From Desulfomonilia bacterium (GTDB lineage: Bacteria; Desulfobacterota; Desulfomonilia; UBA1062), in contig CAXXDQ010000008.1 in NCBI GenBank assembly GCA_963664325.2, forward strand, positions 32,001 to 96,000: a stretch of DNA of 64,000 bases, in the 5' to 3' direction. Position numbers and translations under genes: made by a program. Positions 1-64,000 of the stretch are shown here, one piece after another. Within the stretch, counting starts at the first letter, position 1; every line of letters begins with the position of its first letter. The notes below the pieces were generated by a model. That model did not search any database. It was given only the letters and a program-made list of their open reading frames with translations, and was not told the DNA's origin.

Positions 1-656
1 AGGGAGTTGGCCACAGCCAGGCCCAGGTCATCGTGGCAATGGACCGACACGACGGCTTTGTGAATATTTTTAATATGTTCAAAGAGATAAGCTGTCAGGC
101 GGCCGTATTCGTCGGGCGTCGTATAGCCGACCGTATCGGGAATATTAACCGTTGTTGCCCCTTCTGCGATCACCGCCTCCAGAATCTGACAGAGATAATC
201 CCAATCCGTGCGGGTCGCGTCCATGGCGGAAAATTCAACATTCCCGGTATACCGGCAAGCATGGGCAACCGTCCTGCGCGCATCCTCCAAAACCTCTTCC
301 CGTGATTTCCGGAGCTGATATTTGAGGTGGATATCCGATGAGGATAAAAAGACGTGAATCCTGGGGTTCGCCGCATCGGCAATGGCCTGCCAGGAACGGT
401 CGATGTCTTCGATATTGGCGCGGGCCAGGCCTGCAATCTGTGAGCCGCGAATTTCCCTGGCGATCTGCTGAACCGATAGAAAGTCGCCCTCCGATGCCAC
501 GGGGAACCCCGCTTCAATGATATCGACCCCCATCGCTTCCAGCTGACGGGCAATCCTGAGTTTTTCCTCGGGGTTCATCGTTGCCCCCGGTGATTGCTCG
601 CCGTCGCGGAGCGTTGTGTCAAAGATAAAAATTCGGTCTCCTTGCTTCTTCTTCAT
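1..656 (-). CDS. leuA: 2-isopropylmalate synthase, N-terminal part (runs off the window edge)
   Basis: Manual translation from ATG at 656: [24 protein letters not shown]...IIEAGFP...NIPDTVGY...[16 protein letters not shown]; DRE-TIM motifs DTTLRDGEQ and HCHxDLG. Confidence 0.9.
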
Positions 657-684
657 TTTTTTTCTCCTTTCAATGTTAAAAAAT

Positions 685-720
685 AAAAAAAGGCCATGGG
701 CGCGACGCCCATGGCCTTTT
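685..720 (-). terminator. Intrinsic terminator of the leuA attenuator
   Basis: Stem AGGCCATGGGCG (691-702) / CGCCCATGGCCT (706-717), followed on the minus strand by a U-tract (685-691), upstream of leuA. Confidence 0.85.
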
Positions 721-742
721 AGCTCTGTTCTATAATTTACGG

Positions 743-865
743 TTAAGAACTGCCTGAGGACGATGGGCGGTGGCAGGTATGAAGCAACAAGGGCAGAAGG
801 GCGAGATTCCGCAAGCCGGTTAAGGAGGATAAATTCAGAATGTTGGCTGTTGCTTTTCCGTTCAT
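743..865 (-). CDS. Leu-rich attenuator leader peptide (40 aa)
   Basis: [40 protein letters not shown], 10 Leu codons, ending just before the terminator and leuA. Confidence 0.75.
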
Positions 866-936
866 CGTTTAGGTCGTTTTTCCTTTTTACTTGGCTCCTT
901 CTAAAGGATAATTCCTCCCATGTCAAGTCATAATTG

Positions 937-2025
937 TCATGGTTCAGTTAAAAGCGCCTTTATGATCAGACGCTCGACTTTGGCAAGCGGCCATTTGTTC
1001 AAATCATTCAAGGAGATCCATTGCCGGAGCGGGCTGCCGGTCATCGGGGGCGCATGCCCGCATATACGGGCTTCATAGGCGGAGAGCGTGACACGGAAAT
1101 GGGTGTAAGCGTGATCCACGGTTGCCAGTTCGGCGCCGACGCTTATGGGCACCCCCAATTCTTCCCGGACGAGTTGCTGCAGTTGTTCTTTATTGCCGGC
1201 ATCCTGATGAAGGAAACCGCCCGGGAACTTCCAGAGAGAAGCCAGCAGGCCCTTTGCGGGTCTCTGGACCATGAGAACCTGTCCTTCCCGGTTGCGGATG
1301 ACAGCGGCCGCTTCCCGGCGATGCGGGATCGGGGATTTTTTCTTTACGAAAGGGAGCATCTCCTGCAAGCCCAACTTTTTTGCCTGGCAATGGGCGTTGA
1401 CAGGACAGAGAGAACAGACCGCCTCCCCGGCCTTGCAGACGGTTGCCCCCAGATCCATTAATGCCTGGTTGAAATGTCCGGGTTTTTGACGGGGAACAAG
1501 AGCAGCGGCGATTTCATGAAGCCGACGCTTTACGTCCGGCCGATCAAGGGGCTCCCGGATGGCGAACAGACGGCTGAGAATTCGCCGGACATTACCGTCG
1601 ATGGCGGGAACTTTTTGCCCGTAGGCGATGCTGAGGATAGCGCCGGCGGTGTAATCGCCGATACCGGGAAGCGACAGGAGATCTTCATGGTCGGCCGGAA
1701 TCCGTCCGTTGAATTTTCTGATTATTTCGCCGGCGGCAGCGTGAAGATGACGGGCCCGTGAATAGTAGCCCATATTTTCCCAAACCTTGAGGACTTCCTG
1801 GAGGGAAGCGCCCGCCAGCGCTTCAAGCGTGGGGAAGTGTGTCAGAAAACGGTGATAATAGGGGACGACGGTATCCACCTGGGTCTGCTGGAGCATGATT
1901 TCCGAGATCCAGATACGGTAAGGGTCGGCTGTTTCCCGCCAGGGAAGCATACGCTTTTCCTTTTCGTACCAGGCGAGCAATTTACGGGGGATGGCTGCAT
2001 TGCTTTTTCCGGATTCCTTGATCAT
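937..2025 (-). CDS. mutY: A/G-specific adenine glycosylase
   Basis: [12 protein letters not shown], Hh[19 protein letters not shown], FeS Cys motif, NUDIX-like C-terminus with HAYTHF. Confidence 0.95.
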
Positions 2026-2199
2026 TATTTATTTATACCCAAGACAGAGCGGTATGGCAATGCCTTTATCCCAAGATCCGGTTATGGCCGGGAGGAATAA
2101 AAGGCTTGTCGTCGCTGCCTTTAATGGTTATGATGAATCGGCGGGTCTCAAAGGCAAACATCCGGCGAAGTGCCATAACCAAAGGAATTAAAAGAGATC

Positions 2200-2415
2200 G
2201 TGAGCGAAAAACGCCTTTCCCGGAACGTGGGGAAAAATCAGAGGACGGAGATAAGCTGTTATGCCTGCCGGCATTTTTACATAACCCATGACCCGAAATT
2301 TCCGTACGGATGCCGGGAAGCCGGCTTCAAATCACGCTTATTGCCGGCAAGGGAAATGTACGTCCATTCCGGTATGGATTGCCAATTATTTGATGAAAAG
2401 GGAGGCTTTCAATGA
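2200..2415 (+). CDS. Small Cys-rich conserved protein
   Basis: CYACRHFYITHDPKFPYGC...SGMDCQLF pattern; stop overlaps the next start. Confidence 0.6.
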   Translation: MSEKRLSRNVGKNQRTEISCYACRHFYITHDPKFPYGCREAGFKSRLLPAREMYVHSGMDCQLFDEKGGFQ

Positions 2416-2747
2416 GTATGCATGACAAATGTTCGCTGGTGGACACCGCTGGTGGATTGGCAGACACCTTAAAAGAACATGACCACATCATTGCTCTTTT
2501 TTATGCTTCATGGTGTCCTTTTTGTGTAAAAATATTGCCGGATTTTAAAAAACATGCGGAAGAGGGAGCCAACGTTTTTTTACTGGTGAAGGATGATCAG
2601 GAAGTGATGGCGGATCATTATTCCGTAGCGGTATATCCGACAGCCATTCATTTTGAAAAAGGATTGGTTTCCAAGCGGCTGGACGGTGTTTTGGGAGTCG
2701 GTTTGCGAAAAAAGCAACTGGAAGACTTTATCGCATCTTGTTCCTGA
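2412..2747 (+). CDS. Thioredoxin family protein
   Basis: FYASWCPFC active site, cis-Pro YPT. Confidence 0.85.
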   Translation: MSMHDKCSLVDTAGGLADTLKEHDHIIALFYASWCPFCVKILPDFKKHAEEGANVFLLVKDDQEVMADHYSVAVYPTAIHFEKGLVSKRLDGVLGVGLRKKQLEDFIASCS

Positions 2748-2811
2748 ACATCGTCAGCTTTCTTGAGCAGATCTTCTTATGCAATGGAATTAAGAAAGGG
2801 GACATGAAAAA

Positions 2812-3255
2812 ATGAAATACTCACAGGCAAAGCCGGGGCGCATCTTTGTTATCCGGCTGGAAGATGGTGATATCATTCATGAGGTTATTGAGTCATTTGC
2901 CAGGGAACAGAGCATCGGTGCGGCGGCTCTGATCATCCTGGGCGGCGCCGACAGGGAAAGCCGGCTGGTTGTGGGTCCGGAAGAAAGCCGGGCAACGCCT
3001 GTGGTCCCGATGAGCCTGGTGTTGGACAATGTTCATGAAGTGTCCGGTGTCGGCACGCTTTTTCCCGATGAGGAGGGGAATCCTATCCTGCACATGCATA
3101 TGGCCTGCGGCCGAAATGACCATACAATAACCGGCTGTGTCCGGACGGGCGTCAAGGTCTGGCAAGTCATGGAAGCTGTTCTTTTTGAATTGGTTGACAG
3201 TTCCGGTGTTCGTCGACCGGATGAGGCAACCGGGTTCAAACTGCTGCAACCGTAA
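2812..3255 (+). CDS. PPC domain (DUF296) protein
   Basis: RLEDGD start, HEVSGVGT, LHMH, GCV motifs. Confidence 0.8.
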   Translation: MKYSQAKPGRIFVIRLEDGDIIHEVIESFAREQSIGAAALIILGGADRESRLVVGPEESRATPVVPMSLVLDNVHEVSGVGTLFPDEEGNPILHMHMACGRNDHTITGCVRTGVKVWQVMEAVLFELVDSSGVRRPDEATGFKLLQP

Positions 3256-3533
3256 TATTTAATTTCGTCGGGTTTCCTGCCGTCAACGGCTGCCGGGTCC
3301 ATTGATTTTTTTATAGAATTACCTAAAATGACTGTCGTTCATTTTAAACCCCCTTATTTAAACAGACGTACGTATTGAAAATGTAACGTTTTGCAATCTA
3401 AACTTATTATATTTATTGATGAATTTGTCTACTACTAATCTTCTTGACATCCTTATAACTATGTTATAGGCATGGCTCGGAAAAATCGGGAACTATGTTT
3501 TTCACAAGTTTTTTTTAAGAGGAGGAAGTTAAG

Positions 3534-5015
3534 ATGAGGCATATGGATAAGAGTTTATCAATTGTTTTCTCGGTCCTTATGGTTATGGCTCTGGCGGCTT
3601 ACAGTCCGTCTATGGCCGTCGCCGCCAAGGCGGACAAACCCGCTAAAGCGGATAAGGTGGATAAGACGGATAAATTGGGCAAGGCGAACGCCTTTTTTGA
3701 TGTGAAGAAGATGGGGGATATGTCGGACTTTGATCCGGGCAACCCGGTGGTACCCACGGGCGATACGATTAAAATCGCTGTGGTGGCTGCATTTTCAGGG
3801 CCCAGCGCCTATAATGGCCAGATCTATTATTGCTTCGCCCAATGGGTTGCTCACGACATCAATAAAAGAGGCGGCATCCTGGTGGACGGCAAAAAGAAAC
3901 TGGTTCAGGTTCTGAAAGCCGACCATATGTCCAAAGCGGATCAGTGCAAAAAAGTGACGGAACGCATGGCCCTTCAGGAAAAGGTACACTTCTTCTGGGG
4001 GACAGACGGCAGCCATTTTATGAAAATCATTAATGAAACAGCCAATAAATACAAAATCATCGCCATGAATGTGACCTGTATGTCCGATGAACTCCAGGAT
4101 GCCACGAATTTCTCGCGTTACGCATTCCAGGCTGCTTACTCCACAGATGCGGCCGCCCGCGCTCTGGCCTATTATTACGGTCAGATCCGTCAGAAGGAAA
4201 AAAGGTTTTATATCCTCAATCAGGATTATGCCTTCGGCCACAGTTTCGCGGATAGTTTCAAAAAGGGCCTGAAGGAATACTATCCTGACGCACAATTGGT
4301 CGGCGAGGATTACCACAAACTATTCCTGACGGATTATGCCCCTTACCTGACGAAGATCAAGGCTGCCGGTGCGGAGGTGATTTTCACAGGTGATTGGCTT
4401 CCCGATGCCGGCAATCTGCTGAAGCAGTCCCGGCAGATGGGCATCAAGCTGCCATTTGCCAACACCTATATCGATGAGCCCAATTACCTGAATGAAACCG
4501 GGGTGGAAGGCACAAAGGGGCTGACCAATGTCAGTGCCTATTTCGACACAACGCCATTTTTCAAAACGCCGGATCAGATTAAGTTCTACAAAATCTGGGC
4601 CGATCAGGCGAAAAAATGGAAGACGGCCCCTTACAGCAGTATCGCTTTTACCCATGCCACGGCAAACACGGCTGGCTGGATCATGACGACCTATTGGTTG
4701 ATGAGTGTCGTCGAAAGGGCACAGAGCACGGACCCGGAAAAGATCATCAAGGTCTGGGAGAATGATACGTATAAATATATCAATGGCAAGATCGTTAAAA
4801 TGCGGGCCTGCGATCACAAGATGATTCTTGATTTGGGCATAACCGAATATGTGCCGCCGGATCAGCAGAAAGTGTCCATGAACATTCCGCCTTATTACTG
4901 GTTCAAGAATGCCTCTTATGTGGGGCCCGTTTATAAGGTTCCTGCCACCAAAATTCTCCCCTTAATGGATCAGAAGCTTGATCGGTGTAAGGGAAAGAAC
5001 GGTTGGGGTGAATAA
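3534..5015 (+). CDS. ABC transporter substrate-binding protein (LivJ/Peripla_BP_6-like)
   Basis: Signal peptide, NQDYAFG, TDYAPYLTKIK, MRACDH; RBS GAGGAGG. Confidence 0.85.
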   Translation: MRHMDKSLSIVFSVLMVMALAAYSPSMAVAAKADKPAKADKVDKTDKLGKANAFFDVKKMGDMSDFDPGNPVVPTGDTIKIAVVAAFSGPSAYNGQIYYCFAQWVAHDINKRGGILVDGKKKLVQVLKADHMSKADQCKKVTERMALQEKVHFFWGTDGSHFMKIINETANKYKIIAMNVTCMSDELQDATNFSRYAFQAAYSTDAAARALAYYYGQIRQKEKRFYILNQDYAFGHSFADSFKKGLKEYYPDAQLVGEDYHKLFLTDYAPYLTKIKAAGAEVIFTGDWLPDAGNLLKQSRQMGIKLPFANTYIDEPNYLNETGVEGTKGLTNVSAYFDTTPFFKTPDQIKFYKIWADQAKKWKTAPYSSIAFTHATANTAGWIMTTYWLMSVVERAQSTDPEKIIKVWENDTYKYINGKIVKMRACDHKMILDLGITEYVPPDQQKVSMNIPPYYWFKNASYVGPVYKVPATKILPLMDQKLDRCKGKNGWGE

Positions 5016-5050
5016 ATAAATCGACGTTCAGGCAGGATTGCTCACAATTA

Positions 5051-5099
5051 TTTCCGGGATGCCGCGTTTTTTCCGCGGCATCCCGGAAATTCCTTTTTC
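5051..5099 (+). terminator. Intrinsic terminator
   Basis: TTTCCGGGATGCCGCG...CGCGGCATCCCGGAAA stem followed by a T-rich tract. Confidence 0.7.
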
Positions 5100-5114
5100 A
5101 TCCATATGACATTT

Positions 5115-5335
5115 TGTCCAATTGGCTAGACATGTCCTTCTATCCGGACAAATATAAGCTTTAAATTTAATAATCAACTAGTTATAAAATTATGCCCTTA
5201 TTTTTTAAGACATCTTTTGTCTTGAATATCAGACATTAAAATTATATAATTTTGATGCTTTCAATCTTAACAAATATTCTTTCCCTGTGAAATAAGTAAG
5301 TTACATTTTTTTTATTGTGTTGGTATCTATCTTGC
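5115..5335 (+). promoter_or_regulatory. Sigma54 promoter with TGTC-N10-GACA enhancer sites and IHF-like site, upstream of gctA
   Basis: TGGTATCTATCTTGC (5321-5335, GG-N10-GC); TGTC-N10-GACA at 5115, 5133, 5218; AATCAACTAGTTA (about 5172) matches WATCAAN4TTR. Confidence 0.8.
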
Positions 5336-5409
5336 GTATATGATGTATACATATAAGCAGATATCAGCCGAATATTTAATATTAATCATCAACAAATGAA
5401 GGAGCGACT

Positions 5410-6387
5410 ATGGTTAATGATTCAGGAAAAGTAATGGCTCTGGATGAAGCAATTAGCGCATACGTGAAAGATGGTTGCCATATTTCCATTGGCGGATTCA
5501 CCTTGAACAGAAATCCAATGGCAGCTGTTTATGAAATTATGCGCCAGAGAATCAGGAATCTGCATTGTTATGCCCATTCAAATGGGACCGGCGTTGACGA
5601 ACTCATCGGTGCCGGATGCATTTCCAAGCTCGAAATTGCCTATGGCGGAAACGGAAAAGCGGCACCTACCTGCATCCGGTTCCGGTCAGCCATTCAGAGG
5701 GGAAAAATTCAGTACGAAGATTATTCAAATTACCACATGTCCCTGCGTTTCCATGCCGGCGCCATGGGGGTTCCCTTTATCGCTACAAGATCGGGAATGG
5801 GAACGGACCTCGTGGAGAAATGGGGGTTTTCCAAGGAAATGCGGCAAGGCGATCCAAGATTGCCCAACAAGAAACTGGTCGTATTGGATAATCCTTTCGA
5901 AGGCTGGGGTGGTGCTTCCAAGGTTCTCCTGATTCCGGCAATCAATCCTGATGTTACCATCATTCATGTTCAGAAAGCGGATAAATTCGGCACATGCCGA
6001 ATGGAAGGCTTGACTTTCTGTGATACGGATCAGGCAAAAGCGGCCAAGAATGTGATTGTGACGTGCGAAGAAATTGTCGACACGGAAGAATTGAGAATGG
6101 AGCCCGAAGCCAATCAGATACCCTTCATTCATGTAACAGCCGTTGTCCATGTCCCTTATGGCGCTTATCCGTCCGCTTGTTATCGTTATTATGATTATGA
6201 TCCTCATTATCTGAGTCAGCACAGCAAATATGCCAAGGATGATGGGCTTTATGATGAGTATCTGGAAAAATTTGTTTATGGCGTGAAAAATCATGAAGGC
6301 TTGTTGAAACTCGTCGGTCAAGAACAGCTAGCCAGGATATCCGCGGATAAGCGGACCGGATACGCCACGAATCTGGATAGAAGATAA
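5410..6387 (+). CDS. gctA: Glutaconate/glutarate CoA-transferase subunit A
   Basis: Family I CoA-transferase alpha: GGFTLNRNPMA, IIHVQKADKFG, PYGAYPSACYRYYDYD; context. Confidence 0.8.
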   Translation: MVNDSGKVMALDEAISAYVKDGCHISIGGFTLNRNPMAAVYEIMRQRIRNLHCYAHSNGTGVDELIGAGCISKLEIAYGGNGKAAPTCIRFRSAIQRGKIQYEDYSNYHMSLRFHAGAMGVPFIATRSGMGTDLVEKWGFSKEMRQGDPRLPNKKLVVLDNPFEGWGGASKVLLIPAINPDVTIIHVQKADKFGTCRMEGLTFCDTDQAKAAKNVIVTCEEIVDTEELRMEPEANQIPFIHVTAVVHVPYGAYPSACYRYYDYDPHYLSQHSKYAKDDGLYDEYLEKFVYGVKNHEGLLKLVGQEQLARISADKRTGYATNLDRR

Positions 6388-6408
6388 AAGGTATCAGGAG
6401 GGCAGATA

Positions 6409-7170
6409 ATGAATTACACATTAAGAGAAATGATGACCATCATGGCGGCCAGAGAAATCCGCGACGGCGATATCGTCTTTTGCGGAACGGGTATCTCCAT
6501 GGTTGCCGCCATGGCGGCCAAACATATCAATGCGCCGCATAGTATCACGTTTTTTGAGACGGGGGCCATCGATTCGCGGCTGGAAGAAATCCCCATGGCC
6601 GTGTCCGATCCGCGAGTCATGTATGGTGCTGCGTCAAACGGCGGTCTTCTGGATGCGTTTGCCACCATGCAGAACCGCATAACCGGAGACCATGTCATTG
6701 GCATACTGGGTGCGGCACAGGTGGACAAATACGGGAACCTGAATTCGACCTGCATCGGCGATTATTACCGTCCGGAGACACGTTTTTCAGGAAGCGGCGG
6801 GGCCTGCGATGTCGCTTCCTTTGTCCCTCGCTGCATCATTTTCATGCAGCATGAAAAGAGGAAATTCCCGGTAAAAGTCGATTATCTCACCAGCCCCGGT
6901 TATCTTGACGGACCCGGAGGGCGGGAGAGGGCCGGACTGCTGCCTGGCGGTCCCACGGCTGTCATCACGAATCTTGCGGTCATGCATTTCGATGATCAGA
7001 CCAAAGAAATGTATCTGGCATACTATTATCCGGGAATAACACCACAGCAAGTCCTTGATAACATGGAATTTACCGTGGATGTCACCAGGGCGGTCGAAGC
7101 GACGCCGCCTACGGAAAGGGAACTGAAAATACTCAGGGAGACAGTCGATCCGCAAAAATTAATTTTATAG
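6409..7170 (+). CDS. gctB: Glutaconate/glutarate CoA-transferase subunit B
   Basis: Catalytic Glu in FFETG, LGAAQVDKYGNLNST, GSGGACD. Confidence 0.8.
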   Translation: MNYTLREMMTIMAAREIRDGDIVFCGTGISMVAAMAAKHINAPHSITFFETGAIDSRLEEIPMAVSDPRVMYGAASNGGLLDAFATMQNRITGDHVIGILGAAQVDKYGNLNSTCIGDYYRPETRFSGSGGACDVASFVPRCIIFMQHEKRKFPVKVDYLTSPGYLDGPGGRERAGLLPGGPTAVITNLAVMHFDDQTKEMYLAYYYPGITPQQVLDNMEFTVDVTRAVEATPPTERELKILRETVDPQKLIL

Positions 7171-7199
7171 AACGGAAAAGGAATGCAGAGGAAGATACT

Positions 7200-7430
7200 G
7201 CGAAAGAATTCCGTCCAGTCGGAGAAGGCCTTACCGGAGGTGATCCCGGTGCCGGCCTTTGCGTACCGATGGGCGATGAATCGGATGAAGAGATTGCACG
7301 CCTCTCGGCCGATCGGCGTATAGCCCACCTCGTCCACGATCACCAACGCCGATTGATTGTAGCCTCTTCCTCTGCCTTTGCGCTCGGCATGATGATCTTT
7401 TGTCAGCTTGCCGAGCAGGTCCTCCATAGT
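7200..7430 (-). pseudogene. IS21-family IstB helper ATPase remnant
   Basis: FTTMEDLL...LVIVDEVGYTPIGREACNLFIRFIAHRY...ITSGKAFSDWTEFF, Walker B region only. Confidence 0.75.
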
Positions 7431-7484
7431 GGTAAAATAGATACACATACTATTTCGCTTTCAAATGGGTGCATAAATATAACC

Positions 7485-7950
7485 ATCATGGTCCAGACGG
7501 GATCCGGTTACAAGGGCGAGGAGGGAGACGATCCGGGCTTTCAACAATGGAGGAGGAGAAGGATTTGTTAGCGCAGATCCGTTCGCAGGCAGAAGGGGGA
7601 AGGATTCTTACGGCTCAGGCCGTCAAGGGCATATAGAAGAAAAAACAGGGAAGGAAGTATCGAAAGACCACCCTTACGATATTCTTCACCGACAGGGATG
7701 GCGTAAAGTAATGCCTCGACCTCTGCATTCCAAGGCAGATAAGGAAGAATAGGAAACTTTTTTAAAAAAAATCGGAGTTGGTGGCAGGCGCCGCAGAAAA
7801 GTTCGGCAAACAAGACAATCAACCCATGAACGCCTCTTCCAGGAGGAAGGTCGATGGGGGAGGGTTGCAGATCCCACGCGCTGTTGGGCGCCTGAGGGCA
7901 TTCGGCCGATAGTCCCTGCCCATATTGTCAGAGAATATCCGCATTATTTA
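7485..7950 (+). pseudogene. IS630-family transposase remnant
   Basis: Broken frames read GRGGRR...EEEKDLL...YDILHRQGWRKVMPRPLHSKAD, a slippery TTTAAAAAAA, then LFQEEGRWGRVADPTRCWAPEGIRPIV. Confidence 0.65.
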
Positions 7951-8228
7951 CCAATCGCCTTATTCACCGGAACTCAATCCCGCTGAACATCTTTTGGGAA
8001 TATATCCGAAAAAACTTCCTTCGCAATCGTATAGGGCCTTCGATAATGGCATTGGAAGACGCTCTGGAAAACAGAATGACAATCCATAAAAATATTCATT
8101 CTGAAATAATTTCAGTTTTAATACCCATCCGGCCCCGTGAGAGCGCATGGATTTTTTTAATTTATAATGAACAACATGGCGATTTATGTTATTAAATAGA
8201 GCTTCCAACCGTTTCGGAAAGGTTTGAT

Positions 8229-9634
8229 ATGGATGAAAAAGCAGAATTAGCGAAGCTGGCTAAACTGGGAGAGGGCTTCATCTATTCCCTCATCGACAAT
8301 CCCTATGAATGCCCCATTATTATCGACAACAAGGGCATTATCCGCTTTATGAGCCGTTACAGTAAAAAATTGATCAAAATTGACCCGGATGAGGCTGTAG
8401 GGAAACACATAGTTGAAATTATTCCGGAAACGCATCTTCATGAAATATTAAAGGATGGCAAGGCCCGGATCGGCGATACCCTGTTTATTGGCGGACGTCA
8501 GCAAGTCATAACAAGAATTCCGCTGAAGGATATGAAGGGCAAGATTATCGGGGCCGTCGGCAAGGGAATTTTTAACGAAACATCCAAAGTTCTAGTGCTC
8601 AATCGCCGGATCGAACAGCTCAATGGAGAATTGCAATATCTCCAAAAGCAACTGGACATACGCAAGGCCGGTACGGTGATTATTGGCGAATCGCCGCAGG
8701 TGCAGGCCATAAAGGCCAGCGCTTTTCACGCGGCTCGGAGCAATGCCTCCGTGCTGATAACCGGTGAGTCGGGAACGGGCAAGGAGGTCATTGCCCAGTA
8801 CATCCACCAGTGCAGCCCGCGGGCTAAAGGACCGTTCATCAGGGTCAACTGTGCCTCCATCCCGTCGGAACTGTTTGAAAGCGAGCTGTTCGGTTATGAT
8901 GAAGGTGCGTTTACCGGAGCCCGTACAAAAGGAAAACCCGGAAAATTTGAACTGGCCAACGGGGGCACCATCTTTCTCGATGAAATTGCCGAATTACCCC
9001 TTCCGATGCAAGCCAAGCTGCTCCGTGTTCTGCAGGAAAAGGCCGTAGACCGGCTTGGGGCCACTAAATTGACGACTTTGGATTTCCGGCTGGTCGCGGC
9101 CACCAACAGAGATCTTCTTGCTTTGGTAAAAAATGGTTTATTCCGGATGGACCTTTATTTCCGGATTGATGTTTTTCAGATCCAGGCTGCCAGTTTGAGA
9201 GAAATAAAAGAAGATATTCCTTTGATATGTATGCATTTGATGTCATTGTTGAAGGACGAGATCGGAACGGGACCATCCAAAATATCGGTAGAGGCTATGG
9301 ATGCTCTGAGGCGTTATACATGGCCCGGCAATGTCCGGGAGTTAAGGAATGTCCTGGAAAGAGCGCTTATTGTGGCCAACGGCGATGAGATCCAGTTGGA
9401 GGACCTCCCCAAGAGGATCCGGAGCCACGGCCTGGATAATGAGCAGATCAAACAGTATTGATATTAAAGGAACGCTCCGGCAATTGCTTGAAGAAGCGGA
9501 AAAAACAGGCTATCCGCGCTGCCCTGCATCACGCCAAAGGAAATAAAGTGAAAGCGGCAAAAGCCCTTGGCATTCACCGTTCTTCTCTCTATGAGAAATT
9601 AAATCGGTTACCCCAAGAGGGAACTGACCAATAA
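8229..9634 (+). CDS. PAS-domain sigma54-dependent transcriptional activator (indels in the C-terminal Fis HTH region)
   Basis: GESGTGKE, ESELFGY-GAFTGA, FLDEI, WPGNVREL; HTH GNKVKAAKALGIHRSSLYEKL in a shifted frame ending at TAA 9634. Confidence 0.9.
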
Positions 9635-9681
9635 AAGCCTTAAAAGGAGAAGGGAGATGGCAGAATAAAGGCATGCATAGC

Positions 9682-9890
9682 TGTCTGAATTACAGGACAT
9701 GTCCTAAAATTTATACACATGATAATTTATTAAAATAATCAAATAGATACGTTGATATCACTTTTTTTATAAGGAATTAAATGTCCTAAATATCAGACAT
9801 TTAATTTGATAAATTCTATACAATCCTTGGCGCAAAAGATATTTAATCTTTGTTAAATAAGTAGGTTACATCAATTGGTATCTATTTTGC
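9682..9890 (+). promoter_or_regulatory. Second sigma54 promoter with the same enhancer array
   Basis: TGGTATCTATTTTGC (9876-9890); TGTC-N10-GACA at 9682 and 9782, imperfect copy at 9700. Confidence 0.8.
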
Positions 9891-9990
9891 GTATGGAATG
9901 CAAGCTTTAAAACATAAATCGAAGCAAATTATTAATTTCATCTATGAACAAAATTGCAAATAAATTGAATTGAAGAATGGAGGAAGAAAA

Positions 9991-11157
9991 ATGGAATTCG
10001 GATTGTCGGAAGAATTAATCATGTTGAGGGATACGGTTCGTGATTTTGCGGCCGAAAAGATTGCACCGTATGCGGATGAATGGGACATGAATCATTATTT
10101 CCCCTATAAGGAAGCTGTGAAGCCGATGGGAGATCTGGGATTTTTCGGGACGGTCATTTCCTGAGGAGTACGGCGGAAACGGCATGGGCTGGCTGGCGGC
10201 CATGATCATTACGGAAGAGATCGCACGGGCGTCGAGTTCGCTCCGGGTCCAGGTGAACATGCAGGAATTGGGCTGTGCCTTTACGATCCTGCGTTATGGC
10301 AGCGACGAGCTGAAAAAGAAGTATATTCCCGGGCTGGTCAGCGCGGATATCCTGGGTGCTTTTGCCATCACGGAACCGCAGGCGGGCTCCGATGTCATGG
10401 CTATCGCGTCGACGGCGGAAGACAAGGGAGACCACTGGCTGGTTAACGGGACTAAAACCTGGATCTCAAATGCCACGATCGGCGACATCAATGTATTTTA
10501 TGCCTACACGGAATAAGTCGAAAGGGGCCACGGGCCTGTCCGCATTTATTGTCGAACTCAAGAATTTTAACGGCATAACCGTGACGGACCTGGACAAACT
10601 GGGTTCCCGGTCTTCACCCACGGGTGAGATCATCCTTGAGAACACCAAGATCCCGAAAGGGAACATCCTGGGCAAGCCGGGCGACGGTGCGAAGATTGTT
10701 TTCGGATCTCTCAGCCAGAGCCGTCTGTCGGCAGCAGCGGGAGGCATCGGGCTGGCCCAGGCGTGTCTGGATGCGGTGACGAAGTATGCCATGGAACGGG
10801 TACAGTTCGGCCAGGCGATCGGCTTGTTCCAGATGAACCAGGACCTGATCGGACAGATGGTTGCGGAGATCGAGGCGGCGCGGTTCATGGTCTACAAAGC
10901 GGCGTGGCAGAAGGATCAGGGGAACCTGGGAAACAATCTGGAAGTGGCGGCGGCGAAATATCTGGCCGGTGAGCTGGCTTATAAGTGTTCCCAGTATGCC
11001 ATGAGAATTCTGGGCGCCCTACGGTTATTCGACGGAATACCCGGTTGCACGGTACTTCCGCGATGCACCGACGTACGCCATGGTGGAAGGATCCGCCAAT
11101 GTTTGCAAATTTATCATGGCCCAGGATCAATTGGGTATCCGCAAGGCGAATCGCTAG
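9991..11157 (+). CDS. acd: Glutaryl-CoA dehydrogenase, non-decarboxylating (frameshifted in this sequence)
   Basis: Joined frames: HYFPYKEAVKPMGDLGFFG, GWLAAMIITEEIAR, ITEPQAGSDV, RLSAAAGG, AMRILGA-YGYSTEYPVARYFRDAPTYAMVEGSAN; resembles the Desulfococcus-type enzyme as recalled, not aligned. Confidence 0.85.
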
Positions 11158-11181
11158 ACAGCGAAAGAAGGAGCTATCAAT

Positions 11182-12990
11182 ATGAGACAGTATTTTGAGA
11201 AGATGGATGATTTGGGGGAAACCGTTGCGGCCGAAGCAAATTGAAGGCATGCGGGAAAACGCGGCCGAAATCGAGGCGATCATGGGTGAGATTGATGCCG
11301 AGGTCGAGCGAATCAAGAATTACGGCGTCACAACGGAAGAACTGCACAAGCGGGGAGAGATGACGGTATGGGAGCGGATCGAATATGTGGTTGATCCGGG
11401 CACGTTCTGCCCGCCTCCATACGATTTACGATCCGGACCATGAGGAGTCGGGACAAACGAACGTGGTGGATGGCTTGGCCCGGATCAACGGCAAGTGGTG
11501 CGTCATCATCGGATTCAACAACAAATGGATTGCCGGGGCCTGGATTGCGGGCCAGGCGGATAACAATCTCAGAGTGACGGACATGGCCAAAACTTTACAC
11601 TTGCCCCTCGTGTGGCTGGTAAACTGTTCCGGTGTGAAACTGCCTGAGCAGGAGAAAGTCTATGCCAACCGGAGAGGACAGGGGACATGCTTTTTCCGCC
11701 ATGCGGAACTGGAGCAGGACGGTTTGCCGGTCATTGCAGGGATTTACGGGACAAATCCTGCCGGCGGCGGCTACCAGGGCATCAGCCCGACGATTCTTCT
11801 GGCCCACAAAAAATGCAACATTGCCGTGGGCGGCGGGTGGTATTGTCAGTGGGATGACTCCGAAGGGTTCGTTTGACCTGGAGGGCGCGGAGGCCCTGAT
11901 CGAGGCGACCAGGCATTTTAAAGCGGTTCCGCCTGGGAGCGTGAATATCCACTATAATGCAACGGGCTTTTTCAAGGCCGTCTACGAGACGGAAACGGCT
12001 GTTCTGGATGCCATCAAGGAGTGGGTGACCTATTTGCCCGCCTATAATCCTAAATTTTTCCGGGTGGCGGAACCGGCGGAGCCGAAGTTTCCCCTTTCGG
12101 ATTTGTCTTCCATCATTCCGGTGAACAAGAAGAAGGTCTATTCCTTTGATGAGGTTCTGGCCAGACTGACGGATAATTCGGAACACATGGAGTTTCGTCC
12201 CGGTTATGGTCCCGAGATGTACTGCGGCCTGGTAAAGGTGGACGGCTTTTTGCTGGGTGTGATCGGGAACCGTCAGGGATTGATTCCCAACTATCCGGAA
12301 TACACCAACGAGTACCACGGCATTGGTGGGAAGCTCTACCGCCAGGGGCTCATTAAGATGAATGAGTTTGTAACGCTCTGCGCCCGTGACCGGGTTCCCA
12401 TCATCTGGTTCCAGGACACATCGGGCATCGACGTGGGCGACACTGCCGAGAAGGCGGAGCTTCTCGGTTTGGGACAGTCGCTGATTTATTCCATCGAGCA
12501 GACGGAATTGCCCATGATGCTGGTCGTGCTGCGGAAGGGCACTGCGGCGGCGCATTACGTTTTGGGAGGCCCCACGGCGAACAACAACAATGCCTTTACG
12601 TTGGGCACTGCGGCGACGGAGATCAACGTGATGCATGGCGAAACGGCTGCGGCGGCAAGTTATGCGCGGCGTTTGGTGAAGGAAAAGGATTCGGGGAAGT
12701 CCCTTGATCCGGTAATCGATAAGATGAATGTTTTGGTAAAGCATTACGAGGACACATCACGGCCGTTTTACTGTGCAAAGACCGGTTTTGTGGATGAGGT
12801 GGTGCGCTACGAGGCGATCCGGAAGTACATGATCGCTTTTGCGAACGGCGTCTACCAGAACCCGAAGTCCATCTGCCCGCAGCATCATATGATCCTGCCC
12901 AGAATGATCCGCTCACAGGTTGTAACGGGGTTTGCCCCGGCCCGTATAGGGGAAGTGAACGGACGTCTTTCGGGAAACAAATTGTCGTGA
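11182..12990 (+). CDS. gcdA: Glutaconyl-CoA decarboxylase alpha subunit (carboxyltransferase), frameshifted
   Basis: MRQYFEKM start, NCSGVKLPEQEKVYANRRG, GTNPAGGGY, GGKLYRQGLIKMNEF, QDTSGIDVG, YQNPKSICP. Confidence 0.85.
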
Positions 12991-13067
12991 AAAGATAATT
13001 TTTGGGTGAACCCGTGGCTCAAGCGGCCGCGGATTCACACTTAAAATAATAATAAGAGGTTTTTAAT

Positions 13068-14455
13068 ATGAAAAAGACTTATATTATTAGTATTTTATTC
13101 TTTCTAGCCGGGATCGTCTTCGGGACCGACCTGCTGGCACAGGCTGCGCCCATTGCAGCCAAAAACAGCCAGATGCTTGGCATTTTATCCTTGGTTGCGT
13201 TGGTCATTGCCGTTGTCATCAGTTGCTTTTCCGAACGTAATGTCGGTATTATGTGTATCGCTTTTGGGTTCATTATTGCCATGCTGCCGGGCAGTGCCCT
13301 GAAAGTGGGTGATTTGGCAAAGTTTTTCCCGCTAAAATTGTTTATGATCCTGGTGGGAGCGACCTTGCTTTTCAGTATGGCCACCATTAACGGGACCGTG
13401 GAAAAGCTGGCCAAATGGGGCGGTAAAAGGATCACGCGGCATTGTGGGAATGCTGCCGATTATTTTTTTCGTCTTGTCGGTTGTCCTTGCTTCCATCGGG
13501 GCCGGGGAATATCGCAACCGTCGTCGTGCTGGCGCCTATCGGTATGGCCCTCAGCGGCGCCACACGGATCAGCCCTTTCCTCATGACGCTTATGATCGTC
13601 AACGGAGCCAACGCAGGCGCTTTGTCGCCGCTGGCCCCGACCGGGATTATTGCCAACGGTTTGGTTGATAAAATTCATATGGAATACATCGGCGGGCAGA
13701 TTTACCTGAATTCGCTGCTGGGAAATGGTGTCGCCGCCGCCTTTGCCTTTTTTGCCTTCGGCGGCCTCAAGTTGTTTCGGAAGCAAGGTGGATCCTGAGA
13801 TGCGGTTTCGGGTCAAAGAAATTGTCGATCAACCCATCGAACCCTGGAACCGGAAGCAGCTGATCAGTGTAATCGCCATCGCCGCCTGGATTATCCTGGT
13901 TCTGTTCTTCAAGTGGGATGTAGGCTATACGGCCTTGATGTTCGCCGTTATCCTCTCGCTCCTTAACTGTGGCCGATGAACAGGAAGCGATGAAGAAGCA
14001 ACCTTGGTTTACCATGTTCATGCTCGTCGGCGTCATGGTCCTGGTAGAGGTTGCCGGATCGACAGGCGGCCTGGACTATGCAACCTCGGCCATTGCCTCT
14101 TTCTCCAGCACCATGACCATTTCCACCATCTTCGGGTTCATCAACGGTTTCGTCTCCATCTACAGCGGTTCGTCCGCCGTCGTCATGCCGACCTTTATTC
14201 CCCTGATACCGGGATTGGTGGCAAAGCTGGGTGTCGTCGGGGGCCGATGCAGTCAACATGGCCCGCAATCTGGTGTATACGAGCTGTGTTTCGGCGCACC
14301 TGGTTGATGCCAGTCCGCTTTCACTCCTGGGTGCCCTCTGTATCGCCGCGGCTCCGGAGTGGGAAGATCGGAACAAGCTGTTCCGAAAGCTCCTGATCTG
14401 GGGTATGGCCATGTCCGTATTCGCCGCCGTGATCAGTTTCATCTTCTGGAGATAA
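13068..14455 (+). CDS. Secondary carboxylate transporter (SLC13/CitMHS-like), frameshifted
   Basis: Multiple TM segments across three or more frames, ANAGALSPLAPTGII, VDASPLSLLGA; follows gcdA. Confidence 0.7.
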
Positions 14456-14563
14456 GAAGCAGCGACATCGGAAATGAGCGAAAACACTCGAGGAAGTTGG
14501 TCGTAATCCGAATCTGTTCATGGGGACCCCTCCTAAACTCCCCCCATCCCCCATGAACAACTC

Positions 14564-14595
14564 AAGGAAGGTGGCGGTTAATAGCCACCTTCCTT
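14564..14595. terminator. Hairpin between convergent genes
   Basis: AAGGAAGGTGGC...GCCACCTTCCTT. Confidence 0.6.
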
Positions 14596-14622
14596 AGATA
14601 GCTGTGTTGTTTTAATCCGGGA

Positions 14623-15945
14623 TTATGCCTGCGTATGCAGAATCGGCAGCCCCAGGTGCTTCCGTTTCGTTTCGCCGAATAATCGGGTTTGTTCCCGGAC
14701 CGTCGCCGCGCCCCTTTTACCGTTACCTATTGCCTCAATGGCATGCGACCCGCCCAGATGGAGGGTATGCTTGCCGTATTTCGCGTTGAGTTCATCGACG
14801 GCCTTGTAAATCTCATGAATTTTCACCACTCTCACGGGGTCCTCAAAAAGCGAGCATTGAATCTGCGTGTCCCGGCGACAGTTCCAGGAGAATAATCCCT
14901 GTTGCCCGATACAGATCACTGGCACGGTGGAGGCCGTCGAATTGATTTTTCAGGATGCCGGTCAATTCCAGGGGATAATTTGACGGACGATTCAGCTTGA
15001 CTTCGGAGGGCAGCGGTCTCGAAGCTCTGCGTCTTCAGGAAGGAGACGATCCTGCCGGCTGCCAATCGATACCGCCTGGCCTTTATGCAGGCCGATTCCA
15101 GATTTCTCAGGAGCTGGGCGAAGAGGTAATCCGGGTTGTTTGTCGGGGGGGCAAAGGTTTTCGTCTTGCTGATGGAGGCGTAAGAGCTCTTTGCTTCATC
15201 CGTGACGGGAAGCACCGATTCCCCGCGGAGCTCCTGCCATATTTCCACGCCCGGCTTGGTGAGACGCTTCCGGACAGCAGTTTCCGGCAAACGGGCAAAT
15301 TCCAGGGCCGTCCGGATGCCGAGCTTGTTGAGATAGTTGGTCGTGGCCGGACCGATGCCCCAGATCTTTCCGATGGGCACGTCTTGAAGATAGGCGGCAA
15401 TGGCGCGTCCGGGGATGATGGTCCTTCCCCGCGGCTTCCGATACTTCGAGGCCAATTTGGCCAGGACCTTGGACAGGCTGAGGCCGATGGATACACTGAT
15501 GGCCAGCTCTCGGCTGATTTCCCGCCTGGATGGCGGCGGCAATCTGCTCATAGGAGCCGTGGAGAACCCGCCGCATTCCCGTAATGTCTGCGAAAGCCTC
15601 ATCGACGGAGTACTCCTCCACCTGGGGGGGTAAAGCGGCGGATGATGCCGAACATTCGCCGGGAAAACAGGGAGTAAGTCTCGTAATCGGGAAGGCAGAA
15701 CGACCAGACCGGGGACATAACCGGCGGGCTTCACGGATCGACACGCCGCGCTTGATTCCCATGGCTTTGGCAGCATAGCTGGCGCAGGCGATGATGCCCC
15801 GCTCTGCACCTGTAACGATGGGCTTGCCGCGCAATTCCGGATGGATGGCCTCTTCGCAGGAAGCGAAGAAGGCATCGGCGTCGATATGCAGGATGGCCCG
15901 GGGCCAATCGTATAGGCTGAAGACCGTATCGTTCATGGACGCCAT
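14623..15945 (-). CDS. dinB: Y-family DNA polymerase IV (frameshifted)
   Basis: ILHIDADAFFASCE, ASYAAKAMGI, EYSVDEAF, LAKLASK..KP, IWGIG. Confidence 0.85.
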
Positions 15946-15947
15946 TT

Positions 15948-15967
15948 AATAGAACAAATGTTCTATT
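15948..15967. promoter_or_regulatory. Palindromic operator GAAC-N4-GTTC (candidate LexA box) within the dinB promoter
   Basis: AATAGAACAAATGTTCTATT between minus-strand TTGACA (15967-15972) and TTAAAT (15944-15949). Confidence 0.65.
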
Positions 15968-16049
15968 GTCAAGGAAAGAAAAAGCGCCCGATTCACGTTC
16001 CTCACCATATTTTGTGGTCGTGATTCCAGAGACATACAAGTCCGTTTTG

Positions 16050-17320
16050 TTACCCTCTTTTTGACAGCATGGCCGTCACCGCGATGGCGGCGGCAAAAGA
16101 CAGGAGAAAAACGATGAGCAGGCTCGGTAAGCGGCAAAGGAATACATTCCCGCTTGTGCAGCCGGGAATTGCTGCAACAGGAATCCCGTAAAAGGCTGGT
16201 AGAGGACGGTCCCGACAAAGGCGGCCATATTCATCAGACCGCTGGCGGTTCCCATCAGTTCCGGCGGGAAGAGATTCCTGGTGATGGTAAACATGATAGG
16301 GGCCGTTCCCCCCGCCGGCGACGCCGAAAACAAAAAAAGGGGCGGAAGGATATAGAGGAACGTCCGGCCCTGAAGAAAGAGCAAAACGAACCACCCGAAA
16401 AGACTGGCGACCAGAGCGCCAATCAGGACTTTGTTCCGGCCCAGGGTCAGCTTATTGGTGAAGAACCCCAGGCCGGGACCGCCCACGGCGAATCCGAGCG
16501 GCAGGAGCATCAACACCCATTCCGGCCTCGACCCGGTTAAGCTCGAAAACGTCCATGAGATAGGGGATGGCCCATAAGCTTTGAAATGTTATGATGGCGC
16601 CGCCGGAAAAAAAGGACGAAAAGGGCGAGCATCCAGAAATCGAAATTCCTCAGGATGAACCCCAGCCGGTTCCCCGCTCCTTTCTTTTCTTCAGATCGGC
16701 CCTGGTAGAGGCAATCCAAACGCGGGGAACGGCGGGCCACCCGAGATCTTCCGGCCGGTCCCGGAGAATGAGCCAACAGGCAATGCCCAGGACCAGGGAC
16801 AAGACGCCGATACTCACAAAAGCAGCCCGCCAACCGATCCACAAGACGAGATATGTCAGGGGAAGGGCCGCAGAAAGGGCGCCCAAGCCGCCGATGGTCA
16901 ATATCAACCCCGTCATGACGGCGAACTCATCGACGCGGTACCATTGTGAAAAACTTTTCAGGGCCGGGATAAAGATGCCTCCCGCACCGGCGCCAATCAA
17001 TATTCTTCCTGTAATCAGCAGGGTCGTATTGGCTGCCGTGCCGAAAATGACGGCCCCGATGGCGCTAACAATGAATGAGACCGTCATGACCAGCCTGGAG
17101 CCTACCGTATCGGACAGATAACCCACGACCGGCTGGGGCAACGGCATACAGATAAAAATATGAGGAAGCGATAATGCCGAGCAGAACGGCATCGGCGTTG
17201 AACGAGAGCGCCAGGTCCCGGGCGATGACGGTGGGTGACATACGCTGCAGTGTAGACCAGGAAATAGAGCGTCCCGATGAGTCCGAACATCATCCAGCGA
17301 TATTTTTTAAAATCATTCAT
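16050..17320 (-). CDS. MFS transporter (frameshifted)
   Basis: GYLSDTVGSR motif A, GRILIGAG, many TM helices. Confidence 0.75.
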
Positions 17321-17420
17321 GAAGGCATGCTTATAACATAACTTGCATTGGAAAAGATAATTATGTGGAAGAAACTTTTCTTGACAACCTCCATGGCGTA
17401 TGTTACTAGCCATAGAAATA

Positions 17421-17434
17421 AGACCGACCGGTCT
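17421..17434. promoter_or_regulatory. Candidate TetR operator
   Basis: AGACCGACCGGTCT near-palindrome downstream of TTGACA (17381), just upstream of tetR. Confidence 0.6.
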
Positions 17435-17457
17435 CCCTTTTGTTGGAAAGATTACCG

Positions 17458-18060
17458 ATGGTAAGCGCCGTATCTCTCAAAGAAAGAATCGTTTATGAAT
17501 CTTTGAAACTTTTTTCGTTAAAAGGATTTCTCAGCACTTCCACGCAAGATATTATGCGGGAAGCCAAAAACGTCGAAGGGGGGGCTGTACAACCACTTCA
17601 AAAGCAAGGACGATATCTTTGCCGCGGTCTTAAGCGAGGCGCGCAAAATCTGGCGTGACCGGAACCTGGCGGGTCTGGAGCAAATTCGGGAACCGGTAGC
17701 CAAAGTAAAGCAGCTTTTAAGAAAATTACCGGGACCGGTATCTGACAGACCGGGAAACTTTTCCCGGCGGCTGCATCTTCGTGACGCTGTCCGTCGAGTT
17801 GGCATGATCAAAACGCCTTCTTTTCAAAGGCCTTGAATGAAGGTTTCGTTAAGTTCAAGGCCATGATCAAACGGTTACTGGACGAGGGAAAGGAAACGGG
17901 GGACATCCGGGAAGATGTGAATACGGAAATCGTATCGGAGATGATCTTTGCCGGCATGCTGGGGGCATCCGTCATATACGGGACAGAAAAATCCGAGGCC
18001 GTGCTGGATCGCTGCATTGAAGCCTTCATTGACTATCTGGACAGCTTAAGGAAGGCTTGA
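17458..18060 (+). CDS. TetR/AcrR family regulator (frameshifted)
   Basis: LFSLKGFLSTSTQDIM...SKGGLYNHFKSKD across a frameshift. Confidence 0.8.
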
Positions 18061-18070
18061 TAGGGACCTT

Positions 18071-19360
18071 ATGGAGAAATTCGAAGTGATCGTTGTCGGG
18101 GCCGGCCTTGCCGGTTTGGCTGCCGCCTGGACCCTGGCCGGCAGCGGTGTGGAAGTGCTGGTGCTGGAACGGGGCGATTACCCGGGGGCCAAAAATGTGA
18201 CGGGCGGCCGTTTGTATATCAATCCTGTCCGTGACCTGTTTCCGGGCTTGTGGGGAGCAGGCGCCCGCTGGAGCGTTATATTGTTCATGAAGGACTCACG
18301 CTCATGGCGAAAGAACGGGCCATGGCCTTTGAATACTCGGGCAACGAGCTGCGGGAACCGCCGCATCAGAGCCATACGGTGCTGCGCGCCCGCTTTGACC
18401 GCTGGTTGGCCCGAACAGGTCGAGGGCCGTGGCGCCATGCTCCTGACCAAGGTCTGCGTCGATGACGTGATCAGGGACAAAGAAACGATTGTCGGCGTCG
18501 TCGCCGGAGGCGATGAACTGCATGCCGATTTGGTGATTGCCTGCGATGGCGTCCTGTCCCTGGTTTCGGAAAAAGCCGGCCTGCATGCGCCCGCTTTGCC
18601 GCACGGCTATGCGGTGGGCGTCAAGGAAGTCATCAGCTTGAAGGAGGAGCGGATCAATGACCGCTTTCACCTCGACGGAAACGAGGGGGCTGCCCGGCTC
18701 TACGCGGGCGCGATCACAGGGGGCTGCTTCGGCGGCGGATTCCTCTATACGAACCGGGACAGCATCAGCCTGGGTTTGGTTGTCGGTCTGGATGATCCGT
18801 TAAATAAAGACAAAACCATCGATATTCCGGCCCTTCTTGACGCCTTCAAGGCGCGGCCGGAGATTGCGCCCCTCATCAAAGGCGGAACATCGGCGGAATA
18901 TGCCGCTCACGTTATTGCGGAAGGCGGCTTGCAGGGGCTTAACCCTCTCTGCGGCAACGGCATCCTCGTCGCCGGCGATGCGGCCGGGTTCGCTTTGAAT
19001 CTGGGATTTACGGTTCGGGGCATGGAGTACGCCCTGGCCTCCGGCTATTATGCTGCCCAGGCTTTTCTGCAAGCAAAGAAGGAGGGGAATTTTTCCGCCG
19101 GCGCCCTGTCGGTTTATAAGCGTTTTCTCGACGAGAGTTTTGTCATGAAGGATTTCCGGAATTTTCAGGAAACGCCGGGTGTGGTGGCCAATCCGCGATT
19201 CTTTAACGATTACCCGGAACTGGCGGGAAGCCTGCTGCGGGATGTTTACGCCATTCCCGCCGGTTCCAAGGGAAAGCTCTATCCGACCATCCGCCGTCAT
19301 CTCGGGTGGGGAGACCTGTGGTCTCTTTTCAAAGACATGAGGGGGCTGACAAAAATATGA
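18071..19360 (+). CDS. fixC: FixC-type ETF:quinone oxidoreductase flavoprotein
   Basis: GAGLAG, GAKNVTGG, GGGFLYTNRDSISLG, GDAAG, RGMEYA. Confidence 0.85.
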   Translation: MEKFEVIVVGAGLAGLAAAWTLAGSGVEVLVLERGDYPGAKNVTGGRLYINPVRDLFPGLWGAGARWSVILFMKDSRSWRKNGPWPLNTRATSCGNRRIRAIRCCAPALTAGWPEQVEGRGAMLLTKVCVDDVIRDKETIVGVVAGGDELHADLVIACDGVLSLVSEKAGLHAPALPHGYAVGVKEVISLKEERINDRFHLDGNEGAARLYAGAITGGCFGGGFLYTNRDSISLGLVVGLDDPLNKDKTIDIPALLDAFKARPEIAPLIKGGTSAEYAAHVIAEGGLQGLNPLCGNGILVAGDAAGFALNLGFTVRGMEYALASGYYAAQAFLQAKKEGNFSAGALSVYKRFLDESFVMKDFRNFQETPGVVANPRFFNDYPELAGSLLRDVYAIPAGSKGKLYPTIRRHLGWGDLWSLFKDMRGLTKI

Positions 19361-19641
19361 GCACCGGAGCGGGATTAAAAGCGAAGCTTGGCCTGGATGT
19401 ATTCAAAACCGGGGGAAAAGCGCACATTGCCATTCAACCGGGAAAGGAACGGGACCCCCGTCTCCAAAAGATGATCGGCGTTTGTCCGGCCGGCCTTTAC
19501 AGTGCAGGTGAAGAAGGAGAAGTGATCCTCACCGTTGAGGGGTGCCTGGAATGCGGCACCTGCCGCCTGGTTTGCGGGCCCGCGGTTTTGGAATGGCATT
19601 ATCCGGAGGGAGGAACAGGGGTGCAGTATCGGTATGGCTGA
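19357..19641 (+). CDS. fixX: FixX-type ferredoxin
   Basis: CPAGLY...GCLECGTCRLVC...WHYPEGGTGVQYRYG. Confidence 0.85.
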   Translation: MSTGAGLKAKLGLDVFKTGGKAHIAIQPGKERDPRLQKMIGVCPAGLYSAGEEGEVILTVEGCLECGTCRLVCGPAVLEWHYPEGGTGVQYRYG

Positions 19642-19691
19642 CAGAAGGCAGAAGGTTGTTTTATTAATATTATTCAGAAGGAGAAAAAATT

Positions 19692-20832
19692 ATGGATTTT
19701 AAACTGACGGAAGAACAGGAACTGATCCGCAGAAACATGCGGGAATTTTGCGAAAAACATGTGGACCCCATTGCCGCGGAAATCGATGAGAACAGCAGAC
19801 ATCCCGCTGAACTATTCGAGCTTCTGGCCAGGGGGAGACTGGATGGGGATGCCTATTCCCGCAGAGTACGGCGGCGCCGGCACCGATTACCTGACACACA
19901 TCATTGCGGTTGAGGAACTGTCCCGTTCCTGCGCCTCCACGGGTTTTACCCTTTCAATCCATGTGGGCATTCCCGAAATGCTCCTGCTCCTCTTCGGTAA
20001 TGAGGAACAGAAGCAGAAATATTTGAAGCCCCTGGCCAAAGGGGAAAACCTGGGGGCATTTGTTCTGACGGAACCCGGCGCCGGCACTGATGTCATGGCG
20101 GCAACGACAACGGCTGTTCTCGACGGGAACGACTATGTCATCAACGGCACGAAAACGTTTACATCCAACGGTCCGACGGGCGGTACGTACATGGTTTTCG
20201 CCTGGACGGACAAGGCGGCGGGACGGAAGGGCATGAGTGCCTTCATCATCCCCAAAGGAACACCGGGTATGAAAGCGGGCGAACATTTCAAGAAAATGGG
20301 ACTCCGCTCCTCCCAGACGTCGGAAATGATTTTCCAGGATTGCCGCGTGCCCAAGGAAAACGTTCTGGGACAGGTGGGCGCCGGCATGGCCATGGCCATG
20401 GCAGGATTCGACCACGGCCGCATCGGTATTGCCGCCCAGTCGGTCGGCATTCTTCAGGCCGCCCTGGACGAATCCGTCCGTTATTCCAAGGAACGGGTCC
20501 AGTTCGGCAGCCCCATTTCCCGCAACCAGGCCATTTCCTGGATGATTGCCAATATGGCCACCGATCTGGCGGCCGCCAGATTCCTTACGTACCATGCCGC
20601 CTGGCTGAAAGACCAGAAGCAGCCCTTCAGCAAAGAGGCCTCCATGGCGAAACTGTTCGCTGCCGAGGCCGCTATGCAGCATACCATCAAAGCCGTGCAG
20701 ATTCAGGGCGGTTACGGCTACTGTAAAGGCGCCAAGGTGGAACGGCTGATGCGTGACGCCAAGATAACGGAAATTTACGAAGGTACGTCGGAGGCCCAGC
20801 GAATGGTCATCTCCGGGAATGTTTTACGGTAA
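19692..20832 (+). CDS. Acyl-CoA dehydrogenase (butyryl-CoA DH-like), one frameshift
   Basis: LTEPGAGTD, GRIGIAAQ, QIQGGYGY, RDAKITEIYEGTSE. Confidence 0.9.
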
Positions 20833-20907
20833 ATAAATCCTCCGTCCCCCTTTGCATTCCGATTGCCAAAGGGGGACGATTCAATAACGATAAAAGGAAC
20901 TTGATTT

Positions 20908-21676
20908 ATGCCCACTGTCATTGCCTGTTTCAAATGGGTCATCGATGAAGCCTATATCCGGCGCAATGCCGCAGGAGATTTGGATTTTTCATCGGTAGAT
21001 TATAAAATCAGCGATTACGATAAGAACGCCATTGAAGAAGCCGTTCGCCCTGAAGGAAATTCAGGGGGGCAGTGTTATCGGGATGACCGTCGGTGTTCCG
21101 GAAGCGACGAAAGGGATTAAAGATGCCCTTTCCCGCGGGATGGACCAGAGTTATTTCATTGCCGACCCCTCTTTCAAGGACCTGGAGCCTGCTCAGACGG
21201 CTTCCGTTCTGGCGGAAGTGATCCGGTCCCGGATAACGTCTTACGACCTTATTCTGTGCGGCGAAGGCTCCAGTGATCTGTATGCCCAGCAAATCGGACC
21301 GCGGCTTGCAGAGGCACTGGGCATTCCCTGCCTTTCCTTTGTCCAGAAATTAACCCTGGAAGGTGCTCAGATCAGGGCGGAACGCCGGGTCGAAGAGGGT
21401 ATCGAGGTTGTTGCGGTACCCCTGCCTGCCGTGGTCACCGTCCTGCCGGAAATCAACACCCCCCGTATTCCCGGCGTCAAGGACACCCTCATGGCTTCCA
21501 AAAAACCGGTTGTATCCATTAAGAAAGAGGAACTGGCCCCTGTGGTGGTTAGGCAGTTACAGAGCGTCGGTCTTACGGCAGCCCGTATGGATAGGGTCTG
21601 TGAGCGATTTGGTGCGGATGACGCGGAAATACAACGATTTATCGAGGCCTTAAGAAAGAAGGGCGTTAACATTTAA
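20908..21676 (+). CDS. etfB: Electron transfer flavoprotein beta subunit (FixA), frameshifted
   Basis: YDKNAIEEA, DLILCGEGSSD, INTPRIP. Confidence 0.85.
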
Positions 21677-21686
21677 AGGAGTGGTT

Positions 21687-22645
21687 ATGGCCGGAGTTTT
21701 AATCTTTGCGGAAAAGCGCGAATATGTCATGGGGCTTTTGAATATCGGCCGGCAGATGGCCGCGAAAACAGGCGGCGGCGTCTGTGTTATTCTGGCGTCC
21801 GATCGTGAACGGGCACAGGATTATCTGGACCGTGGCGCACAACAGGTCCCTGCTTCTCCCTGATCTTCCGGAAGATCAGGCTCTTGATGCTTTTGTCCCG
21901 GTTCTGGCCGACGAAGCCCGCCTGGCGGACCCCGATATTTTCCTGCTGGCCGCCACAGCCAGAGGCAAGGAATTGGCCGCCCGTCTTGCTGCCCGCTTGC
22001 AGACGGGATTATGCAGCCAGTGCATCGCCATGACTTTCAACGATGCGAACGGCGCTCCGGAAATGGAACGTCTGGCGTATGGCGGCGCTGCCGTTCAGCG
22101 CGTGACATGTTCGTCCCGGCCCGTTATGGCGACCATCCCTCCCGGAACCTATGGCGCCGCGGACGTGCTGGAGGAGGGAAGCAAGGGCGATGTGCGGGCA
22201 TTGGCCCCTCCGCCGCCATCCCCTGTCAAGGTCCTGGAACGGAAAGCCAAGACGCGCCGGACAGTGGATATCACCGAAGCAAAAGTCGTTGTTTCCGTAG
22301 GCCGTGGATTGGCGAAGCAGGAAGACCTGGCTTTGGTAAGGCAGCTTGCCGACGCCCTGGGCGGTGAAATCGGCGGAACACGGCCCATGACGGAAGAACT
22401 GCATTGGCTTCCGGAAGAGGTCTGCATCGGCCTGTCGGGTGTTCAAGTGAAACCGGAGCTGTTTCTGGCCTTGGGTGTTTCGGGACAGATCCAGCATGTG
22501 ACGGGCATTCGCGGCGCCAAGGTCATCAGCGCCGTGAACCGTGATGAAAATGCTCCCATTTTTCAGCGTTGCCGATTATGGCATTGTCGGTGATATTTAC
22601 GATGTATTGCCCAAACTCCTGGCAGGTTTGAAAAAACCCGCTTAG
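21687..22645 (+). CDS. etfA: Electron transfer flavoprotein alpha subunit (FixB), frameshifted
   Basis: VVSVGRG, IGLSG, GVSGQIQH, AVNRDENAPIF-ADYGIVGD. Confidence 0.85.
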
Positions 22646-22709
22646 AGATAATCATTCTGTTGCAGACAGCCCATCCCAATTTACCATTACCTATCGGAAA
22701 GGAGTAAGC

Positions 22710-24032
22710 ATGATGAAGCAGATCGTAAAAGTAATGTCGCTTGTGGTACTTTTTTTACTGGTCGCCGTCGCAGCTGTTGCCCAGGGACTGCCCAAGGCGA
22801 AAACTCCGGAAGACGTGGGCCTCTCTTCTGAACGTTTGGAAACGAATCTCCGCTGGCATTCAGGCGGATGTCGATCGCGGGAAGATACCGGGAGCCGTTG
22901 TGATGATCGTAAAGAACGGCAAGGTCGGGCTACTTTGAAGCCATCGGCTATCAGGATCGGGAACAGAAGATTCCCATGCAGCGTGATTCCATCTTCCTCA
23001 TGGCTTCCATGACGAAACCCTTTACGTCCCTGTCCATCATGATGCTTGCCGAAGAGGGGAAGATACAGATCCAGCAGCCCGTTTCCCTCTATCTGCCGGA
23101 ATTCAAGGGCACTGAAAGTGGGGGTGGAAAAAACGGACCCGGCAACCGGAAAGACGGAACTGATTCTGGTACCGCCGGAGCGGGAGATGATGGTGCAGGA
23201 TCTGCTGCGCCACACCTCCGGCATCACCTACGGCATTTTCGGGAAGACCCTGGTGAAAAGCCTCTACAACAAGACAAAAGAAGGGAACCCTTTTGATTTC
23301 AACCAGACGAATGCGGAAATGGTCACAAAATTATCCAAATTGCCGCTTCAGTACCAACCGGGAAACGACATGGGACTATTCCCAGTCTACGGACGTGCTG
23401 GGGCGCATCGTTGAAGTCGTGTCCGGCCAGGAATTGGATGTCTTCATTGCGGAGCGGATTGCCAAACCGCTTAAGCTGATGGATACGGTCTTCTGGGCGG
23501 AAGGGGCGAACCGCCTGGCCCGCGTTGCCCAAGCGCAAATGGATCCGGCAACAGGCACAAGGCCGGCCATGATGTTCGATGCCACAAAGCGCCCCGCCTG
23601 GATCTCCGGTGGCGGCGGGATGCTCTCGACGGCCGCCGACTATGCCCGCTTCTGCCAGATGCTATTGAACAAAGGCACCCTGGACGGGGTGCGCCTCGTG
23701 GCCCCGAAGACCGTGGAGATGATGGCGGCAAACCATTTGCCGCCGGGGACGAAATTTGGCCCCGGGATCCTGGGCACAGTTCATCGGCTCTCTTCCCAGC
23801 CCCGAGGTAGGCCAGGGTTTTGGTCTGGGATTCAGTGTGCGGACGGAAGCCGGCCTCAATCCGTCGCCCGGTTCCGTGGGTGATTTCTATTGGGGCAGGT
23901 GTTTATGGCACCTATTTCTGGATTGATCCCAAGGAAGAGCTGGTGGCGATCCTGATGATGAATGCCTCTGCGGAAAGACTGAACTACCGGGCACTTTTAC
24001 GGGATTATGTCTACCAGGCCATTATTAAATAG
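22710..24032 (+). CDS. Serine hydrolase, beta-lactamase class C-like (frameshifted)
   Basis: Signal peptide, SMTK (SxxK), LLRHTSG, YS, GGGMLST, GTYFWIDP. Confidence 0.8.
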
Positions 24033-24418
24033 GAGCGCTTTTTTATCAGACATACGCCGATTATCAATTCAGCATAAATCTGATTCGTCATTCGGACGAT
24101 GCCTCATTGTTTCAAAAGGGTATATTCGTTAGTCTAATATTGATGATATCCTTTCTGCAGCGTCACTCAGCGGACGCTGCAGAAAGGAATGATTTATGCG
24201 CCTGCCCCGCGGTGTTTTTCACAAATTCGCCATTCTTAAGGGCGCACAAATGGAAAACACCCCGGCATTTTGTTAGGAGAAAGGAGGGGACGTTCACTTT
24301 ATTCATTGATTTTACGAAAGAGAAATGTTAGATTCATAGAGTTTCCAGTTTAAAAGGTCACCGTTTATAAAATCTTTTTGTTTCCTTGAGATACGTCTCA
24401 ATCTTCAGGAGGCATTCA

Positions 24419-25532
24419 ATGTTTGAACACAAATATCTAATTGAAGAATTGTTGACACCGACCGGGATAACCATCAACGGAAGCAATCCCTGGGATATCC
24501 GTATTAAGGATGATCGGACGTTTTCGCTCGTTTTGAGCAATAAGAATTTAGGACTGGGCGAGGCTTATGTGGCCGGCTGGTGGGATTGCCAGCGGTTGGA
24601 TGAATTTTTTTGCAGGGTTCTCAAGGCCGGTATCGATAAAAAAGTCAAGGCCGGTTATAAATTTTTACTTCATGTCCTGTCGGCCTCCCTGTTCAACAGG
24701 CAATCGAAAAAACGGGCCCGCATCGTCGCCGAGCAGCACTATGACCTGGACAACGAATTGTTCACGTCGTTTCTCGATGCTTACAATCAGTACAGTTGCG
24801 CATATTTTGAAGGGACAGCGGACCTTGAAGATGCCCAAATCAAAAAGATGGAACTCATCTGTAAAAAACTCCACCTTCAGCAAAACGATCATGTTCTGGA
24901 CATCGGCTTGCGGCTGGGGGGGCCTGGCGCATTTATATGGCGGAGCGGTATGGTTGTACCGTAACGGCCGTTAATATATCGCAGGAGCAGATTCAGTATG
25001 CCCGACAATTCTGCAAAGGCTTGCCGGTGCAGATTTTAAAGTGCGACTATCGCGATCTGGAAGGCCGGTACGATAAAATCGTTTCCGTTGGCATGTTTGA
25101 ACATGTCGGCCAGAAAAATTATAAAACCTTCATGCAGGTCCCGCTCATCGCTGTCTGAAAGAAGACGGGATTTTCCTGTTGCATACCATCGGCGGCAATG
25201 AGTCCACCACGCAATGCGATCCCTGGATCAACAAGTACATCTTTCCCAACGGCATGCTGCCCAGTGTCGCCCAGATCAGCAAAGCCGTAGAAGGAATGTT
25301 CATGATAGAAGATCTTCATAATTTGGGCCCCCATTATGAAAAAACGCTGCTTGCCTGGCACGCCAATTTTCAGAAAGCCTGGGATAAATTAAAGGGCAAA
25401 TATGACGACAAGTTTAAACGCATGTGGGAATATTATCTGCTGTCTTGTGCCGGATCGTTCCGCGCCCGTCACATCCAGCTTTGGCAGATCGTCCTGACCA
25501 AATACGGCGCACCGCAACCCGAATGCCGGTGA
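24419..25532 (+). CDS. cfa: Cyclopropane fatty acyl phospholipid synthase (frameshifted)
   Basis: LGLGEAYVAGWW, HYDL.N, YSCAYF, SVGMFEHVG, WINKYIFPNG, RMWEYYL. Confidence 0.9.
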
Positions 25533-25622
25533 TGGTGCGGGCTCCAAATCTTGTTGACGATCATCTTGCGATGCAATATGCTGCCTACGGTATTTACCTT
25601 TGATGACTGAATAACGAAAGGG

Positions 25623-26432
25623 ATGGGCAGGAAGATGGGCGAACAAGATGCAGTCAAAATGGAAATCGACGAACTGGGCATAGCCACCGTAACATTGAAC
25701 CGGCCTGAAGCGGCAAACGCCTTCAATCAAGATGTATGGAGGGGTGTGCAGAATCGTGCCGTGGAGATCAAGGAGAATCCGAAAGTCCGGGTAGCCATTG
25801 TAACCGGCGCGGGTGAAAAAGCTTTCACTGCCGGCATGGATCTGAAAATGATATCCGGCAGCGGTTCCGGTTCCTCTCAATTTTTTCCGAATTACCGGCA
25901 GGGCTATGATACGCTGTATGGCTTGAAGATGATTATTTCGCAATGGGAAGATCTGGCCGTGCCGGTGATTGCTGCCATTAACGGATACTGTCTCGGCGCC
26001 GGCATGGAATTCATCCTGTGCTGCGATATGCGTCTCGCTTCGGAAAATGCCGTTTTCGGCCTTCCGGAAATCAAATTCGGCGTCATGCCCGATCTGGGCA
26101 GCACGCAACGGCTTCCCCGAGTCGTCGGTCCCGGCCTGGCGAAGGAGCTGATTATAACGGCGAGGCGGATCAATGCCGCCGAGGCCTTGCGCATCGGGCT
26201 CGTGGATCATGTTTACGCCAGGCAGGACCTCATGGCCGAGGCACGGAAGCTTGCCGAGGAGATTGCCCAATTGAACCCCCGTCTCGTCGAAGGGGCAAAG
26301 CGGGCCGTCAATATGTCTATGTCAACACCGCTGGACTGGGGCCTGCGGCTGGAAACGGATATCTGTCTGGGCGCGGGGAGTGCGAGTTCCTTCAAGGAAG
26401 AGGCAAAGCGCTTTCTGGATGATAAGAAATAG
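25623..26432 (+). CDS. Enoyl-CoA hydratase/isomerase
   Basis: [30 protein letters not shown]. Confidence 0.9.
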
Positions 26433-26447
26433 CCCTTATCGAAGCCC

Positions 26448-27329
26448 ATGATTATCAGCGCCAGCCGGCGGACGGACATCCCCGCCTTTTATGGCGAATG
26501 GTTCATGAACCGTATCCGGGAGGGTAGCTGCACGGTCCCGAATCCCTTCAACCACCGCCAGCTTGCCGTGATTTCCCTTAGGCCGGCAGATGTGGATGCC
26601 ATTGTTTTCTGGACCCGGAATCCCCGGTCCCTGCTGTCCCGCTTGGCAGAACTGGATGACCGTGGTTATCGCTACTATTTTCACTATACCCTGATGGGCA
26701 ATCCCACCTGGCTCGATCCGGCAATGCCGCCGCCGGATCAGGCCATCCATCATTTCAAAAAACTGTCCGATACCGTAGGTCCGGAAAAGATCATCTGGCG
26801 TTATGATCCCATCGTGTTCAGCAACGTGACCGATACGGCTTTTCATCAAGAGACATACGGATTCCTTGCCCGGACACTCCGGGGCTACACACGGCGTTCC
26901 GTCATCAGCATTGTGGATTTTTACAAGAAGGTTGCAAAGCGTTTTCAAGACCTATCCTGTCAGGGCATAACCATCCAGAGGCCGGAGCAGGAGGTCGCCC
27001 ATCTTATCCCCGCACTTGTTTCCCTGGCCCGTGAAAACGGCATGAAAATAGCCAGTTGTGCGGAAGATATCGATTTGCGGCCTTATGGCGTCCGGCCCGG
27101 CAAATGCATTGATAACGATTATCTTTATGAGGTTTTTGGCCTGAACGTCCCCTATCGGAAGGACCCGGCGCAACGAAAAGCCTGCGGCTGCGTAACCAGC
27201 AGAGATATCGGCATGTATGAATCCTGCCCGTGCGGCTGCGTTTACTGTTATGCCACGACGAGCGTTGAGAGGGCCCGAACAAATCTTCGGGCCCATGATC
27301 CCCTGTTGCCATCCCAAATTAAAGGGTGA
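26448..27329 (+). CDS. DUF1848 family protein
   Basis: MIISASRRTDIPAFY start; CGC.SRDIG.Y.SCPCGCVYCYA. Confidence 0.85.
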   Translation: MIISASRRTDIPAFYGEWFMNRIREGSCTVPNPFNHRQLAVISLRPADVDAIVFWTRNPRSLLSRLAELDDRGYRYYFHYTLMGNPTWLDPAMPPPDQAIHHFKKLSDTVGPEKIIWRYDPIVFSNVTDTAFHQETYGFLARTLRGYTRRSVISIVDFYKKVAKRFQDLSCQGITIQRPEQEVAHLIPALVSLARENGMKIASCAEDIDLRPYGVRPGKCIDNDYLYEVFGLNVPYRKDPAQRKACGCVTSRDIGMYESCPCGCVYCYATTSVERARTNLRAHDPLLPSQIKG

Positions 27330-27336
27330 CCTTTTA

Positions 27337-27819
27337 TTATTCACCTTCTTCGAGAGGTATCATTCGTACCCTGGTTTTCCCATGACCCAGCATGCCGAGT
27401 TTGCTTGCCGCTGCATGCGACAGATCGATCAGTTCATAACCGCGGCGCCGGCAGCGATCGTTGATGGTCACAAGTACGGAACGGTTATTGGCAAGATTGA
27501 TCACTTTTACTTTCGTACCGTGGGGGAGATGGGGGTGGGCCGCTGTCAAATGATTTTTATTGTATTTTTTCCCGGAATGGGTGCGTCTGCCATGGTACTT
27601 TTTTTTATAATGGACGGCTATGCCCATAATGCCTTTGGGTTCTTCCCACGTTGGGTTGGCCGTTGCCGCGGTTTTCTCATCCGCCTGCAGCGGAGGTACC
27701 GTAACGAGAACAGGCACCAGGCATGTGAAAGCCAGCCATGCCCTAATGAACAGCGGTTTCTTAAGTATCACGTCAGTCTCCTGATCATGGCGATGAGCCG
27801 GATAAATTTCTTTCTTCAA
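27337..27819 (-). CDS. rlpA: RlpA-like double-psi beta-barrel protein (start uncertain)
   Basis: GRRTHSG, LTAAH..LP.GT, VTINDR, IDLS.AAA. Confidence 0.75.
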   Translation of the reverse strand: MKKEIYPAHRHDQETDVILKKPLFIRAWLAFTCLVPVLVTVPPLQADEKTAATANPTWEEPKGIMGIAVHYKKKYHGRRTHSGKKYNKNHLTAAHPHLPHGTKVKVINLANNRSVLVTINDRCRRRGYELIDLSHAAASKLGMLGHGKTRVRMIPLEEGE

Positions 27820-28381
27820 GGGTCTCTAAAAAGAAATGTAACAGGGCGGTGGTAAATTCAGACATGTTTTCAATTCTATCAGATTTTCCGGTTTCGATGC
27901 ATGTCATGCGATTTATCGGACCGGCTACGGCCAGTGCTGTGTAGCCGGCGTTGTGGCCGTAAGGGCTTTTCGCCGGGCCTGCCGCTCCGCCTTCACCTAT
28001 TACCCAGTCCGTTCCCATTTTTTCTTTGAATTTAAGCGCCATATCCATGATCAATTCAGGCGTTGAGCCTCCGTATGCCCCATGGTCTTCCCGGCCCATT
28101 TGTACGATTTGCTTACGGATACGATAACTGTACAATACGGTTCCGCCGATGAAAAATGAAGAGGCGCCAGGTATCGACAGTAGACAGGCGGATACGAGAC
28201 CGCCGGCGCTGGATTCTGCCACCGCCAATTTCTCATTGGCCGTTGTCAGAATGACGGCGATCTTTTTTACCAGGTTTACTTGCTCTTCCGTCATAAAACT
28301 CATGGAAATTATACCATCCATTTCAGCATAATATCTTCGCGAGGCCATGAAATCATACCAAATAATTCCTCTCAATTCCAT
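27785..28381 (-). CDS. CinA/PncC family protein (start uncertain)
   Basis: LAVAESSAGG, IPGASSFF.GG. Confidence 0.8.
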   Translation of the reverse strand: MELRGIIWYDFMASRRYYAEMDGIISMSFMTEEQVNLVKKIAVILTTANEKLAVAESSAGGLVSACLLSIPGASSFFIGGTVLYSYRIRKQIVQMGREDHGAYGGSTPELIMDMALKFKEKMGTDWVIGEGGAAGPAKSPYGHNAGYTALAVAGPINRMTCIETGKSDRIENMSEFTTALLHFFLETLEERNLSGSSP

Positions 28382-28678
28382 CTAAAAGGCTTGATAATCC
28401 GAAGCGAGAGGGAGGAAGCAGGCGTGTTTCTTTGCCATCCTCGTCCATTTGCTGATGACGGCATATAAAAAGCCCCAGGCAACCCATATCAATCCGTTCT
28501 TCATTTCAGCCGGGAAAGTCATGCCGAGTGATCGATAATGGTCCATCCCGTATGCTTTGAGCAGAACCTCATTTCTGACAAATTTCGATACATTCACCCA
28601 AACACCGGCCACAATGATGGCCATTATGTTGCGGCTTGATTGTTTCATGAACGCTCCTTTTTTTGCATATTGAAGCAC
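28382..28678 (-). CDS. Hypothetical membrane protein, probably truncated
   Basis: Hydrophobic ORF, FVRNEVLLK. Confidence 0.4.
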   Translation of the reverse strand: MLQYAKKGAFMKQSSRNIMAIIVAGVWVNVSKFVRNEVLLKAYGMDHYRSLGMTFPAEMKNGLIWVAWGFLYAVISKWTRMAKKHACFLPLASDYQAF

Positions 28679-28997
28679 ATTTTTTTTCCGGGAATTAAAA
28701 ATCCGTTTAGAACAATATGCCCGGGAAATGGCTCAGAGACCGGGAGGCGCAGTCATGCGAGAAGTCCCCATGAGCTTGAATCCAAAGTCCGAAGCATGGA
28801 CTTTGCCGCCTGCGGCGCGGTCGGAATTGCCTGCTGCCACCACCTCCCATGTTGTATAAAAAATCCCGCAGGCAAAATTTGCCTTGACAAAAGTTTCCTA
28901 TTATGAAATAAAAGTGTTTTGCTAGATAACATTAAACGATGTATTTATCCTTATGAATTTCATTTTTTCATACATGTAAAGAGGAATTTTTTTCATA

Positions 28998-29579
28998 ATG
29001 CAGCAACAGCCCATGATCAATGAAGAGGAAATAGGCAAAAGAATAAAAGTATTGCGCGTTTCAAAACGAATTACCCTCGATGGACTGGCTGCGCAGACCG
29101 GTTTCACCAAAGGTTATCTATCCAAAGTTGAAAAATCGACCAAAGCGCCTCCCATCTCCACGCTCGGCAATATTGCCAGGGCGCTTGGCGTGAACATTTC
29201 ATTTCTATTGGGCGAGGAAAATAATTTCACCTCCTTCTGTCTTGTTAGAAAAGGAGAAAGGTCCCTGGTGTCAAGAGACGGAACAGCCTCTGAATATGCC
29301 TACGAGGCCGTGGCCCACAAATTCGCCAACAAGACGATGGAACCCTTCATCCTGACGCTTCCCGTTGATCCCCAAAAGAAGAACTTCTACCAGCATGAAG
29401 GGCAGGAAATCCTTTTTGTTATTGAAGGCAAAATGAAATTTACCCATGGCGTCGACGAATACATCGCCGAAGAAGGTGATTGTCTGTATTTTGATTCCGG
29501 CATCCCCCACCTTGGCGTTTCCGTGGGGACGAAGGCCGCCAAATGCTTCATGGTCATCCACAGCCCCGGCGGCAAATAA
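28998..29579 (+). CDS. XRE-family HTH plus cupin regulator
   Basis: LAAQTGFTKGYLSKVE; HEGQE...GDCLYFDSGIPH. Confidence 0.9.
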   Translation: MQQQPMINEEEIGKRIKVLRVSKRITLDGLAAQTGFTKGYLSKVEKSTKAPPISTLGNIARALGVNISFLLGEENNFTSFCLVRKGERSLVSRDGTASEYAYEAVAHKFANKTMEPFILTLPVDPQKKNFYQHEGQEILFVIEGKMKFTHGVDEYIAEEGDCLYFDSGIPHLGVSVGTKAAKCFMVIHSPGGK

Positions 29580-29670
29580 AAAATCGACGCTTACTGCCGC
29601 CGTTTCCGACAGAACCGACTCTTTCGCGCGTCGGCGGCTGCATCACCAACACCTAGGGAAAGGAACAAGT

Positions 29671-30534
29671 ATGAGCGACATTCCGGTATTTTTTCTTCAT
29701 GGATTGGCGTATGCCGGTCTTCTTTTTTTGGTATCGGCGGGATTGACGCTGGTATTCGGGATGATGAACGTTTTAAACTTTGCCCATGCGGCCATGTACA
29801 TGCTGGGGGCTTATTTTTCCTATACCATCCTGTTGCAGACCACGGGCCAGTTCTGGCTGTCCCTGATGGTTTGTCCCGTCCTCCTTTTTATCATAGGCGC
29901 CCTGATCGAGCGATTTCTCCTGCGTCGCGTCCATGTGCACGGCCATGTGTCGGAGTTGCTTTTGACCTTCGGCCTGGCCTATATCATTACGGAACTCGTG
30001 AAATGGTACTGGGGGAACTATCCGCTGGCGGTGAACCTTGAAGGCATTTTAGGAAGCACCGTCGAGATCATCGGCATCACGTATCCCGTGTACCGCATTT
30101 TCATATTCCTCTGTGCAATCTTTGTCGGCACCATTATGGCATTGATTCTCTACAAGACCCGTCTCGGCATCATCCTCCGGGCAGCGGTGAACGACAGTGA
30201 GATGGCCAACACCCTGGGTGTGAACGTGCCCCTGGTTTTTATGGGCGTGTTTGCCTTTGGCGCGGCTCTTTCGGGTTTTGCCGGCGTGATCGCGGGTCCG
30301 CTCCTTTCGACGTTTCCGGGCATGGCCCAGGAAATCCTGATCGATGCCTTCGTGGTCATCGTCGTGGGCGGTTTCGGAAGCTTGGGCGGTGCCGTCATTG
30401 CGTCCATCCTTATCGGGGAGCTCCAGTCGTTCGGGGTTCTCTTATTCCCGAAATTATCGATGGCCCTGGTCTACCTCCTCATGGCGGCCGTTCTGATCAT
30501 CAAGCCATCCGGACTCTTTGGGGAGGAACAGTAA
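29671..30534 (+). CDS. livH: Branched-chain-type ABC permease LivH
   Basis: GLTLVFGMMNVLNFAH, VVGGFGS. Confidence 0.85.
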   Translation: MSDIPVFFLHGLAYAGLLFLVSAGLTLVFGMMNVLNFAHAAMYMLGAYFSYTILLQTTGQFWLSLMVCPVLLFIIGALIERFLLRRVHVHGHVSELLLTFGLAYIITELVKWYWGNYPLAVNLEGILGSTVEIIGITYPVYRIFIFLCAIFVGTIMALILYKTRLGIILRAAVNDSEMANTLGVNVPLVFMGVFAFGAALSGFAGVIAGPLLSTFPGMAQEILIDAFVVIVVGGFGSLGGAVIASILIGELQSFGVLLFPKLSMALVYLLMAAVLIIKPSGLFGEEQ

Positions 30535-31538
30535 TGAAGCGCAGCTACCTGACCTATATCGCCATCGTCGTGATATTTCTGCTGGGGGCCTTGATGCCCG
30601 TGATCCTCAAGCAATACCATCTGAATATGCTGACGGAAATCATTATCTTTGCCCTGTATGCCGTCAGCTACAACCTGCTGCTGGGTTATGCGGGAATGCT
30701 TTCCTTCGGCCATGCCATGTTTTTCGGCCTGGGCGCTTTCATCACGGCCGTCACCGTTATCCATATCCAGGGTCTGGCCCTGTGGAATGCCGTATTGATT
30801 GCCGTATTGGCAACCATTGCGGCCGGATTCGTCATCGGCTGCCTCCTGCTTCGGCATAAGGGTTCCTATTTCGCCCTGTTGACCCTGGCCTTCAATTCAC
30901 TCTTCTATGCCGTGGCCACCAAATGGCATTCCGTCACAGGCGGCGATGACGGTTTAAGCATCACGCGGCCCAATCTGGAATTGGGTTTTACGACCATTTC
31001 CATGGCCGATCTGACGAACTTCTATTATGTGACGTTGATTGTCGTGGGCGTCGCCATCGTGTTCTGCTGGTACTTTACCCAGACGGCGATGGGCAAGACG
31101 GTTCTGCTCATGCGGGAGAACGAGGAGCGCATGAAATTTCTCGGCTATAACACGAATATCAGCCGCCTGATTCTGTTCACCTTTACGGGCGCCGTCGCCG
31201 GATTGGCCGGTGCGTTCTATACCCTTCATTTTCAGTTTGTTTCCATCTCGGCGATCAGCGTCGATATGACCACGGCCGTTCTGTTGATGACCTTCGTCGG
31301 AGGAACGGGCACTTTCTGGGGTCCCATTCTCGGCGCTCTGGTCTATATCGTGCTACAGAATTATCTGAGCAATATAACGGACCGCTGGCCGATTTTTATG
31401 GGATTCATTTTCATTTTCATGGTCTTGTTCATACCCGGCGGACTTTCCGAGATTATCACCAATATCAGGCAGCGGCTGTTCGGGCATCATGGCAAAGACG
31501 ACGGGAAGGCCGTACCGACGGAGGAAGCGACATCATGA
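30534..31538 (+). CDS. livM: Branched-chain-type ABC permease LivM
   Basis: GYAGMLSFGH, YFALLTLA, TGGDDG. Confidence 0.85.
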   Translation: MKRSYLTYIAIVVIFLLGALMPVILKQYHLNMLTEIIIFALYAVSYNLLLGYAGMLSFGHAMFFGLGAFITAVTVIHIQGLALWNAVLIAVLATIAAGFVIGCLLLRHKGSYFALLTLAFNSLFYAVATKWHSVTGGDDGLSITRPNLELGFTTISMADLTNFYYVTLIVVGVAIVFCWYFTQTAMGKTVLLMRENEERMKFLGYNTNISRLILFTFTGAVAGLAGAFYTLHFQFVSISAISVDMTTAVLLMTFVGGTGTFWGPILGALVYIVLQNYLSNITDRWPIFMGFIFIFMVLFIPGGLSEIITNIRQRLFGHHGKDDGKAVPTEEATS

Positions 31539-32278
31539 ACGATTATTTGCAAGTTCAGGACATTCATAAGGATTTTTCAGGTCTCCAGGTTCTGACGGGA
31601 GTGACATTCACCGTACGTCAGCAGGAAAGGCATGCCGTTATCGGCCCGAACGGTGCGGGCAAGACGACGCTGTTCAACATCATCAGCGGCAAGTTCAAGC
31701 CATCATCCGGCGCAATCCTTTTTAAGGGGCAGGACATTTCGGGCAAGGCGCCGCATGTATTGAACCGCCACAGCCTGTCCCGCTCTTTCCAGATTACGAA
31801 TGTGTTTCAGGAGCTGAGCGTTTTCGACAATATTCTATCCGGTGTGCGCTCCCGCAGCGGCATGCGCTACAACTTTTTTCGCAGGCCGGACCACAGCCCG
31901 GCGATCATGGCGCAAACGGAGGCCCTTGTCGAGGAAGTCGGGCTCCGGGATGTGAAGGATCAGCCGGCCAGTTCTCTATCCTATGGCCAGCAGCGTGCCC
32001 TGGAGATCGGGATCACCCTGTCGACGGAGCCGGAACTGATTCTGCTGGATGAGCCCACGGCAGGCATGACGCGTGAGGAAACGGAACATGCCATCAGCAT
32101 GATCGACCGGGTCACGAAGAATCGTACCCTGGTTATTATCGAGCATGATATGGATGTTGTATTTTCCCTGGCCGATACGATTTCCGTTCTTCACTACGGA
32201 ACCATTCTCGTATCCGGTTCTCCCGAGGAGATTCGGAACGATCAGCGCGTCAAGGACGCTTATTTGGGGGAAGGATAA
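31535..32278 (+). CDS. livG: ABC ATPase LivG
   Basis: GPNGAGKT, LSYGQQR, LDEPTAG, AYLG. Confidence 0.9.
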   Translation: MNDYLQVQDIHKDFSGLQVLTGVTFTVRQQERHAVIGPNGAGKTTLFNIISGKFKPSSGAILFKGQDISGKAPHVLNRHSLSRSFQITNVFQELSVFDNILSGVRSRSGMRYNFFRRPDHSPAIMAQTEALVEEVGLRDVKDQPASSLSYGQQRALEIGITLSTEPELILLDEPTAGMTREETEHAISMIDRVTKNRTLVIIEHDMDVVFSLADTISVLHYGTILVSGSPEEIRNDQRVKDAYLGEG

Positions 32279-32280
32279 CC

Positions 32281-32988
32281 ATGCTGGAAGTCAGGAATAT
32301 TCATAGTTACTACGGGAAGAGCCATATCCTGCACGGGGTGTCCCTTGAATTGAAGGAAGGGGAAATGGTCTGCCTGCTGGGCCGTAACGGGGTCGGGAAA
32401 TCGACAACGCTGAAAAGTATCATGGGCGTTGTCCAGCCGAAGGAGGGCAGCATCCGGTTTAAGGATCAGGAGTTGATCGGGCGGGAACCTTATGAAATTG
32501 CCCGATTGGGAGTGGGTTACGTTCCCGAGGACCGGCGGATTTTCCGGAGTCTCACGGTTCATGAGAATCTGCTGATGGGGATCAAGAGCGGCAAGAGTCA
32601 TGGCACCGGTGAAGCCTGGACGGTGGAGCGGGTTTACAAGTTGTTTCCGCGTCTGGAGGAAAGACGGAATAACAAAGGCGGTCATTTGTCCGGCGGAGAA
32701 CAGCAGATGCTGACCGTGGTCAGGACCCTGATGGGCAATCCGCGGGTGATCCTGGTGGATGAACCCACGGAAGGTCTGGCGCCCCTGATCGTGAAGGATG
32801 TTCTGGAGATGCTCTCCACGGTCCGGGAGTCGGGCGTGACGGTTTTGATGGTGGAGCAGAACTTCAAGGCGGCCATCAAGGTGGCGGATCGTTTTTATAT
32901 CATGAGCAAAGGGCAGATGGTTTTCGAGGGAGATACTGCGGCCCTTATGGCTGCCGAGGATATCAGGAAAAATTATCTGGAAGTGTAA
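32281..32988 (+). CDS. livF: ABC ATPase LivF
   Basis: GRNGVGKS, LSGGEQQML, DEPTEGLAP. Confidence 0.9.
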   Translation: MLEVRNIHSYYGKSHILHGVSLELKEGEMVCLLGRNGVGKSTTLKSIMGVVQPKEGSIRFKDQELIGREPYEIARLGVGYVPEDRRIFRSLTVHENLLMGIKSGKSHGTGEAWTVERVYKLFPRLEERRNNKGGHLSGGEQQMLTVVRTLMGNPRVILVDEPTEGLAPLIVKDVLEMLSTVRESGVTVLMVEQNFKAAIKVADRFYIMSKGQMVFEGDTAALMAAEDIRKNYLEV

Positions 32989-33018
32989 ACCAAAATTAAA
33001 AAAACAGGAGGTCGATTT

Positions 33019-34234
33019 ATGAAAAGAAAGATGTTCCAAAGTATCTGTGTGCTGTCCGTGATGCTGATGCTGTCGCTGCCGTTTGCTGCCATGGCCCAGG
33101 ACACCATGAAGGTCGGTGCCATAGAACCTCTGTCAGGGACTTTTAAGGATATCGGCGAACGGTATATCGAGGGACTCCAGTACGCGGTGAAGACCATTAA
33201 CGAGAGCGGCGGCTTGTTGGGTAAAAAAGTGGAACTTATCCTGATCGATTCCGAATTGAAACCGGATGTGGCGACACGAAAGGCACAGAGCCTGGTCATG
33301 AAGGATAACGTAAAGTTCTTCTGCGGCGGTACGGGAAGCTCCGTGGGCGCCGCCATGTCTCAGTTTGCGGAAAAGCAGAACCTGCTTTATTTTACCTGGG
33401 GTCAGGAAGCCGCCAATATGACCAACGAGAAGTGCAACAGGAATTTTTTCCGGGCCTGCGCCAATACGGATACCCATTCTTATGCCATTGCCTATCTGAT
33501 GGCAAAAAAAAGGGTACAAAAAAATAGGGATGATCGCCCAGGATTACTCTTTTGGCAAGGAAGCGCTGGCGGCTTTCAAGAAAAAAATGGCCAAGATCAG
33601 CCCCAACACTCAGATTGTGGCCGAACTCTATCATCCGGCCGGCACGAAAGATTACGCCCCTTACATCAGCCAATTGATCAGCGCCAAGCCCGATGCGATC
33701 TTTACGCCGAACTGGGGCAATGACCTGACCTTGCTTCTCAAGCAGGGCCGGCCTATGGGCATGAAGCAGAAGGTTTTTTCCTATTTCATCAACGATGAAG
33801 TCATGGTTAAATCGCTTGGCGATGACAGCCTGATCATCGGCGATATGGGCGCGGAAGTCTACACGCTTTCCATCCCGACCAAGAAAAACCAGGAATTTGT
33901 CGCTAAATTTTACAAAGAAAAGGGATTTTATCCGACATGGTGCCGCGGCAAGGCTTACACGGCATTCATGTTTTTCGCCGAAGCGGTCAAAAAAGCCGGA
34001 TCACTGGACGTAGGCGCCGTCATCAAAGCCTGGGAAGGCCTTTCCTATGAGGGGCCGGCAGGTGTATGGACCATGCGGGCCTGCGACCACCAGGTACAGG
34101 CGCCTTTCTGGGCTTTTGAGCATGTCAAGAAAAACAAGTTTTTCAATCACGCCTATATCGGTCCTTCCACGATGATCCCCGCCAAGGAAGCGGAAGCGCC
34201 GTGCGAGGAGACAGGCTGCAAAATGAAGAAATAG
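33019..34234 (+). CDS. ABC substrate-binding protein (frameshift in an A-homopolymer near 33510)
   Basis: Signal peptide, QDYSFG, NWGNDL, MRACDHQ. Confidence 0.85.
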
Positions 34235-34246
34235 TGAGGAGTAAAG

Positions 34247-35720
34247 ATGATTACAGGAAATCAGTATAAAGAAAGAATCGCCAAGTTGAGGCCGAACGTT
34301 TATCAGAAGGGGAAGTTGGTGGACCGTTTCGATCCGACGATTCAGGGCGGGATCAATGTCATGGCGGCCACGTATGACTTTGCCTCCGAGCCCGAGTTCA
34401 GCGGTGTCGGTGTGGCGACCTCCCATATCACGGGAGAGAAGATCAACCGTTATACCCATATCCATCAGACCATGGAGGATCTGCTGAACAAGCAGAAAAT
34501 GACGCGCCTGTACTGTCAGGAAGTGGGCGGCTGCATTCAGCGCTGCATGGGGATCGATGGGTTGAATGCTTTATCCATCGCCAGTTATGATGCGGATGTG
34601 AAGCATGGCACGAGCTATAACAAGAATTTTATCGAATTCATGAAAAAAGTGCAGGCGGAGGATCTCTCCCTGGTTTGTGCCCAGACGGACGTGAAAGGGA
34701 ACCGTCCCTGGCGTCCCGGAAAACAGCAGGACCCGGATCTCTATCTGCGGGTTGTTGAGAAGAGGCCGGATGGGATCATTGTTACCGGGGCCAAAGCACA
34801 TAATTCCTGTTCCGCTTATGCGGATGAGATTATCGTATTGCCACACGCGAAACATGGTTGCCGATGAAGGCGACTGGGCGGTGGCTTTTTCCATACCGGC
34901 CGACTGGGAAGGGGTGACGATCATCAATGGCGCTTTTTCACCCCCGCAGCGCAAGAAATTGGATGCCCCTTACAACAAACTGGGTATCTCTCACTCTCTG
35001 ACGGTATTCGACAAGGTTTTCATTCCCCGGGAGCGGGTCTTCCTGTGCGGGGAAACGGAGCAAGCGGGCAAAGCAGCCCTGTTTTTTGCCTTGTACCATC
35101 GCCATAGTTATTGCGGCTGCAAGGCGGCCTTGTCGGAGATCTTTACGGGCGCTACAGCGCTGGCGGCGGAGTACAACGGCATCGCGAACGCCCAGCATGT
35201 GCGGCATCAGTTGGCGGAGATGATTCAGATCGTGGACTTGATTTATGCCGCGGGTATTGCCGCAGCCATGAATTACACGAAGGCCGGTTCGGGCACGGCC
35301 ATCCCTGACACGAACTACTGCAATGCAGGGCGGATGCTGGCGGGAGAGGCGATTTACGGGGAATATGAAGCGTTGGCTGCGATCGCGGGCGGGCTGGCCG
35401 CGACGCTACCCCACGAGGAGGATTTCTATGATGAGAAGCTGGGTCCCTACCTGGAGAAATACATCATGCGGAATCCCGAGATTTCAGCGGAGAATCAGCA
35501 TCGGGCTTTTCGTCTGTTTCAGGACATGATGTCATCGGTGTGGGGCGGCCATAAGCTGATCGATGCGCTTCACGGCGGCGGCTCGCCGGTGATCGAGAAG
35601 GTGGCCATTTATCGTGATCACAATATCGAGCATTCCAAGAGTATTGCGAAGAAGCTGGCGGGCATTCCCTACGAAGGCTCGACGCGTGGCATCTTCCGGG
35701 AAAAGCGCTCCTGGTATTGA
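34247..35720 (+). CDS. 4-hydroxybutyryl-CoA dehydratase (AbfD)-like FeS flavoprotein, one frameshift
   Basis: CIQRCMGID, QTDVKGNR, GAKAH, HRHSYCGCK, HGGGSP. Confidence 0.8.
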
Positions 35721-35893
35721 TCGGATAGGTGCTTTTCACGGTAAAAGCAATTGAGGACTTCATTTAATAAGTCAATTCGGGAAGGCGCTTATGCCTTCCC
35801 GAAAATCCGATAACCGGGTTGCCCGGCCGTATCGGACGGTTTTGCGAATCGATTGGCTCCGAGGACAGGAGCGTGCGACAGGAGAAGTTTGCA

Positions 35894-37187
35894 ATGGAGA
35901 CAATAAAACCGGGGCCGCTTTCCGGCCTGACGGTACTGGATTTTACATGGGTTCTCGCGGGGCCTCATGCCACGAAAACGCTGACCGACATGGGAGCCCA
36001 TGTCATTAAAGTTGAACACTACAAAAATGGAACCAATGAACGGGCACAAAATCTCCGGGTTCAGCATAATGGTGTGATCCAAAGTTCCTACCACATCCAT
36101 CTGAACCGAGGGAAAAAAAGCACCTGCATCAATCTCAAGCATCCCAAGGGAATCGGAATCATCCATGGCTTGCTCAGGAAAAGCGACATCGTGATTGAAA
36201 ACTTTGCCCCGGGGGTTATGGACCGATTGAAGTTGGATTACGACTCAGTCAAGAAGATTAAGCCGGATATCATTTATTGTTCCATTTCTTGTTTTCGGCC
36301 ATTGGGGTCCCTACAGCCATAAACCGGGTTATGATGTCATTGCTCAAGCAGCAAGCGGATGGACAAGCCAAAGCGAGCCTCCTATCATGGCGCCTGTTTC
36401 GATCGGCGATACAACGGCGTCCATGCATGCCTGCACTGCCATCCTGGCTGCCGTCTATAACAGGATCATGACGGGGAAAGGACAAAACATCGATATCTCC
36501 ATGGTGGACTGTCTGTTCTCACTTCACGAGAATGCGGTTCCCTGGTTTTTTATCAGTGACGCAGCGGGTAATCCGGTCAGGATGCCCAGAACGGGTCAGA
36601 AAAGCCCGGCCAATGCCCCTTACGGAATCTACAACGCTAAAAACGGGTGCATTGCTATTGCCAGTCTCACGGCTAATCGCTGGCCGCAGCTCATTGAACT
36701 CATGGGACCGGAATATGCCTGGCTGAAGGAAGATCCCCGGCTGCAGGATCCTGCCAGCCGTATCAGTATGGAAAATGCGCCGCTGATTCATGAAGCCTTG
36801 GAGAGCTGGGTCCAGTCGCAGGATTCCGTCGAGGAGACCGAGAGAAAATTGGAGGATGCCGGGATTCCCTGTTCTCGGGTGAAAGACTTGATCGAACTGG
36901 CAACAGAGGACCCTCATATGGAGGCGAGGGAAATGCGGCCCGAGAGGTATCAACCCTTTATCGGGAACATGAAGATGTACGGCAGTCCTTTGAAATTCTC
37001 GGAAACGCCTTCCACGATTCGTGGATATGCGCCTCTCCTGGGAGAGCACAATCAAGAAATTCTCTCGACCTTTCTGAATTACTCTGATCGGGAGATAGAG
37101 TCGCTCTATCAAGAGGATGTTCTGTATCACGCTCCGGAAGTAGAGAAGCTGCCGGATGAATTGAAAAAGGCAAATAAACAGGAATAA
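35894..37187 (+). CDS. Family III CoA-transferase (CaiB/BaiF), one frameshift
   Basis: LAGPHAT, NRGKKS, ENFAPGV, GYDVIAQA, PLLGEHN. Confidence 0.9.
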
Positions 37188-37735
37188 GGCATATATTGAG
37201 CGCTCAGGCAGAGGGACGGCTCTTACTGAAGCGGTACGGAGGCTGGGCACGTGGGAACATTAACCGCAAAAACAGCATGGATCACGGGAGGGGGCACCAT
37301 GTATTGCATCCAGGCCGTGCTCCCCGCCATGAGATCCGGAAGGCATTCATATCTCTTCCCGGGCGGACCGGATATGACACACACTATTCGTTCATAGGAA
37401 GTCCTGCTCTCCAGACCGACGTCTGCTGAGCAGAACCCCGCCTGCACCCGTATCTATGATGAATCTGCCGTTTTGACTGCCCAGGGCAACCCGGGGAATA
37501 AAAGAAACGATCAACGCGGTATCTCCGGCTCCGGTTGCATAAAGAACGCCGGCGCTTGTCATCACCCGTATGCCGGCTCCCCGTCCGGATCGGGAAGACG
37601 GGAAGACCATGCCCAGGGTAGCTGGAAGGTTGCCGCCGCCCCATGGATAAAGCTTCAGGATTCAAAGAGAAACATCCTCAACAGATCGCTTCAGTCCTCC
37701 TTTCCCATGCCTCACACACCCTGCCGTGAAAACAC

Positions 37736-37790
37736 TTGACAAAGAAAATTTAATTCTATAATAAGAAACATCATTTCGCAATACGGAATA
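37736..37790 (+). promoter_or_regulatory. Sigma70-like promoter and candidate IclR operator
   Basis: TTGACA (37736) and TATAAT (37757; short 15-bp spacer); imperfect palindrome ATTTCGCAATACGGAAT. Confidence 0.45.
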
Positions 37791-37796
37791 TAAAAC

Positions 37797-38585
37797 ATGG
37801 CGGATACAAAACCCGGAAACCTTGTGCAAACCATTGAACGGGTAGCGGCCATCCTGGATATCGTGGGCCGCAATGCCCAGGGCATCGCCATCAAGGATCT
37901 GTCCGCAAAACTGCATCTCCCGAAAGGCACGGTCCATCGGCTCCTCTCCTCTCTCGCCTATTTCGGATATATCCGGCAGGATGCAAAAAAGAATAATTAT
38001 TTCCTAGGATTAAAACTTCTTGAGCTGGGCAACCTGATTGCCGATCAGCTCGATCTCCGAAGAATAGCCAAACCCCTGCTCCTGGGCCTCGTTGAGAAAG
38101 TCCGCGAAACGGCTCATATGGTGATTCTCGAACGGAACGAGGTTGTGTACATCGATAAAATCGAAACGGTACAGGACACCAGCGCCCTCAAAATGGTGTC
38201 TCGCGTGGGTTCAAGGAACCTTGCCCACAGTTGTGCCGTGGGAAAGGTGCTTCTGTCGCACCTCTCTCCTGATGAACTCGATAAGTTGATTGCGGAAAAG
38301 GGGTTGCCGCAGAAGACCGAGCATACCATAACGGATACCGTCATCCTGAAAGAACACCTGGTCACCGTGAAAAACCAGGGGTTCGCCATTGACAATGAGG
38401 AAAGCGAGATCGGCATCCGCTGCGTTGCCGCCCCCATCTTTGACGGCAAGGGCAAGGCGATTGCCGCAATCAGCATTTCCGGTCCCGCCTTCAGGGTCAC
38501 GATCATGCGGATCCAGGATGCGATCGTCAATGATGTCATCAAGACGGCCTCGGACATCTCGGACCTGCTCGGATTCACGGGGTAA
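37797..38585 (+). CDS. IclR family regulator (KdgR-like by context)
   Basis: LPKGTVHRLL HTH, AVGKVLL, GIRCVAAPIF. Confidence 0.9.
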   Translation: MADTKPGNLVQTIERVAAILDIVGRNAQGIAIKDLSAKLHLPKGTVHRLLSSLAYFGYIRQDAKKNNYFLGLKLLELGNLIADQLDLRRIAKPLLLGLVEKVRETAHMVILERNEVVYIDKIETVQDTSALKMVSRVGSRNLAHSCAVGKVLLSHLSPDELDKLIAEKGLPQKTEHTITDTVILKEHLVTVKNQGFAIDNEESEIGIRCVAAPIFDGKGKAIAAISISGPAFRVTIMRIQDAIVNDVIKTASDISDLLGFTG

Positions 38586-38708
38586 GAGGAACGGCAGGCA
38601 ACACAGAAGAGGAGGCGGGGAAGACCAAGTTTGGGAGAGGCAAGGAATTATGACCATCAAATGATGAAGGGCGGGTCTTTCATCAATCATCACATTAAGG
38701 AGGGGAAA

Positions 38709-39698
38709 ATGAAAAAACTGCTGGTCACTGTCTTATTGTTTGCCCTTGTTTGTTGCGTTTACGGCACGGACGCCGGGGCGGCAGCCATGGAGATGAAACT
38801 GGGGCATTTTGCCGCCGATACCCATCCGGGGAACCTGGCGAGCAAAATGTTCGCCGATGCCGTTTTCAAGAGAACGAACGGTCAGATCAAAATCACCACT
38901 TACCCGAACAATGCGCTGGGATCGCCCCCGGAAGTCCTGGAACAAAACATTCTCGGCGCCGTGGACATGAGCCTGCCCACACAGGGACAGCTCGGGAAGT
39001 ACTCCAAAAAATTCAACTGCGTCATGCTTCCTTTTGTTTTCAGCAATTACGCCCAGGCGGATAAGGTCCTGGACGGGCCTTTCCTCAAATGGGCCGTTGC
39101 CGATCTCGACAAGGCGGGATTGGTATTCCTGTCGAACTGGGAATGGGGGTTCAGGAATCTGACCAACAATTTGCGGCCCGTCAAGAATCCCGAGGATGCC
39201 AAAGGACTCAAAATAAGAACGCCGCCAGAATTGCCGACCCAGGCCGCGATGGAAGCGCTGGGCGCCGTTGTGGCCACCATCAATTTCAACGAACTGCAAA
39301 TGGCCCTGAAGCAGGGCGTCGTGGACGGCCAGGAAAACCCCATTGCCGTCATTTTTGCGAATAAGATTTATGAGACCCAGAAATATCTCACCATGACGGG
39401 CCATAATTACAACACCATGGTTCATGTCATCAGTAAAAAAACCTGGAACAAGCTGACGCCGGAACAGAAAACCATCCTCCATGAAGAGAGTAAAAAGGCC
39501 GGGGACTGGATGAAAAAAGCTGTCCGGGACGCCGAAGCGGACCAGATAAAACAATTGCAGAAATTCGGCATGCAGGTCGTCTACCCGGACAAGGCCAAGT
39601 TCAAGGCCCTCATGAAACCGGCCTACGACCGGATGAAGGGAATCGCCGGTGAAGACAATATCGGTGCATTCGTCAAAATGGTGGAAGCAACCAAATAA
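38709..39698 (+). CDS. dctP: TRAP transporter substrate-binding protein
   Basis: GFRNLT, KGLKIR, GVVDGQENP. Confidence 0.9.
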   Translation: MKKLLVTVLLFALVCCVYGTDAGAAAMEMKLGHFAADTHPGNLASKMFADAVFKRTNGQIKITTYPNNALGSPPEVLEQNILGAVDMSLPTQGQLGKYSKKFNCVMLPFVFSNYAQADKVLDGPFLKWAVADLDKAGLVFLSNWEWGFRNLTNNLRPVKNPEDAKGLKIRTPPELPTQAAMEALGAVVATINFNELQMALKQGVVDGQENPIAVIFANKIYETQKYLTMTGHNYNTMVHVISKKTWNKLTPEQKTILHEESKKAGDWMKKAVRDAEADQIKQLQKFGMQVVYPDKAKFKALMKPAYDRMKGIAGEDNIGAFVKMVEATK

Positions 39699-39730
39699 TA
39701 ACGGCACAAGAGAAAAACGGGTGAACTGAC

Positions 39731-41014
39731 ATGTTAATCCTGTTCATTTTCCTGGTCCTGCTGATCCTCATCATGATCGATCTTCCCATTGCTGTTGCCA
39801 TGGGCCTGACGGCGATTATCTTCTTCGTCGGCCTGGGCGACAGCTCGTTGCTGACCATGCTGCCCCAGCGAATGTACGCCTCCACCACGGGCTTCACCCT
39901 CCTGGCCATCCCCTTTTTCATCCTGGCCGGGAATCTGATGAACAGCGGCGGCGTTACGAGCCGGATCTTCCGCTTTGCCAAGGCCCTTTTCGGCCATTTT
40001 ACGGGCGGCATGGGGCAGGTCTGCGTGGTGGCGAATGTCATCTTTTCCGGCATGTCGGGCTCGGCCATCGCCGATGCGGCCGGGTTGGGGCAGGTCCTTT
40101 ACAAGGCCATGATCGACAGCGGGTTCACGCCGCGCTTTGCCGCCGCCATCGTGGCCGCCGCCGCCACCATCGGTCCCGTCATCCCGCCGAGCATTCCTTT
40201 TGTCCTTTACGGCGCCCTCACGGGCGTATCCGTCAGCGCCCTGTTTCTCGCCGGATTCATCCCCGGCATCCTGATGGCCATTGCCATGATGATTGCCATC
40301 TATTTTCTGGCCAAACGCCGGAATTTACACCGGGAGCCCAGGGCCGATTTCAAAGAGGTTGTGGCCAGCATCAAGGGGGCGTTTCTGGCCCTCCTGACGC
40401 CGGTCATCATCATCGGCGGCATCCTTCTGGGAATATTCACGCCCACGGAAGCGGCGGTTGTCGCGTCTCTCTATGCATTATTTCTGGGGTTTTTGTATAA
40501 GGATCTCACCCTGAAGGATTTGCCCCGCATCTTCTGGGTCACGATCCGGCAGACGGTATCCCTCATGTTCATCATTGCCGCTGCCGGTTTCTTCGGCTGG
40601 TTTACCATCTATCACAAGATCCCGGACGAGATCATCCTGAGCCTGACCGGTTTGAGCATGACATCCGCTAGTGTCATCGCCATTGTCATTTTCATTGTCC
40701 TGATTCTGGGCATGTTTCTGGAGGGCAATGCCATCTTCATCCTCACCATCCCTTTTTTTGCCCCCATGTGCCGCCAATTCGGGATCGATCTGGTTAATTT
40801 CGGCGTCGTCATGACCCTGCTCATCATGATCGGCAATCTGACGCCTCCCGTGGGCATGTGCCTGTTTGCCGTATCGTCCTTCAGTAAAGTCACGCTGGGC
40901 GAGCTGTCGAAGGAAGTCTGGCCTTACATCATCGGCATATTGCTGGTCACGATCCTCATTGCGTATGTTCCTGCCATCGCCCTGTTTATCCCGAACGTCA
41001 TGGGGGGAAAGTGA
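39731..41014 (+). CDS. dctM: TRAP transporter large permease
   Basis: LAIPFFILAG, SGSAIADAA, IPPSIP, TPTEAA, TPPVG. Confidence 0.9.
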   Translation: MLILFIFLVLLILIMIDLPIAVAMGLTAIIFFVGLGDSSLLTMLPQRMYASTTGFTLLAIPFFILAGNLMNSGGVTSRIFRFAKALFGHFTGGMGQVCVVANVIFSGMSGSAIADAAGLGQVLYKAMIDSGFTPRFAAAIVAAAATIGPVIPPSIPFVLYGALTGVSVSALFLAGFIPGILMAIAMMIAIYFLAKRRNLHREPRADFKEVVASIKGAFLALLTPVIIIGGILLGIFTPTEAAVVASLYALFLGFLYKDLTLKDLPRIFWVTIRQTVSLMFIIAAAGFFGWFTIYHKIPDEIILSLTGLSMTSASVIAIVIFIVLILGMFLEGNAIFILTIPFFAPMCRQFGIDLVNFGVVMTLLIMIGNLTPPVGMCLFAVSSFSKVTLGELSKEVWPYIIGILLVTILIAYVPAIALFIPNVMGGK

Positions 41015-41046
41015 TCGTTGGCCATGCTTTGCGAAAGGACCTGCTT

Positions 41047-41541
41047 ATGAATCTGTTAAAACAAATCGACCGGATCATCCTGAAGGTGCTCAAGGCCGTC
41101 TCGATTGCCTGCTTCATTATCCTGACCGTCCTGGTTGCGGCCAATGTCGTCATCCGGTTTTTCCCCGTCGTATCCCTGCACTGGTTCGACGAGATTATCG
41201 AACTCGTGGTGGCGGCCCTCATTTTTTACGGCTCTGCCGCGCTCTGGATTACCCGGGAACATTTCAGCGTGGGGGACTGGATCGGGAAACGCCTCGCCCC
41301 GAGGCCCCGGCACGCCTATCGGCTGGTCGTCGAGTTGCTGGCGCTGGGCTTTATCGTGCTTTTTTTCCATTATTCCTATGCCCTGACCGCTTCCGCGGAG
41401 GATGTGACCAATGCCTTCGCCATTCCCAAATGGATTCTCTATGCCTGTCTTCCCGTTTCCGCAGCGATCATGATGATTTATTCCGTCCGGAACATCCTGG
41501 GTGAACTGGCGGGAATCCTCAAACATCAAAGCAGCGCGTGA
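41047..41541 (+). CDS. dctQ: TRAP transporter small permease
   Basis: Four TM segments, W.DEI, EHFSV. Confidence 0.8.
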   Translation: MNLLKQIDRIILKVLKAVSIACFIILTVLVAANVVIRFFPVVSLHWFDEIIELVVAALIFYGSAALWITREHFSVGDWIGKRLAPRPRHAYRLVVELLALGFIVLFFHYSYALTASAEDVTNAFAIPKWILYACLPVSAAIMMIYSVRNILGELAGILKHQSSA

Positions 41542-41586
41542 GGCAAAAGCGCCTCCCCTGCCGGAAATACGAGAAAGGAGCGTAAA

Positions 41587-42417
41587 ATGGATATTCGGTA
41601 TGCCTTGCATGCGGATCATTTCAAGATGCTGACCACGGGAGAGGTGAGGAAACATCTTTTGATCGAAAACCTTTTTGAGAAAGACAAGGCCAGTTTGGTT
41701 TACAGCCACGTGGACCGGATCATTGTCGGCGGCGTTATGCCCGTTGACGGGAGCGTGGCGCTCGGTGTGACCAAGGCCCTCGGGGTCGATTATTTCCTGG
41801 AGAGACGGGAAATCGGGATCATCAACATCGGTGCCGACGGGACCGTGGTCGTCGATGGCGCGGACTATCGCCTGAAAAAGAAAGAGGGCCTCTACGTGGG
41901 CATGGGCGCCCGGGACATCGGTTTCCGGAGCGACGACCAGGCCTCACCTGCCAAATTTTACTTCAACAGCGCACCGGCACACGCGCAGTGGCCGACCGTC
42001 AAGATCACGAAAGAAAATGCCAACCGCCTTGACCTGGGCTCGGACGAAGAGGCCAACAAACGGACCATATATCAGCTTATCCATCCCGCTGTCCTGAAAA
42101 GCTGCCAGCTCGTGATGGGATTTACGGAACTGGCGACGGGAAGCGTCTGGAATACCATGCCCTGCCACACCCACGACCGGCGCATGGAAGTCTATTGCTA
42201 TTTTGAGATTCCCGACGGAGCCGCGGTTTTCCACATGACCGGGGAGCCGCAGGAAACGCGGCACATGGTGGTCAGAAACGAACAGGCCGTTATTTCGCCG
42301 AGCTGGTCGATCCATTCCGGCGTCGGGACAAAAAATTATACGTTTATCTGGGGGATGGTGGGAGAGAATCAAACCTTTACCGACATGGATGAAGTCCCCA
42401 TGTCATCACTTCGATGA
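41587..42417 (+). CDS. kduI: 5-dehydro-4-deoxy-D-glucuronate isomerase
   Basis: YSHVDRIIVGG, WNTMPCHTHDRRMEVY, SPSWSIHSG. Confidence 0.95.
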   Translation: MDIRYALHADHFKMLTTGEVRKHLLIENLFEKDKASLVYSHVDRIIVGGVMPVDGSVALGVTKALGVDYFLERREIGIINIGADGTVVVDGADYRLKKKEGLYVGMGARDIGFRSDDQASPAKFYFNSAPAHAQWPTVKITKENANRLDLGSDEEANKRTIYQLIHPAVLKSCQLVMGFTELATGSVWNTMPCHTHDRRMEVYCYFEIPDGAAVFHMTGEPQETRHMVVRNEQAVISPSWSIHSGVGTKNYTFIWGMVGENQTFTDMDEVPMSSLR

Positions 42418-42436
42418 TCCCGGGAAAGGGAGGTGC

Positions 42437-43201
42437 ATGATGATCCTTGATCAATTCAGACTCAACGGCAAGACAGCCATCGTGACAGGCGCCCGGACCG
42501 GCCTGGGGCAGGGTATGGCCTGCGGCCTGGCAGAGGCCGGTGCCGACATTGTGGGCATTGATTTGACCGGCATGGAAGAAACGAAGAAGGCCATCGAGGG
42601 CCTGGGCAGGATTTTTTTGCCCGTGGAAGCCGATCTTTCGGATATACGGGTCATTGACGGCATCATGCAAAAAGCCGTTGCCGCCTTCGGCAAGGTCCAT
42701 ATCCTGATCAACAACGCCGGCATCATCCGCAGGACCGACGCCATCGAATTCAGCGAACAGGACTGGGATGAGGTCATGAATATCAACCTGAAAACGGTTT
42801 TTTTCTTTTCCCAGGCCGTGGCCCGGCAATTCCTCAAACAGGGCGGCGGCGGAAAGATCATCAATGTCGCATCGCTCCTTTCCTATCAGGGCGGAATCCG
42901 CGTCCCCTCCTACACGGCAAGTAAAAGCGGGGTCATGGGCATCACCCGGCTTATGGCAAACGAGTGGGCCGCCCATGCCATCAATGTCAACGCCATTGCG
43001 CCCGGCTATATGGCAACGGATAACACGGCGCCGCTGCGGGCGGACCCGAAGAGAAGCAGCGAGATCCTGGGCCGGATACCGGCAGGACGCTGGGGGTTGC
43101 CCGAGGATCTCAAAGGCGTGGCGGTCTTTCTGGCGTCTGCCGCCTCAAGCTACATAAACGGCTATACGATTGCCGTGGACGGCGGGTGGCTTGCGCGGTA
43201 A
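42437..43201 (+). CDS. kduD: 2-dehydro-3-deoxy-D-gluconate 5-dehydrogenase
   Basis: TGARTGLGQG, NNAGIIRR, QGGIRVPSYTASK, VDGGWLAR. Confidence 0.95.
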   Translation: MMILDQFRLNGKTAIVTGARTGLGQGMACGLAEAGADIVGIDLTGMEETKKAIEGLGRIFLPVEADLSDIRVIDGIMQKAVAAFGKVHILINNAGIIRRTDAIEFSEQDWDEVMNINLKTVFFFSQAVARQFLKQGGGGKIINVASLLSYQGGIRVPSYTASKSGVMGITRLMANEWAAHAINVNAIAPGYMATDNTAPLRADPKRSSEILGRIPAGRWGLPEDLKGVAVFLASAASSYINGYTIAVDGGWLAR

Positions 43202-43452
43202 AGTGACGTCGCTCAGGCCGCCGGTCCTGACATGCCCTATCCGGCACGTCTGTCCGGAATTCGGTACGAGCAAAAAAATCCAATGCCGTTGATTTCAGCG
43301 CCTAAAGTCAACGATATTGCGGTGAACTTCGGGCACTACCTTGGTACTACGTGTACGCTTTGACGCTTTGCTTTTAGTGCTTTGCTTTTGGGGCCGGACC
43401 AAGTGACGTGGATTAATTTTCTTATGATAGACATATAGCCCCCTGCTTTATA

Positions 43453-43806
43453 TCATAAAAAAACCTTGTAGCTGATATTCAGGACCTTCCCCAGACGCTT
43501 TGCCATTTCCTTGCCAATGGGACGCTTGCCGTTTTCCATTTCGGAGATATGGCGCTGAGGAATCCCGATCAACTCGGCGAGTTTTATCTGTGTTAAGCCT
43601 TCCCGGTATCTTGACCCGGCCAGGGCCTTACCGATCAACTGGACTTCGGAACATTCAGGATACGCATCCCGCCAGGGAACGGCGTCGGATGTATCCTGAA
43701 ACCCCAGGGGTTTCAAGGTTTCAATGGCGGCCGCCATGTTCACAACAGGACCAATGAACCGTAGTTCAACGGTTTCAGTAGGGCGCTTTTTCGTGTGTGC
43801 CTGCAT
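43453..43806 (-). CDS. HigA-like XRE HTH antitoxin
   Basis: LTQIKLAELIGIPQRHISEMENGKRPIG; downstream of a toxin-like gene. Confidence 0.75.
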   Translation of the reverse strand: MQAHTKKRPTETVELRFIGPVVNMAAAIETLKPLGFQDTSDAVPWRDAYPECSEVQLIGKALAGSRYREGLTQIKLAELIGIPQRHISEMENGKRPIGKEMAKRLGKVLNISYKVFL

Positions 43807-44053
43807 ATGTCACCTCAATCAGTTTTATCTCTTTATTCATGACCTCCCATATTGCCACATAGGTCGGATGACCTTTCTTCAAGTGGCAATGGTAGCGGTT
43901 TTCGGACAGGGCGCTAAAATTTGGCCAGTCGCCCCGGATCGGCCCATTCGCTTCCATGTCCTTTTTCAATGCAACGAGAAGGTTCTGAACCTTTATCGGC
44001 AATTTTCTGACTCGTTTATTCAGCGACCGTCTTTCTGTAACCGTCCATATCAT
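43775..44053 (-). CDS. RelE/HigB-like toxin
   Basis: 92 aa basic protein, YHCHLKKG..YVAIW...YAGTHEKAPY; toxin-first order. Confidence 0.65.
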   Translation of the reverse strand: MIWTVTERRSLNKRVRKLPIKVQNLLVALKKDMEANGPIRGDWPNFSALSENRYHCHLKKGHPTYVAIWEVMNKEIKLIEVTYAGTHEKAPY

Positions 44054-44485
44054 GGCTCAATCCTATACCAAAAAAAAGTATAAGGCAAACGATTTCTGTT
44101 TATGGAATGGGGGAATGGGGGGGGGGACCCAATGCCCCATTCCATCTATTCATCCATGATCGGCGAATGAGCCCGAAGCGGTTTTTCTGACGGGGCCAGC
44201 TTTTACTATCTGCACGGATATGTACCCAAAATGAGTTGACGGCAAGTCTAGCTGCAATTTCGGCACTATCGGACAAGACAAAAGTGCTCAATACCATGGT
44301 ACTCAACGGCATTGTGCATTACCTAATATTTTTTGGCAGAAAATGGGGCTTTTGACAAAAATACGTCAGCGTCGTACGTGTTTTTGAATTTCTTATTGAA
44401 ATCAAATAGATGAAGCCTTTCGCATGGGAAAATTTTTTTTGCCTGTTTTTTCACCAATAATAGCAGGCCAGTATGAGGTCGTTTC

Positions 44486-45954
44486 CAATGTCATTGACTT
44501 AACGAATGGGTTTATAGGCGTAATAGAACTCCCTTTGGTTTTTATGGTCCCTTGGAAAGATTCTGCCTGCTCTGACGGGTTCTTTAGATCGAACAAATAA
44601 GCTTAGTAATTTATTTATTAAATCCAGAAGGTTGTGATGTTTAAAGAGGAGGACGATGGTGTCTTTCATTTTGGACAGGGCCTGAGTGACATTGATTTTG
44701 TAAGGATACTTTTTGGCATCGACTTGCTGATCGATGATATCCTGTGCCGGGAGAGTGAGAGCAGCCGTTATGTTCATGGCAAACATTTTGGCGTGGAAAT
44801 CCTGGTATATGGATTCGATGGTTTTGCCGGAGAAATTTTCAATTTGGACACGTTGCTTTGCCGTTTTAAAGTTTTCTTCAGCCATCCAGCGCAGGTGGTA
44901 GAGTTTTTTGAAAATACCATGAGGATAGCGCTTCGTGTCCATAAGTGAAGTGACCAGGATTTCGGTTTTTCCACCTTTGAGTTTCACTCTGATGGCGCGT
45001 ACCTGAAAAGGAACGATGGAGAGGTTTAGTTCATTACATTTTTTACGGGAGACCACGCTTGGATACAGGGTGATGATCTGTTCTTTATCCTGGGATAAAA
45101 AGAAGTTTCTGACCGAATCCCAATGAGCCTCCTTAATCCTGCTACAGAAATGCCCACCTTTGGCAAGAATCAGGGCGAAAAACCAGAATGCCGGGTAGCC
45201 TCTATCCAAAAGAACCAGGTCCCCTGTTCTGAACTGCTCTGCATGTGAAATGGCCAGAGATCTTTCTCCTTGCTCTTTTGGACAGATAAGAGCATCAACG
45301 ACAAGACCGTTTAAGACATCATGTAGCTGAGAGATTCTGGCGACAGGGCATTCACCACCCCTGTTTGAATGCCACACGCCGAAATGATCGGCAATCTTCC
45401 TGATTCTGGGGATTCGGACTGTTGAGCCATCGATGGCCATCAAGCGAAACCCTTTCCATTTCCGGCAGGAAAAGTGTTCATAGAAAAAGGAGATCAACTT
45501 CCGGTTCAGCGCGATAAAAGCTTGATGGCGAAGTTTTCTTCGGGCTTTGGTGAAGGCGCTTTTCGTGACCCTTCTTTCCGCCGTGTCTTTTTCATGAATG
45601 ATCTTGAAAAAATAATCCAATTCATCCTGAATGGAGCCCTTGATGAGATTAATGAGGAAAAAGATGATGGTGTGGAATGGAAGAATCCGTTGCCGGACAA
45701 AATCATTAGGACAGCGGCGGAATTGATCTAAAAAAGTTTGGGAAGTGATAATATTTTTAAGAAATTCAATAAGATTGGCACAATTTTTCAAACGCAGGTT
45801 CCATGCCACCTTGACCGTTTGTTTGAAGAATTTTTGACATTATTTTCTCCCTCCCGGAATTATTTTGCCTTCCATCAAAACCATGGCAAATATATCATAA
45901 CTACATGTATTTGCAAGCTAAATAAACAATTTATCCCTTAAGTCAATGGCATTG
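44486..45954 (-). mobile_element. IS4-family insertion sequence, copy A (1469 bp)
   Basis: TIRs CAATGTCATTGACTTAA / TTAAGTCAATGGCATTG; 10-bp direct repeat AGGTCGTTTC on both sides. Confidence 0.9.
44499..45809 (-). CDS. IS4-family DDE transposase
   Basis: AIDGS, LDRGY, Y..RW..E..FK (YREK) motifs. Confidence 0.92.
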   Translation of the reverse strand: MAWNLRLKNCANLIEFLKNIITSQTFLDQFRRCPNDFVRQRILPFHTIIFFLINLIKGSIQDELDYFFKIIHEKDTAERRVTKSAFTKARRKLRHQAFIALNRKLISFFYEHFSCRKWKGFRLMAIDGSTVRIPRIRKIADHFGVWHSNRGGECPVARISQLHDVLNGLVVDALICPKEQGERSLAISHAEQFRTGDLVLLDRGYPAFWFFALILAKGGHFCSRIKEAHWDSVRNFFLSQDKEQIITLYPSVVSRKKCNELNLSIVPFQVRAIRVKLKGGKTEILVTSLMDTKRYPHGIFKKLYHLRWMAEENFKTAKQRVQIENFSGKTIESIYQDFHAKMFAMNITAALTLPAQDIIDQQVDAKKYPYKINVTQALSKMKDTIVLLFKHHNLLDLINKLLSLFVRSKEPVRAGRIFPRDHKNQREFYYAYKPIR

Positions 45955-46172
45955 AGGTCGTTTCCAAGGTCATGGAGTTAGGCCCGATGGCTCCCCTCTT
46001 TGCAAAGAGATGGTGTCATGGATGAAAAATAATGACGGCGTTTTACGTTTCATGTCCACCGCCTATGACGATGAAGAAACCATTTCATTTTTTCTGGTCA
46101 AAAAACATGATTTAAAACCCTAAATAGGCCATTTATTTAAATATTAACTCATGATTTCCAATACTTAACTTG

Positions 46173-46192
46173 TACTTAACTTGGTCCGACCC
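46173..46192. repeat. 20-bp arm of an inverted repeat (partner at 54134-54153)
   Basis: TACTTAACTTGGTCCGACCC vs reverse complement of GGGTCGTACCAAGTTAAGTA, 19/20 match. Confidence 0.7.
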
Positions 46193-46347
46193 GTTTGATG
46201 TCGTTTCCTCCTTTATTTGTCGTCTACCAGCCATCTTCGTAACTTAATTTCGTTTTTAAAATCCGGATCATATGGGTGTATTGGGGGCAATCCCAATTTT
46301 GACAATATTTTTTTGAAATGATCAGGGCCGTCTTTACTTGTAACGAA

Positions 46348-46455
46348 TGAAACATTGGGGTCAGCCCTTGACACGATGAAACATTGGGGTCAGTGAAACA
46401 TTGGGGTCAGCCCTTGACACGGGACAATATGCCTTCCAACACCTTCATTTCCTCG
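46348..46455. repeat. Triple tandem RAYT-element end fragment
   Basis: TGAAACATTGGGGTCAG at 46348, 46377, 46394; the last continues CCCTTGACACGGGACA...CCAACACCTTCATTTCC as at 51475. Confidence 0.85.
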
Positions 46456-46495
46456 ATCTGTATTGGTGTCCGTCTCCTCTTTTATTCGCCTCCCA

Positions 46496-47341
46496 TTAAG
46501 GGGACTTGGCAAGACGGAATCCTATATTTGCGTATCTTAAATCTTGACCGCAAAAGTGTCTTTTTATTGAAGTACAATCCTCTGCGCTGCTTATAGTACT
46601 GCCACCCCTGATACCCGCAGTTGAACCTGAATCGAAATCTTCACCCGAATATTGCACCCACTCAAAGACATTGCCTGCCATATCATAAAACCCCAAATCA
46701 TTTGGCTTCTTCTTTCCAACAGGATGATTTTTTCCTCCGGAATTTTTTTCGTACCAAGCATAATGTTCGAGGTCTTCAGTTTTACTTGTGCCAGCCCATC
46801 TTTCTTTTTTACCTCCACTGCGAGCTGCGTATTCCCATTCGGCTTCTGTTGGCATGCGATAATTCTGACCAGTTCTCATGTTTAATTTATGGATAAATTC
46901 TTTTATTTGGACCCAACTTACGTTTTCCACCGGGCATTCATCACCACAATTATCAAAATAAGACGGATTACCCAGCCATTTTTTTAATTGCTTATATATG
47001 CCGATAAAACTCAATTCCGTGGTGCTATTATTGGGTGTGTCGCTTAAAAAGCCCATCACTTGTTTCCACTGCCTTTGTGTAACTTCGTATTTTCCAAGAT
47101 AAAAGTCCCCAAGACAAACTTCTTTGACCGGTTCATTATTATAATTTTGTTGATCGACATATGTTAATGTTGCACCCATCTGATAACAGCCGCTTTTCAC
47201 GAGTATAAGCTCTATGGGTTCAATTTTACTTGGCGCCATGATCCAGACGGCAGCACAGGCAATAGAGATAAAAGCAATAAACAAGAACATCTTAAATACT
47301 TTTCTCGGGCTTGTAGGGTCGAATTGCTTGATTTTATGCAT
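46496..47341 (-). CDS. FGE-sulfatase (SUMF1/CLec-fold) domain protein with N-terminal membrane anchor
   Basis: YEVTQ, PVENVSW, RMPTEAEWEYAAR, DMAGNVFEW, RGGS...GFRLA; AT-rich. Confidence 0.85.
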   Translation of the reverse strand: MHKIKQFDPTSPRKVFKMFLFIAFISIACAAVWIMAPSKIEPIELILVKSGCYQMGATLTYVDQQNYNNEPVKEVCLGDFYLGKYEVTQRQWKQVMGFLSDTPNNSTTELSFIGIYKQLKKWLGNPSYFDNCGDECPVENVSWVQIKEFIHKLNMRTGQNYRMPTEAEWEYAARSGGKKERWAGTSKTEDLEHYAWYEKNSGGKNHPVGKKKPNDLGFYDMAGNVFEWVQYSGEDFDSGSTAGIRGGSTISSAEDCTSIKRHFCGQDLRYANIGFRLAKSP

Positions 47342-47609
47342 TTATATTGAATTGAATTGATTGTTAAATCTTATTGATAAGCACTCACTTTTTGAGGAAG
47401 GACTATAAGTAAAATGTTATTGTATGTCAAGGTAAAATTTCTACAATATTTAATGGTGATTGTAAATGCTTGGTGTAGTTCTGCCGAAGAGGGCATCATT
47501 TTTATAATTTGCCGCTTTTTTCGATGTTCGAGGAACTGCATTGGGGTCACCCATTAAAAGGCAGCTGTCAAGAGAAAAAAATACTTCCTGCACAATGAAG
47601 AGCTGTATT

Positions 47610-47766
47610 GGGGTCAGTCCTTGACACAGGACAATATGCCTTCCAACACCTTCATTTCCTCGTGCAAATCCGGATTCGTGGTCATTTCTTTTGCGAATCG
47701 CTGATAGGCTTTCGCTACCGCCGCTGTTCCCATACCCGTCAATGTCCCATGTCAAGGGCTGACCCC
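47610..47766. mobile_element. 157-bp non-autonomous mini-element (internal deletion derivative of the RAYT element)
   Basis: Left about 128 bp matches 51475-51601; right end AATGTCCCATGTCAAGGGCTGACCCC matches 52500-52525. Confidence 0.85.
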
Positions 47767-47776
47767 TTTGCGTCGA

Positions 47777-49660
47777 TTAAAAGGAGAAAAGGGTCCCATC
47801 TTCAAAGCGGCGGAGAAAGTGTCCCACGGAAAAGCCGCGTAAGAGTTTCGGCCAGTAACACCTCATTCCGCCATCTGCAGCAATCTGTTCGCCGGACCAC
47901 TGCATCATCTGTTCGAGTTTCTCCAGGTCCAGCGTCCGTGCCGCCAGATCGGCCTTTTTCATGCGGGCCAGCTCGGCAAGGGCCTCTTCCCTTTGCTTTT
48001 CAAAGTGGATAGGAAAGTCCGCCGCCTGGAGACCCCGGCGCTGCTCCGTGCGGACCTGTTCCGGCAGCCGGCCGACCATTGCATTACGGATCAGCGATCT
48101 GGGCACGCCCTTTTCGCAGTAGTATTCGACAGGCACGGAAAGGCAGAATTCAATCACTTTCCGGTCCGCGGTCGGATCAAGCCTCGAAATGCCTGTTAAG
48201 CGCCTGAACGCATCATAAACTGCTCCGACTTCAGGCCTGCGTAAATGGAGAATCCGCAACGCACTCGGGGAACGTTCATTGTTCCGGTCCAATGCCATGG
48301 AATCAAGTCCGTGACGATGGGCGAATTCGCGCCGGATCATGGAGTAGTCAAACAATCCTCTGGTGTTGCCTCGCGTTCTATTAATAAGACCGCGAAGTTC
48401 CAGCGGAATCCATGGAGTTAACGCTTCGTAAACGATACCGGGCCAGCGACGCGAACCGTAATGCCGCATATCCCGGGCCAGCCTGGTCATCGCCATAAAG
48501 CGTCTTTCTGATGCGAGCAGACACAGTGCCAGCCGGCCATTATAACTGATGCTGATGTTTCCTAAAGTTCCGACCAGGAGGGTGTCGAGTTTGAGTTGCC
48601 GCGCTTGCAGGCTGCTCTCATAGATCCAGTCATAGTTTGCCGGATTAAAGATCGGCTCCATCAGCTCCGCACTGAAGAGGTCCATCAATGCAAAGACGGA
48701 GTGGCGTCCATGGCGGACAAGAACATGGTCCACATTCGGCCACATCGCGGCGACCGATGCGGCGGCCTGGCCTTCGTCACAAAAACGCCCGGCGAGATCG
48801 GCCTCCGGGTGCACCGGGACCGCTGTGAAGGCATGGAGACGGCGGTTTTCATTGTTCAGGATTTCCGCAGCCAGGGAGGTTACGGTGGAGCTGTCCAGAC
48901 CTCCGCTCAACAGCGCGCCTGCGTCGGCACGAGCGGGCAAATGGTCACGGATAGCTTGCGTGAGTACATCCCGCAGCCCATCGGCATATTCCCTGGAATC
49001 CTTGAGATGAAGCGGCGAAATCTTTTCCGGGTGCCAGTAAACGTCTCGCGCAATTCGACCCTGCTCGAAGCTAAGGACGCTTCCCGGTATCATGCGATAG
49101 ACGTTTTCGAAGAAAGTGCTGTCGCTTCCGACATGGGTCAGGGAAAGCCAGCGGGCCAGGTAGTTTTCATTGATGCGGGGAGTCGTCCCCGCTGCCGCCA
49201 GCAGATCACGCAGGTCCCTGGCAAAGAAAAATGATTCACCGTGCTGCGCATAAAAAAGGGCAAAGCTTCCTTCCGGCCCGCATCCCAGCAGTAAGCGGGC
49301 TGCGGCCTGATCCCAGAGGGCAAAGACAAACTCTCCTTCGAGATATCCGGGAAACCCGGCACCCCACCTCCGGTACGCGCGAAGCAGAAGTTCCGGCTCG
49401 CTCAGCGGCCCTGCATCAAGTTGGGCGGCCAGTTCTCTTGAATTGCAGATCCTGCCGTCAAGGAGGATGCCAAAGTCGTCGGCACAGGCGCTGAAAGACT
49501 GTGCCTGAAGCTCGAGACGATAATTGCCCAGCTGGCAGAGCCGAACTGAACGCGCCTCCCTGATCCCTTGCACAGCGCCTTCAATCCCGACACGAGCCGA
49601 GACAACACCGCAGAAAGACGAAGGTTGCATGGCGCCTTCAGGTGGACTGGTTTGAATCAA
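47777..49660 (-). CDS. Asparagine synthetase-like lasso peptide cyclase (C protein)
   Basis: LSGGLDSS ATP-binding motif, degenerate glutaminase domain without N-terminal Cys, R..MVGRLP; adjacent to precursor, RRE and kinase. Confidence 0.8.
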   Translation of the reverse strand: MIQTSPPEGAMQPSSFCGVVSARVGIEGAVQGIREARSVRLCQLGNYRLELQAQSFSACADDFGILLDGRICNSRELAAQLDAGPLSEPELLLRAYRRWGAGFPGYLEGEFVFALWDQAAARLLLGCGPEGSFALFYAQHGESFFFARDLRDLLAAAGTTPRINENYLARWLSLTHVGSDSTFFENVYRMIPGSVLSFEQGRIARDVYWHPEKISPLHLKDSREYADGLRDVLTQAIRDHLPARADAGALLSGGLDSSTVTSLAAEILNNENRRLHAFTAVPVHPEADLAGRFCDEGQAAASVAAMWPNVDHVLVRHGRHSVFALMDLFSAELMEPIFNPANYDWIYESSLQARQLKLDTLLVGTLGNISISYNGRLALCLLASERRFMAMTRLARDMRHYGSRRWPGIVYEALTPWIPLELRGLINRTRGNTRGLFDYSMIRREFAHRHGLDSMALDRNNERSPSALRILHLRRPEVGAVYDAFRRLTGISRLDPTADRKVIEFCLSVPVEYYCEKGVPRSLIRNAMVGRLPEQVRTEQRRGLQAADFPIHFEKQREEALAELARMKKADLAARTLDLEKLEQMMQWSGEQIAADGGMRCYWPKLLRGFSVGHFLRRFEDGTLFSF

Positions 49661-49710
49661 CCGGTTTATTTTGCGACACTTCTTTTGAAGCTGAATTTCC
49701 AGCGGCCACG

Positions 49711-49866
49711 CTATGAAAAATGTAAATCAATATCAGATGATGGATCTACGAACCCTTCTTCGGTTTGATCCACGTCCATTTCCTCAAACGCTGGTGTCTG
49801 CCACGGTTTAAGTTCCGTTACTTCCTTGTTTGGGGAGAAAATCACAAGGCGAGAGTCTTCTTTCAT
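49711..49866 (-). CDS. Paeninodin-like lasso peptide precursor (51 aa)
   Basis: RBS AGGAGG; MKEDSRLVIFSPNKEVTELKPWQTPAFEEMDVDQTE-EGFVDPSSDIDLHFS; WxxPxxExxDVxxT leader motif, C-terminal Ser. Confidence 0.8.
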   Translation of the reverse strand: MKEDSRLVIFSPNKEVTELKPWQTPAFEEMDVDQTEEGFVDPSSDIDLHFS

Positions 49867-50019
49867 GTTTCCTCCTGAAGGCCTAATCAAAGGCGATTTT
49901 GAAAAGTGGATGTTGGCACTACCTGCACACCCGAAACGTGGCAAAGGATATCGGAGCTGCCATCGTGCTGTCAAGGAAAAGTTACGGCATCATGGCATTA
50001 TTGCATGATTATATGTTGT

Positions 50020-50310
50020 TTATACGATAGCGATCAGCCTCTTGGCGATCATGCCTTTCAAAAAATCCGCCACACCTGTCCGGCATTGCTCCTCTTCCAC
50101 CCTGTATTCAGTCAGCAGCGCCGCCACGATATCCTTCATGGCGAGCGGTTTTTCGATCAAATCCCAGATCCGGCTCGCCACAGCGTCCAGACTGTAGTAT
50201 TTTCCGTTTTCAATGCTCATCATCACCCATTGGCCGTCCATGTCAGTGGCAACGATCCCGGCCGCACGAACCACTAAGGTATCAGCACTCAGTATCTGCT
50301 TTAATGTCAT
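50020..50310 (-). CDS. PqqD-family RiPP recognition element (B1)
   Basis: DMDG..VMMSIENGKYYSLD.VASRIWDLI...LLTEYRV. Confidence 0.9.
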   Translation of the reverse strand: MTLKQILSADTLVVRAAGIVATDMDGQWVMMSIENGKYYSLDAVASRIWDLIEKPLAMKDIVAALLTEYRVEEEQCRTGVADFLKGMIAKRLIAIV

Positions 50311-51349
50311 TCTTCAAATATCCTTTACTTTTCGCATGGTTAGGGTTAGCGCCGGAAATAGGTCCCGCCATCAGTTCCTCCACCAATTGCGCCTGTTTCG
50401 CAACGGAAAACTTTCCGCTGGGCCTCAGCAAACGGCAGACCTGAATCTGCTTCGACACGACCGCGCAACGTCTAAAATGCTCTGTTTTTAAGCCCAGCCC
50501 GGCCAACAGAAATCGTCGATAGGTATGCCTGAAGAGCACCGCGATTTTGTCCGGACCCGCGAGCCGAATCATGGCGGCCTCGGGACGGTTCTCGGCCCGC
50601 AGTTCAAAGATCGACGCCAAACGGATTGGATTCCGACAAAACCCCGTGTCCACGGCCACGGCATATTTGTCCATCCCTGACAGGATCGTCGGAAACGCGC
50701 TGACATCCATTCCCATATTATCCGCGCTGTCTTTCCACAGTTTCTGCTGCGGATAGCCGGGTTGCACGCAGGGCACATTTCCTTCGCCTATGGTTACGAC
50801 CGACACGTCATCGCTCAGAAAACCGGAGCCGCGATCCCGCAACGCCGCCACCAGGGTGGACTTACCCGCCCCGGAAGTTCCTGTAATGATTGCGGCTTGC
50901 CCTTTGATCTCGACGGCGCTTCCGTGGATCGGCAAAACCCCGCGCTGCATGAGCAGAGCGCCGAAAGCCGTCCCGAGAAGGAATAATCTGATCCTGCGGG
51001 GTTCAGCCGCCTGATCGGGCTCTACAACGATTCGCTTTCCGTCGGCGACATAGTAACGGCCCGCCTGCGCCGCGCGGAGGAGAAACTGGTTTGCGGCCGC
51101 CTGATAACGGTCATTGCTGACCAGTGCTTCCGGAATTTCCTGCGGTGTTTCGCCCAAAACGATCCGCACATCAGGAACCCCCTCCGTTGTTTCGAGCTCG
51201 TGGAAGAAGATATCCGAAGCGATATTCACGCCGAACGCCCGGAAAAGGAAAGGCTGTCCGCGGCCATGGATTGTTCGTCCCCCATAACCCGGGGTATGGA
51301 TGGCCTTCGATTTGAGATCTCGCAAATCCGAGCATTGTTGAGGATTCAT
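50282..51349 (-). CDS. HPr kinase-like lasso peptide kinase (PadeK-like; start uncertain)
   Basis: LLMQRGVLPIHGSA, GTSGAGKST, LSDD, PGYPQQKLW. Confidence 0.8.
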   Translation of the reverse strand: MNPQQCSDLRDLKSKAIHTPGYGGRTIHGRGQPFLFRAFGVNIASDIFFHELETTEGVPDVRIVLGETPQEIPEALVSNDRYQAAANQFLLRAAQAGRYYVADGKRIVVEPDQAAEPRRIRLFLLGTAFGALLMQRGVLPIHGSAVEIKGQAAIITGTSGAGKSTLVAALRDRGSGFLSDDVSVVTIGEGNVPCVQPGYPQQKLWKDSADNMGMDVSAFPTILSGMDKYAVAVDTGFCRNPIRLASIFELRAENRPEAAMIRLAGPDKIAVLFRHTYRRFLLAGLGLKTEHFRRCAVVSKQIQVCRLLRPSGKFSVAKQAQLVEELMAGPISGANPNHAKSKGYLKNDIKADTEC

Positions 51350-51474
51350 ACTGCTAAACTTACCGGTATTATTTGATAAGATTCGCTGTGCTGTTTTGTC
51401 GGCGAGTATAAGTGAGACCTCGTGGGAATGTCAACCCAAAATTGACCACCCCTGAGTGTGATGGCGAGTGTGAT

Positions 51475-52525
51475 GGGGTCAGCCCTTGACACGGGACAAA
51501 TTGCCCTCCAACACCTTCATTTCCTTCTGCAAATCCGGATTCGTGGTCAGCTCTTTTGCGAATCGCTGATAGGCTTTCGCTACCGCCGCTGTTCCCATAC
51601 CCGCCAATAAATCGCCAATCTCCCGGTTGGTGGCGCTTGTATGTTTTTTCAGAAGATAAAGGCATCTTCTCTTGATGTCATTTCGCTCCCTGTTTATCAC
51701 TGATTTCAATGTAAGTCCGTAATGAGAACATAATGCTGAAACAATCTCCTCCGGCAGCAGTTTTGCACGCAAAATCCTCCGGTTCGATATGTCTGCCTTT
51801 GTCAGTCGTATTGCTTCTATCTTCCTCAATACTTCTTTGATAAAATCCGAACCGCCAAGAATAATTCCTCCGTAGACTTTCTTAAAGGGGCTTTCGATTT
51901 CCCCTCCCAATGCACTCTCCACAAAGGACTTGTACTTCGTTTTGGCCGCATCCGGATTGGACTCAAGCATTGCCAGAATGGTTGTGGTGTCGACAAGACT
52001 GTCGCTATTCATCGTCGTATAGGCATTGTAGCTGCTGTATGGATAATCTTCCGGTTTTTCCACTATCTTCGCCCGAACGGGATTAAGGTGCAGATATCTG
52101 CTCAATTCAAGAAGGTAGCTGTCTCTTTCAACGACGATTGATTTGAACCGGCCTTGGAAAAGATGGCCACTGCGCTTTCTTTTAATATTGCCATACGTGG
52201 TGTAAGAACCGTTTATATAATGCATCACCTTGCTGAGATTCTTCTCCGGTGTCTCAATAAGCAGATGATAGTGGTTCGTCATAAGGACGTATCCCCGGAT
52301 AATGACCCCATATTTTTCCACGGCAGCCGCAAGGTATTCCTTGAATTTTTCGTAATCCCTTTGGCTAAAGAATATCTTCTGACGCTCATTTCCACGGGCT
52401 GTCACATGGAAAATTGCACCTTCGTATTCAATCCGTAACGGTCTTGCCACTTTTTCACCGCCAATCAATGGCCAGGAAATATGATGGTTTGTCTTGTGAA
52501 ATGTCCCATGTCAAGGGCTGACCCC
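51475..52525 (-). mobile_element. RAYT-like Y1 HUH element with 24-bp terminal inverted repeats (1051 bp)
   Basis: Left GGGGTCAGCCCTTGACACGGGACA, right TGTCCCATGTCAAGGGCTGACCCC (1 mismatch); the transposase stop codon lies in the left repeat. Confidence 0.8.
51479..52468 (-). CDS. REP-associated tyrosine transposase-like protein (Y1_Tnp plus C-terminal HTH)
   Basis: ARPLRIEY, HVTARGN, MTNHYHLL (HUH), FQGRFKS, RYLHLNPVRA, YPYSSY. Confidence 0.9.
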   Translation of the reverse strand: MIGGEKVARPLRIEYEGAIFHVTARGNERQKIFFSQRDYEKFKEYLAAAVEKYGVIIRGYVLMTNHYHLLIETPEKNLSKVMHYINGSYTTYGNIKRKRSGHLFQGRFKSIVVERDSYLLELSRYLHLNPVRAKIVEKPEDYPYSSYNAYTTMNSDSLVDTTTILAMLESNPDAAKTKYKSFVESALGGEIESPFKKVYGGIILGGSDFIKEVLRKIEAIRLTKADISNRRILRAKLLPEEIVSALCSHYGLTLKSVINRERNDIKRRCLYLLKKHTSATNREIGDLLAGMGTAAVAKAYQRFAKELTTNPDLQKEMKVLEGNLSRVKG

Positions 52526-52532
52526 TTTGCTT

Positions 52533-52833
52533 CCTTGCTGAGATTCTTCTCCCGGTGTCTCAATAAGCAGATCGATAGTTTCCGTCATAAGGACGTATCC
52601 CCGGATAATGACTCCATATTTCTTCACGGCAGCCCGCAAACGTATTCCTTGAATTTTTCGTAATCCCTTTGGCTAAAGAATATCTTCTGACGCTCATTTC
52701 CACGGGCTGTCACATGGAAAATTGCACCCTCATATTCAATCCGTAAGGGTCTTGCCACTTTTTCACCGCCAATCAATGGCCAGGAAATATGATGGTTTGT
52801 CTTGTGAAATGTCCCATGTCAAGGGCTGACCCC
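52533..52833 (-). repeat. Tandem degenerate duplicate of the RAYT 5' portion and right end
   Basis: Repeats about 52228-52525 with several indels, ending GTCAAGGGCTGACCCC TTTGC. Confidence 0.8.
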
Positions 52834-52869
52834 TTTGCTTCTGCATTTTCTGGTCTCTTTCGTGAGTTA

Positions 52870-54007
52870 TCAATGTGATTATTCTTAATCGCTGCGCAAA
52901 TCAGGCAACAATCTCAAGTACGGGTTCTTACTCGGAAATTTGTCATCGGAAGTCATTATCCCAATCGTAGCCATACGGGATGGTGCAATGGGTACAGTAT
53001 ATTTCATCTATGCGGTGAGCCATCGTGGACACGGTGAACGTCTATCAGCCATGTTGACGACTTCGTTACCCCCAGCATACTCCCCATCCGGCGAAACGGC
53101 TGCACTGAATCGATCAGAGCCGCCATCGAGATACCCTGTCTGATGGTTTCCGTCCTGTGCGAATAGAGATAATATTTTCCCGCAAGGCCGGCTGCTCGTA
53201 AAAAAGAGACGTTGTGCCGTCTTTACTCAACAAGAGGCTTTTGATAGGAGGATGTCCCTTTTTCAAAAAGATGGTAGGGCCGCTGGGGTAAAACATCTCC
53301 ATGCCTTTCATGGTGAGAACGCCAACGAGGTAAACGTTATTCTTTCTCGCTTCTTCCCAGTATCAATCCTCTTTTGCTGGCATTAGGCGCTCATCGTTTC
53401 GGCATGACGTTAGTCCGGGGAAAGGCAAAGGGTCAGTTCTGCATAGTAGAGGAACTTCTCGTCATCGCCGGGGAATATAACAAACGCTAACCCATATAGG
53501 AAGTATTCATAGAATGCGTCAGACTGGGTTTCTTTTCGCCTGTTTCCAGATATCCACTTCCCAGGCGTCGTATCCCGATGCCGGTGTTCCACGGCCCTGT
53601 CTTCCTGATGCGGCTGGCACTTTCACATACAGGACCTTCTTCCCGGATTGTGAGAAAATGCCGGGTATAGAGCTTAGGGAAAGGGCTGGAGGTGAGTTTC
53701 CGGTAAAGTTTTTGCCATCTGTATCCATGACGGCAATCTGCATCTCGCATTAGATCGAAATTTTTTTCACCTAACGGGTATGGTACGGAAAAGACGTAAT
53801 TTTCGATCCCATCATAGGAATACTTTCGCCATGGTCCAGCGTTGCTCCTTTCGGCGGCGGCTGGTAGGCGTTGCCAGTTCTCCCGTTTGCAAGATCATAG
53901 ACCTGAATCTGGCAGTCTATAATCCCGGCAACGATCAAAAAACAAGTTTCTTACCATCGTGTGAAAAACTGAGATGATCAATGGTGATCTTTTATTTTAT
54001 CTGTCAT
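52870..54007 (-). pseudogene. Fragmented TolB/PD40 beta-propeller-like gene
   Basis: RBS AGGAGG, MTDKIKITIDHLSFSHDGKKLVF..., QIAVMDTDGKN, FSQSGKKVLY, AVSPDG in different frames; 3' end approximate. Confidence 0.5.
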
Positions 54008-54133
54008 GGCACAGTCGCACAACCTCCTATAGACATTGTTAAAATAGAGACGGGAAGAATAAAAAATAACAACAACAATTGTCTCGTCATTTGGCTGCGT
54101 GTCTGAAGTATCTGGGGCGGAAATAGCAATTTG

Positions 54134-54153
54134 GGGTCGTACCAAGTTAAGTA
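54134..54153. repeat. Second arm of the 20-bp inverted repeat
   Basis: GGGTCGTACCAAGTTAAGTA. Confidence 0.7.
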
Positions 54154-54263
54154 GCTTAGATATCTCAGGTGATATTCCATGTTAACCCCCTGTTTTTATG
54201 CCCAAAATCATCATTTTTGGCGTCAAAATGAACATCTTCACAATGGCACGGCCATCTCCCAGC

Positions 54264-54616
54264 TCACTGGATCTTTATCCTCTCTTCATTGGCCGGCTGC
54301 GGGGCCGAGATATCGATAGAATGCCGTTGGCCGCTTCATAACGGCGGATGAGGTTGCCCAGCATGACGGCCATGCGCTTTGCCGTCTTCAACGATACGGC
54401 CATTTTGGCTTCTATGCGGACGGTTTTGGGATCTATGGATGAATTGCCGAACAGAAATACGACTGCTTCCGGCCCGAAGCCGATGTTGAAGACGCCCGCG
54501 TATTGCGTTTTCACGCCTTCCTCGATAAACCGGACCGGCGTTTGCCCCGGCCCGTCACCTTCCTGTCTTTCCGCTTTTTGCCTTTGCTTATCCTGTGAAT
54601 TGTCGTTTTGGTCCAT
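54264..54616 (-). CDS. DUF3467-like small protein, copy 1 (indel near the 3' end)
   Basis: TQYAGVFNIG..PEAVVFLFG...SLKTAKRMA..L...IRRYEAANG. Confidence 0.7.
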
Positions 54617-54973
54617 GATACCAAGCTCTCCCTCTTATTTTTTCACGTTTGGGTTGTCTCTGTAAGCATATCAGCCACTCGGATTGTGTTTATTTTTAAA
54701 GGACTTTTATTGTTTTTTCCGGGTAACGATTGTGACAAGAGCGTTAAAACAAATAAGGTATCATTTAACACTATGCCGAAAATGACATAATGAGTTTTTT
54801 ATGTCAAGGGAAAATTTCATCATTTTGACTCATTTAATATCAAAGGTATGTAATATTATAATTGATAAAATGTATTAAATATATTACCAATACCTTGACC
54901 TAGGTTTAAAACATCAGGATCAGATTGATAAGAATAGCAATTAATGTATTGCGGAATGCTTTGATTGGCTTTT

Positions 54974-55035
54974 TAACACGGCGCTGCTGCGGCCGGAGCC
55001 GAAAAGAAGCAGCGAGATCCTGGGGCGGATACCGG
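54974..55035 (+). repeat. Displaced 62-bp copy of a kduD segment (43021-43082)
   Basis: 57/62 identical by manual alignment. Confidence 0.85.
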
Positions 55036-55308
55036 ATGAGCAAAGAACGGATATGTACGCAAAATGAGTTGACGGCAAGTCTTGCCGCAATTTCGGCACT
55101 ATCGGACAAGACAAAGATGCTCAATGCCATGGTACTAGGCATTACCTAATATTTTTTGGCAAAAAATGGGGCCTTTGACAAAAATACGTCAGCGTCGTAC
55201 GTGTTTTTGAATTTCGTATTGAATTCGTATAGATGAAGCTTTTCACATGGGAAAATTTTTTTTGCCTGTTTTTCCGCCAATAATAGCAGGTCAGTATGAG
55301 GTCGTTTC

Positions 55309-56777
55309 CAATGTCATTGACTTAACGAATGGGTTTATAGGCGTAATAGAACTCCCTTTGGATTTTATGGTCCCTTGGGAAAGTCCTCCCCGTCCTGACG
55401 GGTTCTTTAGAGCGAACAAATAAGCTTAGTAATTTATTTATTAAATCCAGAAGGTTGTGATGTTTAAAGAGGAGGACGATGGTGTCTTTCATTTTGGACA
55501 GGGCCTGAGTGACATTGATTTTGTAAGGATACTTTTTGGCATCGACTTGCTGATCGATGATATCCTGTGCCGGGAGAGTGAGAGCAGCCGTTATGTTCAT
55601 GGCAAACATTTTGGCGTGAAAATCCTGGTAAATGGATTCGATGGTTTTACCGGAGAAATTTTCAATTTGGACACGTTGCTTTGCCGTTTTAAAGTTTTCT
55701 TCAGCCACCCAGCGCAGGTGGTAGAGTTTTTTGAAAATACCATGAGGATAGCGCTTCGTGTCCATAAGTGAAGTGACCAGGATTTCGGTTTTTCCACCTT
55801 TGAGTTTCACCCTGATGGCGCGTACCTGAAAGGGAACGATGGAGAGATTCAATTCATTACATTTTTTGCGGGATACCAAGCTTGGATACAGGGTGATGAT
55901 CTGTTCTTTATCCTGGGATAAAAAGAAGTTTCTGACCGAATCCCAATGAGCCTCCTTAATCCTGCTACAGAAATGCCCACCTTTGGCAAGAATCAGGGCG
56001 AAAAACCAGAATGCCGGGTAGCCTCTATCCAAAAGAACCAGGTCCCCTGCTCTGAACTGCTCTGCATGTGAAATGGCCAGTGATCTTTCTCCTTGCTCTT
56101 TGGGACAGATAAGAGCATCAACGACAAGACCGTTTAAGACATCATGTAGCTGAGAGATTCTGGCGACAGGGCATTCACCTCCCCTGTTTGAATGCCACAC
56201 GCCGAAATGATCGGCAATCTTCCTGATTCTGGGTATTCGGACCGTCGAGCCATCTATGGCCATCAAGCGAAACCCTTTCCATTTCCGACAGGAAAAATGT
56301 TCATAGAAAAAGGAGATCAACTTCCGGTTCAGCGCGATAAAAGCTTGATGGCGAAGTTTTCTTCGGGCTTTGGTGAAGGCGCTTTTCGTGACCCCTCTTT
56401 CAGCAGTGTCTTTTTCATGCATGATCTTGAAAAAATAATCCAATTCATCCTGAATGGAGCCCTTGATGAGATTAATGAGGAAAAAGATGATGGTGTGGAA
56501 TGGAAGAATCCGTTGTCGGACAAAATCATTAGGACAGCGGCGGAATTGATCTAAAAAAGTTTGGGAAGTGATAATATTTTTAAGGAATTCAATAAGATTG
56601 GCACAATTTTTCAAACGCAGGTTCCATGCCACCTTGACCGTTTGTTTGAAGAATTTTTGACATTATTTTCTCCCTCCCGGAATTATTTTGCCTTCCATCA
56701 AAACCATGGCAAATATATCATAACTACATGTATTTGCAAGCTAAATAAACAATTTATCCCTTAAGTCAATGGCATTG
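55309..56777 (-). mobile_element. IS4-family insertion sequence, copy B (1469 bp)
   Basis: Same TIRs and same AGGTCGTTTC direct repeats as copy A. Confidence 0.9.
55322..56632 (-). CDS. IS4-family DDE transposase
   Basis: 436 aa, 8 substitutions vs copy A. Confidence 0.92.
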   Translation of the reverse strand: MAWNLRLKNCANLIEFLKNIITSQTFLDQFRRCPNDFVRQRILPFHTIIFFLINLIKGSIQDELDYFFKIMHEKDTAERGVTKSAFTKARRKLRHQAFIALNRKLISFFYEHFSCRKWKGFRLMAIDGSTVRIPRIRKIADHFGVWHSNRGGECPVARISQLHDVLNGLVVDALICPKEQGERSLAISHAEQFRAGDLVLLDRGYPAFWFFALILAKGGHFCSRIKEAHWDSVRNFFLSQDKEQIITLYPSLVSRKKCNELNLSIVPFQVRAIRVKLKGGKTEILVTSLMDTKRYPHGIFKKLYHLRWVAEENFKTAKQRVQIENFSGKTIESIYQDFHAKMFAMNITAALTLPAQDIIDQQVDAKKYPYKINVTQALSKMKDTIVLLFKHHNLLDLINKLLSLFVRSKEPVRTGRTFPRDHKIQREFYYAYKPIR

Positions 56778-56946
56778 AGGTCGTTTCCAAGGTCATGGAG
56801 TTAAGGATGATTCCTCTCATGTCCTCCGCCGGCGGCGGATATGAGAGGAATGCCTTCAGTTAATCGCATGAAGGTGATCTCCGGGCATTACTTTGGCCCT
56901 GCCTTCATCCCCCCATTATGCGCATCATCGCAATCCAGCCACATAC

Positions 56947-57021
56947 TGAAACAACGGGGTCACCCCTTGACACGGGACATTATGCCCTCCAACACCTCCA
57001 CCTTCTGCAATCCTGTATCCG
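56947..57021. repeat. Diverged RAYT-element left-end fragment
   Basis: TGAAACAACGGGGTCACCCCTTGACACGGGACATTATGCCCTCCAACACC. Confidence 0.8.
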
Positions 57022-57046
57022 TAGTTTTGCAATGTCGCTTTCCCGC

Positions 57047-57418
57047 TCACTGGATCTTTATCCTCTCTTCATTTGCGGGCTGCGGGGCCGAGATATCGAT
57101 GGTGCCGTTGGCCGCTTCATAACGGCGGATGAGGTTGCCCAGCATGACGGCCATGCGCTTTGCCGTCTTCAACGATACGGCCATTTTGGATTCTATCTGC
57201 ACAGTCCTGGGGTCCAGGGATGAATTCCCGAAGATAAACAGCACCGCATCCGGTCCGAAGCCGATGTTGAAGACCCCGGCATACTGCGTCTTGACGCCTT
57301 CTTCGATAAACCGGACCGGCTTTTGCCATTGCCCCAGTCCGTCATCTTCGTGTCTTGCCGCTTTTTGCTTCTGCTTGTCTTGGGCCCTCTTTTCTATATA
57401 AAATAACGGCAGCCGCAT
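57047..57418 (-). CDS. DUF3467-like small protein, copy 2 (start uncertain)
   Basis: Close paralog of 54264-54616. Confidence 0.7.
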   Translation of the reverse strand: MRLPLFYIEKRAQDKQKQKAARHEDDGLGQWQKPVRFIEEGVKTQYAGVFNIGFGPDAVLFIFGNSSLDPRTVQIESKMAVSLKTAKRMAVMLGNLIRRYEAANGTIDISAPQPANEERIKIQ

Positions 57419-57489
57419 CAGCTGAATTCAGGGCATAAATTTGATTGACAATCCTACCGGTGCAACCTATAGGAGGACCAAGAACCTGA

Positions 57490-59370
<1,881 letters not shown>

Positions 59371-59371
59371 C

Positions 59372-60407
59372 ATGAAAAAGGCTATTGCCGTCATATCCTT
59401 CAATATCCTGATGATTATTCTGATCCTGGCCCTGTTTGAGGGGCGCCATGTATTTCCTTGTCCGCCATCCCGGCATCGTACAGAAATGTCCCAAGGGAAT
59501 ACGGAACAGTATCGGCTATCTGTATGCAACAGGCGAAAGGCGGGTCATTCAATTTATGCCGGATTGTGCCCGTTATGACAGTACTCTCGGCTATACGCTT
59601 AAGCCGGGCAGTTGCCGCTTTGCCGCAACGGAATTCGGCAATGCCTACCATATCAACCCGAAAGGCCTGAGGGATGACGATGCTTCGCTGTCCCATCCCG
59701 ATGTGATTGTCACCGGCGATTCCTATGCCATGGGCTGGGGTGTGGAGCAAGATGAAACCTTCGCTGCCGTTCTGGAGAGAAAGAGCGGCCTCAAGGTCCT
59801 GAATGCGGGTATCGCCTCCTATGGAACGGCCAGGGAAATGCTCATGCTCGGTCGCCTGGACACAACGCATCTGAAATCTTTAATCATCCAGTATTGCGAA
59901 AATGACGAGGACGAGAACAGAGCCTTCCTCCAGCAGGGGAACCGCCTGCAAACCATGGGACCCGACGAGTACCGGCAGCGGGTGGTACAAAATATGGAGG
60001 ATAAGCACTACTACGCAGGGAAGTATCTCATCTTCAAATGGGACAAGAAATGGCGGGAAATCAGAGCGCCCAAAGCAGACAAAAAGACGCCGGGGCCGGA
60101 TGGAAATCCTGATGATGTGGATCTGTTCCTCAACGCGCTCCTTCACAGCCCCGTGGATCTGTCAAAAACGCGCATTATCGTCCTGGAGGCTGTCGGGAAG
60201 GACGATTTCGATCGGACGTTTGTCCGCCGGCTCATGGAAAAAATCAAGACCGGCCAATATCCCCCCCACATCAAAAACATGATGACGCTGGATACGACCA
60301 AGTTTTTAACAAGAGACCATTACTACGTTCTGGACGATCATTGGCATCGTGGGGGCCATGAAGCTATTGCCGATGCGCTCTTGAAACTTATGCAGGAAGT
60401 GCGTTAA
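59372..60407 (+). CDS. Membrane-anchored SGNH/GDSL hydrolase-like protein (frameshift near the 5' end)
   Basis: GDSYAMG, NAGIASYG, END, DDHW..GH. Confidence 0.8.
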
Positions 60408-60503
60408 AGAAATGGATGAACCTGCCAGGGTTGAAGAGATAAAGAATCAGTGATAATGAACTCCCATAAAGTCATCATGCATTAGGAAGGAAAACAACCG
60501 GCT

Positions 60504-60650
60504 ATGGAATTGCTTTTGGACCTCTGGAATTTTTTGAAGGAACGCAAGAAATGGTGGCTGCTGCCCATGATCGTCATGCTCCTGCTCATCGGGCTGCTGA
60601 TCTTTTCGAGTTCGTCGGCCATCGCGCCGTTTATCTATACGTTATTTTGA
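60504..60650 (+). CDS. DUF5989/SxtK-like small membrane protein (48 aa, not in the ORF track)
   Basis: MELLLDLWNFLKERKKWWLLPMIVMLLLIGLLIFSSSSAIAPFIYTLF. Confidence 0.85.
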   Translation: MELLLDLWNFLKERKKWWLLPMIVMLLLIGLLIFSSSSAIAPFIYTLF

Positions 60651-60651
60651 T

Positions 60652-61017
60652 ATGACAAAACTGGAAACCTCCAAGACCTTAACGGTTCTTTGCCTGGCCC
60701 TGCTTATCGCCCAGGCCCTGTTCGATACGAAGTGGCTTCTCTGGCTGGCCATTGCCCTGACTTTGGGCAACGCCTGCGACAGCCGGATTACAACATCTAT
60801 TGCCGGATATTGGATGCGATTTGCCGCCTTTATCGGAAACATCAATTCCAAAATCATCCTTTTTCTCCTGTTTTACCTGGTTTTGACGCCCATCGCCTTT
60901 CTCTACAGGATCTTTAACCGGGACCAGGTGGAGCATTTCCGTAAAAACCGGCAGCAAACCTATTTTGAAGATATCAAAAAAAACTACGGACGGAAGGACT
61001 TCGAAAATTTATGGTAG
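60652..61017 (+). CDS. SxtJ-family membrane protein
   Basis: WMRFA..IG.INSKIIL.LLFYLVLTPIA. Confidence 0.75.
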   Translation: MTKLETSKTLTVLCLALLIAQALFDTKWLLWLAIALTLGNACDSRITTSIAGYWMRFAAFIGNINSKIILFLLFYLVLTPIAFLYRIFNRDQVEHFRKNRQQTYFEDIKKNYGRKDFENLW

Positions 61018-61937
61018 TTCCCGGCGAATTTGACAAATGGATGGCCGAACGGTCTTTTCATATGCAAAAGCTGATCATCTCGGGCATCGATAATCAGCCT
61101 GTTCTGAGCATCAACAAACCGGAAATGGCCCAGGAGGAATACTGCCTTTTCCACAGACGTGTTGCCGATGGCGACACCTATCTGGATCGCTTGCACCAAC
61201 GGATCACTGCGGCAATAGGAACCAGGGAGGCCTTCCCGGTTGTGCGATTTGCGGACGGAGAATATGCCTTTTATTTCGAAAGCCTGGCTTGTAATGGCCT
61301 CTACCGGCAGGCCGAATCGGTTCAGCACATTAAAAATGCCCTGCCGTTTCATATTGAAGACCTGAAGACATTGACCGCCTCCGGTCTTATTGCGCCGCTC
61401 GTCTTTCCGGGAAACGTGGCGCCCAGGAAAGCGGGTGTTTTCTCTTTCCTGAAAAATTGGAAAAAAGAGCCCTCGGCCTCTACATTTCTGACCTTTCTCG
61501 ACCGGCACGGCATATCCCTCACTGGGGAGAACTATCTGCCTTTTTATGCTGTTTACGCATACCTGGCCTCCAGTCGCTTTGCCCGCGCCGTCGATGGCAA
61601 GAAGATATGCATCCTGAATTCCGAAACGAATGCCCAAGCCGTGAAGACCTGGTTTGAAGCCTTTTCCAGCCATCCGGATCTTACTTTTGCCGACCTGCCC
61701 GCAGAATATGTGGCCACCCAATGGTTGTCACAGCGAAAGAACGTGCTGCGAAATATCCCGCGGGATACGGATCTCTGCATTGTCGGCGCCGGAATCGGCG
61801 CCCTGCCGGTCTGTGTGGATGTGTCGAAAGAATTGTCCATCCCGGCGGTGGATGCAGGTCATGCGCTCAATATGATGAACGACCGAGTAGATAAGTCCAA
61901 CGGGGCCAGGCTGTACAGCATATGGAAGACCCCCTGA
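61011..61937 (+). CDS. Hypothetical protein, possible GT-D fold glycosyltransferase
   Basis: VVRFADGE resembles the GT-D RFGDGE motif; C-terminal VGAG...AVDAGH. Confidence 0.5.
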   Translation: MVVPGEFDKWMAERSFHMQKLIISGIDNQPVLSINKPEMAQEEYCLFHRRVADGDTYLDRLHQRITAAIGTREAFPVVRFADGEYAFYFESLACNGLYRQAESVQHIKNALPFHIEDLKTLTASGLIAPLVFPGNVAPRKAGVFSFLKNWKKEPSASTFLTFLDRHGISLTGENYLPFYAVYAYLASSRFARAVDGKKICILNSETNAQAVKTWFEAFSSHPDLTFADLPAEYVATQWLSQRKNVLRNIPRDTDLCIVGAGIGALPVCVDVSKELSIPAVDAGHALNMMNDRVDKSNGARLYSIWKTP

Positions 61938-63076
61938 AAAACTACCGGCGCCTCTTGCGGATCTGGCTGAACGACCGGCGCCTGGCCCGTGAGGGGAAAC
62001 GCTACCGCCGCCTGTTTAGCGACAGGAACATGGCCATTCCCGATGAAGCGACGATCCGTCGGCACGTTTCGACACAATTTCCTCATATCCGGCCTAAGCC
62101 CAAGGGGCAATTGCGCATTCTTACCATTCATCATCATTACAACTGGGAGAATACGGCCTTTATTCCCGCTCTAGCAGCCTTCGGTGCTGTCGATCATTAT
62201 GACTGGATGACATCTTTTCGCAGCCACCTGACCCAATGGCATCGTTCCCTGGCACAGGCCATGAACGTAGACCTTCTCCGCAGGGTCAGGACCCTTGCTG
62301 ATGAGAAAGGCATCGATGTCATCTTCACCTATCTCTCGGGGGAGCAGGTTCTACCGGAGACGATGATGACCCTGCAGGCCTTCCGCATTCCCATGGTCAA
62401 TCTGGCCCTTAACGACAAGGAAAATTTCGTGGGGAAGATCCGTTCGGGCCGGGCGATGGGGGTCCGCGACATTTGCCGTTTCTTCACCCTCTGCTGGACG
62501 AGTACGGAGGATGCGCTGGAAAAATACTGCGTGGAGGGCGCCCTGCCCCTCTACCTTCCCGAAGGGGCCAATCCCGACCTCCACAAACCGATGGATGGGG
62601 AGCAGACCATCGATGTTTCCTTCATCGGACAACGGTATGGGAATCGCGAAGACATCATCAAACGGCTGCAAGCGGATGGCATCCATGTAGAAGCCTATGG
62701 GTTCGGCTGGCCGAACGGACCTCTCGACACGGAAGCCATGGTGGCCCTGTATGCCAAGAGCCGCATCAATCTCGGTTTCGGCGGCGTCATCAGCCATACG
62801 GGCACCTATTGCCTGAAAGGGCGCGATTTTGAAGTTCCGATGAGCGGTGGTCTTTATCTGACGGAGCACCATCCGGAACTGGCCAAAGTCTACGATGTGG
62901 GTGGGGAGATCGTCACCTACTCCGGATATGCAGACCTGCGGGATAAGATCCGCGATTTACTGGATCATCCGGATAAGGCCCGAGAGATTCGCCGGCGGGG
63001 CTTTGAACGCGCCCGCCGGGAACATGCCTGGGAAATGCGTTTTGATAACATATTCAAATTGCTTGGTATTATTTAA
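61922..63076 (+). CDS. CgeB-like glycosyltransferase (Glyco_trans_1_2)
   Basis: DVSFIG, SRINLG, KGRDFEVPMSGG, EHAWE.R. Confidence 0.8.
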   Translation: MEDPLKNYRRLLRIWLNDRRLAREGKRYRRLFSDRNMAIPDEATIRRHVSTQFPHIRPKPKGQLRILTIHHHYNWENTAFIPALAAFGAVDHYDWMTSFRSHLTQWHRSLAQAMNVDLLRRVRTLADEKGIDVIFTYLSGEQVLPETMMTLQAFRIPMVNLALNDKENFVGKIRSGRAMGVRDICRFFTLCWTSTEDALEKYCVEGALPLYLPEGANPDLHKPMDGEQTIDVSFIGQRYGNREDIIKRLQADGIHVEAYGFGWPNGPLDTEAMVALYAKSRINLGFGGVISHTGTYCLKGRDFEVPMSGGLYLTEHHPELAKVYDVGGEIVTYSGYADLRDKIRDLLDHPDKAREIRRRGFERARREHAWEMRFDNIFKLLGII

Positions 63077-63605
63077 CCTGGTATTCCTGAATCAGGCCGA
63101 TGATTCTATCGATATCCGCTTTTGTCACTTTTCCTTTGTAAATATAACGGCATATTCTTTGTTTATCCAGCATGATGATATTCGAGGTCTTCTTCGTCAG
63201 GTTCCAGAGATTGAGAACGGCATAATCAGGGTCCATCAGGATGACGGCCTTTGTTTCCTCCTGCTTGCTCTTGATCATTGTTTTGAGCACGAAATTAGGC
63301 ACGACGCTGTCCTTCAGATTGACAATGCCGAGGCCTTCATAGAATTTCTTATCGATTTTTCCGCTCTCCCTTGCCGCTTTCAGTGCATTTTGCAGATCGT
63401 TGTTCAAATCTTTGGAGCCGGGATCTGCATAAAAAACCACCACGACTTTATCCTTATATAAAGGCGATTCCAGGGAGTATTCCATACCTGTAGGATCTTT
63501 CAGTCTGAAACCGGCTGCTTTGTCTCCCACTTTGACATCCGCAGCAAAAGAAACAGCGACTAAACAGAACACCAACCAAGTCACGATGCACAGTCTTTTT
63601 TTCAT
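63069..63605 (-). CDS. Exported thioredoxin-like (YtfJ-like) protein without CxxC
   Basis: Signal peptide, VGDKAAGFRLKD, VVVFYAD, IIMLDKQ. Confidence 0.6.
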   Translation of the reverse strand: MKKRLCIVTWLVFCLVAVSFAADVKVGDKAAGFRLKDPTGMEYSLESPLYKDKVVVVFYADPGSKDLNNDLQNALKAARESGKIDKKFYEGLGIVNLKDSVVPNFVLKTMIKSKQEETKAVILMDPDYAVLNLWNLTKKTSNIIMLDKQRICRYIYKGKVTKADIDRIIGLIQEYQVK

Positions 63606-63755
63606 ATCCCCCGCTCCTCTCATTTTTCCACGGATATTATGGGAAAAGCCTGTGATTATCAAGAGAAATATCGTCTCTTTGTATCTTATTGGAAAAAAGA
63701 TGGCGATTATGTTAGAGACTTGAAAATCACTTCAATATCAAGGGGGATATATTAT

Positions 63756-64000
63756 ATGCGGAATCTGGGACAGATGCTGGAAGAAACTTGTCGGGCCTTT
63801 GGCGATCGTCTCTTCATCATCCATGAAAAGAGCCGCCTGACGTATCGGGAATTCAACCAGGCCGTCAACGCCCTTGCCAACCACTTAGTCAACCGGGGGA
63901 TTAAAAAGGACGACAAAGTGGCCATTATGCTGCCCAACTGCCCGGAATTTATCATATCCTACTTCGCCGCGCATAAAATCGGCGCCGTTGCGGTTACGCT
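63756..64000 (+). CDS. Acyl-CoA synthetase (AMP-forming), N-terminus only
   Basis: MRNLGQMLEE...LTYREFNQAVNALA...GIKKDDKVAIMLPNCPEF...IGAVAVT. Confidence 0.8.
   Translation, partial: MRNLGQMLEETCRAFGDRLFIIHEKSRLTYREFNQAVNALANHLVNRGIKKDDKVAIMLPNCPEFIISYFAAHKIGAVAVT

Follow-up and report, generated by a model that had tools for sequence, protein, structure and literature searches.

A probable one-gene TIRtron whose local end copies flank an FGE gene and a lasso-peptide operon

Introduction

REPIN-RAYT, or REP-TnpA_REP, systems were reportedly described by Nunvar in 2010, by Bertels and Rainey in 2011, and by Ton-Hoang and by Messing (structure 4er8) in 2012. TIRYT proteins and the TIRtrons encoding them were named by Di Nocera, De Gregorio & Rocco (2013, BMC Genomics 14:522, PMC3733652); excerpts of that paper describe RAYT-like genes with terminal inverted repeats (TIRs) that start with GGGGWSAS and overlap the gene at its 3' side, with copies occurring as singles, dimers and groups. 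In excerpts of Quentin 2018 (PMC6006769), TIRYT is subclass 2.1 of the TnpA_REP-like proteins, members bearing Bac_DnaA_C form 2.1.2, and GGGGWSAS is quoted. TIRtrons have had a name since 2013; the literature we searched, some of it represented by excerpts, yielded no biochemistry on TIRYT.

We analysed a window of 64,000 nt, positions 32,001-96,000 of contig CAXXDQ010000008.1 (GCA_963664325.2), with 46,348-57,021 of the window as the stretch under study. Our preferred reading, at a probability of about 0.8, is that one unit here, copy C, is a one-gene TIRtron, and that the local end copies are its by-products, merely flanking an FGE gene and a lasso operon.

Results

Copy C consists of one nuclease gene framed by an inverted repeat pair.

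51475..52525, minus strand: predicted intact TIRtron, copy C; inverted pair, 1051 bp tip to tip
51475..51498, plus strand: left (gene 3') terminal repeat; overlaps the stop codon
52502..52525, minus strand: right (gene 5') terminal repeat; 51 nt separate it from the downstream GTG start
51479..52450, minus strand: TIRYT gene; 323 aa from GTG; N-terminal Y1 HUH nuclease, C-terminal DnaA-domain-IV-like helix-turn-helix (HTH)

The arms, 51475-51498 and 52502-52525, are 24 nt long and 96% complementary (23/24), in agreement with the initial annotation, which had placed a 24-bp inverted repeat around a Y1 gene. The reading frame is open over 51479-52468 on the minus strand, 329 codons from a TTG at 52468; alignment with 16 relatives makes the GTG at 52450 the likely start, for a protein of 323 aa beginning MARPLRIEY. 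The stop codon falls within the left repeat, and the protein ends in repeat-encoded residues, SRVKG-stop. Folding of single ends is no stronger than that of shuffles (z -0.5 to +0.4; 46-125 of 200 shuffles at least as good), as expected of the true terminal inverted repeats, rather than hairpins, that had been proposed.

The protein combines a RAYT-type nuclease with a DnaA-like domain. Pfam Y1_Tnp matches at 3.4e-13, and the RAYT-like Y1 HUH call made earlier holds, with 84 bits for NCBIfam REP_Tyr_transpos (cut-off 80) and 21.9 bits for transpos_IS200 (cut-off 55). Both catalytic motifs, HUH and Tyr, are preserved: among 17 aligned sequences, N59 H60 Y61 H62 (HUH) and R118 are invariant and Y119 nearly so. 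On the single sequence Pfam Bac_DnaA_C reaches 1.2e-4 and 22.4 bits, under the gathering score of 31.5, so the HTH assignment rests on a profile of the 17 sequences, whose positions 211-318 match DnaA chains (5.6e-10 to 5.8e-7); the profile also matches TnpAREP 4er8 at 3.4e-4.

The ends of copy C recur nearby. At up to 3 mismatches, the 24-mer GGGGTCAGCCCTTGACAYGGGACA has 7 matches in the window, where 100 shuffles average 0.00.

46403, plus strand: 24-mer match, 0 mismatches
47610, plus strand: 24-mer match, 2 mismatches
47743, minus strand: 24-mer match, 0 mismatches
51475, plus strand: 24-mer match, 0 mismatches
52502, minus strand: 24-mer match, 0 mismatches
52810, minus strand: 24-mer match, 0 mismatches
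56956, plus strand: 24-mer match, 1 mismatch

Every left-type end in the window lies on the plus strand and every right-type end on the minus strand, and the repeat begins with GGGGTCAG, which fits the published motif GGGGWSAS. The end copies listed in the initial annotation are all real. It had counted three copies at 46357-46425; one is a full 24-mer, and the other two are tandem partial tips, one consisting of TGAAACATTGGGGTCAG and 11 more bases, the next of TGAAACATTGGGGTCAG alone. The genome-wide search it had suggested, run at up to 4 mismatches, returned a single cluster: the 24-mer is confined to one 10.6-kb stretch of the 4.3-Mb genome, with 8 of the 10 matches (copies or part-copies) in the TIRtron stretch and the remaining 2 (3 and 4 mismatches) belonging to a paralogous repeat family.

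The end copies that had been noted near the Y1 gene resolve into four derivatives, A, B, D and E, an unusually dense local cluster.

46348..46455, plus strand: copy A, solo left end; cut off ~53 nt inside the repeat tip
47604..47774, no strand assigned: copy B, gene-less doublet, 171 bp; internal deletion
52533..52841, minus strand: copy D, decayed tandem duplicate of 52228-52533; about 308 bp, promoter-side end
56947..57010, plus strand: copy E, second solo left end; cut off at about the same point as copy A
47543..47574, plus strand: head of a second repeat family (GGGGTCACCCATTAAAAGGCAGCTGTCAAGAG); 36 nt before copy B

From their sequences, the dispersed copies are best explained as deletion, duplication and truncation products of the element. 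In copy B, ~140 nt of left end carrying the last 41 codons (tblastn, TIRYT aa 288-328 at 85%) are fused to a 34-nt right end at an AAT microhomology, with 92.6% identity to copy C over 135 nt and 97% to the right end over 34 nt; the doublet can fold as a hairpin with a 24-bp stem (DNA fold -24.4 kcal/mol, z -2.2). Copy D, 95.5% identical over 310 columns, runs from about codon 80 back through the gene start and upstream region to the right repeat (52810-52833) and 8 bases of flank, and tblastn finds it in pieces with frame breaks. The solo ends A and E have roughly 60 bp of end sequence each and a common 7-nt outer flank, TGAAACA; copy E is 88.9% identical to copy A over 54 nt and 86% to copy C over 58 nt. 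Two tandem partial tips precede the solo end in copy A, and one junction falls directly after GGGGTCAG. The second repeat family, GGGGTCACCCATTAAAAGGCAGCTGTCAAGAG, has further copies in contigs C3 and C7 of the same genome and in two same-genus genomes.

Only two gene sets in the window are bracketed by ends; two IS4-family copies stand in the same region.

46496..47341, minus strand: FGE-sulfatase-domain gene, between copies A and B; Pfam FGE-sulfatase 2.4e-39
47777..51349, minus strand: lasso-peptide operon, between copies B and C; Pfam matches, precursor translation
44214..45981, minus strand: IS4-family element with duplicated flanks, copy 1 (context, outside the TIRtron); NCBIfam transpos_IS4_1 7.8e-49
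55047..56804, minus strand: IS4-family element with duplicated flanks, copy 2 (context); Pfam and alignment to copy 1

These positions bear out three statements of the initial annotation: the FGE gene lies between two ends, the lasso cluster lies between a right end (47766) and a left end (51475), and 10 bp separate the right end at 47743-47766 from the cyclase stop (47777). The operon comprises an HPr-kinase-like gene, PqqD/B1, a 51-aa precursor and an Asn-synthase-like cyclase, an order found identically in loci L098 and L100, which lack any repeat. Neither 40 relatives nor 400 phylum genomes yielded a close homologue of the cyclase. Across copy B, GC content shifts from 40% at the FGE gene to 55% at the lasso genes. 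The neighbouring gene sets have each retained a promoter-like site of their own, which for the lasso operon lies between the element and the first gene. The two IS4 copies share an orientation and are 96.2% identical over 1767 nt; since they are also alike beyond their own inverted repeats, for about 270 nt and about 27 nt, and carry the same flanking direct repeat, the pair is a block duplication rather than two insertions. Other duplicated pieces are 54259-54595/57042-57382 and 43021-43082/54974-55035. The putative TIRtron by-products thus sit between genes, in an island that is rich in IS elements, rearranged and of mosaic composition, and therefore flank the FGE gene and lasso operon by happenstance. 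Both gene sets are bracketed neighbours, and we see no evidence that the TIRtron copies move them.

The same ends and elements occur far beyond this genome. The exact 24-mer is present at 62 loci of other genomes from several phyla, and the proteins it frames there are only 43-50% identical. These loci hold 5 full elements (repeat spacing as in copy C, 952-1019) and 13 gene-less doublets (spacing 28-241), all with GGGG outward, besides more than 40 unpaired ends, at 1-14 repeat copies per genome. The end motif occurs in 39 of 401 phylum genomes and 31 of 255 genera, with 0 hits in every genome for reversed-pattern controls, and in 0 of the 13 same-family or same-class genomes sampled. One 133-bp doublet with identical tips stands in three different, unrelated flanks, so mobility at the family level is supported by sequence context. 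Outer flanks yielded no consensus beyond A-richness.

Relatives of the gene show related ends. Of 19 homologue loci from relatives, at least 11 have inverted GG[GT]GTCAG-type copies, either flanking the gene or upstream of it, and several of these stand in tandem. The TIRYT shares just 51% identity with the protein of the nearest relative. Two full-length paralogues in the same genome carry a related repeat, whose motif occurs 33 times against 5 in a reversed-genome control, and stubs of the kinds seen in the window also lie next to paralogue C3a. Elsewhere, genome G257 has a broken TIRYT gene and, next to it, two ends separated by 323 bp, G168 has tip duplications such as GGGGTCAG abutting GGGGTCAG, and a 2.9-kb end pair in G368 is a TIRtron split by a group II intron.

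Same-genus genomes have almost no DNA in common with the TIRtron region. In the only sample holding copy C, public contigs break at the repeats and give no clean empty site. Two of them run from a left 24-mer into a right 24-mer, at once or after 10 letters, possibly from other loci or organisms. Summed depth there is 10-16 over the element, with variant copies, versus 3-4 on the flanks. Neither the assembly nor the public contigs show cleavage or excision of copy C.

Discussion

By its sequence, copy C is a TIRtron encoding a TIRYT, because a RAYT-type Y1 HUH domain is joined to a DnaA-like HTH and the repeats start with GGGGTCAG (GGGGWSAS); the architecture is already known, and nothing about it differs in kind. 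As in TIRtrons generally, the protein is longer than RAYTs, the gene lies between terminal inverted repeats rather than REP hairpins and is overlapped by the 3' repeat, and gene-less copies come as singles, dimers and groups in moderate numbers. Domain comparison likens the Bac_DnaA_C-like C-terminus to subclass 2.1.2 (Quentin 2018). Particular to the present case are a 24-mer that is letter-perfect across phyla around such divergent proteins, a C-terminus encoded by the repeat, and the dense local derivatives.

REPIN-RAYT systems share the N-terminal domain type (NCBIfam equivalog above cut-off; profile match to 4er8), inverted cognate-repeat copies flanking the gene, and gene-less doublets able to fold as long hairpins, as REPINs do. 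The TIRtron differs in a unit repeat that is not a palindrome with a GTAG head, in 1-14 repeats per genome versus tens to hundreds of REPs, in its extra DnaA-like HTH domain, and in a patchy, cross-phylum spread versus long vertical inheritance. We rejected a classical REP/REPIN-RAYT system: only 8 copies or part-copies occur in 4.3 Mb, all in one region, and the single repeat forms no significant hairpin. IS200/IS605 elements (IS608, ISDra2 TnpA) have in common the expected Y1 HUH chemistry and, locally, copies in one orientation. No fixed target duplication was seen at the TIRtron copies. An IS200/IS605 assignment was also rejected, on the transpos_IS200 score, on E values of 0.46-0.54 for ISDra2 TnpA chains, and on ends that are inverted repeats, unlike that family's non-identical subterminal hairpins. 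The likeness to an integron (IntI with attC) is superficial, limited to short foldable repeats between same-orientation genes: there is no IntI-type recombinase, attI or long same-orientation array, no integrase-family domain appears among the ORFs scanned across 26-64 kb, and the TIRtron repeats belong to an autonomous element, whose ends they form, and to copies derived from it by deletion.

How such an element might move can be sketched. The HTH would anchor the TIRYT on the repeat, either as duplex DNA or as the 24-bp stem formed when one strand's two repeats pair, and the HUH/Tyr119 centre would nick and rejoin one strand at or beside GGGGTCAG. The suggested nick position is taken solely from duplication junctions in two unrelated genomes, which lie directly after GGGGTCAG. 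The repeat-bounded unit would move with no fixed target duplication. Events that abort or slip, together with internal deletions, would leave tandem tip duplications as well as stubs, in which 50-300 nt of adjacent gene stay attached to an end, and new copies would mostly settle a few kb or less from old ones; the recurrence of end-plus-stub copies in several genomes suggests such abortive events.

As the only intact copy in the assembled genome, copy C may or may not be active today, and it may have a domesticated role. A host-retained, immobile RAYT-like nuclease whose repeats are binding or structural sites, not currently transposed, would fit that single copy, the low numbers everywhere (1-14 per genome), and the general view of RAYTs as domesticated given in excerpts of PMC5581495. 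We consider it unlikely given the patchy distribution over 31 of 255 genera and the motif's absence from all 13 same-family or same-class genomes, a closest relative at 51% protein identity, exact repeats in several phyla, an identical doublet in three contexts, and the raised depth and variant copies over the element. Quite unlikely, too, is that IS4 elements and segmental duplication shaped, and perhaps delivered, the whole block, with the direct IS4 copies bounding a 9-kb composite-transposon-like segment and A and E duplicated along with them. The near-identical IS4 blocks and the further duplicated pieces speak for this, as does a solo left end 143-413 nt after each block with the same cut-off point and outer flank; yet the sequence common to both outside their inverted repeats is that of a block duplication, and copies B, C and D are left unexplained.

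The initial annotation had proposed integron-like gene capture by the Y1 enzyme, which we found unsupported. On that account the nuclease would use any correctly oriented end pair to move or swap the genes between, giving a cassette-like array without an integrase. As left-type ends are all on the plus strand and right-type ends all on the minus, A with C or D makes a pair that is valid in form; the solo ends A and E both stand ~40 nt from a minus-strand gene stop, much as the nuclease gene does from its own left end, and GC shifts across copy B. Clostridia contig L043 has a repeat, a PolyA_pol-domain gene, a repeat, the TIRYT and an inverted repeat, all three repeats exact, with the stop of the first gene, which is unrelated and fits exactly between two repeats, inside a repeat. 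In L097 a related precursor and cyclase stand without kinase and PqqD genes, and a 48-bp doublet precedes them by 177 bp; in L121 and L120 a single gene stands between ends, that in L121 being dihydroorotate-dehydrogenase-like, between two right-type ends and beside a TIRtron. L097, L043 and L121 fit cargo capture as well as they fit chance. Against it, the ends of the two adjacent elements point away from the lasso operon, which therefore lies outside them, and 13 of 14 metagenome loci with a related cyclase have no end at up to 6 mismatches in the fetched flanks, L097 being the one that does. The 18 oriented pairs among the 62 loci enclose the nuclease gene only (5) or no gene (13), with the extra outer end of L043 as sole exception, and the 2.9-kb pair is the intron-interrupted TIRtron. 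The same cargo with the same ends was never seen at two sites, deletion and duplication account for the local copies, and REP-like repeats are in any case common between genes. We therefore hold it very unlikely that the nuclease moves such gene sets, and equally improbable that TIRYT ends serve as portable cleavage and joining sites for picking up or exchanging adjacent genes. If they did, the L043 unit and the solo end/FGE gene/doublet unit would be real mobile composites, and accessory islands would have a Y1-driven, single-strand route for shuffling genes.

With copy C read as a one-gene TIRtron, short repeats of this kind around biosynthetic clusters call for care in annotation: they do not mark the limits of a cluster but belong, as satellites, to a small mobile element. 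Testable clues are that the 24-bp end stays the same from phylum to phylum as the protein drifts, and that conservation breaks off exactly at the outer GGGG.

The element and its derivatives

Judged by its sequence, the element in the window is a genuine, well-preserved and newly found member of an already known class, the TIRtrons, elements with terminal inverted repeats whose gene encodes TIRYT, a RAYT-like Y1 HUH nuclease. Self-comparison and tblastn resolve its copies into one intact element (C) and four derivatives (A, B, D and E). We call the repeat at the 3' side of the TIRYT gene the left-type end and that at the 5' side the right-type end.

TIRtron copies and 24-mer matches in the window
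46348-46455, copy A, solo left end
47604-47774, copy B, about 140 nt of left end fused through an AAT microhomology to the 34-nt right end
51475-52525, copy C, gene on the minus strand, intact unit
52533-52841, copy D, decayed tandem duplicate of 52228-52533
56947-57010, copy E, solo left end
46403 (+), 47610 (+), 47743 (-), 51475 (+), 52502 (-), 52810 (-), 56956 (+), matches to the 24-mer

The repeat is confined almost entirely to this region. Seven window sites match the 24-mer GGGGTCAGCCCTTGACAYGGGACA with at most three mismatches, against a shuffle mean of 0.00, and the arms around the TIRYT gene are 96% complementary across 24 nt, bearing out the initial annotation's observation that the ends recur around a Y1 gene. 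Left-type ends all lie on the plus strand and right-type ends all on the minus strand. The genome-wide search which that annotation proposed (4.3 Mb, 9 contigs, the window being 32001-96000 of contig C8; at most four mismatches) returned 10 matches, eight of them inside a single 10.6-kb stretch; the other two, with 3 and 4 mismatches, are members of a related repeat family. The repeat begins with GGGGTCAG, compatible with the motif GGGG[AT][CG]A[CG].

Each derivative preserves a recognizable part of the intact unit. In copy C the stop codon falls within the left repeat, from which the final residues, SRVKG-stop, are translated; the likely start is a GTG at 52450, giving a protein that begins MARPLRIEY. 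Copy D, a right end plus gene stub, retains ~80 codons from the gene start, the sequence upstream of them and the right repeat, followed by 8 flanking bases. The left-end part of copy B corresponds to the last 41 codons (85% protein identity); when single-stranded, copy B folds into a long stem through pairing of its two repeats (-24.4 kcal/mol, z -2.2). Copies A and E both break off ~53-58 nt in from the tip, and their outer flank, TGAAACA, is the same; two partial tandem tips precede copy A, one with its junction directly after GGGGTCAG.

Single repeats fold no better than shuffled sequence and are thus inverted repeats rather than REP palindromes. We considered a covarying hairpin in the repeat tip, with a stem AAGG(T/G)...(G/C)CCTT between families, and dropped it because the stem is absent from the relatives' GGGGTCAGGTC families and single ends fold like shuffles. 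A TTGACA inside the repeat was likewise rejected as a -35 box: all sites predicted by the promoter scan lie outside the repeats, and none uses this TTGACA. A second GGGGWSAS-type head, GGGGTCACCCATTAAAAGGCAGCTGTCAAGAG, lies directly before doublet B (an inverted, gene-less repeat pair) at 47543-47574 (+). It recurs elsewhere in the genome at C3:1031381 and C7:57175-57204 and in two same-genus genomes, and a similar head follows the 24-mer by ~20 nt at four loci from elsewhere (L038, L049, L072 and L094).

The TIRYT protein and its class

TIRYT combines what its sequence indicates is an intact HUH/Tyr centre with a DnaA-IV-like helix-turn-helix (HTH). Pfam recognizes Y1_Tnp (3.4e-13) and, weakly, Bac_DnaA_C (1.2e-4). 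NCBIfam assigns the protein to REP-associated tyrosine transposases (84 bits, cut-off 80), and its IS200 model stays below cut-off (21.9 vs 55). All 17 relatives in an alignment have N-H-Y-H (59-62), and nearly all have the Tyr of SRYxHLNP (Y119). The alignment profile matches DnaA domain IV chains in its C-terminal third (5.6e-10 to 5.8e-7) and the E. coli TnpAREP structure 4er8 in its N-terminal part (3.4e-4), with ISDra2 TnpA reaching only E 0.46; the single TIRYT sequence gave no match among the solved structures searched. Among plasmid records, 29 have N-terminal matches annotated 'transposase', and none of the 29 spans 80% of the protein.

These features agree with published descriptions. 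Sections of Quentin et al. 2018 (PMC6006769) describe a Bac_DnaA_C-like tail in TnpA_REP-like proteins of subclass 2.1.2, count 20/26 'TIRYT' examples in subclass 2.1, and report flanking inverted repeats with GGGG[AT][CG]A[CG]. TIRtrons and TIRYTs were defined by Di Nocera et al. 2013 (PMC3733652), sections of which describe repeats that can overlap the 5' or 3' gene end and families of moderate size with single, dimeric or grouped copies.

Relatives, distribution and by-products

Of 41 related genomes (genome G000 included), 27 encode a TIRYT homologue (best identity 51%), and at least 11 of 19 fetched homologue loci carry inverted GG[GT]GTCAG-type copies around the gene, several as tandem arrays with a 32-39 nt period. 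The genome of the window encodes two further full-length paralogues, ~40% identical, with a sister repeat, GGTGTCAGGCCTT..., whose motif occurs 33 times in the genome vs 5 in a reversed-genome control. This sister family (AAAGGTGTCAGGCCTT[TG]A..CTTGACAAA) flanks both paralogous genes and also forms doublets and singles, two of the doublets bracketing a small ORF of ~520 nt on contig C5. A 180-bp doublet adjoining one paralogue consists of an end and a 124-nt gene stub.

Sister repeat family in the genome
C3:842976-844656
C4:490963-491025
C5:44293-44934
C7, several

The search also reached beyond this genome, as the annotation had suggested. Genomes of other species contain the exact 24-mer in 62 stretches, with record titles that span several phyla; all are from MAGs, and some taxon labels may be binning errors. 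Five stretches hold full elements (repeat spacing 952-1019), whose proteins are only 43-50% identical to the window TIRYT, yet all end in SRVKG-stop. Thirteen hold doublets spaced 28-241 with GGGG always outward, and the remainder are unpaired. Beyond the 24-mer the flanks are A-rich, otherwise without consensus. Three MAGs share one 133-bp doublet in unrelated surroundings, the similarity bounded exactly by GGGG and CCCC. The flanks of doublets and full elements hold no consistent target-site duplication, with isolated likenesses at two doublets (GCTTCC on both sides at L048; a 5/6 match at L074).

Within the phylum, the motif was found in 39 of 401 genomes drawn, covering 31 of 255 genera, with all reversed-pattern controls at 0; 13 sampled genomes of the same family or class had none. 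Copies of the 24-mer per genome are few (10, 4, 2, 9 and 1 in five genomes) and tend to cluster within a few kb, frequently among the IS, toxin-antitoxin or RHS genes of accessory DNA. Two loci from elsewhere have unusual layouts. L043:94-1977, on a very AT-rich contig labelled Clostridia, carries three letter-perfect GC-rich 24-mers, the first two enclosing a PolyA_pol-domain gene (ending ...LSRVKG-stop), followed by a TIRYT gene. At L118:1429-4325 an otherwise normal repeat pair encloses a TIRYT gene into which a group II intron, with a reverse transcriptase and maturase ORF, is inserted.

The same kinds of by-product recur across genomes. The end-plus-stub type of copy D reappears in genome G257, where two ends 323 bp apart adjoin a broken TIRYT gene, and in genome G168, where three 140-149-nt right-end and stub units lie inside an RHS-associated repeat array. 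Tip duplications occur in both the window and G168, one G168 case reading GGGGTCAG|GGGGTCAG. At L117:1856-8939, partly repeated modules are arrayed downstream of an RHS-repeat ORF; three comprise the right repeat and the first TIRYT codons, with small tandem tip duplications.

Relation to the neighbouring genes

The ends bracket an FGE gene and a lasso-peptide operon, from which the initial annotation proposed integron-like capture and shuffling of neighbouring genes by the nuclease.

47777-51349 (-), lasso-peptide operon: HPr-kinase-like gene, PqqD/B1, 51-aa precursor, Asn-synthase-like cyclase

The precursor (MKEDSRLV...DLHFS) lies within ORF 49711-49974, and no separate B2 protease ORF was recognized in the operon. 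A predicted strong promoter-like site, TTGACA-18-TATACT, lies between copy C and the first lasso gene, and the FGE gene has a promoter-like site of its own. The closest cyclase relatives are metagenomic (51-71% identity); 40 relatives and 400 phylum genomes yielded no close homologue (best 29%).

We consider such capture very improbable. Copy A does form a validly oriented pair with the right end of either C or D, solo ends A and E each follow a stop codon by ~40 nt (that of the FGE gene and of a DUF3467 gene, respectively), and GC content changes at copy B. The lasso operon, however, lies outside both adjoining elements, and only 1 of 14 related lasso loci has these ends; L098 and L100, with the same operon gene order, and L096, with an insert, have none. 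FGE homologue loci of relatives (L030-L032) have no matching ends either. In favour of capture, the one lasso locus with ends, L097, has a 48-bp doublet 177 bp ahead of related precursor and cyclase genes that lack the kinase and PqqD genes. Single genes also lie between ends at L120 and L121, and at L043 the PolyA_pol-domain gene next to the TIRYT gene exactly fills the interval between two exact repeats and has its stop codon within a repeat. Against these stand 18 oriented pairs among the 62 loci that enclose the nuclease gene or nothing, and a 2.9-kb pair in genome G368 that is a TIRtron broken by a group II intron. The same passenger with the same ends was never seen twice. The annotation was right in its description; its mechanistic extrapolation is unsupported, though it keeps a small probability.

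The collections searched held no relatives close enough for breakpoint comparison; three same-genus genomes have almost no DNA similarity to the region over 30-64 kb. Public contigs of the only sample with this DNA break at the repeats, with summed depths of 10-16 for the element vs 3-4 for its flanks, and in two contig forms a left 24-mer is joined to a right one, either immediately or across 10 letters. Because the sums include contigs of other organisms, depth and joins reflect more copies in the community rather than excision here.

Proposed mechanism

The ends are far better conserved than the protein, and their termini lie at GGGG. Y1 HUH enzymes such as TnpA of IS608 and ISDra2 and TnpAREP have an established biochemistry, from which we reason by analogy. 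The HTH would anchor TIRYT on the repeat, either as duplex DNA or as a stem formed by both repeats of one strand. At GGGGTCAG or next to it, Tyr119 would nick and rejoin DNA in single-stranded form, and the strand bounded by the repeats would be moved. Stubs and doublets may be leftovers of slipped or abortive events and of internal deletions; reinsertion may favour nearby DNA, perhaps existing repeats. On this model the window would hold one element and its own debris within an unstable island. The useful yield of the case lies in these concrete predictions on end recognition and nick site.

The surrounding island

Local duplications surround the TIRtron copies.

Duplicated and apparently split features
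44214-45981 and 55047-56804, IS4-family copies, 96.2% identical
54259-54595 and 57042-57382, two DUF3467 genes, 86% identical
43021-43082 and 54974-55035, 62 nt from the 3' part of an SDR gene and their copy beside IS4 copy 2
34247-34867 and 34752-35720, HpaB, apparently split
35819-36322 and 36387-37187, family III CoA-transferase, apparently split

Beyond their own inverted repeats the IS4 copies have ~270 nt in common at one flank and ~27 nt at the opposite flank, as well as the flanking direct repeat (TG)AGGTCGTTTC, which argues for block duplication rather than two insertions. The DUF3467 and SDR duplicates likewise point to segmental rearrangement in this area. A solo TIRtron end follows each IS4 block. 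An apparent 7.8-kb joint from 46444 to 54262 in the sample contigs was discarded because contigs that carry the paralogous copy E and the second DUF3467 gene explain it. GC content is mosaic (IS4 42-43%, FGE segment 40-44%, lasso genes 54-57%), and searches of the 40-62 kb interval with Rfam and for tRNAs found neither an RNA family nor a tRNA.

Several genes at 33019-37187 appear split or truncated, perhaps through frameshifts, pseudogenization or faulty assembly; one of them encodes a periplasmic binding protein that matches just positions 1-133 of a 343-position profile. Beside solo end E and the DUF3467 copy, a carbamoyltransferase ORF at 57966-59309 (+) may be 5'-truncated, its match to the N-terminal domain profile of 346 positions being confined to 171-345.
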